DNA of 64,000 nucleotides from Octopus sinensis (Eukaryota), in assembly GCF_006345805.1 (NCBI RefSeq), contig NC_042997.1, forward strand, positions 125,984,001 through 126,048,000, in the 5' to 3' direction. The position numbers and the translations under genes were made by a program. Below the pieces are notes generated by a model. It saw nothing but the letters and a program-made list of their open reading frames with translations. It was not told the origin of the DNA and made no database searches. Below are positions 1-64,000 of the stretch, piece by piece (position 1 is the first letter of the stretch; each line of letters opens with the position of its first letter).

Positions 1-191
1 AGTGTTAACTAAAGTAGGAGATAATTAAGGAAGTATAGTATATACCCTGCTGGTATAATGGTTATGTCCTTTAAGTATTATTTTGTGATGTGCAAATGGA
101 TACCATGAGTTTACTTTCAGATATTCTCATTAGGTTAACTTTTTTGTATTATCTGAAATAGAATACCCGTATATCTATTAATCCCCAATAC

Positions 192-234
<43 letters not shown>

Positions 235-319
235 CTAACATGATATTTAGTTTGGAAACTTACAATTTTATTTTTTTTAACTTAGAAATTAATTTATCAG
301 CTTTATTAAGTCAGTTTAC

Positions 320-547
320 TTAACCCTTTAGCATTCTGATTTTTCTGTCAAACATAATGCTTATTTATTCACACTGATGAAAAATTAGTCATGCATTACC
401 TTGAAGTTTTGAGGTTTAAATGATGTGATTGTTTATTTTTAGAATAATACTGAAGGGTGGTATCAGAGGCCAGATCTGGCCAGTTTAAAGATAAAACATG
501 TAGATTATTTTTGCTGAATATGGCTGGTTCAAATGCTAAAGGGTTAA
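320..547. mobile_element. piggyBac-type MITE family 2
   Basis: TTAA-CCCTTTAGCATT...AATGCTAAAGGG-TTAA. Confidence 0.8.
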
Positions 548-801
548 TGATATACTTTTAGATAAATATAATCTGGTTTATTTTTCAACCATTTTATTTT
601 TAGCTTACATTTCATTCTATGTTTAAAACACATTCACTTTTAATTGAAATTAAAATAAGTCAAATGTGTGGAACAAGAGAGAGCGAGAGAGAAAGGGAGA
701 GAGAAAGAAAGGGAGAGCGAGAGAAAGAAAGACTACTGTAATAGTTAATAAACCTAAATTATATATATGAGATTTTTACCTATTTCATGATATATTTTAT
801 T

Positions 802-1160
802 TACATTATTTAAATTTGACGGATATTTGTCCTCATCTTGTTTATTGTTAACACAACATTTCAAGTGATATACCCTCCAGCCTTCAGCAGGTGTCTTGGG
901 GAAATTTCGAACCTGGGTTCTCATTCCTAAGGTATTATTATTCAGGTCACAGCCTGGCATCTCTTGAAAATATGACTGTTAAATACAGCTTATTGGTTTT
1001 TATAAAGAGTGGTGTATTTAAAAACAAAAATACCTTAGGAATGAGAACCCAGGTTCGAAATTTCCCCAAGACACCTGATGAAGGCTGGAGGGTATATCAG
1101 CCAAAATGTGCTAACAACAAACAAGATGAGGACAAATATCCATCAAATGTAAATAATGTA
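802..1160. repeat. Inverted repeat (arms 802-936 and 1029-1160), each arm with a hammerhead relic
   Basis: Right arm GACAC-CTGATGA-A-GGCTG(GAGGGTATAT)CAGCC-AAAATGTG. Left arm (minus strand) GACAC-CTGCTGA-AGGCTG...GAAATGTT/GTGTT. Confidence 0.85.
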
Positions 1161-1183
1161 CATATATATATATATTTGAAAAC

Positions 1184-1349
1184 ATATTTGAAAAAAATAA
1201 ATAGAAATGGCTTTTCTGCTAATTTTTCCACTTTAATCATTAGATGTTTACAAGTTTGCTTATAAACATCTTGTAAACTTATAAACATCAAATTATTGAA
1301 GTGGAAAAATTATCAGAAAAGCCGTTTCTATTCATTTTTTCACAAATAT
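1184..1349. repeat. Foldback (palindromic) element with about 68-bp arms
   Basis: ATATTTG...GATGTTTA and TAAACATC...CAAATAT are reverse complements with few mismatches. Confidence 0.8.
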
Positions 1350-1407
1350 ATATTATACTGTACCAAAGATTTTCTATTTCTTATTCTACTCTATATCTAT
1401 CTATCTA

Positions 1408-1490
<83 letters not shown>

Positions 1491-2199
1491 ATTTAGCTAT
1501 TCAATACATTGGTTTATAGGTTTGGCATCTCTTGAAAACATGACTGTTAAATACAGCTTATTGGTTTTTATAAAGGGTGGTGTATTTTTTTAAAAAATTA
1601 ATTTATATATTGGTTTACAATATCGTAGTATAATCATAGCCAACTAACTAGAATCGGTCAAAGAGTAACATTTTTGGGGGCATTTTAGTTCTGAATAGTA
1701 ATTTGTTTATTAAGTAATATTAGTAACAACCAAATTATTAGAGGTCATTTTATTTGGATTGATCCCTAAGTATTACTGGTTGTGTGTGCATGCTAATTTA
1801 GAGTATTTCTGCAGTATAACCTTTCCTCTTTATTTAATGTTGGGAAAATACAGGTGGAACTTTGAAGTCATTATCAAGCTTTCCTTAATGAAAATAAATT
1901 AATTCTATTGAACATTTTTTACAATTAATGCTTGATTGTTTCTTTATGGATGATTTTACATAAAATACATACAGTTGAATGAATATAATTTTTTGAGAAA
2001 CTATAAGTAAAGATCACCATGAACATCATAACACATGTGAAACCGGTTGAGAAATATGTAGAAAAACTAAAGAAATTTAAGTGTGCATTTTCAACTTAAA
2101 TTCTTTTCTTTTTTCTCTGTGTATGTGGAGATAGAGGGGAGGTGGAGAGAAAGAACTATAAATTATATATAGACCATATAGTCATCTTAAGACAATTAC

Positions 2200-2690
2200 A
2201 AATTAATGAAAGCTACTATAATCAATACTGAGGTGAATTACCGCTTCAAAACTATTTACTACTCTCGTTGTTACAATAAAAACTATCACCCCTTCTAACA
2301 TCTCAAGCTACCAATAACTTTCATAGACAAACCAGTTCTTTTTAAAGACATCAGCCTTATCCTCCAAAATAACATTTAAGAAGAAACACAACACTGTTCT
2401 ATTAGTAAGGTGTAATACTCCACTTGAAAACAAAAATGAAAAGATTAACTATCCTAGACTATTAACACCTACCAATGTTTATAAATTAGATCACCTAGAA
2501 TTAATCACCAACACTTCATACAAATATATCTTTTACAAAATGCTAATTAGAATCTTATCTATTGTTTCTAATTTTCCTCTCCTCTATTAAGGTTCTTCAC
2601 TCAACAAATGTGCATTTACTACAGTGTTTTAACACTATCGTTATTATATCAATGAACTTTTGTTGACAATGTAATTTAGAAGAGACACCA
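2200..2690 (+). pseudogene. Possible decayed Penelope-like RT thumb relic
   Basis: HPF*HLKLPITFI...SALSSKITFK resembles the SNHP..I.K.LP..I..R.S.LSS...F segment of Penelope-like RTs. Weak. Confidence 0.3.
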
Positions 2691-3467
2691 AGACGTAATC
2701 TATAAAACAGGATATGTGTTGTGAGTTAACAGCTTATTTTATCATTTATCTTTATTTTTACTTATTTCAGTCATTTGACAGCGGCCATGCTGGGGCACCA
2801 TCCTGAAGAATTTTTAGTCATCAGAATTGACCCTAGTACTTTTTTTTAAGCCTGGTATTTATTCTATCAATCTCTTTTGCTGAACTGCTAAATTATGGAG
2901 ATGTAAACACACCAACACAGGTTGTCAAGTAGTGGCCAGGGACAAACACAGAAACACACACACACATACATAAGTATAATGGGTTTCTTTTAGTTCCATC
3001 TACCAAATCCACTCAATAAACTTTGGTGAGCCCAAGGCTATAGTAGAAAACACTTGCCCAAGGTGCCATGCAATGGATTTGAACCCAGAACCATGTGGTT
3101 CAGAAGCAAACTTCTTATCATACAGCTACACCTGTGTCTACAAGCCATGCCTGCACCTAATAAAAATTATTTTCTTTCAGCTTTTTAGTGTGATTGGTAA
3201 CAATACCAAAAGAAAATGTAGTTCCACTGACTGATAAATATTTCAGAAACCCTAGTGATTTAAATGATAAAATACCTCAATTCACATAGAAATAAAGCTA
3301 ATCTTATTTATATTCATTTGTATTCCTTCTCTAGAATATTTTTATTTATTTTCACAGTTGAGGACTAAGATTAGATTGCTAACTTCAACAAATATCTTTC
3401 AGAAAGATTACTTAATGACTTCAGAGGAAAGAAATCTAAAACAATTATTTCTAACACAAGAAAAATG

Positions 3468-3672
3468 TACAGGGTGCAGCAGAAAAACCATCCATATTCT
3501 ATAGGGTCATTCATGTGGTACTAGTGAAGGTAGACAGATAGTAACAGTGTCTTCAAGTAGCTTTTTTTTGTTTTTAGTTGCCATCACAGTTTAAAGTAGT
3601 GTTTGTAGTATGTTTGGTGCTACAACATTTATCAAAAATGTAAACTACGGGATCTTTTTTGCTGCACCCCTA
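3468..3672. mobile_element. Tc1/mariner-type MITE
   Basis: TA-CAGGGTGCAGCAGAAAAA ... TTTTTTGCTGCACCCC-TA. Confidence 0.6.
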
Positions 3673-4204
3673 TTATAAAGCAAAAGGAAGCTGTTGATAA
3701 GCAGAACTCCAAATCCAATTTTCATTCTGTTTAAAATGTTTGAATTCACTACTATCATTAATGCTTTGAGAATGGCATGAATATCACAACTCCAATTTTG
3801 TGAGAAATAATTTACCCCATGAATAATATTCATGATGCCTAATGTTTAGAAGAAGAAAGTGACTAGCTGTGATATTCAAGCATTTCTCAGACATATTTAG
3901 ATTCATATTAATATTGATTTCCTATTTATATTTCCTTCCATTTATTTATATCGCATTTTTTTTGCTGCTATTTACTATTCTTTTTTTTTTTATGCAGAAA
4001 AATCCTTGAGAATTGACCGATTATCTAAGAGAATTGTTCAACAAGGTTCTGGAAACACAGAATGCAAGTTAATACATTCAATAGAGACAGGGAGGAAATT
4101 ATCAGAGAAAAGTAAGAAAGCATCAAAGATTAATTTGGGCAAACCAAAGAGATTAGTAAGGTGATACAATAAGGCGGTTTGAAGTAGAGTAACATAATAC
4201 TCAC

Positions 4205-4319
4205 TCTGTTTCTTTGCCAGAAGTCGAAGGGCAATGTTTTCCTGCTTCAGACGAGTGTTGGTGTTCTGTATGTAACGAATGTAGTCAATGGCTTTGCGCA
4301 GGATAGCAGATTTATTCAA
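4205..4319 (-). CDS. SREBF: SREBP coding exon 5 (helix 2 and leucine zipper)
   Basis: Acceptor TTGCAG|TTG, donor CAG A|GTGAGT, 115 nt, reading [38 protein letters not shown]. The GTEAK|LNKS junction is as in vertebrate SREBPs. No further exon was recognised in 1-4204, so the gene continues beyond the window. Confidence 0.97.
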
Positions 4320-4759
4320 CTGCAACATAAAAAAGGGAAAAATCATATATATATATTATAAGTAATATGTTGAATACAGTAAAATGGGAATTGTAAATGT
4401 AAGACATGTGTATATCAATCTTAAGTTGCCAAATCTGTACACACTTTAAACATTCATAGAGACACAGACACACATACACATTCATCCACAATACAGGACA
4501 TGTTTACAAATGGTTTCTGTCCACCTGTTCCACTGACAAAACATTGGTCAGCCTGAGGCCACCTGATGACACCGGCCCAAGATGCCATGCAGTAAGATTG
4601 AACGCAAATTCACATGGTTACAAAACAACTCTACATTCACAAAAACATGCCTATGTCTATATGTATCATTCCATTTTTACAAAGGCAGAGATTTGGTTCT
4701 TATTTCTAGCAGGTCAAGTGACAGCATAAAGGATCTCCAGTTAGCTTGTCAAATAGAGT

Positions 4760-4988
4760 TTAACCCTTTCATTACCAACCCGGCTGAAACCGGCTCTGGC
4801 TCTGTGGTACAAATGTCTTGTTTTCATAAGTTTTCAATTAAAATCTTCCACCAAACCTTAGTCACAATTTATGTTCCTAACACTAGCTTAATGATAACTA
4901 AGTTATTTTACTAAATTCTTTGTTATATTTAAAGTAATTGAAAGAAACACAGAGCATCTCAACAGAAATATGGTAACAAAAGGGTTAA
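4760..4988. mobile_element. piggyBac-type MITE family 1
   Basis: TTAA-CCCTTTCATTAC...GTAACAAAAGGG-TTAA, 229 bp including TSDs. Confidence 0.85.
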
Positions 4989-5020
4989 AGCAAAATAGAA
5001 AATAACAAATTTCAACGTAC

Positions 5021-5323
5021 CTTTGCTTCAGTTCCAACAACCAGGTTCTTCAACTCAATTATCTTATCATTAATACTAAGGCGATAACGTTTCTCAATAG
5101 CATTGTGAGCTGTTCTCTTCTCTCCTCTATTCTTTTTCAGTGGACTAGTGTTTAGTCGGTTGATAGGCAGCTTATCTCCTTCACCAACCATTTGCAGAGG
5201 AATGCTTGTGGTCAGTATTGTGTTGCCACTGGTCACTAGAGAATTTGATGCTGGTGGACTGGCCAGTGTCACAACATTACCATTAACTTCCTGGGGTTTT
5301 ATCAGTTGAGACTGAATAAGAAG
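5021..5323 (-). CDS. SREBF: SREBP coding exon 4 (basic region and helix 1 of the bHLH-Zip)
   Basis: Acceptor TTTCAG|CTT, donor AAG|GTACGT, 303 nt. Encodes DKLPINRL and [34 protein letters not shown], with the SREBP-specific Tyr in place of the usual bHLH Arg. Confidence 0.97.
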
Positions 5324-5410
5324 CTGAAACAACAGGGAAATTGAATTACAGGTGTGTGTGTGTGTGTGTGCGTGCACGCGTGTGTGTGCGCGCACGCGTG
5401 TGTGTGCATG

Positions 5411-5500
5411 AGCCTGGTGCAGCCTTCTGGCTCGCCAGACCTCAGTCAAACCGTCCAACGCATGCCAGCATGGAAAACAGACGTTAAACAACGATGATGA

Positions 5501-5503
<3 letters not shown>
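5411..5503 (+). mobile_element. RTE family A 3' end (short)
   Basis: Terminal 90 nt of the family with a GAT tail, 90 nt from SREBP exon 4. Confidence 0.8.
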
Positions 5504-5540
<37 letters not shown>

Positions 5541-5789
5541 TATATATATAAATAAGGATAAGATCGTTAATCTAAAAATAAAATAACGATTTTATCAAGT
5601 GGTCAGCATGGAAAAAATAACCTTCAAAGGTAATAATTAGAATTATCCAGTAATTTTTTTACTAGTTTCATCTTGTCTCTTTGTTTTCTCTCCATGTTGA
5701 TATATGGACAATTAAGGTGGTTTTAGAGTCAGATCATGGCTGCTATTTTCAGCATGGTGGTATCTCATAGATACCCTAATTTATAATTT

Positions 5790-5926
<137 letters not shown>

Positions 5927-6884
5927 TCAGGAGTCACATTGATATCACAAAAAATAGCAAAAATATTAATATCAATCAAATAAAAGAAACAACAACTTAA
6001 GGAATTAATGAAAAATAAAAAATATAACTGTATAGATATGGAAAAAAAAGATGTAATATAGATTCAGCTGAGGCAAGAATGATCTTATTTAGCAAAAATC
6101 CTCTTTTCAAAAAAAATCAGAAAGAACTACTTGTAACTATAAAATATACAAAAACATGCATTTTCAACACGTTATGTTTACATTAGAATTTCTATTGTAA
6201 TTATGTAACTATTTAACTTGAACTCACCACCAAAATCAAGGGCAACATATGAACAATATCTAATCTTTACATCTCCAACTTTTGTTTAGATTTTTTTTGT
6301 TTACTTTTGGTAAGATTTTTAAAATATTTTTCATTTTATATACAACTGAAAGCAACTAGGGTTATTTTACCTTTAAAAATTTTATAACTAAATTAATTAT
6401 AAAATAGCTAGATAATATCTTGACTAAAATTACTGATCCTGAAAGATTAACATTATTAATAGCCCTAAACCATAAAGAGTAGTAATAACACATTTTTAAC
6501 CTATTTCTAGCTTGACTTAATTATTAATATAAAATTATCTGATAACATATCTTAACAGATACATGTATGAATGAGGATATGCTTGTTTGCAGTTGTGTGT
6601 GCATATGCATGCTAGGGACTCTTTGCATTGCACTTTGTAAAGTGGGTGGAGTGTTTGAAGACAGGTAACATTAAGATGAGAAAACTATTTAGTTGTGTCA
6701 AAAAACATGCCAGCCTCTCAAGAGCTGGTGCATCCACAAACTCTTTAAAGAAGTTGATGTTAGGAAGAGCATCCAACAGCAGCAGCAGAAAACTATACCA
6801 AAAATGAAATGAATGAACAAGGTGTAATCTCTGCCCTGGGGTGGATGCAAGACAATAACACCAAATAACAACTGCAAATATATA

Positions 6885-7290
6885 TATATTACTTGTTTCA
6901 GTCATTTGACTGTGGCCATGCTGGAGTACCGCCTTTAGTTGAGCAAATTGACCAAAGGACTTATTCTTTGTAAGCCTAGTACTTATTCTATCAGTCTCTT
7001 TTGCCGAACCAGTAAGTTACGGGGACATAAACACACCACCATCGGTTGTCAAACGATATTGGGGGGACAAACACAGACACACAAACGTATACACACACAC
7101 ACACATGCATATATATATATATATATAGATACATATATACACAACAGGCTTCTTTCAGTTTTCATCTACCAAATCCACACACAAGGCTTTGGTTGGCCCG
7201 AGGCTATAGTAGAAGACACTTGCCCAAGGTGCCACGCAGTGGGACTGAACCCAGAACCATATGGTAAGCTACTTACCACACAGCCACTTC
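6885..7290 (-). mobile_element. SINE family B (other copies at about 2755-3135, 17640-17975, 24480-25050, 26625-26942, 51268-51480, 56880-57040; the copy at 58995-63120 is split by the RTE)
   Basis: Reverse-complement of 40803-41195. Confidence 0.85.
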
Positions 7291-7683
7291 TATATATATA
7301 TATATATATATATGGAGAAAGAGAGAGAGAGAGAGAGTAACATCCATATTGTGAGTCTCCTCTCTCTATCACCACACTTAACACTTTCCCAGTCCTTGCA
7401 CTTCAGTACTGTAACCCTCTGGTATCTCTCTCCAACATACTTTTACTCCATAGACCAGCTAATAGATATTCAAGCTGATCACAAACCACATCAATCTCAC
7501 CAGTATGTGTGAACCTACAAATGCCATGGGGGTCTGTCCCTCCTTCTGTATTTCATTCTTTTTTTTTTTTATGAATGCTCTGAATATTATTGTAGGCCAA
7601 AGGGGCTTAGCCAATAATATAACCTGCTTACTGTTTCATCTATTATGCAAGAAGACACAAGGAGGCTGAAGGACAATGGTTAC

Positions 7684-8040
7684 CTGTTGTAACTGTTGCA
7701 TGTTGACCGGGCTGGTTGTAGTCACATTTTGCAGAGAGGAAATTCCATTTGATGTAACATTTACATTCACAGGTTGCTGTTGTTGCTGTGGTTGTTGTTG
7801 TAGCTGTTGTGGTTGTTGTTGCTGTGGTGGTTGTGGTGGAAGCTGCTGCGGCTGCGGCTGCTGCTGTTGATGATGATGATGAGGCTGTACAACTGTTTGT
7901 GGAGATGTTGCAACAACCGCTTGAGGTACAACTTGTTGAAGTTGTTGTTGTTGTTGTTGTTGTTGTTGTGGTACTGCTGCTGTTGCCGTTGTTGCTTGTT
8001 GTTGTGGAAGTTGTTGTTGATGGAGAAGCAAGTTGATCTG
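7684..8040 (-). CDS. SREBF: SREBP coding exon 3 (Gln-rich)
   Basis: Acceptor TTTTTGTAG|CAG ATC AAC TTG, donor CAG|GTAACC at 7684. 357 nt, phase 0-0, reading QINLLLHQQQLPQQQ...NMQQLQQ (part of ORF 7636..8031). Confidence 0.88.
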
Positions 8041-8271
8041 CTACAAAAATATTTAATAAAAAAAAGTATAAACAAATACTGCAACAAAATGTGGTCGGTA
8101 ACACTACAACACTGACCAAACAGATTGAAAGAGAAAGTAATCTTCCAAAGCCGTTTAACTGTTCAGAATATTGGTCTGCAGTCTGCTACAATAGATGAAA
8201 GCAGAAACAACCAGATGGTTCTACTGTAAAATTGTTTTTATTATAACTCAACATAAAAACAAACATATATA

Positions 8272-8321
<50 letters not shown>

Positions 8322-8382
8322 ATATACCATTCGCCATGATAGACCTCTAGCCACTACACATTCTTTATTTTCTCTCCTTGTT

Positions 8383-8415
8383 TCTTTCTGAGAAAGAGAA
8401 TAGGCTCGAAAGGGT
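8383..8415 (+). ncRNA. Hammerhead relic
   Basis: TCTTT-CTGAGAA-AGAG(AATAG)GCTC-GAAA; flanked by (TA)n on both sides. Confidence 0.4.
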
Positions 8416-8503
8416 TTTTTCACTTCTCGAGCGTTAAACTAATACATCTGTTTGTTGTCTACACCACCTGTCTTCGTCTTTTGTTTTTTTGTGAATTCTC
8501 CCC

Positions 8504-8569
<66 letters not shown>

Positions 8570-8631
8570 ATACGCATCTTAGAAGACTAGAATGGAATAA
8601 AGGAAGCAAGAGCACACATGAAAATGAAAAG

Positions 8632-8675
8632 TGTTGCTGAAGAGGTCACAGATGTGTGACAAAAGATTTCCAGAC
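8632..8675 (+). ncRNA. Hammerhead relic (G12 to A)
   Basis: GTGTTG-CTGAAGA-G-GTCACA(GATG)TGTGAC-AAA-AGATTT-C/CAGAC. Confidence 0.5.
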
Positions 8676-9355
8676 AATAGACATGAGTTAAAATAATAAA
8701 ATAAGAACAGTAATAAATGTGTGAAGAAAAAATATATATATATAGTGCATGTGTTTATTTGGCAAAAAAAAAAAAGAGGAAAAAAAATGACCATCCAGAA
8801 ATACAACAATATCTGTTTCAACACACGATTTCACATCAGAATCTTACAAAATGAATTGATAAACGTGTATGTATGTATGTATATATATATATACATTCAG
8901 ATATGAATTAGAAGCAGTGCTAGTGTTATAAACATTATCAAACACACATACACAATGTATATAGCTTGCTCACTGGTAGGCTGTGATTTAGCATGGTGGA
9001 AATGACTCCCTCAAAGTGCTAGGTGTTAAAACATGTGAAAGTTACAGACTGGCGAGACAACTCACCCAAATTCCAATTAAGGAGCAATGGACATCAATGT
9101 TTCACCATTTTTGTGGCTTATCAACAACGCATACCTGAACCAAATTGGAGGTGAACTGAATCACCAGTCCATGATTATAAACAAATAGTGTAAAAACTGT
9201 TTGCATACATAAGAATAAATTCAAATATTAGATAGAAGCAGAGGTAGGGTTGTAAACACCAAACACATATACTCAATGTATGTGCTCTGCTTCTTCACCG
9301 ATAATGTTGGCAACAGGAAAGGCATCCAGCCATAGAAAATCTGCTTCGACAAAAG

Positions 9356-9590
9356 ACAGCAAGCTGGCAGAAACGTTAGCACGCCAAGCGAACTGCTTAG
9401 CAGTATTTCATCTGACTTTACGTTCTGGGTTCAAATTCCGCCGAGGTCAAACTTTGCCTTTCATCTTTTCGAGGTTAATAAATTAAGTACCAGTTACCCA
9501 CTGGAGTCGATGTAATCGACTTAATCCCTTTCTCTGTCCTTGTTTGTCCCCTCTATGTTTAGCCCCTTGTGGGCAATAAAGAAATAAGAA
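9356..9590 (+). mobile_element. SINE family C (other copies at about 28620-28812, 40330-40550, 42165-42380, 42410-42605, 49080-49420, 50115-50330, 50572-50786, 54790-54960)
   Basis: Same head and body as 47463-47683. Confidence 0.85.
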
Positions 9591-9868
9591 AATCTGCTTC
9601 AATAAACTGTCTGATCATGCAAGCAATAGAAAAGTGGATGTATGATGATGATGATATATGACAGACTTCCATATAATTTCCATCAACCGATTTTACCCAA
9701 AGATATATGTAGAACATGACACAATATGAAAGTAATGGATAATAAACATTACAAAAAGTTTAATTGAAGTAACCATCATATTTCTAATCACAGACAGACA
9801 CCAGCCACTTTTAAGCTATCTTGACAATAGTATACAACCAATTCGAATGGTAATTGTAGTTAAGACAC

Positions 9869-10194
9869 CAGTGCTGGTGACACGTAAAAGCACCGTTTGA
9901 GCATGGCAGTTACTAGCATCGCCTGACTGGTGTCCGTGTCGGTGACACGTAAAAGCACCAACCGATCATGGCCGTTTGCCAGCCTGCACTGGCTCCTGTG
10001 CCAGTGGCATGTAAAAAACACTCACGGAGTGGTTGGCGTTAGGAAGGGCATCCAGCTGTAGAAACACTGCCAAATTCAGACTGGAGCCTGGTGCAGCCTC
10101 CATGGCTTACCAGACCCCGGTCAAACCGTCCAACCCATGCTAGCATGGAAAACTGACGTTAAATGATGATGATGATGATTATGATGATGATGAT
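9869..10194 (+). mobile_element. RTE family A 3' end
   Basis: GAGTGGTTGGCGTTAGGAAGGGCATCCAGCTGTAGAAA...CATGCTAGCATGGAAAACTGACGTTAAATGATGAT. Confidence 0.85.
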
Positions 10195-10279
10195 AGGGCA
10201 TATAGGGGTGATGGTGATGCAGACGTTTCTAAAATTCCAGGCACAAACAGGAAACAAAGAGAAAGAGGCAATAATTTAC

Positions 10280-10519
10280 CTGAGCATTTTGTAATGACGT
10301 TGTCGGTGTAAGGCTGACAATTGGTTGTTGTAGAGAAGAAGTCACAGTAACAGCTTGTAATTGGGGCTGGTTGATGAGCATAGCTTGTGCTAGCTGCTGC
10401 TGCTGCTGCTGTTGTTGTTGTTGCTGCTGCTGCTGTTGTGTTGTTGTTGCTGCTGCTGCTGCTGCTGTTGCTGCTGCTGTTGTTGTTGTTGTTGTTGTTG
10501 TTGCTGCTGCTGCTGCTGT

Positions 10520-10551
<32 letters not shown>

Positions 10552-11036
10552 TTGTTGTGGTTGTGGTGATAAAATCTGTGGAGTCTGCACAATAGAACCA
10601 GTGTTAACAACACTGGTTACTTCCATCGGTTGTGGCTGTGAAGGAACCGGTGTTTGTATTTTAAGCTCATCTTTATGTTGTTGGGAAGCCAACAATGATG
10701 CTTTTAGTTTAGCAAGGGCCAACAACTGGTCATCAGTCAAATTGATGCAGTCAGGGAGATTCTTATCAGAAGCAGGAGCTACTTCAGTTTTTATGAATGT
10801 GTCAGGGACCTGTTGGTTTTCAGCAATTTTCTGTGGAATCACCGTAGTCCCAACATTAGATACAACAGGGGAAGTCTTTGCAGCTTCTTCTTTGTCAGGT
10901 TTGGCAAAATTAAATGAATTAACCAAATCTTCAGAAAGTAATTCTGGATCTTGTTTGATGTTGAAATTGAGTTGACCTCCAAAGAGATCATTTTCTGGAA
11001 GATTTTGTCCATCAGGATAGATATATTTTATCATAT
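10280..11036 (-). CDS. SREBF: SREBP coding exon 2 (S/P/T-rich region plus polyQ), with an apparent 1-nt deletion near 10439
   Basis: Acceptor TTTTCAG|AT ATG ATA; donor GCTCAG|GTAAAT at 10280. The ORF 10390..11049 reads to the polyQ. After CAA CAC AAC at 10443-10436 the sensible frame (QQLAQAMLINQPQLQAVTVTSSLQQPIVSLTPTTSLQNAQ) is shifted by one. The exon is 757 nt but must be 758 to join phase 1 to phase 0. Confidence 0.88.
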
Positions 11037-11179
11037 CTGAAAATAACATGAAAGAAAGACAAATGTTATTTTTTTTTGTTTCAAATCTGTTCCTTTATTC
11101 TAAAACTTTTTTATTTAATTTTGTTTTTTGCTAAAATACAGAAAGAAAAGTTTGTTGAAATATCACACATATTATATGA

Positions 11180-11314
11180 AGGGCATCCAGCTGTAGAAAC
11201 TTTGCCAGATCAGATTGGAGTCTGGTGCAGCCAACTGGTTCGCTAGACCTCAGTCAAATCCTCCAACCCATGCTAGCATGGAAAGCGGACGTTAAATGAT
11301 GATGATGATGATGA
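11180..11314 (+). mobile_element. RTE family A 3' end (short)
   Basis: Same terminal sequence and (GAT)n tail as the other family A copies. Confidence 0.85.
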
Positions 11315-12024
11315 TTTACTTAATATTTTGGTATATTGTGTGTAAGTACCTCAGGAAAATGAAGAAAACAGGCTATAACTTGTAAAATAGAAGATTTGGA
11401 TGGTATGAAGATGTAATGCAGTTAGGAATGAATATAAAGATAATAAACAATCGAGAGAGAGAGAGGCTTTAAAGTAAAATATTTGTAATACAGGAAGACA
11501 GGCTAATATAGATTAGTCTGACTTATTAAATATGAATTGTAATAGAGAAAATCAACTGAGACACTGGAGCAAGATGTAGTCTCCTAACCTATTGAATCCT
11601 GTTAAAGTGTCCAGCCCACAGAAACCAGGTGTACAATAATGCTGGTGGTGATGACGGTGATGATCAACCTACTTAAAATTATTTCCTCTAGGATTACATT
11701 AGCACAGAGTAATCCTTCACAAGCAAGAGACATGGAGAATATCTCAGCAGAGAATTGACTGACATTAGAACAACGAAAAACAAGAGTCAACCATAGCAGA
11801 ATATGAACTCAGAACCTAGAGGAATAAAACTTTATGCCATAAACACATTTAGTACATTTTCTTACTGTTTATGTCCTTGCTCCCTAAAGAATTAATAATG
11901 AGAGAACTGACTGCTTCTAGTGTGTAATCAAGGTAATCAGCAGAATTATCTCAAAGTATTGTACTTTATGTTGACATATTACGATAACAAACATACACAT
12001 ATACATACACACTTGCATACATGT

Positions 12025-12063
<39 letters not shown>

Positions 12064-13435
12064 TAGGCTTGATTGAGTGAGGCTTTAAAACAAAGAGTCT
12101 AGTTTAATAATTAACTATTAAATAATGATAATTGAGTCACAGAACATATCCAAGTAATCATAATATATTTATAAACTTATCAGTTTGCATGTTTTACACA
12201 ACAGCTATTTATGGCACCAGCCAAAAACTGACTAGTCAGTAAATGTCAGCATGTTTCTTTTGATGTACAATGAGTCATTAAAGATGAGTTTTATAAGAAA
12301 GAACAAGATGAACACACACACACACACATATATTATATAATAATAATCTTTTTGTAAGATTTCATCAACCCACATTTCTGGAGCCTGTATGTATGAATAA
12401 ACCAGAAAAGAGATAATTTATCAAAGTCCTCTATGCAGATCAATGAGATATCTAAACAAAGAGCAATTTAAATAGTTATTGTACATATGCTATCACTGAA
12501 GGTCAAATGTGATAGTCCTTCACATAGATATATTTAATGTCAAGTGACTGACCAGCCTTGTCATGGCAGGGTATAAAGGAGAAGAATGGTCTTTGATATG
12601 TGAATAACTAGAATCTCGAGATATGGCTCATTACTAGACAATGGAGAGGCAGGAAAATAAAACTTGCAATAACTGATTGTGTATATTATAGTGCTATAAC
12701 ACGGAAGTAAAATATAGAATAGCATTTCATACTATTTGTTAGCAGTCTCTGCTTAAAAATATTTATCTGCATTTTATTATACATCAAACATATACAGCTT
12801 CAATCTAATTCTAGCTAAAGACTGTCATGTAAACAGATTATCAAGTCTAGTGACTATCTCTTTTAACTGACAAATCAAGAATGTCTAGTTGTTTATTAAC
12901 CACAGATCTGTTGTGATCAAACACACCTATGATCCACAATATTCCCATAATGACTATCCTATGTTTCCTATGTGTTAGGAACTCAAAAACATATTATCCA
13001 ACATGTCCTTTTTTAAGTGTGATTTGAGGGAGGTTTATTATCAGGGGAGTTCAGAAATGTTCAGTCAGTGCCTTCATCAGAGGAAATTCATGCTGAAAAC
13101 ATGGAATTCACCATTTGCCGACTAAGGAAAAGCTACCAAACTCAGACATCTTTAGCAGGTGCATTGTAGACATAACTGGTACTGGTAAAAGTGGGGTAAC
13201 ACCACCTTACCCAAGGCTTCACTGTTGAGTTTTGTTCCAGAATTTTTTGTTTACAAAATAAACTGACCATGACATTTTCCTCCCACCAGTTGTAGAGAGG
13301 TTACGTGACTCCGGCCATTTGAGTAGGATGAATTGCTTTATACAGCCAAGTGCCTTATAGCTGTGAAATTACATGTGGATTGTAGGCGATGTTTTCCCTC
13401 TGTCTTCCTTTTCTTTTGGCCTTTCTTCTGTCTCC

Positions 13436-13472
13436 TGTTTCTGAAGAAGAGCTTTGCTCAAAACATAAAACA
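13436..13472 (+). ncRNA. Hammerhead relic (two CpG-type G to A changes)
   Basis: TGTTT-CTGAAGA-A-GAGC(TTT)GCTC-AAA-ACAT-A/AAACA; perfect 5-bp stem I. Confidence 0.55.
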
Positions 13473-13695
13473 CCCTTTCTTTCCTTCTCTGAGCATCTTA
13501 TTAATACTTTGCTTGTACTACGTCCATGTGTTGTTGCTTTTCTTGTTGTCAGTTTTTCTCCATTTTTTTTTAATTAATTATTTGCCGCATGCTCACATGG
13601 ATCCCCGTCCTTCCAACTGGCTTTGGAGTACTTAATATACATATATGTGTTTGTGTGTGTACATATGTATATATATACACACACACATATATATA

Positions 13696-14485
13696 CAAGT
13701 TCTGATCAATAACTATCTAGACTGTTGCCATAGTAATGAAGCTAAAGCACACAGAGTGAAGCTGCTTGGCATAGATTGACTTTGAACTCTGCTGTGCATG
13801 AGCACTAAGTTTTAATGTTCTAGCTTATTTCCATTATTTACAGTAGTACTTGGAAGGAAGGTGTGTAGTGTGTGATTGTCGCATTGACCATGATATGGAA
13901 GGTTCAGACGTTTCAAGGATGGCCAAAAAAATGTCGATATTGATGAACGTTCTGAGAGACCCCGCAATCAGCACAACTGAGAAACACATCGGTGTGCATG
14001 CAGCTGTAAGGGGAAATCATCAAATCACCATCCAGAAGTTATCAGAGGATGTGCAGGTTAGTTACAGTTCAGTTCAGTCCATTATCATAGAAGATTTGGA
14101 TACGAGACAAGTTTGTGCCAAAACTGCTTTCAGCTGACTAAAAAGACATTCAGGTTTCAGTTGCACAAGATCTCCTTGATTATGTTGAGAATGATGAAAA
14201 TACTTTTTGAAAACTTTGCATGGGCCTCTGAGCAGGGACCGCCAAGCTTTTGGCAAAATTTGATGCAGATTCTCTGCTCAACCTTCTCTATCGTGGTTAA
14301 TACAATCACACACTACACACCTTCCTTACAAGCACTGTTGAAAACAGCAGAACTGAGCTAAAATGTTAAAATTTAGTGTACATGCACAGCAGAGTTCAAG
14401 GTCAATCAATGCCAAACAGCTTCACTCTGCGTAGTTCAGCTTTATTACTATGGCAACAGTGAGGATACTTATTGATCAGACCACG
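13696..14485 (+). mobile_element. Internally deleted mariner element with about 130-bp terminal inverted repeats
   Basis: TA-flanked. Left TIR CAAGTTCTGATCAATAACTATC..., right TIR ...GATACTTATTGATCAGACCACG. The interior encodes a mariner HTH relic (FRRFKDG...DERS.RPAISTT...ITIQKLSEDVQVSYSSVQSIIIEDL). Confidence 0.85.
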
Positions 14486-14869
14486 TATATACACAGATAT
14501 CTCTTCTATCTTTTCTCTTTCCAAAGAAAATATTTTTCAGTGTTCGCTATTCCACCCCTCGTTCTGGTCTAACGACCCTCCATATTTGTTTTCATTCAGT
14601 TTCCTTGTATGTTTCCACTCTCCTATTTTTGTTCCCTCCATAAAATCCAAAATTTATTTTGGAAGTTATGGGAGCAACTGTCTTCGAAGACTCATATTGT
14701 CATTGAATGATGGAAATGAGGAGTAGATAGACATCCAGCAACTGATGAAGGGTCATTCTTTGTGTTACTTGTCCTGTTTTCAATTTTTTTCTCTCATTGT
14801 TTGAAAATTTAACTTGCTTGTTTTCGTACTTCATGTTGTTTACAGTTGGTGACATCCTGTACCCATATA

Positions 14870-14904
<35 letters not shown>

Positions 14905-15198
14905 TATATTATGTGTGTGTGAAGGCATTTTACATCTGCTTTCCATACTGGCATGGGTAGAACAGAGTTGCCAAGAAATGACTTGGGGAGCTTTTACAAT
15001 TTTTGATTTAATATCAGTAAAGCATAAGTTTTATGGAATCTTTTCTTTTACTGTTATAATTCCACCATTTTTACAACTCAACAATAGGTGGTATCTCTTA
15101 TTAACAACTTTCAATCAAACTTGAACACCTGCTGCTAGAAACCAACAGTGTAGCACTTGAAATTTATTTACAAATCTTTTCTGTCTTCAAATATTTAT

Positions 15199-15421
15199 TT
15201 AACCCTTTAGGATTCAGATTTCTCAGTCAAAAGTAATACTTATTATTCATTCATGTTGCTTTGAAGTAATCATGTATTATCTCACAGCTCTGGGATTTTG
15301 ATGATGTGGTAGTTTAATTTTAAAATAATATTGTAGGGTAGGTGTGAGATCTTGCCGGTTCAACATAAAACTGGCAGAATATTTGGGCCGAATATGGTTG
15401 GTTTGAATGCTAAAGGGTTAA
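15199..15421. mobile_element. piggyBac-type MITE family 2
   Basis: TTAA-CCCTTTAGGATT...AATGCTAAAGGG-TTAA; interior similar to 320-547. Confidence 0.8.
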
Positions 15422-16725
15422 GTCAGTCTTAAGTGTTCCAAATCATCTATCTCAAAGCACAAAATTTAACTTTAACACATGACACAATGGAATCTCTACA
15501 TAGAAACTTCAACTGTTAGAAATAACAGCCAAGCCTTGCTTAAATTACAGGCTACTATCATTAAAAAGAAACTGATTGAATTAATTAATGTGTTCCTAAT
15601 TGCAGGAAAAAGTACGATGAAGGTTGCATCACCTTGGGTCATAGGTATATTGCATTTAATCAGCACTGAGATGGAGCTAAACAATAAATAACATTCAACT
15701 GCTGGTCACTTAAAATTCTTATCCCTACAGAAAAAAGAATCCTGGTCCCTTTTAAGTTCCAGCAATTTTCATAGATTATTTGCAATTTAAGAAATCTTCC
15801 ACATGTAAATTAGCATCTTATATTATGAAGAAATCTATAAGAGTAAAGGAGAGTATTGTACAACTCTGAGTTTTATATGTGTAATGAATGTGGATATTTT
15901 CCTTTAGGAAAAAAAACTCTACATCAAAGAGTAGAGCTTTTCATGAAGGAACTAACTGAAATTAGAAATCAACTCAAACCCATTACAATAAATGTATGTG
16001 TGGTGAGTTGTGGTGTGTTATAGTACACAATAAATTACAAATACACCCTTTGAAACAATAACTGAACAGCTTCGGTTCAAATGAGCGATATTTATTAATA
16101 GATCATTTAAGCCATTGTTATTCATTTTCATTTACTGATGATCATGCCTATTTAATTAATTCAATCAGCTTAATGTTAAGAGAAAATCTGTATTTGAACT
16201 AAAACCAAATAACGCATAGAGAAGACTCAGAAATATTGATCAGTTTGTAGGCACAAGTTCTTTGGTTTACCACTTAATCTAAATAAGACAGAAATACTAT
16301 TTCAGCCAGAACTCTCATGAAATACAGTGGAATGAAGCAGAAAGTGACTTGAAATATGTGATTCAGAAAAGGAAATGACATGTAGAATTATGATATAGCA
16401 GGCAAAACAGTTGGTAAATTGTGTAAAAGACTAACCAGATTTATGGTCTAGACAACACTTACACAAGATCATCATCATCATTTAACGTCCGCTTTCCATG
16501 CTAGCATGGGTTGGATGATTTGACTGAGGACTGGCTGCACCAGGCTCCAATCTTAATCTGGCAGAGTTTCTACAGCTGGATGCCCTTCCTAATCCTCTAT
16601 AACCCTTTAAATACCAACTACCTGAGACTGTCTTTGGCTTTATGACACCAAATGATTTACTTTAAAATCTTCCATCAAAATTCCAACTAAATCCATCAAA
16701 ATTCCAATTAAATTCCATCAAAATC

Positions 16726-19700
16726 AAACTAGTCAGTGATACAATTCTGTCACAACTGGATGGTGTAGAAGAGTGTCCCTAACTAGGTCTTAGACATACA
16801 ATTAAATTTTTGCATATTTTAGAGTATATAACTTCACAAAATAAACAGGATACAACAGCAAATGTGTATGAATTTTAAATGGCTATTAGGTACTTAACAA
16901 GTGCCACCATAGAAATTTATGTTCCAAACACCCAATTTAATAATAATAACAGTATTTTACTTAATTCTTCATTATTTTCAGAATTAATTGAAACAAAGGC
17001 AGTATATTTCAACGGAAATATAACAATATGGATAAATGGCAACTGGAATAGCTTCAACAATTTCTCAACTTATGAAAATTCAACTTGTCTTAAGTCCATA
17101 CAAATACACCCAACTGGTTATATTTGAATGGATATGCAGAGCATATGTAACAGCTGAATACTACAAGATCAAATCAGTGCTGTTCATGTAAAAATATTTC
17201 TTGAATTGCACTAGTTTCTCTTACCTTCAAATGAGTAAATAAGACTGAATTTGAACCTGTAATCTTCAATAGCAGAAATAATTACATTTAAAAAAAAAAA
17301 AATTAAACGGACAGAGATAATTTTCAATCCTTTGTAAAGCAGCTGAGAATAGTGAGGCTGGCCAAGAAGGAGAACCAACCCTAAGCCAACTTTAACATAA
17401 TGGTATGGTAAAAGAAACAAAATTTTTAGACAAAACAATCGTTATTTAAGTAAGCAGTTGTCAGATTCTTTAGTAACTCTTCAAACAGATGATTGAGGAG
17501 ATAAAAATGGCATTAAACACATTTAATCAATAACTAGTTAGTTTGCAATTATACAAAAACAGAATGTTTAACGACTATAGAGTTAAAAGAAAATAAGAGA
17601 CATCTAAAGAAGGTGGCAAACTAAGTAAGCTTTACTTATCCATTTTTATTCCAGCCATTGGACTGTGGCCATGCTAGGGCACTGCCTTGAACAAAATAGA
17701 TCCAGTACTTATTTTAAAGTCTGGTATGTATTCTACCAGTATCCCTTGCTAACTGCTAAGTTATAGGGATGTAAACAAACCAACACCACTTGTCCAGTGA
17801 TAAGGGACAAATGCAAATATGTGCACACACACACACACACACACACATATAAAGGCTTCCACACATTTTCCATCTACTATATTCACTTATAAGGCATTAG
17901 TTGGCCCAGGACTATAGCAAAGGTACTGAACCTGAAATCACATGGTTACAAAGCAAACTTATTAATCGCACAGTTGTGCTTCCACCTAAAGTGAAAATAA
18001 GTTTGGTGTTGACAGCTGACATTACTCAAGTATTCTGTTGTCAACTTCTGATTGAAGATTTGTTGTTTCATTGGGGTAATAAGAAAAAGACTTAAAACCA
18101 TGAGAACCTATACTTCAGTCAGTTACTGGGCTGTGACAACATGTCACAGCTCCTTATCTCCAAGTACAAGATAACATTCATGATAACAACTAAAGAATTA
18201 AATTTCAATGAACACCAACACTATATAAGCTGATGTATAAGTAAGCTGTTGATTGAGAAAAGGTATTCCAGCTACAACCATCCCATCTTTCAGTACATTT
18301 ACATCTTTCTTTTAAGCCGGTATGGTAGTTTATGGGAGAGGTTTGACTTCTATTTCTAGCAGGTCAGATAACCATGTAGAAGCTGGCTTGATGAGTCAGA
18401 AGTAGGATATTGATCTAGACAAGCTATTTAAATAGTTTGCTATTTGATTAAGAGTGACCTTACAACTACTGGGATAAAAAGGTCAGAGGTTAAACCATAT
18501 AGAGTGTGTTAGTCACTACCCTAGGCTGCATCAGACATAGAAGTTGCCTATGTGGTGCACTCTACGATAAAGAACTAGCTAGGGTAACAAATACATTTTT
18601 GAAAACCTCAACAGGTTGTTGGCCCATATCTGAAAGCCTTGTTGCAATGTCAAAGTCAGTTCAGTGGAGTTCATTCATTTCCAGATTAACTATGAGCAAA
18701 TATTACATAGTAAGTGAAGCAAAATGATTCCATCAGGAACCAAACCTTACATCACATAATTGACTTGTTGACAACAAGCACTTCTGCAACTGGGATTAAC
18801 CCTTTCGTTACCAACCTGGCTGAAACCGACTCTGGCTCTGAGTACAAATGTCTTGTTTTCATAAGTTTTGAATTAAAACCTTCCACCAAACCTTAGTCAC
18901 AATTTATGTTCATAACACTAGTTTAATGATAACCAAGTAATTTTACTAAATTCTTTGTTATATTTAAAGTAATTGAAAGAAACACAAAGCATCTCAAAAT
19001 AAATACAGTAACGAAAGGGTTAAACAACCACCTAAAAATATACGGAGAAAAAGCTACACTCCAACTTCCAAAGCAGGACTTTTTGATAAACATATAATTG
19101 TTTATATCAACAAAGAAAAAATATGCCAATGTTGATGATAATATGAACAACTAACCATCATTTATCACAGTTATCCCAATTAAAACATGAAACTACCAGT
19201 TGACTGACCCTCTTTCTTTATAGCTCAATTATATACTCTATCAGGCTGTGACAAGGTTTATTCTACACAAATATTCCAACTGTCCACTAACAAAGAAACG
19301 CATGATATCCCAACTATCAGTTTGTAAAGTGACAAGAAGGCAGTTATCTATAAGTACATTGCACTTAATGTATTTCTGAATTAACATATGATAAAGAAAA
19401 TACTTTTAGAAAAAGTCTATTTCTGAATTAACAACATATGTTGATAAAGTGAATGAAAATTTTAATGACATTAAAAACCAGTAGTAGCTTAAAAAATAAA
19501 AAATAAAACTTTACCAAACCAAAGAAGATGTTATCAAATATCGCATGAAAAATAATTCAATTATCTTTTTTTATCACATTGCAGTTTATCAGCAGACCAG
19601 CAGTAATAATATTACTGCATCATCAAATTCAGAATACTAACATGGATTTGTGATACAATATTGATTTTAATTAGCAAGACAAAACAAAACATAAATAAAC

Positions 19701-20248
19701 ACATTGAAAAAAAAAAGAAGAGACAGAGAAATATTAATTCATGGAGATATTTCCCAAATTGATGAAACACAGATAACTTCAAATGCCAAGAGCAAAAACT
19801 AGACCAAAAATTAGACCTAACAATTGAAAGAATCTCATGTTAGTTTTAACAATTTGAAGTTAAATTATTTTTATAAAAATGATTAGGTTGACCAGAGGCC
19901 ATCATATTTATTAATTGCTGACATTAATAAATTTTAATAAAATATTTAAAACAATAACATGAAAGTCATGATAACCATTTAAATATACTCTTATATTCAT
20001 TTTTATTTTGTGAAAGTATCATATATTAGTGTTAAAAAATGCTGTACACTGACAAACTAGTTAAGTGATACAATTCTGTCACAACTGGATGGTATAGAAG
20101 AGTGTCCCCAACCAGGTCTTAGACATACAATTAAATTTTTGCATATTTTAGAGTATATAATAACTTCACAAAATAAACAGGATACAACAGCATATGTGTG
20201 TGCATTTTAAATGGCTATTAGGTACTTAACAAATGCCACCATAGAAAT
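16726..20248. repeat. About 190-bp dispersed direct duplication (16726-16916 and 20054-20248)
   Basis: AAACTAG...GTGATACAATTCTGTCACAACTGGATGG...GCCACCATAGAAAT is present twice with few differences. Confidence 0.9.
18796..19023. mobile_element. piggyBac-type MITE family 1
   Basis: TTAA-CCCTTTCGTTAC...GTAACGAAAGGG-TTAA; interior closely matches 4760-4988. Confidence 0.85.
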
Positions 20249-20570
20249 GATGTTATTTGTTTCCAGTTCTCTGTGAAAATGGGTTTGGCCACAAGGAAAT
20301 ATCACTTTGCTTGCTAAATAGGTGAGAGTGGACAGCAGGAGGGGTATCAGGTAACAGAAAATCTGTCTTCTCCATGCAAGCATGAAAAAGTGGACACTGA
20401 AATAATAGTGTATGTGTGTGTGTGTGAGTGCAAGGGCATCCAGCCATAGAAACCATGCCAAATCAGACTAGAGTCTGGTGCAGCTCCCCAGCTTTGGTCA
20501 CACTGCCCAACCCATGCCTACATGGACAGCAGATGTTAAATGATGATGATGATGATGAAGATGAGGGAGT

Positions 20571-20636
<66 letters not shown>

Positions 20637-21554
20637 CAATCTACTGGGAAGATAATAAATGTATACTGAAAACCTCAAAGACAGAATCATAAATGCCCTG
20701 AGTTCTAAAACTATCAAAGCAAACTCAAAGCATCCCATTCCAGTATCATCTGATCTCTAACACCCAATATTTTTGAGTGGCTAACTCTTCCTTGCAATGA
20801 CTCATTTCAACACCAATACCAACATTATTTCTTCAAGATTCTAAGTTCTGCAATGGTTTCTTTGGTGATGGACTAATATCAAGTATTGTAGGAAAGGAAA
20901 TATAGCAAATTCAATTGACTTTAGCATATTACTAGTATTTATTTTATCAACACCTAAATGAGGTGAACACCAGCAAGATCTGAACTCAGAATACAGAGGA
21001 TGAAATGAATATCATGAGATACTGAATCTAGCAGTCAACTATTTTAGCCAAGTATTCACTCTTATCTCCCTAACTATCTCTACCACCCACAGCATGGGAC
21101 TGACACAAATCATTACCATAGTAAGATGTATGGACACCTATAATTAATTCACTAAGTATACATATATGCTTCATACAACACACAATGAAATATATCATAT
21201 CAAAAGTTATTGAGGAAATCTTTGACTATTTTTCCACATTTATCACGTGTATTCACACATGATCACCATGAAATCCAGTGATGAAGAAAGATCAATATTC
21301 AGATAACATGAGGCAATGAAATGCCATAAAATCTTTGAGCAGAAGAGAATAAAGCAAGGGTAAAGGTCAATGAACTTTAACAGTGAGTTTAAGAAAGACT
21401 TCAAAAAATAAATATATATAAAGGTATATATCATTATTCTTGTATGTCGGGATGGTGTTTTTTGTTTTGTTTTGTTTTTGCCAAATAAACATACACACAC
21501 AATATATTTGTTCTTCATTTATTTATTACTGACCTTATTCTAACTCATGTTCAC

Positions 21555-21600
21555 TGTCCCAAAATCTTTCGTCACACATCAGAGACCTCTTCAGCGACAC
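21555..21600 (-). ncRNA. Hammerhead motif with intact core; same repeat family as 8632-8675
   Basis: GTGTCG-CTGAAGA-G-GTCTCT(GATG)TGTGAC-GAA-AGATTT-T/GGGAC. The host element at about 21440-21645 is the reverse-complement of about 8580-8800. Confidence 0.55.
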
Positions 21601-22049
21601 TTTCCATCTTCATGTGTGCTCTTGGTCCATTTATTTCATTCTATATATCATTATTATCTTATCCATTGTTTTTTTTTTGTCTTGCAAGACTCAGAGATGA
21701 CTGAAGCAGATTTTCTACAACTGGATGTCCTTCCTCCCTAACCCTAACCCTCACCTGTTTCCAAACAAGATAATATTTTTCCATGGCTAGACATTTTCAC
21801 AGAAGATTGGAAATGAAACCTGCTGCTTGTATGACGATGATGGTCACTTATGACTGCATGATGGCAAGGCAAAGAGACATACAAAATGCATACAGAAATA
21901 CAGCCATACAAACAAAGATGTAAAACTCTGCAATCTCTCTGTAATTTCTTCCTGTCAACTTTTCCTTAAAGAAGGACATTGTCCAAAGCATAAAATTTTC
22001 CACTCCACACATCAAGTTCATTAAAATCTTTTTGTTGATTTTACTAAAC

Positions 22050-22620
22050 AAAACAAGGCTTACCAACACACACCAACACTAGTCTCTTTGGAGTCTCCAG
22101 ATGAATACCACAGTTAATTTGCCTTTTCATGATGTATTTGCATAAATGACTATTTTAATCTAATACTGCTTCTGTTACATATCACAAATTTTCATTCAAC
22201 CATCCAGCTAACTACAACACCAGTAATTTTTCAATCACTATTTTCCTATATCAGTGACAACAAATTTTATCTTAGCATGCAGTTGTCAATGGATATTTGC
22301 TACTGATAAGGCCCAAAAAGATAGAAATGTGTATCTCGCATCTTTAACTTTTTTCAGTAATAAATCTATCATGCCATCTAGTTTAACACCAATAACTTCT
22401 GAGTGCCTTTTGTGAAACAAGCTCAATTAAAGCATTTTAATCAGACTACAAGTTCTTGTCAATGTTTTTCCTGAAGGTGTCCATACCTAGCAACCACATC
22501 AATGTCATCAGCCTTTGTTTTTCTTGCTTCATATGCAAATTAATTCATAACATATCTCCACAGCAATGTTCAGGCCTGAGCAAGGTGGTGTGAAGGAGGA
22601 ACTATGCAGTATGTTCTGCT
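22050..22620 (-). mobile_element. Old LINE RT fragment
   Basis: The minus strand gives ADDIDVVAR (about 22512-22486) followed by VIGVKLDG, i.e. relics of the YADD and YLGV motifs. Confidence 0.5.
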
Positions 22621-24465
22621 TTTCTACATGGCTGGTTCAGTCCAAGAAAAGGCAAGCACTAATACAGCCTGGTGCCAAAGTTGGTATATTAGTAACTAGA
22701 ATAGTTTATAAAGAGTATTAAATTGCCTTAAGAGATTAATACCTGACATCATCTCATGGTCTGCTTCTTTAACACTGAAACACTCTGTGTTTCTTTCAAT
22801 TACTTTAAATATAACAAAGAATTTTGTAAAATAACTTAGTTATCATTCAGCTAGTGCTAGGAACATAAATTGTGACGAAGGTTTGGTGGAAGATTTTAAT
22901 TGAAAACTTACGAAAACAAGACATTTGTATTCAGAGCAAGAACCAGTTTCAGCTGGGTTGGTAACAAAAGGGTTAAGCTTTTCTTTATAATCAGAAACAT
23001 AGGTGAGATCCAATGTTAATGAGAGTTGAGATAATTGAAATACTGTGGGACAAGCCTGAGTGAAGTTAGCTTTATTAGTATTAAAGTCAGAGAAGGAAGG
23101 ACAGGACTTTCAAAGCTGATAGAGGGAGAAAAAAAGAAAGTATGACTCATGAATTGTTACAGTGGAGAAACAATGCATTGAATTATCATCAATCCAGAGA
23201 CAGGTCTGAATATTTTGCAAAAGTGTCAACTTAACTAAATGCATGCAAGAGCCAAGAGGATTAAATCTATCCCTGAACTTGTCAATTTTACAGTGTTCCT
23301 ACTGGTGAGATTGTTGAGTTTTTCTTACTGTGGAATGAATAGTTACAGCTACGTAGACTGCATTTTTTTCCTTTTTTTTTTTCTTCGAAGGATTTAAGTA
23401 TCTTGACCATGAATTATTAACCTGTCAGTTGATTGTTCAATATCTAAGTAAGTCAACTATCCAAGAGTTACTACAGAAACATATTAACATTGTAATAACA
23501 CATTAAATATGCAAACTATCTAATATATAAATATAGTTTCAGATAGAAACACAGTTAAATATTTCAGAAACAATCCTCTAAGTAAAGACTGGTTTGAAAT
23601 ATAATCCATAACAGAAAATAAAATATTCCACAACAGATTAACTTAACCCAAACTGACAATTCTAGCAACATTTTCTTTTCAAACAGAAATTTTCACCATA
23701 CATAACCATCATTATAAGCATTCTATATACATAGTAGAAGAAATTTCTGTTTACCTTTGTCTTCTATAATACTTCTATAGGAGCAACATTATATAAGATC
23801 ACAAGCTCGCTTCTCTAGATTGTTCTATCACACTGGGAATAACTTAAGTTTTATGCATCATCATTGTTTAACGTTTGCTTTCCATGCTGGCATGGACTGG
23901 ACGGTTTGACTGAGGACTGGCAAGCCAGTGGGCTGCACTAGGATTCAATCTGATCTGGCATGGTTGAAGACCAGAAACAAGCCTGTTGATGACATCATCA
24001 TAGTATGGTGTGTCAATATTCAAACACAAACTATATGTAAATTTACACATGCATCCAATTTATGTTAATACTGAAAATAACATCATTATCATTTAATGTC
24101 CACCTTCCCAAATATAATTTTTTTGAGGTAGGTTTTCTATGGCTTGATGCCTTACTTGTTGCTAACCCTCACCTGTTTCCAGGCAAGTTAATATTTCCCT
24201 ATGGCCAGATAACAAACAATATCACTTGTATGATGATGATGATGATGCTCATTTACACCCATCACATGATGTCAAGATAAGGGTTCGCACAAAGACATAC
24301 GATGGGCTTCTGTCTACCAAATCTACTTACAAGGCTTTGGTCCACCCTGGGCTACAGTACAAGATATTTGCCCAGATGGTAGGATTGAACCACAGACCAA
24401 ATAGTTAAGAAGCTTCTTTAACCCACCCACCCCCGCCACACACAAACACACACACACACACACAC

Positions 24466-24928
24466 AAATATGTATATTTTATCTTTTACTTGATTCAGTC
24501 ATTGGACTGCAGTCATGCTGGGGCAACATTCTGAGTGGATTTAGTCAAACAAATCGACCCCAGTACTTTTTTAAAAACCTGGTACTTATTCTATTGGTTT
24601 CTTTTGCTGAACCACTAAGTTATGGGGATATGAACAAACCAACGCCAGTTGTCAAGTAGTGGTGGAGGATAAACACAACACACACACACACAGACACACA
24701 CAAATATGTATATTTTATCTTTTACTTGATTCAGTCATTGGACTGCAGTCATGCTGGGGCAACATTCTGAGTGGATTTAGTCAAACAAATCGACCCCAGT
24801 ACTTTTTTAAAAACCTGGTACTTATTCTATTGGTTTCTTTTGCTGAACCACTAAGTTATGGGGATATGAACAAACCAACGCCAGTTGTCAAGTAGTGGTG
24901 GAGGATAAACACAACACACACACACACA
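24466..24928. repeat. Perfect tandem duplication of a 236-bp SINE B segment bounded by (CA)n
   Basis: Units start near 24466 and 24702; no differences were seen outside the CA run. Confidence 0.9.
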
Positions 24929-25148
24929 GAGTTTCCATCTACCAAATCCACTTGCAAGGTTGTGGTCAACCCATGCTATAGAAGAAAACACTTGGCCAAG
25001 GTGGCACGCAATGGGACTGAACTTAGAACCATGTGGCTGGGAAACAAATGTCTTACCATACATAATGTTAAGGTGCACTAAAAATGGAAGAAACTAAAAT
25101 AATTTGCATTTCTCCTCCAATTATTATAATTGTCTGATCTAATTACTA

Positions 25149-25375
25149 TACAGTAATCCCTTGAATATTGTGGGTGTTACGTTCCAAAACCTCCCACGAT
25201 AGGTGAAAATCCATGAAGTAGAACAGTACTGTACTGTATATTTTTTTTTATTATTTTTATAATTTGAATATATTTATTTTATTATAAATGCAAAACAACA
25301 CCACTGAGGAATCACCGCAAGCTTGAATAATAAACTGCGATAGGTGAACTGTGATATGGTGAGGGTTTCCTCTAA
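25149..25375. mobile_element. pogo/Tigger-like MITE (right end degenerate)
   Basis: TA-CAGTAATCCCT left end, an internal GCGATAGGTGAA-type repeat, and GAGGGTTT at the right end. Confidence 0.45.
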
Positions 25376-26381
25376 CTGCTCGCACCACTTCTTCATATAA
25401 ACATAAACAGCATTAAAGTCTTCAACAAACATAGCTAAGAGACCACCATCACACTCAGTCACTACCAGGTTTCACAAGAAAGGATAGGGGAGTACAGTAA
25501 ATATAACATGCTTAGACTGCCACACAGCATTCCAAACAATAAACCACTCTTGCCAGAGTGCAGTCTTCAGTCAAGCAGAGCCATGGAATATCCATGTTGC
25601 TAAATCTATAGGCCTGCTAAGTAGGTCAAACCATGAGCTACAACTAATAAACTAATAACAAATAAAATGTTAGTCCTAATTAGCATACAGATTAAGGTAA
25701 TATTTCTTTTTTTAGATAATCTCAACCCTGCCATCTGACCCTAGATAATCATAATCCATAAAAAAGTTATAATCTATAGATTAAAAATCCAATAATCTGG
25801 GAAGGCATTTACAAAGAATACTAATAATGATGCCAATAATGATTATCATAAATTAGCGGGGTGGGAGAGAGAAAATACAAATGGTTGTTGCCCCTAACAA
25901 TAGGTTAAGGTAGTTTAGGGACAAGGAAACGAGTTATGAACAGATAATGGATATAGAGGATCCCCTTCCTCATTTACACACCTCCCCACACACACACACA
26001 CAATCATCATCATCATCATCAAACAGTAATTTAAGCTCTCCAATAAATATAAGTAGACTAGCAAACACACACGTGCACATATATTTGTTATATACACAAC
26101 ATATAAACCAACAATTGAACATCTCATAGTTAGTTGCTCAACCTGGTAGAAATAACTGCCAAATCTCCCTCTAATTATTCCCTACTGTCTTAAAAACACT
26201 GAACAATACGGTCTTACATATACAAAAAAGATAAGTTTGTCATGGCTGGAATCCCACAAGGCTAAACAACAAATAATATACACATGCAGAGATACATACC
26301 CATACATACATACATACATAAATATATATATATACATACATAAATATATATATACATACATAAATATATATATATATATAT

Positions 26382-26415
<34 letters not shown>

Positions 26416-26451
26416 ATATTCTCTCTCTCGTTTATTTCCTCATGTTCAATT

Positions 26452-26484
26452 CTGTTGAAGGGCGTAGGCTCGAAACGTAAAAGA
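26452..26484 (+). ncRNA. Hammerhead relic; same family as 8383-8415
   Basis: CTGTTGA-A-GGGC(GTAG)GCTC-GAA-ACGT-A/AAAGA. The shared downstream sequence CGTTAAACTAATACA links it to the 8330-8500 element. Confidence 0.5.
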
Positions 26485-27192
26485 CTTTCTCAACTTCTCG
26501 ACCGTTAAACTAATACACCTGTTTGTTGTTTATGCACCTGTCTCCATCTTTTGTTTTACTGTAATTTTCAGCTATATACACACACACATATAAGTACAAA
26601 TACAGTTGTGTGGGAATATTCTTTTACTTCTTTCAGTCATGTGACTGTGACCATGCTGGAGCACCACCTTTAGTCGAGCAAACTGACCCCAGAACTTATT
26701 CTTTGTAAGCCTAGTACTCATTCTATCGGTCTCTTTTGCCGAACCGCTAGATTACGGGGACGTAAACACACCAGCATCGGTTGTCAAGCGATGTTGGGGG
26801 AAGCCAAACACAGACACACTCATACATATATATATATACCTATATATGACAGGCTTCTTTCAGTTTCCATCTACCAAATCCACTCACAAGGCTTTGGTCG
26901 GCCCGAGGCTATAGTAGAAGACTCTTGGCCAAGGTGCCATGCATCATAATCATATGGTTTGCTAATGCTCAATCTCATTGCTCGGCACTATGGGCAAAAG
27001 TCACCTAATGTAACCGCTGGTTAACCAATGGCCAGTGAGTCAAATTATACAGTCTGAAACGAGGAAGCTTGTCATGTATGTGGGCATCCATTACCTCAGT
27101 TTCACAACTAAGTATGACTAACTTACATAAACTACATGAAACCTTTTGAAGCTTTTACATAATATAATCTAGTTTACCGCGTGAGCATGTGT

Positions 27193-27519
27193 GTGAAGGC
27201 ACATAGCTCAGTGGTTAGAGTGCCGGGCTTACAAGTGTGAGGTTGTGAGTTTGATTCCCAGACTTGGCTTTGTATTGTGTTCTTGAGCAAGACACTTTAT
27301 TTCACGTTGATTCAGTTCACTCAGCAGTAGAAATGAGTTGCGATATCACTGGTGCCAAGCTGCATTGGCTTTTGCCTTTCCACTGGACAACATCAGTGGC
27401 ATGGAGAAGGGAGATTGTAATGCATGGGTAACTGCTGGTCTTCCAAAAACAACCTTGCCCAGAAGGGAACATTCTAGGTGCAATCCCATGGTCATTTGTG
27501 ACCAAAGGGGATTTTTACC

Positions 27520-27522
<3 letters not shown>
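27193..27522 (+). mobile_element. tRNA-derived SINE with a CORE-like box
   Basis: TAGCTCAGTGG A box, GAGTTTGATTCC B box, GTGTTCTTGAGCAAGACACTT segment; ends at a (TA)n tract. Confidence 0.7.
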
Positions 27523-27586
<64 letters not shown>

Positions 27587-27751
27587 TTCATTTTTGGATT
27601 TGGGTTGCAAGATTCTTTATGTGAATTCATGTGTTGAAGCATATTCTGTTTGTGTATGGGGAGAGTCATTCTCTTTTAGTGCCTTATAATTTAACACACT
27701 CACCAGTAAAATTTCCACTCATTTACTTATTTATTTTTCTAAAATTATTGC

Positions 27752-27800
<49 letters not shown>

Positions 27801-29352
27801 TACCAAATCCACTCACAAGGTGTGGGCTGGCCTAAATACAGTGTACTAAATTGATAAAATGCTAACAAAAGAAAAATAATATTGTAGTGCAATGCCAACT
27901 TACAATTATAAATTGACAATTAAGTCTCCTTCTACTGTAGCTTGACATAATACTACAAAAAGATAACAGACTTGAGCCACACCCATTCTATGCATACATA
28001 ACAAGACACTTAACCCTTTTCTTATCATATTTCTGTTGGAATTCATAGCCTTTGTTTCAATTAATTTTGAAGAGAATAAAGAATTTAATAAAAAAGTTGT
28101 CATTTTTAAGCTGATATATGGAATATAAATTAGATGAAATTTTGATGGGAGATTTTAATTTAATTTTAATGAGATCACTTAAATACAGGAAGTTTGTAAC
28201 ATAGAACCAGTTTAACATCATGATGCAGTTACTTTGTAAGTTAATTTGTTGAAAACATTCAGACCAGAGGATATGTTTTTCTTGGCACACCTTAATCAAC
28301 AAACATGTTCAGAATGGGTATTTCACCATTCCAGGATGGTCTGCAAAGATCATAGGCACTTCCTCTTCTCCTCTTGCCAACTAACTTAAAGACTGCATAA
28401 TCTGATCTTTCACCAGAAAATAACCAATGTAACAACCACAGACATGTACTGTTCAGACTATGAAACGGTCTGACTGATTAAAAGTTTCTCATACCCACAC
28501 ATTACAACTAGCTCAACATGCTGTTATATCTCTTGTACTTGCTCAGCCAAATAATGATAGCCAACCCAATATTTTTCTAAATTACCACATTGTGGATATT
28601 TCTGATGTTAAAATATTCTTTTTTACTCTAGGCACAGGGCCAGACAATTTTGGGGAGGGGGCCAGTTGATTAGATCGACCCCAGTATGCAACTGGTACAT
28701 AATTTATCAACCCCAAAAGGATGAAAAGCAAAGTCGACCTCAGCGGAATTTGAACTCATAACGTAAAGACAGAGGAAATACTGCTAAGCATTTCGCCCAG
28801 CTCGCTGCCTTAGATGTTAAAAATATTGAAAATAACCATGTCTAACACTTCTTATTCTGCAGCATTGAAAACACTATATTTTACCAATGTTAAATTTCAA
28901 AAATTTAGGGACTCTCTAGGACAAATACATTTTACATCATCAGCAAATTTTAATCACAGAGGTTAAAATGTTCTATGGCTAAACATACCGTGTCTCCATA
29001 TTGTAAAAGCAAAACAAAAAAACTTGCACTATAAATGAGTAACAACACTTATGTCAAATAAGCCACCAACAAAACATCTTAGTAAAAGTGCTGGGATCTC
29101 TTGATCTTTTTTTTTTACCTCACTCTCTAAAACTTTCCAATCATAATTGGAATTCATTTTCAAAGTCAGAGCATCCTCTACATTGGGGAAATGCAGTAAA
29201 TATAGTCAGTGACTCTATTTAATTGTAAAGAAAATAGACATGGATCCTAAGGTTCAAATGAGAAAAGAGTTTTTAATGTAAAATTGGCTAACTCAGGTGC
29301 CTGGGTAAATATGTTCCAAATTTTAATGTTACTTGTCCGTGGGTCAAGTATA

Positions 29353-29364
29353 CACTATCTGTTT

Positions 29365-29410
<46 letters not shown>

Positions 29411-29925
29411 CCATTTAACATCAGTTGTCCATGCTGGTTTGACCAGGCCTGGCAAGCTGGAAGGCTGCACCAGACTCCAGTCTTATTTGGCATGGTTTCT
29501 ATGGCTGGATGTCCTTCCTAACACCAACCACTCCAAGATGTAATGGGTGCTTTTACGTGCCACCAGCATGGGTGCCATTTGCACGACACCAGTATCTGCC
29601 ATCATTGCAATTTTAATTGGCTTGATGCATCTTCTTCTCAAGCACTACATAATGCCAAAGGTCTTGGTCATTTATCATTGCCTCTGTGAGGCCTAACACT
29701 AGAAAAGTGCTTTTCACATGCCACTGGCATCAACCACTTTGTCTCAGTAAGGCACAATGCTCAATAGGTGCTTTTTACATGACTCCAGCACGAGTACCAG
29801 TTACACCAGCATCGGCTATGACTACAATTTCACTTGGCTTGACGGGTCTTCTCAATCATAGCACATTGCCAAAGGTCTCGCTCACCAGTCATTGCCTCTG
29901 TGAGGCCTAAAATTCGAAGATCCAT
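29353..29925 (-). mobile_element. RTE family A 3' end with ORF C-terminus
   Basis: DLRILGLTEAMTGERDLWQCAMIEKTRQAK* followed by 3' UTR and a long (GAT)n tail. Confidence 0.8.
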
Positions 29926-30602
29926 TTTATCATTTAGCCACCAGGTCTTTGAATAAATATTTATAGATGTGCAATTTCTATTTATTAATACATCAACAGG
30001 TTGAGTTGACATAAGATAGATTGTTCACTGTTTTAGAGAATAAATAACCAGTATGAACAAACATTGGGTTATCAAAAGAGAAGAGAGGGCAAGAAGTAAA
30101 CTGAAGATAGGGTAGCTAGATAAGGTTTTTGGAAAAGTGGGGATTAGAAAAAGCAGATGTTAATGCAATGATATGTAAGCATAATTAAACACAGTTATTT
30201 ATGTATAAATATACACACGTGTCTAAAACTGTATACAACCATGTGTAAAGCAATAACAAATATACAGCCTGAAATTTAACACAGAAGACAGGCCGAAGGA
30301 ACAAATAGTATTTAAACATCTCTTCCTCAAATATATTTATATCTTAGTATGTGAGTGTGACACAACAATCTAGCAAGTTTTGGATGAAGAATATCACAGA
30401 AAACAACATATAACAGAATTTATCCAGAAATGTTTAAAGAAATTTCAACACAGCATGCTAAAAATAATACTGCTCATTTTTATACATTCACCAAGAAATT
30501 ATATACGTGTGCACGCGCGTGCATGTGTGTTTGTGAGAAAGAGGGGAGGAGGTTTGGTAATGCAAATGGGAGAAATAGAACTCAATACATAGATTATATA
30601 TA

Positions 30603-30647
<45 letters not shown>

Positions 30648-30776
30648 TAAAAAGAATTCCAACCTTGTCTGATTTTCACGTTTTATTTACAATCTTATAA
30701 TGATATATTATAAGATAATATATTATAATTGAATAAAATAAAATGAAATAGTAGAATGTTAAATATTCATTCTGAT

Positions 30777-30821
30777 TGAACTAGTACTTTCATGCATTGA
30801 ATTCTGCAATCTTCGGGTTCA
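30777..30821 (-). ncRNA. Minimal type-I hammerhead motif, C4 variant
   Basis: TGAAC-CCGAAGA-TTGCA(GAATTCAA)TGCAT-GAA-AGTACT-A/GTTCA. Confidence 0.55.
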
Positions 30822-30924
30822 TGTAGTAGTGTTGACAGTCATGCTTCACAATTTTTGACTGTATATATATATATATGAAAAAACAAGTCAAAATAGAAAA
30901 TGCTAAAATAATTTTATAAAGAAC

Positions 30925-30970
30925 ATTTCAGTACCGGTTTCGGTCATTTTGAGACCTTTTCAACTGTAAC
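30925..30970 (-). ncRNA. Minimal type-I hammerhead ribozyme motif, U3-A8 variant
   Basis: GTTACAG-TTGAAAA-GGTC(TCAAAAT)GACC-GAA-ACCGGT-A/CTGAAAT: stem I, core, stem II, palindromic stem III, GUA cleavage triplet. Confidence 0.7.
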
Positions 30971-31754
30971 GATTAAATAATTAAATTTAGAAAATTAGAA
31001 GAAAAGTTTTTTTAAAAGAATATTTGTATAGTGTTCAAATATAAGTGGCATTCTGCCTTTCTCTGTCTCCCTTGTTTGCACTTGTGTGTTCGAGGTCATA
31101 TATATATATATAATTATTACCTGTGAAACTACACAAGCCATTCAAAGATTTAGAGTTTTGTGCAACAGCAATTACCAAACTAGTTCAGAAATTACATACT
31201 GCTTGTGTGTGTGTGTGTGCGTGTGTGTGTGTGCGCATGCGCGTGTTAGTGTGTGCGTGTACGTGTGTGTGTGAGTAATATTAAATAAATGACAAAGAAT
31301 CAGCTGTTTCTGCTATAAGATGTAGTGCACTCAGAGCTGAGTGTATATGCATCACCTTAGAGCTTCAGCTAAAATACAGAATTCTTATTAAAAGATCTTT
31401 AGAAAATTTGTTGGTATGTTACATGGTAATACAATTTCAAGATTAGCAGACTTGAATGCAAAATAAATGGCACATGAAAGAACCATAGTCTGACAAATCC
31501 ACAAGTTAATTTAGTAAACAGTTGACTAAACAATAAGAAGAGTTAATTACTTAATTAGTGTACAGATGATGGTAATAAAACAAATGAATTGCAACTACAG
31601 CATGTTTTTATAGGCAAAATGACACTCCTAAAATACAACAAATAAAATTATTAGTAAATTAAGTAACAGAGGAAGATGTCAATGTCTAGCACTGGCAGTA
31701 CCATTGTTAAGTAATACAAATGCAAAGAAAATGCCCTAGAAAAAGAAAAGCAAC

Positions 31755-32063
31755 AGAGACATCAAACTGTTGGGCTAGGTTATGAAAGTTACAGAAAATT
31801 TTATTGCAAATCTGATTAAGAACCAGCTTGGCTGAGATGTAGTTTGGTTTGAACCAGAAAAGGTTAGCCATGAGGCCATGTACCTAGTGAGACAACTGCA
31901 AGAAGTTCTTACATAAGAGTAGGCTGCTATACCTAGCATTTGTCAATTTGTAGAAGGCCTAAGAAAACCAGGAGTAGATGACTGGCTTGTAAGGGTCATT
32001 AAAGCCATTCTCAGAAGAGCGGTCAACAAAATGAGAATCAGCAATAAGTTCAGTGATGAATTC
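31755..32063 (+). mobile_element. Decayed RTE RT fragment
   Basis: RDIKLLG*VMKVTE...AMYLVRQLQE...LRKPGVDDWLVRVIKA...KMRISNKFSDEF follows the RTE RT domain order, with stops and deletions. Confidence 0.75.
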
Positions 32064-33222
32064 ATATATATATGACAGGCATCTCACAGTTTCTATTTAC
32101 AAACATAACTCTCAAGGCTTTGGTTCCCCTGAGGCTATAGTAGAAGAAACTTGCCCCTAAGTACCTCAGAGTGGAACTGAAGCTGAAACAATGTCGTTGA
32201 GAAGTCAGCTTCTAAACTACAAAGCCATTACTTCACTCAAAGTCATACATGTGCCTAAATGTCAGTATGTTGTTCATTTTACATCTGTTTTACCATGCTA
32301 GCATGGGTTAGACATGAATATATTTTGAAGCATTGGTTTAAAGTTGGATGCCCTTTCTTTAACTAACCCTTACCAGTTTCACAAGGAAAGGGTCTCTTAT
32401 TTCATGAGTCTTTGAAGGTACAAAGAGAGAGGACAATTTGTTGACAGAAGTGATAACACCAATCATAGCAAATTATTTTCATAAAACAAATATAAAAATC
32501 ACACATATACACACATATACAACAGACTTCTTTCAATTTCCACTCAGAAGGTTTTGATCAACCTAAGGATGTAGGAGAAAATACTTGGTCGGCTAAGGTA
32601 CCACACAGTGGGACTGGATCTGGAATGATGAGATTGGAAAGTGATCTTGGACACATAGTCTTGCCTGCCTATGTTTTCATATCACCATCATCATCATTTA
32701 ACGTCTGTTTTTCATGCTGGCATGGGTTGGATGGCTTGAAAGGAACTGGTAAGGCTGGGAGTTGCACAAGGCTCCATTGTTTTCACATGGTTTCTTCAGC
32801 TGGATGCCCTTCCTAATGCCAACCACTTTACAGGGTGTACTGGGTGCTTTTTACATGGTACCAGCACAGATAGAATCACCAATATGTACCCTAAAACTGA
32901 ACCCGAGACCATGTAATTGAAAAACAAATACCCAATTGACTGGTTTCAAATATGGAAATTTGAATTGAAGTACTTTATTTCTGTAACTGAACTTATTGGG
33001 TGCGGAAACAGCTGTAGGCTGGAATTTCTCTACTGAATTCGAATATCTTTGAATAAATAATGTCTTGTATAATAATGTCAATTTTTCTATTTTCTTCCTT
33101 TTCTCATTCATATATATATCCTCATCATCATCATTTAGTGTCTGCTTTCCATGCTAGCATGGATTGGATGGTTCAACTGGGGTCTGGGAAGCCAGAAGGC
33201 TGCACCAGGCCCAGTCTGAATT

Positions 33223-33310
<88 letters not shown>

Positions 33311-33313
<3 letters not shown>

Positions 33314-35313
33314 TTAACGTCCGCTTTCCATGCTAGCATGGGTTGGACGGTTCAACTGGGGTCTGGGGAGCCCGAAAGCTGCACCAGTCCAGTCAGATCT
33401 GGCAGTGTTTCTACAGCCTGATGCCCTTCCTAACGCCAACCACTCCGAGAGTGTAGTGGGTGATTTTATGTGCCACCGACACAGGTGCCAGACGAGGCTG
33501 GCAGACGGCCACGCTCGGATGGTGTTTTTATGTGCCACCGACACAGGTGCCAGATGAGGCTGGCAAACGGCCACGATCGGATGGTGCTTGTTACGTGCCC
33601 ACAGCACGGAGGCCAGTCGATGCGGTACTGGCTACGGCCACGTTCGGATGGTTTTCTTGTGTGCCACGTGCCACCGGCACTGGTACCACAAAGATACAAA
33701 TTCCATTGATGTTCATCTATTTGATTTGTTTTGATTTTCACTTGCCTCAACAGGTCTTCACAAGTGTCACAAGAAGGAAGGTATGCACAGGTGGACTGAC
33801 TACGTCCCAGGTAGGGGCCATGGGTTATGGCCTGACTAGTCTTGCCGGGTCTTCGGATGGTGTTTTTATGTGCCACCGACACAGGTGCTAGATGAGGCTG
33901 GCGAACGGCCACGATCGGATGGTGTTTGTCATGTGCCCACCGCACTGACTACAGCACTGATGGATTTCTTGTGTGCCACAGGCACTGGTACCACAAGATA
34001 CAAATTCCATTGATGTTCATCTATTTTGTCTATTTTGATTTGATTTGATTTTCACTTGCCTCAACCGGTCTTCACAAGTGTCACAAGAAGGAAGGTATGC
34101 ACAGGTGGACTGACTAGTCTTGCCAGGTCTTCGGAAGGTGTTTTTATGTGCCACCGACACAGGTGCCAGATGAGGCTGGCGAACGGCCATAATCGGATGG
34201 TGTTTGTTACGTGCCCACAGCACGGAGGCCGGTCGATGCGGAACTGGCTACAGCCACGTTCGGATGGTTCTCTTGTGTGCCACCGGCACTGGTACCACAA
34301 AGTGTGTGCCACCGGCACTGGTACCACAAAGATACAAATTCCATTGATATTCATCTATTTGATTTGTTTTGATTTGATTTTGATTTTGATTTTCACTTGC
34401 CTCAACAGGCCTTCACAAGTATCACAAGGAGGAAGGTATGCACAGGTGGACTGACTACGTCCCAGGTAGGGGCCATGGTTTATGGCCTGACTAGTCTTGC
34501 CGGGTCTTCGGATGGTGTTTTTATGTGCCACCGACACAGGTGCTAGATGAGGCTGGCGAACGGCCACGACCGGATGGTGTTTGTTATGTGCCCACAGCAC
34601 GATGGCCAGTGATGCGGTACTGACTACGGCCACGTTCGGATGGATTCTTGTGTGCCACCGGCACTGGTACCACAAGCGGTACTGACTACGGCCACGTTCG
34701 AATGGATTCTTGTGTGCCACCGGCACTGGTACCACAAAGATACAAATTCCATTGATGTTCATCTATTTGATTTGTTTTGATTTGATTTTGATTTTCACTT
34801 GCCTCAACAGGTCTTCACAAGTGTCGCAAGAAGGAAGGTATGTACAGGTGGACTGACTACGTCCCAGGTAGGGCCCACGGGTTATGACCTGACTAGTCTT
34901 GCCGGGTCTTCGGATGGTGCTTTTATGTGCCACCGACACAGGTGCCAGATGCCACCATGTTCCCACAGCACGGAGGCGAGGCGAGTCGATGCGGTACTGG
35001 CTACGGCCACGTTCGGCTGGCTTTCTTGTGTGCCACAGGCACTGGTACCACAAAGATACAAATTCCATTGATGTTCATCTATTTTGATTGATTTTCACTT
35101 GCCTCAGCAGGTCTTCACAAGTGTCACAAGAAGGAAGGTATGCACAGGTGGATCGACTACGTCCCAGGTAGGGGCCACGGGATATGGCCTGACTAGTCCT
35201 GCCGGGTCCTCTCATGCACAGCACACTTCCATAGGACTCGGTCTTCAGTCATTTCCTTGGTGAGACCTAAAGTTCGAAGGTCGTGCTTCACCACCTCGTC
35301 CCAGGTTTTCCTG
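33311..35313 (-). mobile_element. 5'-truncated RTE-family LINE (family A): ORF C-terminus, tandemly amplified 3' UTR, (GAT)n tail
   Basis: The minus strand starts RKTWDEVVKHDLRTLGLTKEMTEDRVLWKCAVHERTRQD*. Then come five units of about 305-410 bp (marker AAGATACAAATTCCATTGAT near 33691, 33995, 34329, 34738, 35053) and the common 3' end ...CATGCTAGCATGGAAAGCGGACGTTAAATGATGAT. Confidence 0.85.
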
Positions 35314-36238
35314 ATATACATATAAATTCAAAACACAGAGAAAAAAAAGAAAAAGAAAAATCATGAGGATGTAGCAGAAGCAATGTATTACTGACACTTG
35401 GTGAAAGAAGAGAGTTGTTCTACACACACACACACACATAGTGTACTGTTCACTTATTGAGATGATTAGCAAAGAAGTTGTCAATTTAGTGAGATAAATA
35501 TCATATAAGAATATAGGAGTTATATGTGAGCTCAAGTTTCATACTAGGGTAGTGCAGTAATCAGACAGGCTTTTATAGTATATCATGCATGATCCATTAA
35601 GACTTACAGAACTGCAAAAGTGGGCAAATAGCAACACTTATGGACTAGTTTGAGAGCATAATGGATAAGCTCAGAACTAAGTTCAAACAGTTTGATATTG
35701 TGGACTTTCACCCTTACAAGATAAAGTAATAAAGTAATAAAGTCTGCCAGAAAATACGTCGCCACTGACCAAACAGATACTGAGTTAATCATGAATGCAC
35801 ATAAAACCTTCCTCTTTAGTAAAGGTTGAGCTTGGATCATGAAATTTGAACCTGACAAAATGTTTTATAGATCAATGTGTGTGTATATATATATGGATCT
35901 ATATTGATATATGTGATCTAATAAGGATTTTTATACAAAATATCTTAAAACTAGCCATAAATGTATTTGTCCACATATGTATTCTCAACATCATTTAACT
36001 TATTTTTTCATGCTGGTATGGCTTGGACAGTTCAATAGAATCCCTAACAAGGTACAAGACTGTACTGAGCTCCAATGTCTGCATTGGCACAATGTACTAG
36101 GTACATTCTTTCATGACACCAACAGTAGTGAGGCCAACAAACAACACATAAAAGAAGGCTCCTTGAAAAAAGTAGGTGTGAGTATTGAAGGATGTAGTTT
36201 TGAGAAGCTAAAGCATGTATGTCACGAGACGATGCTAG

Positions 36239-36377
36239 GTGTGCCACAGTGTAACATGGATGTGATTTTTTTCCCTATACTTTTAATTATATTTTTCGTT
36301 CAAGTGTGCCACAGTGTAACATGGATGTGATTTTTTTCCCTATACTTCTAATTATATTTTTCGTTCAAGTGTGCCAC
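36239..36377. repeat. 65-bp tandem duplication
   Basis: GTGTGCCAC recurs at 36239, 36304 and 36369. Confidence 0.85.
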
Positions 36378-36680
36378 CAAATTTTGAAAAGAATATAAGT
36401 GTGATGCAAAAATGGTTAAAAAAAGGTTGCCCAGCACTGAGCTAAACTATGATAGACAGACAAGAACAGGAGTGAAATTAGCAGGAATGTTGTATTATAT
36501 TACTCAGAAAACAATTACATTGGATAAACAAAGTTTTTTAACTAATTCAATTTAACTCAATATAATTATATATCACATATATGTAATACATTTGGTGGTG
36601 CTGATCTTCATGAAACAGCTGTAGAGTACAATTAAAGTATTAATTATATGCAAAATTTAAGCTTATATATATATATATAT

Positions 36681-36992
36681 CTCACTATCACTATCATGTG
36701 ACCAACCAGACAATCAGATGTTGTTACACATCGCTGGTCACATTGCGTTCGCATTGTTTTAGCTTTCTAATGACGCCACCCAGCTAGCTAAGAGAGCAGG
36801 CCAACAGAAGAAAGAGTAGGAGAAAGAGTGGTGAAAGAATACAGCAGGGATCACCACCCCCTGCCGGAGCCTCGTGGAGCTTTTTAGGTGTTTTCACTCA
36901 ATAAACACTCACAACGCCCGGTCTGGGAATCAAAACCGCGATCCTGCGACCGCGAGTCCGCTGCCCTAACCACTAGGCCATTGCGTCTCCAC
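36681..36992 (-). mobile_element. SINE with a tRNA-Arg-like head
   Basis: The minus strand begins GTGGAGACGCAATGGCCTAGTGGTTAGGGCAGCGGACTCGCGGTCGCAGGATCGCGGTTTTGATTCCC (A box, TCG at the anticodon position, B box), then non-tRNA body. Confidence 0.8.
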
Positions 36993-36996
36993 ATAT

Positions 36997-37063
<67 letters not shown>

Positions 37064-37471
37064 TTATAAACATACATATATATATATATATACACATATA
37101 AACATACATATATATATATATATATATTAACATATATATGTAAACATATACATATATACACACACAAATATATATACATATATAAACATATATGTATATA
37201 CATATGTACATATATATATATATATATATAGATAGATAGATAGATAGATAGATATTCATATACATGTACATGTGCATATATATATAGATATATATATATA
37301 GATAGATAGAGATAGATATTCATATACATATACATCATCATCATCATCATCATCGTTTAACGTCCGCTTTCCATGCTAGCATGGGTTGGACATGTGTGTA
37401 TATATATATATATACACACATACATATATACATACTTATATATACACATATATACATACATATATATACAT

Positions 37472-37502
<31 letters not shown>

Positions 37503-37510
37503 CACACATA
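36993..37510. repeat. Compound TA/ATAC/ATAG microsatellite field (similar fields at 5790-5925, 26300-26420, 43140-43395 and many shorter ones)
   Basis: Read directly from the sequence. Confidence 0.95.
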
Positions 37511-38425
37511 TATTCCAGGTTTATAATCTTAAGAATATTACTTTTCATGCTCGCATTTTTCTATGTAATCCATGATTTTTCCAGGCATTGCTGCTATAAG
37601 ACAATAATGTGTCAATTACTAATTTAAGATTTTACCTTATGAAATACTGAAAGACAATATTTCAATTTTTCCATGTAAGTGATGATAATATTTAAATTTT
37701 TTTCATGTTTAATTAAAATATATGTTGTGATTGAATTATTTGATATTACTCATCCACACCAAATTAATGGCAGGGATTTTTACCATGGCTCACCAAAAAT
37801 TACAAACAAGACCCCAAAACCATCAGTTACCAGGCTCACCTTAAGTAACCTAATTTTGCAATATCAGGAGGTCACAGGAATTCATTCAACGTAAAAAAAA
37901 AATTCTAATGATTCCAGGATTGAGGGGGGGGGGGGGCACCTAATCTTTTCTGAACCAAATTAAGGGATTTGCAGCATATTAGGTGATCAGGGTACTTGAT
38001 TCCATGCTAAAAATACAATTTTTTATTTTTTTTCTTAGTGAAAATCGTGTGTGATAATATAGAAATTTATCATAATGTTGTTGTTATTTAGCCTCAAATC
38101 AACTGATACTGCAAACCAATCATCAAAGACATTCCAGCCTTTAGCAAACAATCACTTTAGAGATAACCTAGGACATTATATACAATGGGTGTGTGATTTA
38201 GGTAGTAAGATACTTTGGCTTCTATTTTTAGCATGTCGAGCGACCAAGTAGAGGCTCTTTCATTGGTTCGATTGCATGATGAGATTATTTTACACATATA
38301 TGTAATATGTATATATATCATTGGCAGAAGTTAGAGAGTAAGTCAATAGCTAAGTGTTTCATGTATTAGCACTTATCAAACACAAATTTGTCCATTGTCA
38401 TTCTGTAACTTCCGCCGAAATAACT

Positions 38426-38850
38426 TTTAAAATACAAAATTTTGTCAAAAATGTTAAGAGTAAACCCTGTTCTATGTGACACATTCTACCAGTATCGGAA
38501 GTTTGAAAGTGTTTAGTTAAAAAAAATTAATCAAATAATTTGTACGTCTAATTGAATAGATCCGAAATGGATGAAAAGCTCAGTCAACCTCAATGGAATT
38601 TGAACTCAGAAAGTAAAGACAGACGAAACACCACTTCTAAAATACAAAATTTTGTCAAAAGTGTTAAGAGTAAAACCTGTTCTATGTGACACTTTCTACC
38701 AGTATCAGAAGTTTGAAAGTGTTTAGTTTAAAAAAATTAAACTAAATAATCTATACGTCAAAGTCAACCTCAGTGAAATTTGAACTCAAAACATAAAGAC
38801 AGACAATATACCATTAAGCATTTCGCCCAGTGTGCCAATGTTTCTGCCAG
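38426..38850. repeat. Older tandem duplication (period about 210 bp) including a SINE C fragment
   Basis: AAAATACAAAATTTTGTCAAAA...TACGTC occurs twice, each followed by a SINE C piece. Confidence 0.7.
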
Positions 38851-39370
38851 AAATTTTAGAAATATATTCTTTATTCTTATTGCTTAAGTGTTACTCCCTT
38901 ACTTCTTTACTTACTGACATAAAATTTGTTAATACCATTTTACCTCATAACTCTCTTTCTACTAAATTTTGTTCAATGCGACTAGCGATTCTGAATTCCT
39001 CATGCATTTTTCTATCATTTAAGCCTAAGAAAAGTATACTTTTAATTTAAAATTTAAAAATTTATATTAATTGAAGATGAATATTTTCCTTACAGGCTGT
39101 AGATATTTTGATGTAACTTTTTTTCTACTGAACCAAATCTCAAACTATTTATGCCAAAGTGTAGCTGAGGAGGTGTCCTCTTTAAAGCTATTAACAGTTT
39201 GCAATTTAGTTGAGAACTGAATTAGTGATGAAGCTTGGAAGCTGGTGCCGTTGACAAAATGGTGAACTTAAGAATATATTCAACCACTTCAGTGGTTGAA
39301 TGATATATATATATATATCATCATCATCATCATCATCACGTTAAACGATGATGATATATATATATATTAA

Positions 39371-39413
<43 letters not shown>

Positions 39414-39419
39414 CATATA

Positions 39420-39825
39420 TATATCGCTGATGTGGCTGATGACAGTACCGCCTGATTGGCACTCATGCCAGTGGAACATTAAAAGCACCGCCCAAGCGTG
39501 ATCGTTGCCAGGGCCGCTGACTGGCTCCCATAGCAGTCGCACATAAAAACCACAATTCACATGTGATCATTGCCAGCGTTGCCTTATTGGCACATGAAAA
39601 ACATTTGAGCGTGATCATTGCCAGTGCTGCCGGACTGGCTCCGTGAAGGTGGCATGTAAAAGCACCCAATACATTCTCAGAGTGGTTGGCGTTAGAAGGG
39701 CATCCAGCTGTAGAAACTTTGCCAGATCAGATTGGAGCCTAGCGCATCCTTCTGACTCGCCAGTCCTCAGTCAAACCGTTCAACCCATTCCAGCATGGAA
39801 AACGGACATTAAATGACGATGATGA
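39420..39825 (+). mobile_element. RTE family A 3' end
   Basis: UTR subrepeats plus the conserved terminus and GAT tail. Confidence 0.8.
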
Positions 39826-40802
39826 TATATATATATAATTTTATGCCCACTTTCTGTAGTATATACAAAATTGGAACTGAACCAAATGGGGATAGAAATG
39901 CAACATTCACTTTATTAGAACACAATAAACAGATCTTTTTCTCTCCCTCCCCTGTGTGTTTATGTATGTATTAACTTTCACCCTAAACAATGAATATATA
40001 ATACTAATAGTAATTTAATTACAGTAGCAATAGAAAATTATATGACTTCATATCACCACCTATTGTAGAAAGATTTATAATCACGACTCTCATACTTGCT
40101 TGAGAAACATATTCTTCGCATATCTGTTAATTTCTTCCTCTACATGGTCTCCCGATATCTCTAAATACATGACTCTTGAGTTTAAAAAACAAATGGAGAG
40201 AGGGGTAGCTGTTGTTTTTGTTTTTCATTTTTTTTTAATCTACAACTGGCTGAAGACATGGCAAATGAGAGGTGTCAGTGTCAAGCGTTTCAGCAGGTCA
40301 ATCAATGTCACAAAATTACAGACACTTACAAGGTGGCAAGCTGGCAGAACCAATTAGCATGCCGGGCAAAATGCTTAGCAGCATTTCATCTGTCTTTATG
40401 TTCCGTGTTCAAATTTCACTGCAGCCAGCTTTCCCTTTCATCCTTTCGCAGTTGATAAAATAACTACCTGCTTAGTACGAGGTCAATGTAATCAACTTAA
40501 CCCCCACCCATCAAAATTGCCGGCCTTGTGCCAAAATTTGACATCAACATTACAAACACTTATTTTATTGTACTCATGTTAAAAGATCACCTAACTGTAA
40601 AGATATTCAACCAGCACCAGTTCTACCAAGTCTCTTCTCGCAGAGCAGAAATGGCAATTTATACATGCGTTTCCCACAGAAGTATCAACAACGAAAAGGA
40701 AGGAACTGGGAGTTGAACCTACGGTAAACTTTGTATATACAGCAGTATCACACTACCAAATAAATTATTTCTTGTATAGCTATGGTGTTGCAAATTTATT
40801 GG

Positions 40803-41195
40803 TGCAGAAGTGGCTGTGTGGTAAGTAGCTTGCTAACCAACCACATGGTTCCGGGTTCAGTCCCACTGCGTGGGATCTTGGGCAAGTGTCTTCTGCTATA
40901 GCCCCGGGCCGACCAATGCCTTGTGAGTGGATTTGGTAGACGGAAACTGAAAGAAGCCTGTCGTATATATGTATATATATATATATGTATGTGTGTGTGT
41001 TTGTCCCCCTAGCATTGCTTGACAACCGATGCTGGTGTGTTTACGTCCCCGTCACTTAGCGGTTCGGCAAAAGAGACCGATAGAATAAGTACTGGGCTTA
41101 CAAAGAATAAGTTCCGGGGTTGATTTGCTCGACTAAAGGCGGTGCTCCAGTATGGCCGCAGTCAAATGACTGAAACAAGTAAAAGAGTAAAAGAG
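40803..41195 (+). mobile_element. tRNA-derived SINE family B, complete, with internal (TA)/(TG) microsatellite
   Basis: A-box-like TGGCTGTGTGG, B-box-like GGTTCAGTCCC, then CTTGGGCAAGTGTCTT, an internal microsatellite and a GTAAAAGA tail. Confidence 0.85.
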
Positions 41196-43137
41196 GGATT
41201 TTTATGTTTAACGTCTTTTTCCGGTAATGTGAGAGATCAAAGCTCCACTTATCAACAAGTCCTAAAGAAAAAGGCTATATGTAATTGATACAAGACACTC
41301 CAGAAAATGAGGAAAAGAAGAAACATCTACTTGACCACCATCATCAGCAGCAGCATAATCATCATTTAACATCTGCCTGCCTTGCTGGCATGGGTTGATC
41401 TCTTATAATTCAATTAACATCTAGGATGCATTATTGGAATATTAAATCAAATCTGTGCTTAATTGATAGGCATCCTAACGATAGGCATCAACCCCAGAAA
41501 GATAAAAGACAAAAATTTTCCTTCATGGGATTTGAACTTGGAATGTAGAAGGCCTTAACTAATTATTGCTGATATTTTGTCTGATGTTCTGGTTCTGCCA
41601 ACAGAAGTGAAAACCATTTACTGCTAATTCCTCAAACCAACATAAGTTTATATTGTTTATCTGTAATATTCTTTCACACTCCCAATAAATTTATCTATCT
41701 CATAAAACGGATGGACACAAAAAGAATTAATTTTAATATTTAGAGAATGGACTAAGATTAGGATCAATAAAATTAAATTAGTGGGGAAGAGAAAGAGGGT
41801 GACAGATTAGTGTATGAACGATAATAGTTAATATCACTGTCAATAAGGTTCTGTAAATAATATCTCCAGCTATAAATAAGACTAAATACAAACCAAGAGT
41901 TCTATATGGTCATTCGATCTGCTAGAAATAATAGCCAAATCCCTTTCAAATCACAGCCTTATGTTTGAATTGCATGTAAAGCCACTATATATAAGAATAC
42001 ACCCACTGAACATAGTTCTATAAGTCGTCATGTCAGACAAAAGATGTTGAAGAAGGACAAAGAAGTCAACCACCATTTATGATACCTCACTAATAAATAA
42101 TACTAATATCCTCACAGCCGAAATTTTCATCCAATATGTTTGCTGTTGAAAATAGTATTTATTATTATTTCTAAGCTTTGTCATAAGACCGGCAATTTTG
42201 AGTGGGGTGAGAAGTTGATAACATCGACCGCAGAACTCAACTGGTACTTATTTTATCGACCCTGAAAAAATAAAAGACAAAGTCGACCTCGGCGGAATTT
42301 GAACTCAGAATGTAAAAAGACGAAAGACTAGAGAGAGCTAAGCATTTTGTCCGACACACTAACGATTCTACCAGCTCGCTTTCATAATAATAATAATAAT
42401 AATAATAACAATTGTTTCAAATTTTGCCACAAGGGCAGCCATTTAAGGGATGAGTAAGTGGCATATATCGACCCAAGTGCGTAACTGATACTTGATTTAT
42501 CGACCTCGAAAGGATGAAAGGCAAAGTCGACCTCGGCGGAATTTGAACTCAGAAGGTAACGCTAAGCATTTCGTCCAGCGTGTTAACAATTCTGCCAGCT
42601 CGCCATAATAATAATAATAATAATAACAATGATGATGATATCAGCTCTCCTTCCCTTCACTGTTTCTATCTAAAAAAAAGCAAAAAATCGAAGCCAGGAC
42701 TAGTAAAGGCTATAGGCACAAAACCACACATTTTGGATCGGGGTTACAATCAAATCCAGCACCTCGAGTTTATCGATTTCGATGGATGAATGACAAAATT
42801 TACCGAAACGAGATTTGAACTCCTCAAACATAAAGTAACAAAACTGTAAGATAGGCATCGTCCTCCTCAATCTTTCATTTCAAGTTCTCTGACTACTCTA
42901 CACAAGTACTCGCTTTCAAGAGTACACATACCCCTTTGTCAAATATGTGTCAGTGTGCACTAGGGTAAGTAATTAACTGCAACCTTAGAACCAAAGCAAA
43001 ATTGTTTAGTTCTTTGGGGGCGGGGTTTCAGAATTACATGTTATTTTTCTTGGGTTAGAAATTATAATTTAAAAAAAAAACAGGCTATATCTGACCAATA
43101 TAAACACCGTATTCAATTTTATTTTCATTGATTACTT

Positions 43138-43222
<85 letters not shown>

Positions 43223-44222
43223 GTATATATATGTGTGTATATATATATGTGTATATATATGTGTGTGTGTGTGTATATATATGTGTGTGTGTGTGTGTAT
43301 ATATATATGTGTGTGTGTGTATATATATATATGTGCGTGTGTATATATATATATATATATATGAGACAGAGAGAGACTGGAGAGAGAGAGAGAGCAATCG
43401 TAGATATACAACTAAAAATTTCCATACATAAAACATAATTGAATAAACTAAAAGGGAATGTGTATAGTTGTGTTTTTAATAGCCAGTGTGTGTCTACGAT
43501 AATAACCTGTATCATAGGTTCATGGTCACAAATTAAGAGGGAGTACAGTCGATTATATATCTACCCCGAAAATATGAATGGCAAAGTTTGATGTAAGCAG
43601 GATTTGAACTCAAAACGTAAAGAGGCGTAACATGTCTTAGTTTCAACATTCGATTGCAGATCAAATCGGCTGCAGGAATAGAGGGGGGGAGGGTTACATC
43701 AAAAATTCGCTTCGTAATTTGATGCTGTGCGGCACCTTATGTAAGTGTTCTACTAAAGCTTCGAGCAGATCAAAATTGTGTACGTAAAAATTGGTAGACG
43801 GAAACTTAAGTGGAAGCACGTAGTGGCACCGTTCCTATTCTTGGGGTAGATTGAATTCGTTACTAGATTTAATACTCCCACCTGAGTAGAGTCTGTTCCG
43901 TTGCAAGCATTCGGGCCAGATGTCCGGTTCCCCTACCTCCCACCAGGAACGGAGACTCCAAAAAGCGCTATGGGCAGCGTTCTACTTCTAAACCTTAAAA
44001 AGAATCGCATTAAAAAAATTTCGCAGAAAGAAAGGACATGAAGAAACAATTGTAAAAGTTTACTTGAATTTGGATATATCACCAAGTATTTGCAACATGG
44101 ATGAAAAACCATTGAACGAGGTACACACACACACAGTGAAAGAGAGAAAGATAAGTAGATAAAAAGACAGAAGAGAGAGTTAAGTCAATCTGCCACACTT
44201 CATTCATCATAAGGACATATAA

Positions 44223-44393
44223 GTGGGGTGATGTCCTCAATCAAGATTTTGGGAAGTCCGATTGAGTAATCGAGGTAAGAGCGGTGTGAACTATGATGTT
44301 GGGAGTGGTGGCAGTGGACAGGTAAGCGCATGAAAAAAAGGTGTGTAGTAGAATGTTGGTGACAAATGTAGACGTGGTGTGATTGGTGGGCGG
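44223..44393 (-). promoter_or_regulatory. Intronic SRE / NF-Y / Sp1 motif cluster
   Basis: On the minus strand: ATCACCCCAC (44232-44223, exact SRE-1), TTCACACCGC (44290-44281), ATCACACCAC (44383-44374), an overlapping CCAAT (44386-44382) and a GC box GGGCGG (44388-44393). Confidence 0.65.
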
Positions 44394-45192
44394 TCAGGTA
44401 GGACATGGTAAAATTATAGGCACGATATGATGGTTACTTTGGATCTGTAATGGATCAGTTCCAAGTGAATCCAGTCATTGTTTGTTGATACACATACAAT
44501 CATACCAAACCAGAAAAGGAGCCCTGAAGCCGTCACTCGAATTACTAGAAATAACAGCCAAATTAATCTTTAATCACAGATTATGTGGGTCTCGAAAAAA
44601 ATTTTTTTTTCTGAAAAACAGGATGTTCATGGATGGAATGTTTTTGATCTTAAGCCTCCTAGGTCAGCGTTGACCTGGAGCTAAATAACATCAACACAAT
44701 GTATTTGGAAGTTGGAGTGGTAGTAGTACACTATGCATATTTGTGTGATATGTCAATTTATCAGCTTCTAATAAATGGGATGCACATGTTTAGCGCGCAC
44801 TTACCACTTAGTGATGACTCGTTTAAGACAGAGCAGAGTTTGGTGTTTTTGTTGCAAAACACGATCACTTAGATTGAACAGAGTTACGATTAAAAGGCGT
44901 TGCAATTATGATCATCCTATTGTCTTCAAAGCATAGTTTACCCCTGACTATATTATCCTTTCGGTCTTTAATACGTATTTTTTAAAGAGAGGGTGGTTTG
45001 AGGGAGAATTAGCTGCTATTTTTGTAGGTCTAGTGACCTGATAGTGGCTCTCCATTGGATCGACATCGACAGAGTTAAAGATCCAGGTAATTCTCTGAAT
45101 GTTTGTGCAAGTACCATTCTACAGACTGATGCTACCATAAAGTTTCATTGCAATCACAAACGATATAAAGTAACAATACATCTAAAACATAC

Positions 45193-45237
<45 letters not shown>

Positions 45238-45798
45238 TATATATACGCGCACATACAAGCAGTATACATATTAGAATACAGTATGATGCAATTAGATTTG
45301 TTATAACGGTAACATGGAGCCAACATACATATACATACACACACACATATATATATTATATGTATGTATGTGTGTATATATATATATATGTGTGTGTGTG
45401 TATATATATATATATATAGTGGGTGTGTGTGTGTGTGTATGTATGAATGTTTACTTGGATGTATCTATCAAATAAAATTATGTACGTGTCTATCAACATT
45501 AAACATGTCAGTCTACTATATAGTATGTGGAGAACAGTTTATTGGCATTAGTACACTCATTGATATAATCAAAACAAGCACTGGTCGTTACATTTTACAT
45601 CAGTATACAAAAACAACTACATAAGGTTATCGAAATGTCGAATGGCAGGTGATCCCCGATATCGTAACCACCGTGTGTTACTGAGTGATGTGGTGTGTGG
45701 GTTTGTGTGTGTTTATGTGCGTGTGTGGACGCAAAAGCAGCAGCAATGACAATGGTACCGTAATGTCAATGACGGACAACAATACTACAAGCACTTAC

Positions 45799-45910
45799 CA
45801 TCAAGACCGTTTAGCAAGACATTATCGAGATCGGACGATGTAGTAAGGTCCGGCCCTAAATCGGGCAAAGAATCCGAAGAGATGTATAACCACCTCTGCG
45901 AGTCTGCCAT
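45799..45910 (-). CDS. SREBF: SREBP coding exon 1 (acidic activation segment), MADSQRWLYISSDSLPDLGPDLTTSSDLDNVLLNGLD + G
   Basis: Not in the ORF track. ATG at 45910 in context CAAAGATGGCA, 37 open codons rich in D/L/S, then a consensus donor G|GTAAGT (phase 1). It joins the phase-1 acceptor at 11036 to give ...GLD-D-MIKY, matching the phase-1 D-I-E-D|M junction of vertebrate SREBP exons 1 and 2. Confidence 0.85.
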
Positions 45911-45932
45911 CTTTGTTGTTCAGTGAAGCTTC

Positions 45933-45961
45933 AACTAACGCCACGAGACGTCAGCCAATCA
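45933..45961 (-). promoter_or_regulatory. Proximal motifs upstream of the SREBP ATG: CCAAT box, CRE-like site, Inr-like TTAGTT
   Basis: AGCCAATCA at 45953-45961, GACGTCA at 45947-45953, AACTAA (TTAGTT on the minus strand) at 45933-45938. The TSS is not known. Confidence 0.45.
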
Positions 45962-46374
45962 ACACACGTCTTTACCATCGGATGATATTTCGTCATCACA
46001 GCTGCCGCTCTTGTTTCTACCACTGCCCCTGCTGCCGCGGCTCTGTCTCTCTGTCTCTCTTTCTCTCTCTCTCATTTTCTCTCTCTCTTTCTCTCTCTCG
46101 CTCTCTCTCTCTCTCTGTCTCACTCTTTTTTCCTCTACCCTGTTTAATTTGTATATATATTTATATATAAATTCTTATGTATATATATATATATATATAT
46201 ATAATTTATAAACGTGTGACAGAAATAACTATAGATATCATTACATATGTGTGTGTGTGTGTGCTTATAGCTGTGTATAGTGTATATAAATGTGTGTGAC
46301 TGTGTGCGCGTGTGAGTGTATATATGTGTGTGTGTGTCTGTTAACTCCCACCACACCTTGGAGCTATTGGTAAC

Positions 46375-46545
46375 AACCCGTTAACGACTTGCTATCGTCA
46401 CTTCCGCTCCGGTTACGTTTTATCCGGTTGCGCGGGTTTTGTCTCCCGTAAATATTGATTTACTTTGAGCTGACATATAACCAATCATATTATACAGTCA
46501 TATAGTCAAAGCCAGTTATATTATCGGTGCTTATTCCATTGGTAC
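46375..46545. promoter_or_regulatory. CpG-rich putative upstream promoter segment
   Basis: Local CpG enrichment, ETS-type ACTTCCG at 46400-46406, CCAAT at 46481-46485 and ATTGG at 46538-46542. Confidence 0.4.
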
Positions 46546-47282
46546 CAGGCAAATAAAAGACAATATCATCTCCAGTTTGGACTGAATTATAAACCGAGAG
46601 TAGCTAAACTAAATATTAAGTTATCTAGTGTGGCTCTGATACAACTGAGATGGGAAGTGGTCCTAAACAGGTTCCATTTATGAGTGAACAACTGACGTGA
46701 AAATGGATGAGCCATAGAACTGGTAGACGAGTGAATGACGGGAATAAAACCTGAGTGATGATATTTTTGTTGTGTTGTTTCCTTTGCATCCATAATCAAA
46801 TTTATGACCCCCTAAATGAGAAACATTGAAGGAAGGGGATTGTTGGTTTTATTGGCCAGAATATGGATCTGAAGTTAATTAAACAACTTAATTCATCTTC
46901 TTCCAAAGAGATGACACCCCAAGTAGTTTCCGGTTGGGTATGAAATTTGAACCTACATACCGCATTCTTGTGCCCAAATCTTTACCGTTTCTGTTATCCA
47001 ACGAGCCCACATCATACAATCCCACATCTTGTGGGAAGACTACACTCGAACAAATCGGTTACAGTGCTTGGCTAATATTTATTATAAGGATTGCCTTATT
47101 GATTTTAAAAGGCAAAGTTCACTATCTGTGGGATTTGAATGTAATGTTACTACCTACCATAAGATATTTTATCCATCCTCCCACGTTCGATCGTCGATTA
47201 CTCATCAAGCATCATAATGAGAAGGCGGATTTAAAATTAAACGGACGCTATTTAATTTTACCAGTCCATATTAACTTTAGAT

Positions 47283-47847
47283 CAGGACTGGCCAACTTGA
47301 GGCCCGCGGCTCGCAGACTTTTATCTTGCGGCGCGCTTAATACTTTCTTGAAATGGGTTTATTTTTAACAAACATTTTTTAAAATTTATCAAAAATTATT
47401 AAAGATCCTAATGAAAAGTAAAAAAGAAAGATACTACTGTTTTTGCAACGATAATATATTTCTTTACAACCCACAAGGGGCTAAACGTAGAGGGGACAAA
47501 CAAGGACAGACAAAGGGATTAAGTCGATTATATCGACCCCGGGGCGAAACTGGTACTTTATCGACCCCGAAAGGATGAAAGGCAAAGTCGACCTCGGCGG
47601 AATTTGAACTCAGAATGTAACGACAGACGAAATACAGCTAAGCATTTCGCCCGGCGCGCTAACGTTTCTGCCAGCTCGCCGCCTTTTGCAAGGATATTTC
47701 ATGTCGAATCAACGACCGCTCATTCATTATTGTAATAATAGCATGAAAAAGGAAAGCGATTTTAATTCTGTCAGTATACAAGTGGCCTTCAACAAAACTT
47801 TCTGTAATTAAAGTGGCCTGCAATGTTATTCGAGTTGGCCACGCCTG
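47283..47847. mobile_element. hAT-type MITE
   Basis: TIRs CAGGACTGGCCAAC / GTTGGCCACGCCTG, with a degenerate 8-bp TSD CTTTAGAT / CTTGAGAC. Confidence 0.7.
47463..47683 (-). mobile_element. tRNA-derived SINE family C, nested in a hAT MITE
   Basis: Head GGCGGCGAGCTGGCAGAAACG, B-box-like GAGTTCAAATTCC, body GTCGACTTTGCCTTTCATCCTTTCGGGGTCGATAAA. Confidence 0.85.
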
Positions 47848-50420
47848 CTTGAGACCATTTCATATAATTGGTTTTGTATGAAACCTATGTACGAAGGAAA
47901 CATCCGACAGTTTGGAATCAGTTATAAAGTGTTATAAGTTGTGATGTACTTATAAATCAATTATAAGTGCATTACAAACTTAGATAAGAAGACATTACAG
48001 ACAGAATAAAAGCTGAAGGATTCCTGTCGTTAGAACTCAGGACACAAAAACTTTATCACTGTGGACGAAATCTTGCAGAGTTCTTTGATTATATGTCAAT
48101 TATAAAGCATGCTGGAAAAAGTATATGTAACATCAGAACTGTAACGGTTAGTGTTTGTGTCCTCTTCATTGTTTAGTAGTAAACACAGAGAGATAGAATG
48201 ATGTTGTAAGAGAACAGAATTAGAGCTAGAGAGAATTGTAGGGTGTTGTCTCACAGTTGCTTTCTCCCTCTGACCAAAGTTCTAGCTGGTCAACCAGACT
48301 TCGTTGAGTAGTCACGACTGTGATGAACTGCTTTTTGCTTGGGATATGCTTGCTTATATAAAGATCCAGAAGGATAGATATATCATTGAGAACAATAGAT
48401 TTAGTTGGTGGTCTTGTTATCTATTCTAGCTTTTGGTGAAGTAGAAGAGGTTAGAAAGGGTCAAGTAGTGAAGACATTATTTCGGCCTAGCTAAAGGCAT
48501 CTGGAAAATGTAAAGCTGCTGTCAGAGAAAAACCATTATTCCACCGTGGGAAAAGTTCTGTGCAGTGTTAATTTAAATTTGGCTATGGTGGATCGAATCT
48601 ACTTCATGCATGCAAGATTCGCTACAGAACTGATATAATAAGGAGCACAGTAAACACTGATGTCAAAAACTAAAGAACATTCACCTGCAAGCTTATTAGC
48701 ATAGCTAATAGCAAAACACAACCAAATACTGGTTACCAAAGGAGTCAAATCCAACAGTGGATAGGAGGAGCACACAGATGTTTTCATATCGCCATAAGGC
48801 ATTCAAAATGAGAATGGAACTAGATGAGAATAATTATTGAAGTGGTCATAAAAACACTATAATGGTTACAGATTCAGTAATTATTACTGTTGTAAGGAAA
48901 ACAGATTAATTAGGTTGTGTACATGATAGCTAAGCAATTATTCATAAAATATATTTCCTCTGTTAACTGTTTAACCAGGTAAACTGGTGAGATAAATAGA
49001 AAATTTTATATCAAACTAGACAACATAACTGGGAGCATAACTTTGTAATTTCAGGAGAATAGGGAAAGTCAATTCTAGTTCTCAACTAGGTGAAAGCCAA
49101 AGTGGAATTTGAACTCAGAATGTAAAGCCAGACTAAATGCTGCTGAGCATTTTGCGTGGCATGCTAAAAATTTCGCAAGCTTGCTGCCTTAGGAAATATA
49201 GATATTTGTTTCAAATTTTCGCACAAGGCCAGCAATTTCGGGGAAGGGGATAAGTCAATTGCAGCTACCCCAGTGCTCAACCGGTACTTATTTTATCGAT
49301 CCCAAAAGGATGAAAGGCAAGGTTGACCTCAGCAGAATTTGAACTCAGAATGTAAAAATGGATGAAATGCCACTAAGCAATTTGTCTGACATGCTAATGA
49401 TTCTGCTAGCTTGCCACCTAAAAGAAGTGCCATCTTCAAGAACACAACGCTTTGACTGGTTCAGGAATCAAACGCAAGTCCTTATAATCATAATCCTAAC
49501 ACCATACTCTCTTGGCTGCACATGTTTATGTAAGAAGTATAAATATTACTTAACTAATGTGCTGCTGTTATTTGTTGGGTATCTAGGACCACATTATCTA
49601 ATTTGCAATTTCTGTTTATTGAGATGAAATTTTACTGCTATTTTTATATATTGAATAACCACATTGTGAAGGCTGGTGTTTCAGACCAGACTGTCCAATA
49701 AGTCATGTATGTTAGGTTGCATGACAGGCAGCATCTTGTCAGTCATCTAGTCCCACTTCTGATAAACTGGTGCTTTAAAAAAAATCTCAAAGGTTAATTA
49801 CTTAGGGGTGCCATTCACCTGAAAGATAATAGTGAAATTAACGTTAATATATTTAATGTGGTAAGCGCAAAAAATCTAATGAAAATGTGTATGGTGAGAA
49901 AAGGATATTTGCAAAATTTTAACAATGATTAAAATAATATTAATCATTGAGATAATGTCTTTTTCCTTACTAATTAGATTTTTAATGCTACTTATATTAA
50001 ATATAATTAACACTAACTTTCTATAAATAGTTACAATTGGAAAATATAAAGCCAAGTCAATTGGCATAGTCATTAGGACATCAGATAGAATTCATTGCAA
50101 TATTTGTTGCGGCTCTAAGGCAGCAGGCTGGCAGAAACATTAGCATGCCTGGCGAAATGCTTGGCAGCATTTTGTCTGTCTTTACGTTCTGAGTTCAAAT
50201 TCTGCCTAGGTCAACTTTGCATTTCAACCTTTTGGAGTCAATAAATTAAGTACCAGTTGTATACTGGGGTCAATCTAATCGACTGGCCCCTCCTCCAAAA
50301 TTTCGGGCCTTGTGCCTAGAGTAGAAAAGAATATTTGTTGGGGCTCTGTATCGTGAGTAAAAATCCTGCCATGGTCATCTTTGCCATTCATCCTTTCTGC
50401 AGTCAATAAAGTGCTGGTAC

Positions 50421-50472
<52 letters not shown>

Positions 50473-51486
50473 ACCTGCTGACAGATCCTGGTTATTCTGT
50501 GAGGTCAAAGGTGGGAGAATCAAGAGGAAATGTGTCTGTTCACAGTTCCATTGACATCCAATACCTATTTCTTTACTACCCACAAGGGGCTAAGCACAGA
50601 GAGGACAAGCAAACGGATTAAGTCGATTATATCGACCCCAGTGCGTAACTGGTACTTAATTTATTGACCCCGAAAGGATGAAAGGCAAAGTCGACCTCGG
50701 CGGAATTTGAACTCAGAACGTAACAGCAGACGAAATACAGCTATGCATTTTGCCCGGCGTGCTATCGTTTCTGCCAGCTTGCCGCCTTTGACATCCAATA
50801 CCATTAACAAACACATGCCACATGCTTATATTAAGTCATCGACAATGAGCAACTGCCATAGGCATAGTTCTGTGGTAAAATGTTTGCTTCCCAACCACTT
50901 GGTTCCAGGTTCAGTCCCACAACATAGTACCTTGTGGCATCAGTACCTGTGCTTTTTACATGGCACCATGGTTTTAGGATACTAATTCTGTTGTGGAGGA
51001 TGAGCGTTCATGAGTACAGCAATGCACCCTATATCTTGGCTATATAAGATATTCAGAGGATGAATGGCAATGCAAAATGATCTTCATAGGCTGCTGAGAT
51101 TGATGTTGGTTGAGCATCTGCTGGAAAAATGGTTGAAGAAAGTGTTTATTGTAGGATCTTCAAGATGAAGGTGATGGAAGGAGACGTGGGTGAGCTTAGG
51201 TGAAGGAAATATTTAAACAGACACTCATACGCACACATATACATGATGGTCTAACTGTGGATATACTCTTTTACTCTTTTACTTGTTTCAGTCATTTGAC
51301 GGTGGCCATGCTGGAGCACCGCCTTTACTCAAGCAAATCGCCCCCAGGACTTATTCTTTGTAAGCCTAGTACTTGTTCTGTCGGTCTCTTTTGCCAAACC
51401 GCTAAGTTACGAGGACGTAAGCACACCAGCATCGGTTGTCAAGCGATGTTGGGGGAACAAACACAGACACACAAACATATACACAC

Positions 51487-51548
<62 letters not shown>

Positions 51549-51817
51549 GTGTAAATGTAATATGTGACAATTATTCGGTAGCCATGATAAAACACCGAAT
51601 GGTGAGAGTGAGGTTGTGTACGTTTTCAAGTGAGGGTGGATGAATGTATACTTTTAGGCACACGCTCGTAGGTGTGCAGGCGCACATGTGTAGGTATGAA
51701 CATGCACGCTTACACGAGTACTATGAACTTTTTACTCCCTCCTCTCACTTAGCGGTCATTCAAATAGCTCTTTTGTCTTAATAACGGTAATTTTTCATAA
51801 CCTTTTTCCGATGGCTG

Positions 51818-51878
51818 GATAACTGAAGAGATGGCAGCATTGATTTCCACCTCGACATCCGAAACTCGGAGTTTTATC
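51818..51878 (+). ncRNA. Minimal type-I hammerhead motif with canonical core
   Basis: GATAA-CTGAAGA-GATG(22 nt)CATC-C-GAA-ACTC-G-GAGT-T/TTATC. Confidence 0.65.
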
Positions 51879-52011
51879 ATGGCTACTGAATAATCATCAC
51901 ATATTACATTTACAGATAAATTCCTCTATTTACATAATATCGAGGTCTCTTTCTTTCTTTTGTTGTCTTACCATTTTTACCAATATATATATATATATAT
52001 ATTTATATATC

Positions 52012-52181
52012 CAGTGGCACGTAAAAAGCACCCAGTACACTCTCGGAGTGGTTGGCATTAGGAAGGGCATCCAGGCTTCTAGATTGAAGCCTGGTGCAGC
52101 CATCTGGTTCGCCAGCCCTCAGTCAAATCGTCCAACCCATGCTAGCATGGAAAGCAGACGTTAAACAATGATGATGATGAT
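52012..52181 (+). mobile_element. RTE family A 3' end
   Basis: Conserved terminus and GAT tail. Confidence 0.8.
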
Positions 52182-52721
52182 ATTTATATATAATCAGAAT
52201 AAGCAACAAGGATATCCAGAGGTAATGAAGTACGATCATTTCATGCAACTCCATTTAATTGAACAATGCAAATATTACATCAGTTTTAAAATGTAGAGCA
52301 ATCTTCAGCTGCATAAAAATATGCATAAGTTATGGTTTTGACTATTAGTTTCTAGTTTTTTATTTCTATCATTTGATAGAAATAAAAATAATAATTATAT
52401 GAATGGAAATAAAAATAATAATAATATTTCTACTAACCAAGACTTAAACACCTATAATGAAAATAGTATTATTGAAATTGATGAGGTACATGATATAAAT
52501 GATATTAGGACCAATAATATAAATGTTACTGAATACAGTTCCAGTACATATGCGCACATAGATACTACTTGTATACCTGATGGTAATACGATAAACTTAT
52601 ATGATAAAAGAGTAGAGAAAAAATTAGAAACTAATAGTCAAAACCATAACTTACTAATAATATAATTATAGATAAAAATGATACTATTAGTGTTAATAAT
52701 GGTTTAAATAATAAAAGCAAC

Positions 52722-53070
52722 TTGTTTCCAAATAATACAAACATCAAAAATCATTCCCCTAGTTGTAATTGTAGAACCAAGTCCCACTGTCCGGTATCTG
52801 GTCGGTGTATGGTTCAAAACGTAGTATATAAATGTACAGTAATAACTTCAACTAATAACTTTATTTACTTCGGTTGCACAATAGATCTGAAGAAATGTAT
52901 AAACAATCACAATTCATCTTTTAGACTTAAACATAAGGCAAGTTGCACAACATTATCTAATAAAATTTGGGAGCTAAAATAAAATAAAATTGGATTTAGC
53001 CTTAAATAGGACATAGTAAGAAAGGCACAGCCTTATAAAACTAGTAGAGATGGATGTGAGCTTTGCTCTA
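52722..53070 (+). mobile_element. Penelope-like element GIY-YIG endonuclease relic
   Basis: CNCRTKSHCPVSGRCMVQNVVYKC...IYFGCT...NNHNSSFRLKHKASCTTLSNKIWELK*...AQPYK...CELC, with in-frame stops. Confidence 0.85.
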
Positions 53071-53199
53071 CTTCATTTTCATTATTTTTTATTTCATCTA
53101 GTTTCAGCTCACGAGCTGTGGCCATGCTGGGGCACTGCCATATATGAAATTTTGAAACATAGGGATAATGTATACTTATTAAATAACCGTTTTGAACTA

Positions 53200-54780
53200 G
53201 GAGTATCATGTATACATTGTACAACCCGTACCTTTAAATATTTTTTAAAATAGCATTCTGTTATTCCTAAATTTTAGATCTTAATGTTTTTTTAAAAAAT
53301 CAATAAGGAAATAGCATACCCTGCTACTTTTTATTATTTAATCAGCAATAGTTATTAAGAAATTCAATAACATACACAAATTGAATAAAGTTGAATAAAA
53401 ATTTTTAATTTTCTAAAATGATTACATAAATTCTATATATCTAATGAAGTTATTAAGTTGTATACTTACTCCACAATAAGTTTTAAAGATTTGGTAAGTT
53501 TCATATCTATTTCTGTGAGAATTCTACTCCACCTAATCCTTTTCAATATTATAAATATCACCTCTAATAAGCCTAAATTATTATACCCCATATAACTACA
53601 CTTCACTCTTAATACAAAATATAAGATTTCCATATAAATTAAATAATTCTGTTTTCATTTTTTTAAAAATTTACATTTTGGTTACCTCCCTTTCATTGTA
53701 TTTTTAAGATTTTGGTATGTGAGTCAAATTAATGCCTTATTTACTGAGAATCTCATAAAAAGATCTTCTAAATCTCCTTAATTAATATTCAAAACCTGAT
53801 CATCAATCATCATCGTTTAACGTCTGCTTTCCATGCTAGCATGGGTTAGACGATTTTGACTGCGGGCTGACGAACCAGACAGCCACACCAGGCTCCAATC
53901 TTGATCTGGCAGAGTTTCTACAGCTGGATGTCCTTCCTGATGCCAACCACTCCGAGAGTGTAGTGGGTGCTTTTTATGTGCCACCGGCATGGGGCCAGTC
54001 AGGCAGTACTGGCAATGACCTTGCTCAAATCTTTTTATACATGCCACCTGCACAGGTGCCAGTAAGGCGACGTTGGTAACGATCACGCTCAAATGGTGCC
54101 CTTTTATGTACCACTGGCACAGAAGTCAGCTGGTTGCTCTAGCAATAATCTGATAAAAATAGATAATAATATCTAAGTTATTTGATTTCTATTTCTCTAA
54201 AACAACTCTACCCTCATGATCTTTGTATGTATTAGAAAGCTTTATAAATGGATTATAAATAAGTAAATAACATTTTATAAGTACCAATTAATAATTATAA
54301 ATTTATCATATAAGGAATAATAATAGCATTTTCTTAAATCTATAAGAGAACCCAAAATTTTATATAAGTTTTATTAATAATATAACTTTTGCCCAATAAC
54401 TTGATCATTTCTTTACCTGGTATTAAACACTAGTTATTTATGGTAATTCTCATGATAAGTAAAAATTTTAGTCTAAAAATTATAGTATTATAAGAAAATT
54501 TCTTCTAACAACTTACCTCATGTATTAATATAAATGAGTTAGGTATATATTATAAGTTTTTAGAGCACAAATCTGTTCTACTCCTTGTCTATAATATTCT
54601 ACAGGAATTTATATTTATTTTTCATTATACCCATTTACATTTCTTTATTTTAATTTTAAAACATTTTTTCTTACTTATTTACCCGCTATATCATTTTATT
54701 TATAATATATTTCTATAAATTTCATACTCAACCTATACAGAACCATACTGATATATTTCACTATTTATTTTATAATAGAA
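53200..54780 (-). pseudogene. Possible highly decayed Penelope-like RT relic
   Basis: Very AT-rich. On the minus strand GGCTTATTAGAGGTGAT resembles GLYRDD with one indel. Interrupted by an RTE 3' end. Weak by-eye similarity only. Confidence 0.25.
53807..54135 (-). mobile_element. RTE family A 3' end
   Basis: Reverse-complement of the conserved terminus. Confidence 0.8.
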
Positions 54781-55037
54781 GAAATATGTTCAAAATGCTT
54801 AGCAGTATTTCGTCTGTCTTTATGTTCTGAGTTCAAATTCTGCCGAGGTCAACTTTGCCTTTCACATGGTTATTAAATTAAGTACCAGTTGTGTACTGGG
54901 GTTGATCTAATTGACTGGCCTCCACCCCAGAAATTTCAGGCCTTGTGCCTAGTGTAGAAAAAATTATATTATTCTTATAATTTATATCTTTATTGATGAG
55001 GATTTTGAAATTAGTGATTTCTATGTATGTCATCTGT

Positions 55038-55489
55038 TCTAGGCTCCGACGTCTGGCAGCTGACTTGGCAGACACCCATAAAATTATTAACCATCTTACA
55101 AACAATAACTCTGAGCACCTTTTCAAACTCCATCTGTCTATCACCCGTGGACATGTTTACAAAGTCAGAAAACAGCACAGCTCCCGTGACTTTCGGAAAC
55201 ATTTTTTCACGCTAAGAGTTACTGAAGCATGGAACAGACTGCCAGCATCAGTTGTTAGTTGTCGGAGCACTGCAAACTTCAAAACTTTCATGCTTCCTGA
55301 GATTCAGCAACACTACACCTGATTTTCTCCCCTCCATACACACACAAGCATGTATGTGACTCATACACTGTTCGCTTTCCAGACATTTGTACATTACTGC
55401 ATATGCTTTACACAAACTTTTGACAAGTTGTGGTGCACCTGAGCACTGTATACAATAATTTCATTATTATTATCATTATTATTATTATC
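55038..55489 (+). mobile_element. 5'-truncated CR1-type LINE 3' end
   Basis: RRLAADL...TRGHVYKVRK...RKHFFTLRVTEAWNRLP C-terminal motif, (ATT)n tail, and an 8-bp TSD TCATCTGT at 55030-55037 and 55490-55497. Confidence 0.85.
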
Positions 55490-56059
55490 TCATCTGTAAG
55501 ATCACATTGAAGTACTGAGAACATTGTTGATGTTCTTATTAGCTGTTAAGTTGAATGTTCTGATTCATATATTTTCGATTAGTCGATTGGGAAGTCTATT
55601 AGTTCTTTCTGACATAATGCAATAAAGCGTTCCCTCAATGATCCTTTGTGGTTCAGCATCCAGTTGCACTTGGAACATCCAATACAGAGATCCAAATTAC
55701 TAATGTTGAAATTTATGTTGGGAAAAGTGATATAAATTTGCGTTTATCATAATTTCTCGCGTGTGTGCATATGCATACATTTGTGTATATGTGTAGGTGT
55801 GTGTGTGTCAATGTGCTCATGTTTATCCCTTTGCTCTGCCCAGCAACCTGTGTTGGTTTGTTTACGTCTTCATTGCATAGTAACTTAGAAGTTCACAAAA
55901 ACAACAAAAACAAACAAACAATAGAATAAGCATCAGGCTTAAAAAGTAAACACTGATTTCTTTAACCTTAAGACATTCAAGGCTGTAACTCAGCATGGCC
56001 ACAGTCCAGTGACTGAAATAAGTAGAAGATAAAAGATGAAATGGTTTGTGTTATTTCAT

Positions 56060-56345
56060 CTTCATCATTTAACGTCCGTTTTCCATGCTGGCATGGGTTG
56101 GACAGTTCAACCGGGGTCTGGGAAGCCTAAAGGCTGCACCAGCCTCCAGTCTGATCTGGTAGTGTTTCTACACCTGGATGCCCTTCCTAATGTCAACCAC
56201 TCCGTGAGTGTAGTGGGTGCTTTTTATGTGCCACCAGCACAGGAGCCAGAGGAGGCTGGCAACGGCCACACTTCATTGGTGCTTTTTACGTGCTGCTGGT
56301 ACGGGTATCACAACTACAATTTCCATTTGATTTTTATTTTGATGA
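56060..56345 (-). mobile_element. RTE family A 3' end (further short copies at about 16470-16595, 23857-23975, 32686-32870, 33120-33215)
   Basis: Reverse-complement of the conserved terminus. Confidence 0.75.
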
Positions 56346-56720
56346 CCAGTAATAAAAAGGAGTGGAACAGACTTTTATAGGACTAACAGACCAGATAGCA
56401 TTAGTTCCACTGGACTGTGTCCATTTAGACATATGGGAGAGAACATGTCGATGTTGGCTAGCTCAAAGGTCAACCCTGATTAATCATCAACATTGTAACA
56501 TTTGTTGTTCAACACTTAGATGCGTCTGACAGAATTTGTTGAGGTATCTTTTCTATGGCCAGATACTCTTCCTGTCACCAACCCTCACTTATTTCCAAAA
56601 CAAGGTGATATTTTCCCATGGCCATACATGTTTTCAAGGGTGATTGGAAAGAAATGACCGCTTGTATGATGGTGACACTAATTTACAACCATCAAATCAT
56701 ATCAGAACAAGGAGGCACAA

Positions 56721-56751
<31 letters not shown>

Positions 56752-56788
56752 TACAAACACATACAAACACAAACACACACACACACCA

Positions 56789-56829
<41 letters not shown>

Positions 56830-57454
56830 TACAAACACATACAAACACAAACACACACACACACCAACACACACACACACACATGTAAGAGACTTCTTTC
56901 AGCTTTCGTCTACTAAATCCACTCACAAGTCTGTAATTGGCTGAGGCTAATAGTAGAAGACACTTACCCAAGATGCTATGCAGTGGGATTGAACCAAGAA
57001 CCATGTGGTTGTGATGCAAACTTCTTAACTACACGGCCAATAATCAAAATATGGGTGTTCTATTCATGACTATCCCATGTTTTCATCCAAAATTACATTT
57101 AGGGCCATGTTATCCTATTTTTCTTAAGACTGTAGGTTATAGAGGGAGATTCAACTTCTATTTCTAGCAGGTTGAACAGATGTGTAGCAGTTTGAACATA
57201 GGCCTAGAACACAGTTATAGTGAATCATCATTGTGTTAATGTCCACTTGTCCATGCTTGTACTGGTCTGACAGAATTTTTTGAGGCAGACTTTCTACAGC
57301 CAGATACCCTTCCTGCTGGCAACCAAGGTAATGCACCCATATGGCCACACAGGTTTTCACAGAATATTGGAAAGGAATAATATTCATTTACAACAATCAT
57401 TCAACATCAAGTCAAGGAGACACAGACATGTGCATGTGTGTATATAATATATAT

Positions 57455-58558
57455 CATCATCATCATCATTGTTTAATGTCCGCTTTCCCTGCTGGCATGG
57501 GTTGAACGGTTTGACTGAGGACTGGTGAGCCAGATGGCTGCACTAGGCTCCAATCTGATCTGGCAGACTTTCTACAGCTGGATGCCCTTCCTAACACCAA
57601 CCACTCTGAGAGTGTAGTGGGTGCTTTTACGTGCCACCGGCATGAGGGCCAGTCAGGCGGTACTGGCAACAGCCACGCTCAAAGTGTTTATTATGTGGCA
57701 CCTGCACAGGAGCCAGTCCAGCAGCACTGGCAATGACCTCACTCGAAGGCTGAGCATAGCAATTTAGAAATATCTCAATTTTTAAAAGTTGTCAGATCTT
57801 TCATCTACAAAGTTTGTAAGGAGCTATGAGACTGAAGATGGAAGCGTATCACCAGTATCAAAGCATAAAAAGCATTCTAAATGCTCTGAAATCATCAGAA
57901 CACCTGAATTTATCCAACAAGTTTGATGGACCATTGATTACAATCCCAGAAAGTCCATGAGATCAGTTGCAAAAGATCTTCATGTGTCAGAAGGAACAGT
58001 CTGGTGTGCTAAGGATTTTGCCAACTTGCCTTTATACACACACACACAACATTTCTGTCTACCAAATCTACTCATAAAGCTTTAATTGGTATGGTACTAT
58101 AGTAGAAGATCAGGTCTCCGCTTGGAGCTACTGGTAACATGTAACCCAGTACAACCTGTTACATGGTCGGGTCGTTGGCGACTAAACTGGCAACCCCACC
58201 AAGATTTCTTGGTGAGGAGGGTGATTTGGACACCCAGCAGGACTAAAAACAAAACCTGTCAAAGGGCAGAGGAACTCTCTCATGAGTCAATGGCCATCCA
58301 AAATCCGGAGTGGAGCCCCTAAGGCGGTTGGATTGCGCCATGCGTGCCACCTTCCGGCAGCTCCTGCATCTTGGTCTACCCCCAGTCGTCTTGACTTTGT
58401 CTTGCCACTGGATCCGGCCACTGGAAAGGTACACATAAGTGGGCTGGTTACAGCACTGGCATAGGCCATGGGTTGTGGTCTCACTTGGCTTGCCGGGTCT
58501 TCTCAAGCACAGCATATTTCCAAAGGTCTCGGTCACTAGTCATTGCCTGTGTGAGGCA
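57455..58558 (-). mobile_element. RTE family A 3' end interrupted by the 673-bp insertion
   Basis: Tail and UTR at 57455-57745. ORF end LTQAMTSDRDLWKYAVLEKTRQAK* and proximal UTR at 58423-58558. Confidence 0.8.
57746..58418 (+). repeat. 673-bp direct copy of 58707-59377 (mariner fragment, SINE fragment and first 308 nt of the RTE)
   Basis: Near-identical to 58707..59377: two 1-nt indels and one substitution were seen. It interrupts an older RTE-family 3' end. Confidence 0.95.
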
Positions 58559-58972
58559 AAGGGTGCATAAGATATTTTAGGACATACCATTTTTAGGTCA
58601 TTGCTGCATTTGTTGTGAACTCTGATAATCTTTGTTTCCAAAAATAATAATGGCAGACCCTCAGCTTATTCAAGAAATGAAGAGGCATGCTGTTATTGTG
58701 GTTGTAAAGGCTGAGCATAGCAATTTAGAAATATCTCAATTTTTAAAAGTTGTCAGATCTTTCATCTACAAAGTTTGTAAGGAGCTATGAGACTGAAGAT
58801 GGAAGCGTATCACCAGTATCAAAGCATAAAAAGCATTCTAAATGCTCTGAAATCATCAGAACACCTGAATTTATCCAACAAGTTTGATGGACCATTGATT
58901 ACAATCCCAGAAAGTCCATGAGATCAGTTGCAAAAGATCTTCATGTGTCAGAAGGAACAGTCTGGTGTGCTA
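58559..58972 (+). mobile_element. Degenerate Tc1/mariner-superfamily transposase N-terminus
   Basis: Translates as MADPQLIQEMKRHAVIVVVKAEHSNLEISQFLKVVRSFIYKVCKEL* ... RTPEFIQQV*WTIDYNPRKSMRSVAKDLHVSEGTV, a paired-like HTH region with stops. Confidence 0.7.
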
Positions 58973-59070
58973 AGGATTTTGCCAACTTGCCTTTATACAC
59001 ACACACACAACATTTCTGTCTACCAAATCTACTCATAAGCTTTAATTGGTATGGTACTATAGTAGAAGAT

Positions 59071-62000
59071 CAGGTCTCCGCTTGGAGCTACTGGTAACAT
59101 GTAACCCAGTACAACCTGTTACATGGTCGGTCGTTGGCGACTAAACTGGCAACCCCACCAAGATTTCTTGGTGAGGAGGGTGATTTGGACACCCAGCAGG
59201 ACTAAAAACAAAACCTGTCAAAGGGCAGAGGAACTCTCTCATGAGTCAATGGCCATCCAAAATCCGGAGTGGAGCCCCTAAGGCGGTTGGATTGCACCAT
59301 GCGTGCCACCTTCCGGCAGCTCCTGCATCTTGGTCTACCCCCAGTCGTCTTGACTTTGTCTTGCCACTGGATCCGGCGCACCAGGACGAGAGAGTGAGGC
59401 TGATCCTGCGCAAGTCACCCTCACTATAATCCAAGTCACGCGCATGTCACGACATCATGACGCCATGACACCATCCCAAAGTCCTGTGGCGATGGGGAAA
59501 CGGCGAAGTAGCAGGTGAGGATACACTGGGAGCTGCAGTCGTGAACCCACACACAGGCGGCTCAGGACATGTGGTCGCCCCTCACTGAACTGAGGCAGCA
59601 GTGGAGTCCGGCAGCCTCCTGAGTGACCGAGCAGCCCTCTTCAGGATCGCTCTGCTTGCCTCCCCAGCATGAGGACGGGGCTAGAAAAGGTTGCCCTAAA
59701 CATAGCCTGCCTCACCTCACCCTGGTCAGCAAACCGCGGCTGGCGGGGATCCTTTCCAAGCGGTCGAAACAAAGAAAGAAGAAAACAAACAAGGTGCTCA
59801 CTTTCGCAACTTGGAACGTGAGAACTCTGCTTGACAACACCAAAGCGGACAGACCAGAGAGACGAACTGCCCTGGTGGCCAGAGAACTGAGCCGATACAG
59901 TGTCGATATTGCAGCACTGAGCGAGACCCGCCTTGCGGACAAAGGCCAGCTGACAGAGACAGGCGGCGGCTACACTTTCTTTTGGAGTGTCGCAGCAGCG
60001 AAGAGCGTCGTGAGGCTGGTGTTGGTTTTGCCATTAAGTCAGTACACGTGCGGAAACTGGAAAGCCCCCCCGAGGGTATCAACGATCAGCTGATGAAGAT
60101 GCAGCTCCCACTTGGAAACAAGACTAGTGCGACCATCATCAGTGCTTACGCCCCCACCATGACCAACCCTGAAGAAGTTAAGGACAGGTTCTATGAGGAA
60201 CTCGACTCCCTCATCACGTCAGCCCAGCCTGGGAAGCTCATCCTCCTTGGGGATTTTAACGCCCGTGTCGGGACTGACCACCAAGCCTGGCATCGCGTAC
60301 TGGGAAAGCAAGGAATCGGAAAGTGCAACAGCAACGGACAGCTCCTCCTGCGTGCGTGTGCCTCTCATGATCTTACCATCGCCAACACCTTGTTCCGTCT
60401 GCCAACACGCAACAAGACATCATGGATGCATCCACGCTCCAAACACTGGCATCTGATAGATTACGTCATCGTCAGGGCGAAAGACAGGCGGGACGTGAGG
60501 CTGGTCAAAGCCATGTGCGGAGCTGACTGCTGGACGGACCATCGCCTCATCATCTCCAGGATGGATTTCTACATCCGACCTAAGAGAAGACCACAGGGTC
60601 AGAAAGTGACGAGGAAGCTTAACATCACGAAATTAAGAACCAGCTGACTGCACAAGATCTCCAGTCACGTATGGACAGTAAGCTGTTGGACATTCGGAGT
60701 GACCAGTCCAGCATCGATGAGCAGTGGGATCATTCAGGGACACAGTTCATTCCATCGCCCTTGAAACTCTGGGCAAATTACGAGGAACCACCAGGACTGG
60801 TTCGACGAAACGACCAGGAATCCAAAAGCTCCTGGAAGAGAAACGCCGTCTGCTGCGGGCTCACCAAAATGACACCACCTGCACGGCAAAGAAGGCCGCT
60901 TTCAACAACATTCGCAGCACAGTCCAGGCTAAACTCCGCCTCATGCAAGATGCATGGTTAAGCGCCAAGGCGGATGAGATTCAGGATACGCAGACAAACA
61001 CGACACCAAGAAATTCTACGAGGCGCTGAAAGCTGTCTATGGACCGCAGTTCTCCTTTGGATCAACCCCCCTGCTCAGCTCAGATGGAACCTCACTCCTG
61101 ACTAACAAGAGGCTGATCCTGGAGAGATGGGCGGAGCACTTCAACATCGTGCTCAACCGACCAGCCCAGATCAACGAGGAAGCCATCGCACGTCTCCCCC
61201 AGGTGCCGACAAACCACGAGTTGGCTGTTCCCCCTGCAGTCGGGGAAGTGAGCAGAGCCATCAAAAAAATGTCCACCGGCAAAGCTCCAGGCTCTGACGC
61301 CATCCCTGCAGAGGTGTTCAAGTCGGAGGCCCCCACCATGATCAGTCAGCTCACCAGCCTGTTCCAGTCGATGTGGACAGGGAACAACTCCCTCAAGATT
61401 TCCGGGATGCAACAATCGTCCACATTTATAAGCGGAAAGGAGATCGGCAGTCCTGCGACAACCACCAAGGTATTTCCCTCTTGTCCATAGCAGGCAAGAT
61501 CCTGGCCCGGGTCCTGCTTGACCGCCTTCTGGAACACTTGGAGCAAGGCCTTCTCCCTGAGAGCCAGTGTGGCTTCCGTGCGGGTCGAGGGACCACTGAC
61601 ATGATATTCGCCGCCCGCCAGCTCCAGGAGAAATGCATGGAGCAGCACCTTGACCTCTGCATGACCTTTGTTGACCTCACCAAGGCCTTTGATACAGTCA
61701 GTCGGGAGGGACTATGGAAGGTCATGGGAAAATTTGGTTGCCCCAGCAAATTTATTGCAATTGTCCGCCAGTTCCACGACGGAATGACAGCCAGAATCCT
61801 TGAGGACGGCGACTCATCTGAAGCCTTCCAGGTGACCAACGGAGTCAGGCAGGGCTGTGTCCTGGCCCCAACACTGTTCAGCATCATGTTCTCGGCAATG
61901 ATGTCCGACGCCTTTAGGGACTGCAAGTCCGGTATCAACATCAAGTACAGGACAGACGGGAAACTTTTCAACTCCAGGAGATTGCAGGCTGTCACAAAGG

Positions 62001-63023
62001 TGAGGGAGACAGTCGTCAGAGACTTTCTCTTTGCTGACGACTGCGCCCTTAATGCAATCGATGAGCAGGAGATGCAGCTCGAGATGGACAGGTTCTCATC
62101 AGCCTGTGACAACTTCGGTCTCACCATCAGTGCAAAGAAAACCGAAGTGATGTTTCAGCCAGCCCCCGGCAAACAATACCATGAGCCTCAGATAAGGGTG
62201 AACGGACGGATCTACGAGTGGTGGAAAACTTCACCTACCTGGGCAGCACTCTCTCCTGCAATGCCAACATAGATGCTGAAACCATCAACAGAATCTCCAA
62301 GGCAAGCAGCGCGTTTGGGAGACTGCGAAAGAAAGTCTGGGAGCGGAGAGGAATCAGCCTCAACACCAGCTGAAAGTCTACCGGGCAGTCGTGCTTACCA
62401 CTCTACTATACGGCTGCGAAACGTGGACTGCTTACCGAAGGCACGAGCGCCAGATAAACCACTTCCATCTCAGGTGTCTTCGGAATCTCCTTCACATCCG
62501 CTGGCAGGACAAAGTCCCAGACACGGAAGTTCTGAAGCAGGCAGATCTCCCTAGCACCATCACAATCATGCGCAAGGCCCAGCTGAGATGGGCGGGCCAC
62601 GTCTCCCGCATGTCCGACACTCGCATCCCAAAACAGCTCTTCTACGGTGAACTCGGCCAGGGCAGGCGCAAAGTCGGAGGGCAGAAAAAGCGCTACAAGG
62701 ATAGTCTCAAGGTCTCTCTCAAAGACTTCTCCATCGGAACAGAGACCTGGGAGACACTTGCTGCCAACCGCTCATCCTGGCGCAGCGCAATCACCGTGGG
62801 AGCAGGGACAGCCGAGGAGGGACGGATTCGGTCAGCGGAGCAGAAACGTCAGATGCGTAAAGTCAGAGCCGCCTGCACCAGTAGCACTGCCCCTACCCAC
62901 TTCTGCCCCACCTGTGGGAGGGGCTTCCTTGCCCGGATTGGCCTCACCAGCCACCTCCGGTCTCATGGCGGCAGTTCCATCAGATGATGTCAGTTGGTCA
63001 TCTTCGAACCGAAGGACGAACAT
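59071..63023 (+). mobile_element. Full-length RTE-clade LINE (AP endonuclease, RT, C-terminal C2H2 finger)
   Basis: TSD TATAGTAGAAGAT at 59058-59070 and 63024-63036. Motifs: TWNVRTL, ALSETR, LGDFNARVG, IDYVI (endonuclease); QCGFRAGRGTTD, FVDLTKAFDTV, GVRQGCVLAP, FADD (RT); CPTCGRGFLARIGLTSHLRSH. GC-rich and CpG-rich relative to the host. The ORF is split by many -1 frameshifts. Confidence 0.97.
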
Positions 63024-63554
63024 TATAGTAGAAGATACTTGCCCAAGGTGCCAGACTGTGAGAGTGAACCCGAAAGCCATGTGGTTGGGAAGCAAATTTC
63101 TCAACCACACTCCCACAGATGCACTTATATGTTGAAAATGTTAATTATCCTGCATCTGTATGCTGAAGGTATTATCTTGAATGTTGAAGCTGTTAACTGA
63201 CCTCAACCCAAATGATGTTAATTTGGTCTTAATCAGAAAACGAGAACATATTGAAAGAAATTGCTCACTGGATGGGACACAAAAACAGCCTTCCCTAAAG
63301 ACTTATCAACGAACTCTAGATAGACAGTGCCAGCCAGGATATCTGGTGTTAAGGAAAACTTCCCAATCAAGCAACCAGATAAACTGCAGTAATAGTTAAA
63401 AGTTATTTATTGTAGAATGAATAAAGTTCAGTTAATAGAATACCCTCCAAAACATTGATTTAATTATATGTTATATTCTTCTGAAGCAGTATTGTAATGC
63501 AGATACATAGTGAAGGACAAATTAACTACAGTATTTGTCCAGTGATAATACCCC

Positions 63555-63782
63555 TTAACCCTTTCGTTACTGTATTTATTTTGAGATGCTCTGTATTTCT
63601 TTCAATTACTTTAAATATAACTGAGAATTTAGTAAAATAACTTAGTTATCATTCAGCTAGTGTCAGGAGCATAAATTGTGACTAAGGTTTGGTGGAAGAT
63701 TTTAATTGAAAACTTATGAAAACAAGACATTTGTACTCAGAGCGAGAACCGGTTTCAGCCAGGTTGGTGACGAAAGAGTTAA
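63555..63782. mobile_element. piggyBac-type MITE family 1, opposite orientation (partial copy also at 22783-22976)
   Basis: TTAA-flanked reverse-complement of 18796-19023. Confidence 0.85.
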
Positions 63783-64000
63783 GGATGCGTTGTTTAAAAA
63801 CACCAAAATATGTCAGTAGTAGATGAAAATCATTCAAGCAGACAGTTAAGAGCAACACCATTGATTTATTCAGTCACTGTTTTTCTATATGAGTAGTAAT
63901 GAATTATGCCTTAGCATGTGGCTGGCAGTGGATACATGCTGCTGACAAAGCCTAAGGTAGAAATACTTGTCTAACATTATCACTGTCCACACTGGACAAG

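What the first reader, a model, noticed from the sequence alone, without database searches (positions are those of the whole stretch)
44223..44393. Sterol-regulatory element cluster inside SREBP intron 1: candidate feed-forward autoregulation
Seen: within 171 bp of apparently unique sequence about 1.4-1.6 kb downstream of exon 1, all in gene orientation, are an exact ATCACCCCAC, ATCACACCAC, TTCACACCGC, a CCAAT overlapping the upstream SRE and an adjacent GC box. A hand estimate at about 35 percent GC gives roughly 0.04 expected exact ATCACCCCAC hits in the whole window. Known: SRE-1 is ATCACCCCAC (consensus TCACNCCAC), SREBPs need NF-Y or Sp1 as partners, and mammalian SREBP-2 and SREBP-1c promoters are autoregulated by such modules. 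Inference: a mollusc SREBP autoregulatory enhancer or alternative promoter. Splicing from a non-coding alternative first exon could start translation at the exon 2 ATG and give a short activation domain, analogous to SREBP-1c.
Basis: partly seen in the sequence, partly recalled or inferred. Interest (0 to 1): 0.75.

Follow-up and report, generated by a model that had tools for sequence, protein, structure and literature searches.

The report
SRE-like motif cluster in SREBP intron
The sterol-response-like DNA words are really there, 1.4-1.6 kb inside the first intron of an SREBP gene, but they are only modestly more than chance and could not be checked in other cephalopods. The part of the gene that is demonstrably conserved, and matches the known self-regulating SREBF2 promoter, is a different 55-bp block just upstream of the start codon.

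Summary
Observation confirmed. On the gene (-) strand lie ATCACCCCAC (44223-44232, the only copy in the window), TTCACACCGC (44281-44290) and ATCACACCAC (44374-44383). A CCAAT (44382-44386) overlaps the last by 2 nt, and a GC box follows at 44388-44393. The cluster is 1405-1575 bp into the 34.8-kb intron 1 of a bona fide SREBP gene.

Statistics are modest once the local G-rich, C-poor composition is kept. P is about 0.10 for the exact 10-mer and 0.01-0.02 for a same-strand consensus pair within 200 bp anywhere in the window. The stretch is unique within the window and lies in a 6-kb domain around exon 1 where CpG is not depleted.

Against a canonical module: only one site is strong, and it has no CCAAT or GC box within 150 bp. 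The one CCAAT overlaps its SRE. No SRE occurs in intron 1 of two other lophotrochozoan SREBP genes. No cephalopod sequence could be retrieved, so the decisive conservation test was not possible.

Unexpected result: the proximal promoter (45941-45995) carries TGACGAA-2nt-ATCATCCGAT-16nt-GATTGG-6nt-TCTCGTGG. This block is conserved with near-identical spacing in Lingula, another lophotrochozoan, amphioxus and a tick. It is position-homologous to the CRE-SRE-CCAAT core of frog and catfish SREBF2 promoters.

Verdict: autoregulation through the intronic cluster is possible (about 0.25-0.3) but unproven. The promoter block is the better candidate.

The parts
44223..44232 (-). Exact SRE-1 word ATCACCCCAC, followed directly by TTATATG (44222-44216). 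No CCAAT or GC box within 150 bp.
44281..44290 (-). Degenerate SRE-like word TTCACACCGC, one mismatch to TCACNCCAC. It fits a T-box half-site (TTCACACCT) equally well.
44374..44383 (-). SRE-consensus word ATCACACCAC (TCACNCCAC with N=A).
44382..44386 (-). CCAAT (TGATTGG on the + strand, a good NF-Y core). It overlaps the SRE-like word by 2 nt.
44388..44393 (-). GC box CCGCCC (GGGCGG on the + strand).
45799..45910 (-). SREBP coding exon 1 (MADSQRW...LLNGLD, phase 1, donor GATG|GTAAGT).
11037..45798 (-). Intron 1 (34.8 kb). Exon 2 starts at 11036 with G|AT ATG ATA (DMIKYI).
45941..45995 (-). Deeply conserved proximal promoter block. It comprises TGACGAA (45995-45989), ATCATCCGAT (45986-45977), GATTGG (45960-45955) and TCTCGTGG (45948-45941).
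42001..48000 (.). CpG-preserved domain around exon 1. Observed/expected CpG is 0.63-1.09 on unique sequence here, against about 0.05-0.35 in the gene body.
4203..5227 (-). bHLH-Zip exons 4 and 5 ([21 protein letters not shown]...[18 protein letters not shown]) that identify the gene.

Best explanation
The 171-bp stretch is ordinary promoter-proximal intron sequence. It is G/T-rich on the + strand and carries a weak ~50-bp internal duplication. One perfect SRE-1 word and two weaker SRE-like words co-occur there largely by chance. It is not the conserved control element of this gene, and at most it gives auxiliary, lineage-specific SREBP or NF-Y binding.

What is shown: the motifs exist, their statistics are modest, and they lie in a CpG-preserved domain. 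The demonstrably conserved cis-module of the gene is the 55-bp block at -31 to -85 from the ATG (45941-45995). That block has the same parts, order and nearly the same spacing as the CRE-SRE-inverted-CCAAT core of vertebrate SREBF2 promoters.

What is inferred: if this SREBP feeds forward on its own transcription, it most likely does so through that promoter block, with NF-Y on GATTGG and a bZIP factor on TGACGAA.
For: - Composition-aware nulls give P = 0.10 for the exact 10-mer and 0.01-0.02 for the pair. The local composition is G66/C16, and there is a weak internal repeat.
- The other exact TCACCCCAC in intron 1 (42202) is a variant of the G-rich edge of a SINE-like repeat. This shows how such words arise here by chance.
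- Only the first site matches the strict consensus, and it has no CCAAT or GC box within 150 bp. The only CCAAT shares 2 nt with its SRE.
- There is no TCACNCCAC, even with 1 mismatch, in the promoter or intron 1 of L009, the closest relative obtained. Lingula has none in intron 1 and no promoter hit apart from TCACTCCAT at -875, which lies inside the neighbouring gene.
- A spider promoter SRE abutting a CCAAT is not kept in a second spider.
- The two-motif pattern found 8 unrelated metagenome contigs by chance.
- The strict form of the promoter block occurs only at SREBP promoters in 318 kb searched, and a looser form only there in 478 kb. It aligns with frog and catfish SREBF2.
Against: - The pair statistic is still nominally significant. 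Six of 34 hits with at most 1 mismatch fall in the 44-46 kb bin, and five of those are in gene orientation.
- The hypothesis is a natural single prior for this gene, not one of thousands.
- The cluster lies in the CpG-preserved, presumably unmethylated, domain where regulatory elements are expected.
- The proximal promoter has no strict SRE (ATCATCCGAT has 3 mismatches to TCACNCCAC), which leaves room for a lineage-specific SRE elsewhere.
- The introns of the two lophotrochozoan comparators are 0.7-0.8 kb and very distant, so absence there says little about cephalopods.
Confidence: 0.5

Rival explanations
1. The cluster is a functional SREBP-responsive enhancer. Nuclear SREBP binds ATCACCCCAC and ATCACACCAC, helped by NF-Y and/or Sp-family factors at 44382-44393. 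This raises transcription of its own gene in a feed-forward loop.
For: - It contains an exact SRE-1 plus a consensus site in the same orientation within 160 bp.
- P is about 0.01-0.02 window-wide and 0.003 locally.
- It is the densest bin of SRE-like words in the window.
- It is unique in the window and lies inside the CpG-preserved domain.
- The SREBP basic-region Tyr that allows SRE reading is conserved.
- SREBP-1c activates its own promoter through an ATCACCCCAC-containing SRE complex with NF-Y and Sp1 (PMC2582599; PMC3639327).
Against: - The strong site has no partner site.
- The CCAAT overlaps its SRE, so NF-Y and SREBP would probably compete for it.
- The second and third sites are weak.
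- Conservation is untested, and no SRE occurs in the two lophotrochozoan introns examined.
- The SREBF2-type module maps to the promoter instead.
Confidence: 0.25
2. The cluster is an alternative promoter like mammalian SREBF1 exon 1c. Transcription would start about 30 bp downstream of ATCACCCCAC-TTATATG. A non-coding first exon would splice to exon 2, and translation would start at the exon 2 ATG, giving a protein that begins MIKYIYPDG.
For: - A TATA-like TTATATG abuts the SRE-1 word.
- Exon 2 begins G|AT ATG, in frame.
- That Met sits inside the DM(L/I)xxI motif that binds MED15 and CDK8 in fly SREBP (PMC9702540), so such an isoform would have a truncated activation domain.
- Donor-like GT sites exist downstream (CAG|GTGGGA near 43880, GAG|GTAGGG near 43937).
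Against: - There is no transcript, CAGE or EST evidence of any kind.
- Donor-like sites of this quality are expected by chance in any 700 bp.
- Nothing comparable is seen in the other invertebrate loci.
- The frog SREBF1 intron 1 has no SRE cluster either.
Confidence: 0.07
3. The cluster is a regulatory element read by other factors. Candidates are T-box proteins (GGTGTGA at 44283 and 44376, AGGTGTGT at 44339), KLF/Sp factors (CACCCC, GGGCGG) and NF-Y. It would be part of a general promoter-proximal enhancer unrelated to SREBP.
For: - TCACACC occurs 5 times in the window, and 2 of these are 93 bp apart here.
- TTCACACCGC fits the T-box half-site as well as it fits the SRE.
- There is a good NF-Y core and a GC box.
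- The cluster lies in the CpG-preserved domain.
Against: - TCACACC is not enriched window-wide (5 observed, 7.3 expected).
- These motifs are short and as chance-prone as the SRE reading.
- There are no conservation data.
Confidence: 0.15

Closest known systems
Mammalian SREBF1 exon-1c promoter 'SRE complex' (SRE ATCACCCCAC + E-box + NF-Y + Sp1), which lies inside intron 1 of the 1a transcript
   Same: It has the same 10-mer. CCAAT and GC-box words are nearby. It is located downstream of the first coding exon of an SREBP gene. Exon 2 could supply a start codon (PMC2582599).
   Different: - In the mammalian complex the sites sit side by side within about 35 bp next to a mapped start site.
- Here the perfect SRE has no partner within 150 bp, and the CCAAT overlaps the weaker SRE.
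- There is no E-box in 42-48 kb and no evidence of a start site.
- The frog SREBF1 intron 1 shows no such cluster, so the 1c arrangement is not ancestral.
Vertebrate SREBF2 proximal promoter (SRE-1 + inverted CCAAT/NF-Y; sterol-dependent autoregulation, Sato et al. 1996, from own knowledge)
   Same: The window's promoter block at 45941-45995, not the intronic cluster, has the same order and spacing. The layout is TGACG(T/A)A, 2 nt, a 10-mer at the SRE position, 16-17 nt, then GATTGG (frog L018, catfish L016).
   Different: - At the SRE position the window and other invertebrates read ATCAYCCGAT, where the frog has GTCACACCAC and the catfish ATCAGACCAC.
- The downstream TCTCGTGG box lies 6 nt after the CCAAT in invertebrates and 14 nt after it in vertebrates.
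- Binding of SREBP to ATCAYCCGAT is unknown.
LDL-receptor SRE-1 (repeat 2) flanked by Sp1 sites
   Same: It has the identical 10-mer ATCACCCCAC followed by a TATA-like sequence.
   Different: No Sp1 or GC box adjoins the 10-mer here, and the site is intronic rather than at -60 of a mapped promoter.
T-box half-site clusters (TCACACCT)
   Same: Two TCACACC cores and one ACACACCT lie within 100 bp.
   Different: None is a full consensus or a palindrome. This reading is as unsupported as the SRE reading.

Membership tests
SREBP gene (bHLH-Zip, membrane-bound) | bHLH-Zip with Tyr replacing the conserved Arg in the basic region (HNAIEKRYR) | tested here: met
   ORF translations 5012-5491 and 4038-4346. 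tblastn with Lingula SREBP. Best hits are SREBPs, E = 2.8e-44.
SREBP gene (bHLH-Zip, membrane-bound) | Acidic N-terminal activation domain with a DM(L/I)xxI motif split at the exon 1/2 junction | tested here: met
   MADSQRW..SSDSLPDLG...LD|DMIKYI aligns with Lingula and amphioxus N-termini.
SRE/NF-Y/Sp1 composite SREBP-response module | At least one match to TCACNCCAC / ATCACCCCAC | tested here: met
   Exact 10-mer at 44223. Consensus 9-mer at 44374.
SRE/NF-Y/Sp1 composite SREBP-response module | A separate NF-Y or Sp1 site beside the SRE (adjacent, not overlapping) | tested here: not met
   Nearest CCAAT or GC box to the perfect SRE is 150 bp away. The CCAAT at 44382 shares 2 nt with the SRE-like word, and the GC box follows 1 nt after the CCAAT.
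SRE/NF-Y/Sp1 composite SREBP-response module | More motif matches than chance allows | tested here: inconclusive
   P = 0.10 (10-mer), 0.01-0.02 (pair, window-wide) and 0.003 (local). All are post hoc.
SRE/NF-Y/Sp1 composite SREBP-response module | Conservation in orthologous loci | tested here: inconclusive
   No cephalopod locus was retrievable. The motifs are absent from intron 1 of two distant lophotrochozoans.
SRE/NF-Y/Sp1 composite SREBP-response module | SREBP binding and SREBP- or lipid-dependent activity | not testable with these tools
   Needs EMSA, DAP-seq or ChIP, and reporter assays.
Alternative first exon / promoter (SREBF1 exon-1c type) | Mapped transcription start and an exon spliced to exon 2 | not testable with these tools
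   No transcript data. Only a TATA-like word and generic donor-like sites are present.
Alternative first exon / promoter (SREBF1 exon-1c type) | A usable in-frame start codon in the shared exon 2 | tested here: met
   ttttcag|AT ATG ATA AAA at 11036-11025.
SREBF2-type proximal promoter core (CRE-like, SRE position, inverted CCAAT) | Same parts, order and spacing as in vertebrate SREBF2 promoters | tested here: met
   Applies to 45941-45995, not to the intronic cluster. Alignments A2 and A3 and pattern scans.
   No other copy in the 64-kb window. No related sequence in metagenome contigs. The genome itself is not available.

The most novel reading that the evidence does not exclude
There are two linked readings.

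(a) Cephalopods evolved, independently of mammals, an intron-1 SRE/NF-Y/Sp element. It could even be an exon-1c-like alternative promoter, and it would give SREBP a second, feed-forward input.

(b) The 55-bp CRE-[SRE-position]-CCAAT-TCTCGTGG promoter block is an ancestral bilaterian SREBP control module, over 550 million years old. It became the sterol-responsive SRE/NF-Y core of vertebrate SREBF2. That would make it one of the deepest conserved promoter architectures known and would make the origin of SREBP autoregulation testable.

The probability given is for (a). Conservation of the block in (b) is already shown; only its function is open.
Probability: 0.25. Interest if true: 0.6.

Novelty: new member of a known kind. 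Interest (0 to 1): 0.4.

Why it matters
If the intronic cluster works, it would extend SREBP self-activation to molluscs. That loop is so far shown in mammals and fungi. It would also suggest convergent evolution of an intron-1 control point like mammalian SREBF1c. This would be useful but not surprising to specialists.

The by-product matters more. An SREBP promoter core is shared, almost base for base in spacing, by a cephalopod-like genome, a brachiopod, amphioxus and a tick. It is aligned part for part with frog and catfish SREBF2. This pinpoints where ancestral control of the lipid master regulator sits. It also gives a short, concrete element (ATCAYCCGAT versus TCACNCCAC) on which to test when and how sterol-type autoregulation arose.

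Tried and rejected
- **Cephalopod orthologues.** Three protein searches found none. These were the N-terminus plus bHLH, human SREBP-2, and a 1097-aa chimeric query built after noticing that hits are limited to about 0.55-1.75x the query length. Exact look-up of 10 ORFs around the cluster found none in the collection. The exon 1 peptide was too short for the search for related loci.
- **Metagenome scan.** A scan for the two-motif pattern gave 8 contigs with no other similarity to the window, so these are chance hits.
- **Hidden repeat, RNA gene or coding sequence.**
  - Self-BLAST shows the cluster is unique in the window.
  - There are no Rfam families or tRNAs.
  - The 68-aa ORF across the cluster and its neighbours have no Pfam match.
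- **Cluster as an inverted partial copy of the promoter NF-Y region.** The shared AGACGTG.GTG.TGATTGG scores P about 0.017 in one orientation. Rejected as too weak.
- **15-mer shared with L009.** AAAAAAAGGTGTGTA is shared with intron 1 of L009, but in the opposite orientation relative to the gene and with P about 0.03. Treated as chance.
- **SRE next to CCAAT in a spider SREBP promoter (-101).** It is not kept in a second spider, so it gives no support for a general rule.
- **Conserved upstream ORF as an explanation for the promoter block.** Rejected, because amphioxus has a 1-nt shorter spacer that shifts the frame.
- **Literature.** Nothing was found on cephalopod or mollusc SREBP cis-elements, or on the block's sequences. 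Hits to TCTCGTGG were Nextera adapters or primers.

Full report
**What is in the sequence.** All are on the - strand.
- ATCACCCCAC lies at 44223-44232.
- TTCACACCGC lies at 44281-44290.
- ATCACACCAC lies at 44374-44383.
- CCAAT lies at 44382-44386. It reads TGATTGG on the + strand and shares two bases with the preceding word.
- CCGCCC lies at 44388-44393.

The exact 10-mer is unique in the window. The consensus TCACNCCAC occurs four times, all on the - strand, at 22585, 42202, 44223 and 44374.

**The gene.** The - strand carries an SREBP gene.
- Exon 1 runs from the ATG at 45910 to 45799, with donor GATG|GTAAGT.
- Exon 2 starts at 11036 after ttttcag and reads G|AT ATG ATA (DMIKYI).
- Glutamine-rich exons follow.
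- The bHLH-Zip exons at about 5227-5018 and 4322-4203 carry [16 protein letters not shown], which includes the SREBP-specific tyrosine.

Database hits are SREBPs; the best is Lingula at E = 2.8e-44. The exon 1 peptide aligns with the N-termini of Lingula and amphioxus SREBP, so it is the true first coding exon. Intron 1 is 34.8 kb, and the cluster lies 1405-1575 bp inside it. The source organism could not be named. The closest sequences obtained are lophotrochozoan.

However, the 171 bp are strongly skewed (G66 A45 T44 C16 on the + strand) and contain a weak 47-57-bp internal duplication. Shuffling within 200- or 500-bp blocks keeps local composition and gives these values.
- The expected number of TCACNCCAC hits is 2.0, against 4 observed (P = 0.14).
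- P = 0.10 for at least one exact 10-mer.
- P = 0.010-0.018 for a same-strand pair within 200 bp anywhere in the window.

Within the stretch itself, P(at least 2) = 0.003. With one mismatch allowed, 6 of 34 hits fall in the 44-46 kb bin, the maximum of 32 bins. The enrichment is therefore real but modest, and it was found post hoc.

Two controls show how easily such words arise by chance. The TCACCCCAC at 42202 is a variant of the G-rich edge of a SINE-like repeat whose other copies read GGGGAAGGGG and similar. The two-motif pattern also matched eight metagenome contigs that share nothing else with the window.

**Context.**
- The stretch has no second copy in the window, no Rfam or tRNA match and no protein-family signal.
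- The window is strongly CpG-depleted, with a median observed/expected ratio of 0.34 and a gene body at 0.05-0.35. The exception is a 6-kb domain at 42-48 kb centred on exon 1, where the ratio is 0.63-1.09 even after removing repeats. The cluster itself scores 0.97. This is the signature of a germline-unmethylated promoter region and a favourable place for a regulatory element. It is a property of the whole domain, not of the cluster.
- A relative (L009) shows the same CpG island, only about 1 kb wide.

**Anatomy against the canonical module.** In known SREBP-responsive promoters the SRE sits beside, not on top of, an NF-Y or Sp1 site. The SREBP-1c 'SRE complex' holds ATCACCCCAC, an E-box, NF-Y and Sp1 within about 35 bp (PMC2582599; PMC3639327). 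This cluster differs in four ways.
- The perfect SRE has no CCAAT or GC box within 150 bp.
- The only CCAAT overlaps the weaker SRE-like word, so NF-Y and SREBP would probably compete.
- No E-box (CACGTG) occurs anywhere in 42-48 kb.
- Two of the three words contain TCACACC, which is also the T-box half-site core. Two of the five copies of that core in the window lie here.

**Comparative evidence.** The decisive test, conservation in other cephalopods, could not be run. Ten SREBP loci from other animals were fetched instead.
- L009: an unidentified lophotrochozoan, the closest relative obtained, with 78% amino-acid identity in exon 4
- L010: Lingula
- L011: amphioxus
- L012 and L017: two spiders
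- L013: a tick
- L015: a beetle
- L014: frog SREBF1
- L016 and L018: catfish and frog SREBF2

In L009 neither the promoter nor intron 1 contains a TCACNCCAC, even with one mismatch. In Lingula intron 1 has none, and the only promoter-side hit, TCACTCCAT at -875, lies inside the neighbouring gene. These introns are only 0.7-0.8 kb long. One spider has ATCACACCAC abutting TGATTGG at -101, but the second spider does not keep it. An intronic SRE cluster is therefore not an old feature of SREBP genes. If this one is functional, it is lineage-specific.

**The unexpected result.** The same comparison exposed a deeply conserved proximal promoter. In the window, at -85 to -31 from the ATG (45995-45941, - strand), the sequence reads TGACGAA-at-ATCATCCGAT-16 nt-GATTGG-6 nt-TCTCGTGG.
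- The same blocks, with the same or 1-nt different spacers, lie just upstream of the SREBP ATG in Lingula, L009, amphioxus and the tick. In the tick the 10-mer reads ATCACCCGAT.
- A strict pattern for the block occurs only at these five promoters in 318 kb searched. A looser one occurs only at SREBP promoters in 478 kb.
- Frog and catfish SREBF2 promoters have the same architecture. The frog reads TGACGTA-gt-GTCACACCAC-17 nt-GATTGG-14 nt-TCTCATTG. The catfish reads TGACGTA-ct-ATCAGACCAC-17 nt-GATTGG-14 nt-TCTCGCGA.
- The 10-mer that is a consensus SRE in the frog is thus position-homologous to ATCAYCCGAT in invertebrates.
- From my own knowledge, the SRE plus inverted CCAAT of the human SREBF2 promoter mediates its sterol-dependent autoregulation (Sato et al. 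1996), and CRE + SRE + CCAAT is also the layout of the HMG-CoA synthase and reductase promoters.
- A conserved upstream ORF is excluded as the explanation, because the amphioxus spacer shifts the frame.

Whether SREBP binds ATCAYCCGAT is unknown; it has three mismatches to TCACNCCAC in the window.

**Mechanism and probabilities.**
- The most likely reading (about 0.5) is that the intronic cluster is a fortuitous grouping of SRE-like words in GT-rich promoter-proximal intron, with at best auxiliary binding. The gene's conserved control, including any feed-forward loop, would then run through the promoter block.
- A genuine SREBP-responsive intronic enhancer remains possible (about 0.25).
- An exon-1c-like alternative promoter is a further stretch (about 0.07). 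Its prerequisites exist on paper. A TATA-like TTATATG follows the SRE, and exon 2 has an in-frame ATG that falls inside the DM(L/I)xxI motif shown to bind MED15 and CDK8 in fly SREBP (PMC9702540). No transcript evidence is available.
- An element read by T-box, KLF/Sp or NF-Y factors is about as likely as chance motifs allow (about 0.15).

**Novelty and verdict.** An SRE cluster in an SREBP gene would be a new member of a well-known kind of element. It is plausible but unproven, and I score it 0.4. The conserved promoter block is the more valuable lead. I did not find it described in the searchable literature, but that search cannot establish novelty.

Noticed in passing
window 45941-45995 (-); L009 7353-7406; L010 9921-9976; L011 9912-9965; L013 9757-9812; L016 10024-10095; L018 2603-2670: The 55-bp SREBP promoter block TGACG(T/A)A-2nt-ATCAYCCGAT-16nt-GATTGG-6nt-TCTCGTGG is conserved in the window, two other lophotrochozoans, amphioxus and a tick. 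It aligns part for part with the CRE-SRE-CCAAT core of frog and catfish SREBF2 promoters.
   Followed up: partly
window 42001-48000 versus 1-32000: CpG observed/expected is 0.6-1.1 in a 6-kb domain centred on exon 1 and 0.05-0.35 in the gene body. This looks like an unmethylated promoter island in an otherwise methylated gene. L009 shows the same pattern with an island about 1 kb wide.
   Followed up: partly
window 42160-42629, 43552-43623, 47457-47688, 9355-9530, 28645-28793, 49104-49414, 50127-50783, 54791-54982: A CpG-rich SINE-like repeat family (core ...gagttcaaattccgccgaggtcgactttgcctttcatcctttcggggtcgataaa...) has many copies on both strands. Two tandem copies lie at 42204-42629. One copy's G-rich edge supplies the TCACCCCAC at 42202.
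   Followed up: partly
window 44273-44403 (+): Three splice-donor-like words (AGGTAAG at 44273 and 44320, AGGTAGG at 44397) lie on the strand antisense to SREBP. They are associated with a weak 47-57-bp internal duplication (GGTGTGAACTATGATGTTGG / GGTGTGTAGTAGAATGTTGG). No ORF or other sign of an antisense exon was seen.
   Followed up: partly
window 44333-44347 (+) and L009 8231-8245 (+): An identical 15-mer, AAAAAAAGGTGTGTA, occurs in intron 1 of both SREBP genes, but in opposite orientation relative to the gene. Shuffle P is about 0.03, so it is probably chance.
   Followed up: yes
window 59600-63200 (+): A GC-rich (0.5-0.55) block carries long overlapping ORFs that look like a non-LTR retrotransposon. 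They include an endonuclease-like ORF and a 299-aa reverse-transcriptase-like ORF, broken into several frames. It lies upstream of the SREBP gene.
   Followed up: no
window 33000-35100: A GC-rich (0.44-0.50) stretch is almost entirely repeated within the window. It shows recurring ORF peptides on both strands (e.g. ...VFMCHRHRCQMRLANGH...), which suggests a tandem array or nested copies of one element inside intron 1.
   Followed up: no
window 10390-10560 and 7690-8040 (-): Exons 2 and 3 encode long poly-glutamine / Gln-Pro tracts (CAG/CAA runs) between the activation domain and the bHLH. These are much longer than in the Lingula or amphioxus proteins.
   Followed up: no
window 46345-46470 (-): Upstream of the GA, TA and CA microsatellites that precede the promoter block lies a CpG-rich stretch. 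It has ETS-like words (ACCGGATA, GCGGAAGTGACG) and a CCAAT. It could be an upstream promoter or enhancer part, or an alternative start site.
   Followed up: no
L012 4060-4095 and L017 9840-9880: The Araneus SREBP promoter has ATCACACCAC abutting TGATTGG at -101. Stegodyphus keeps TGATTGGTGG but not the SRE word. Neither spider has the strict promoter block found in the tick.
   Followed up: yes
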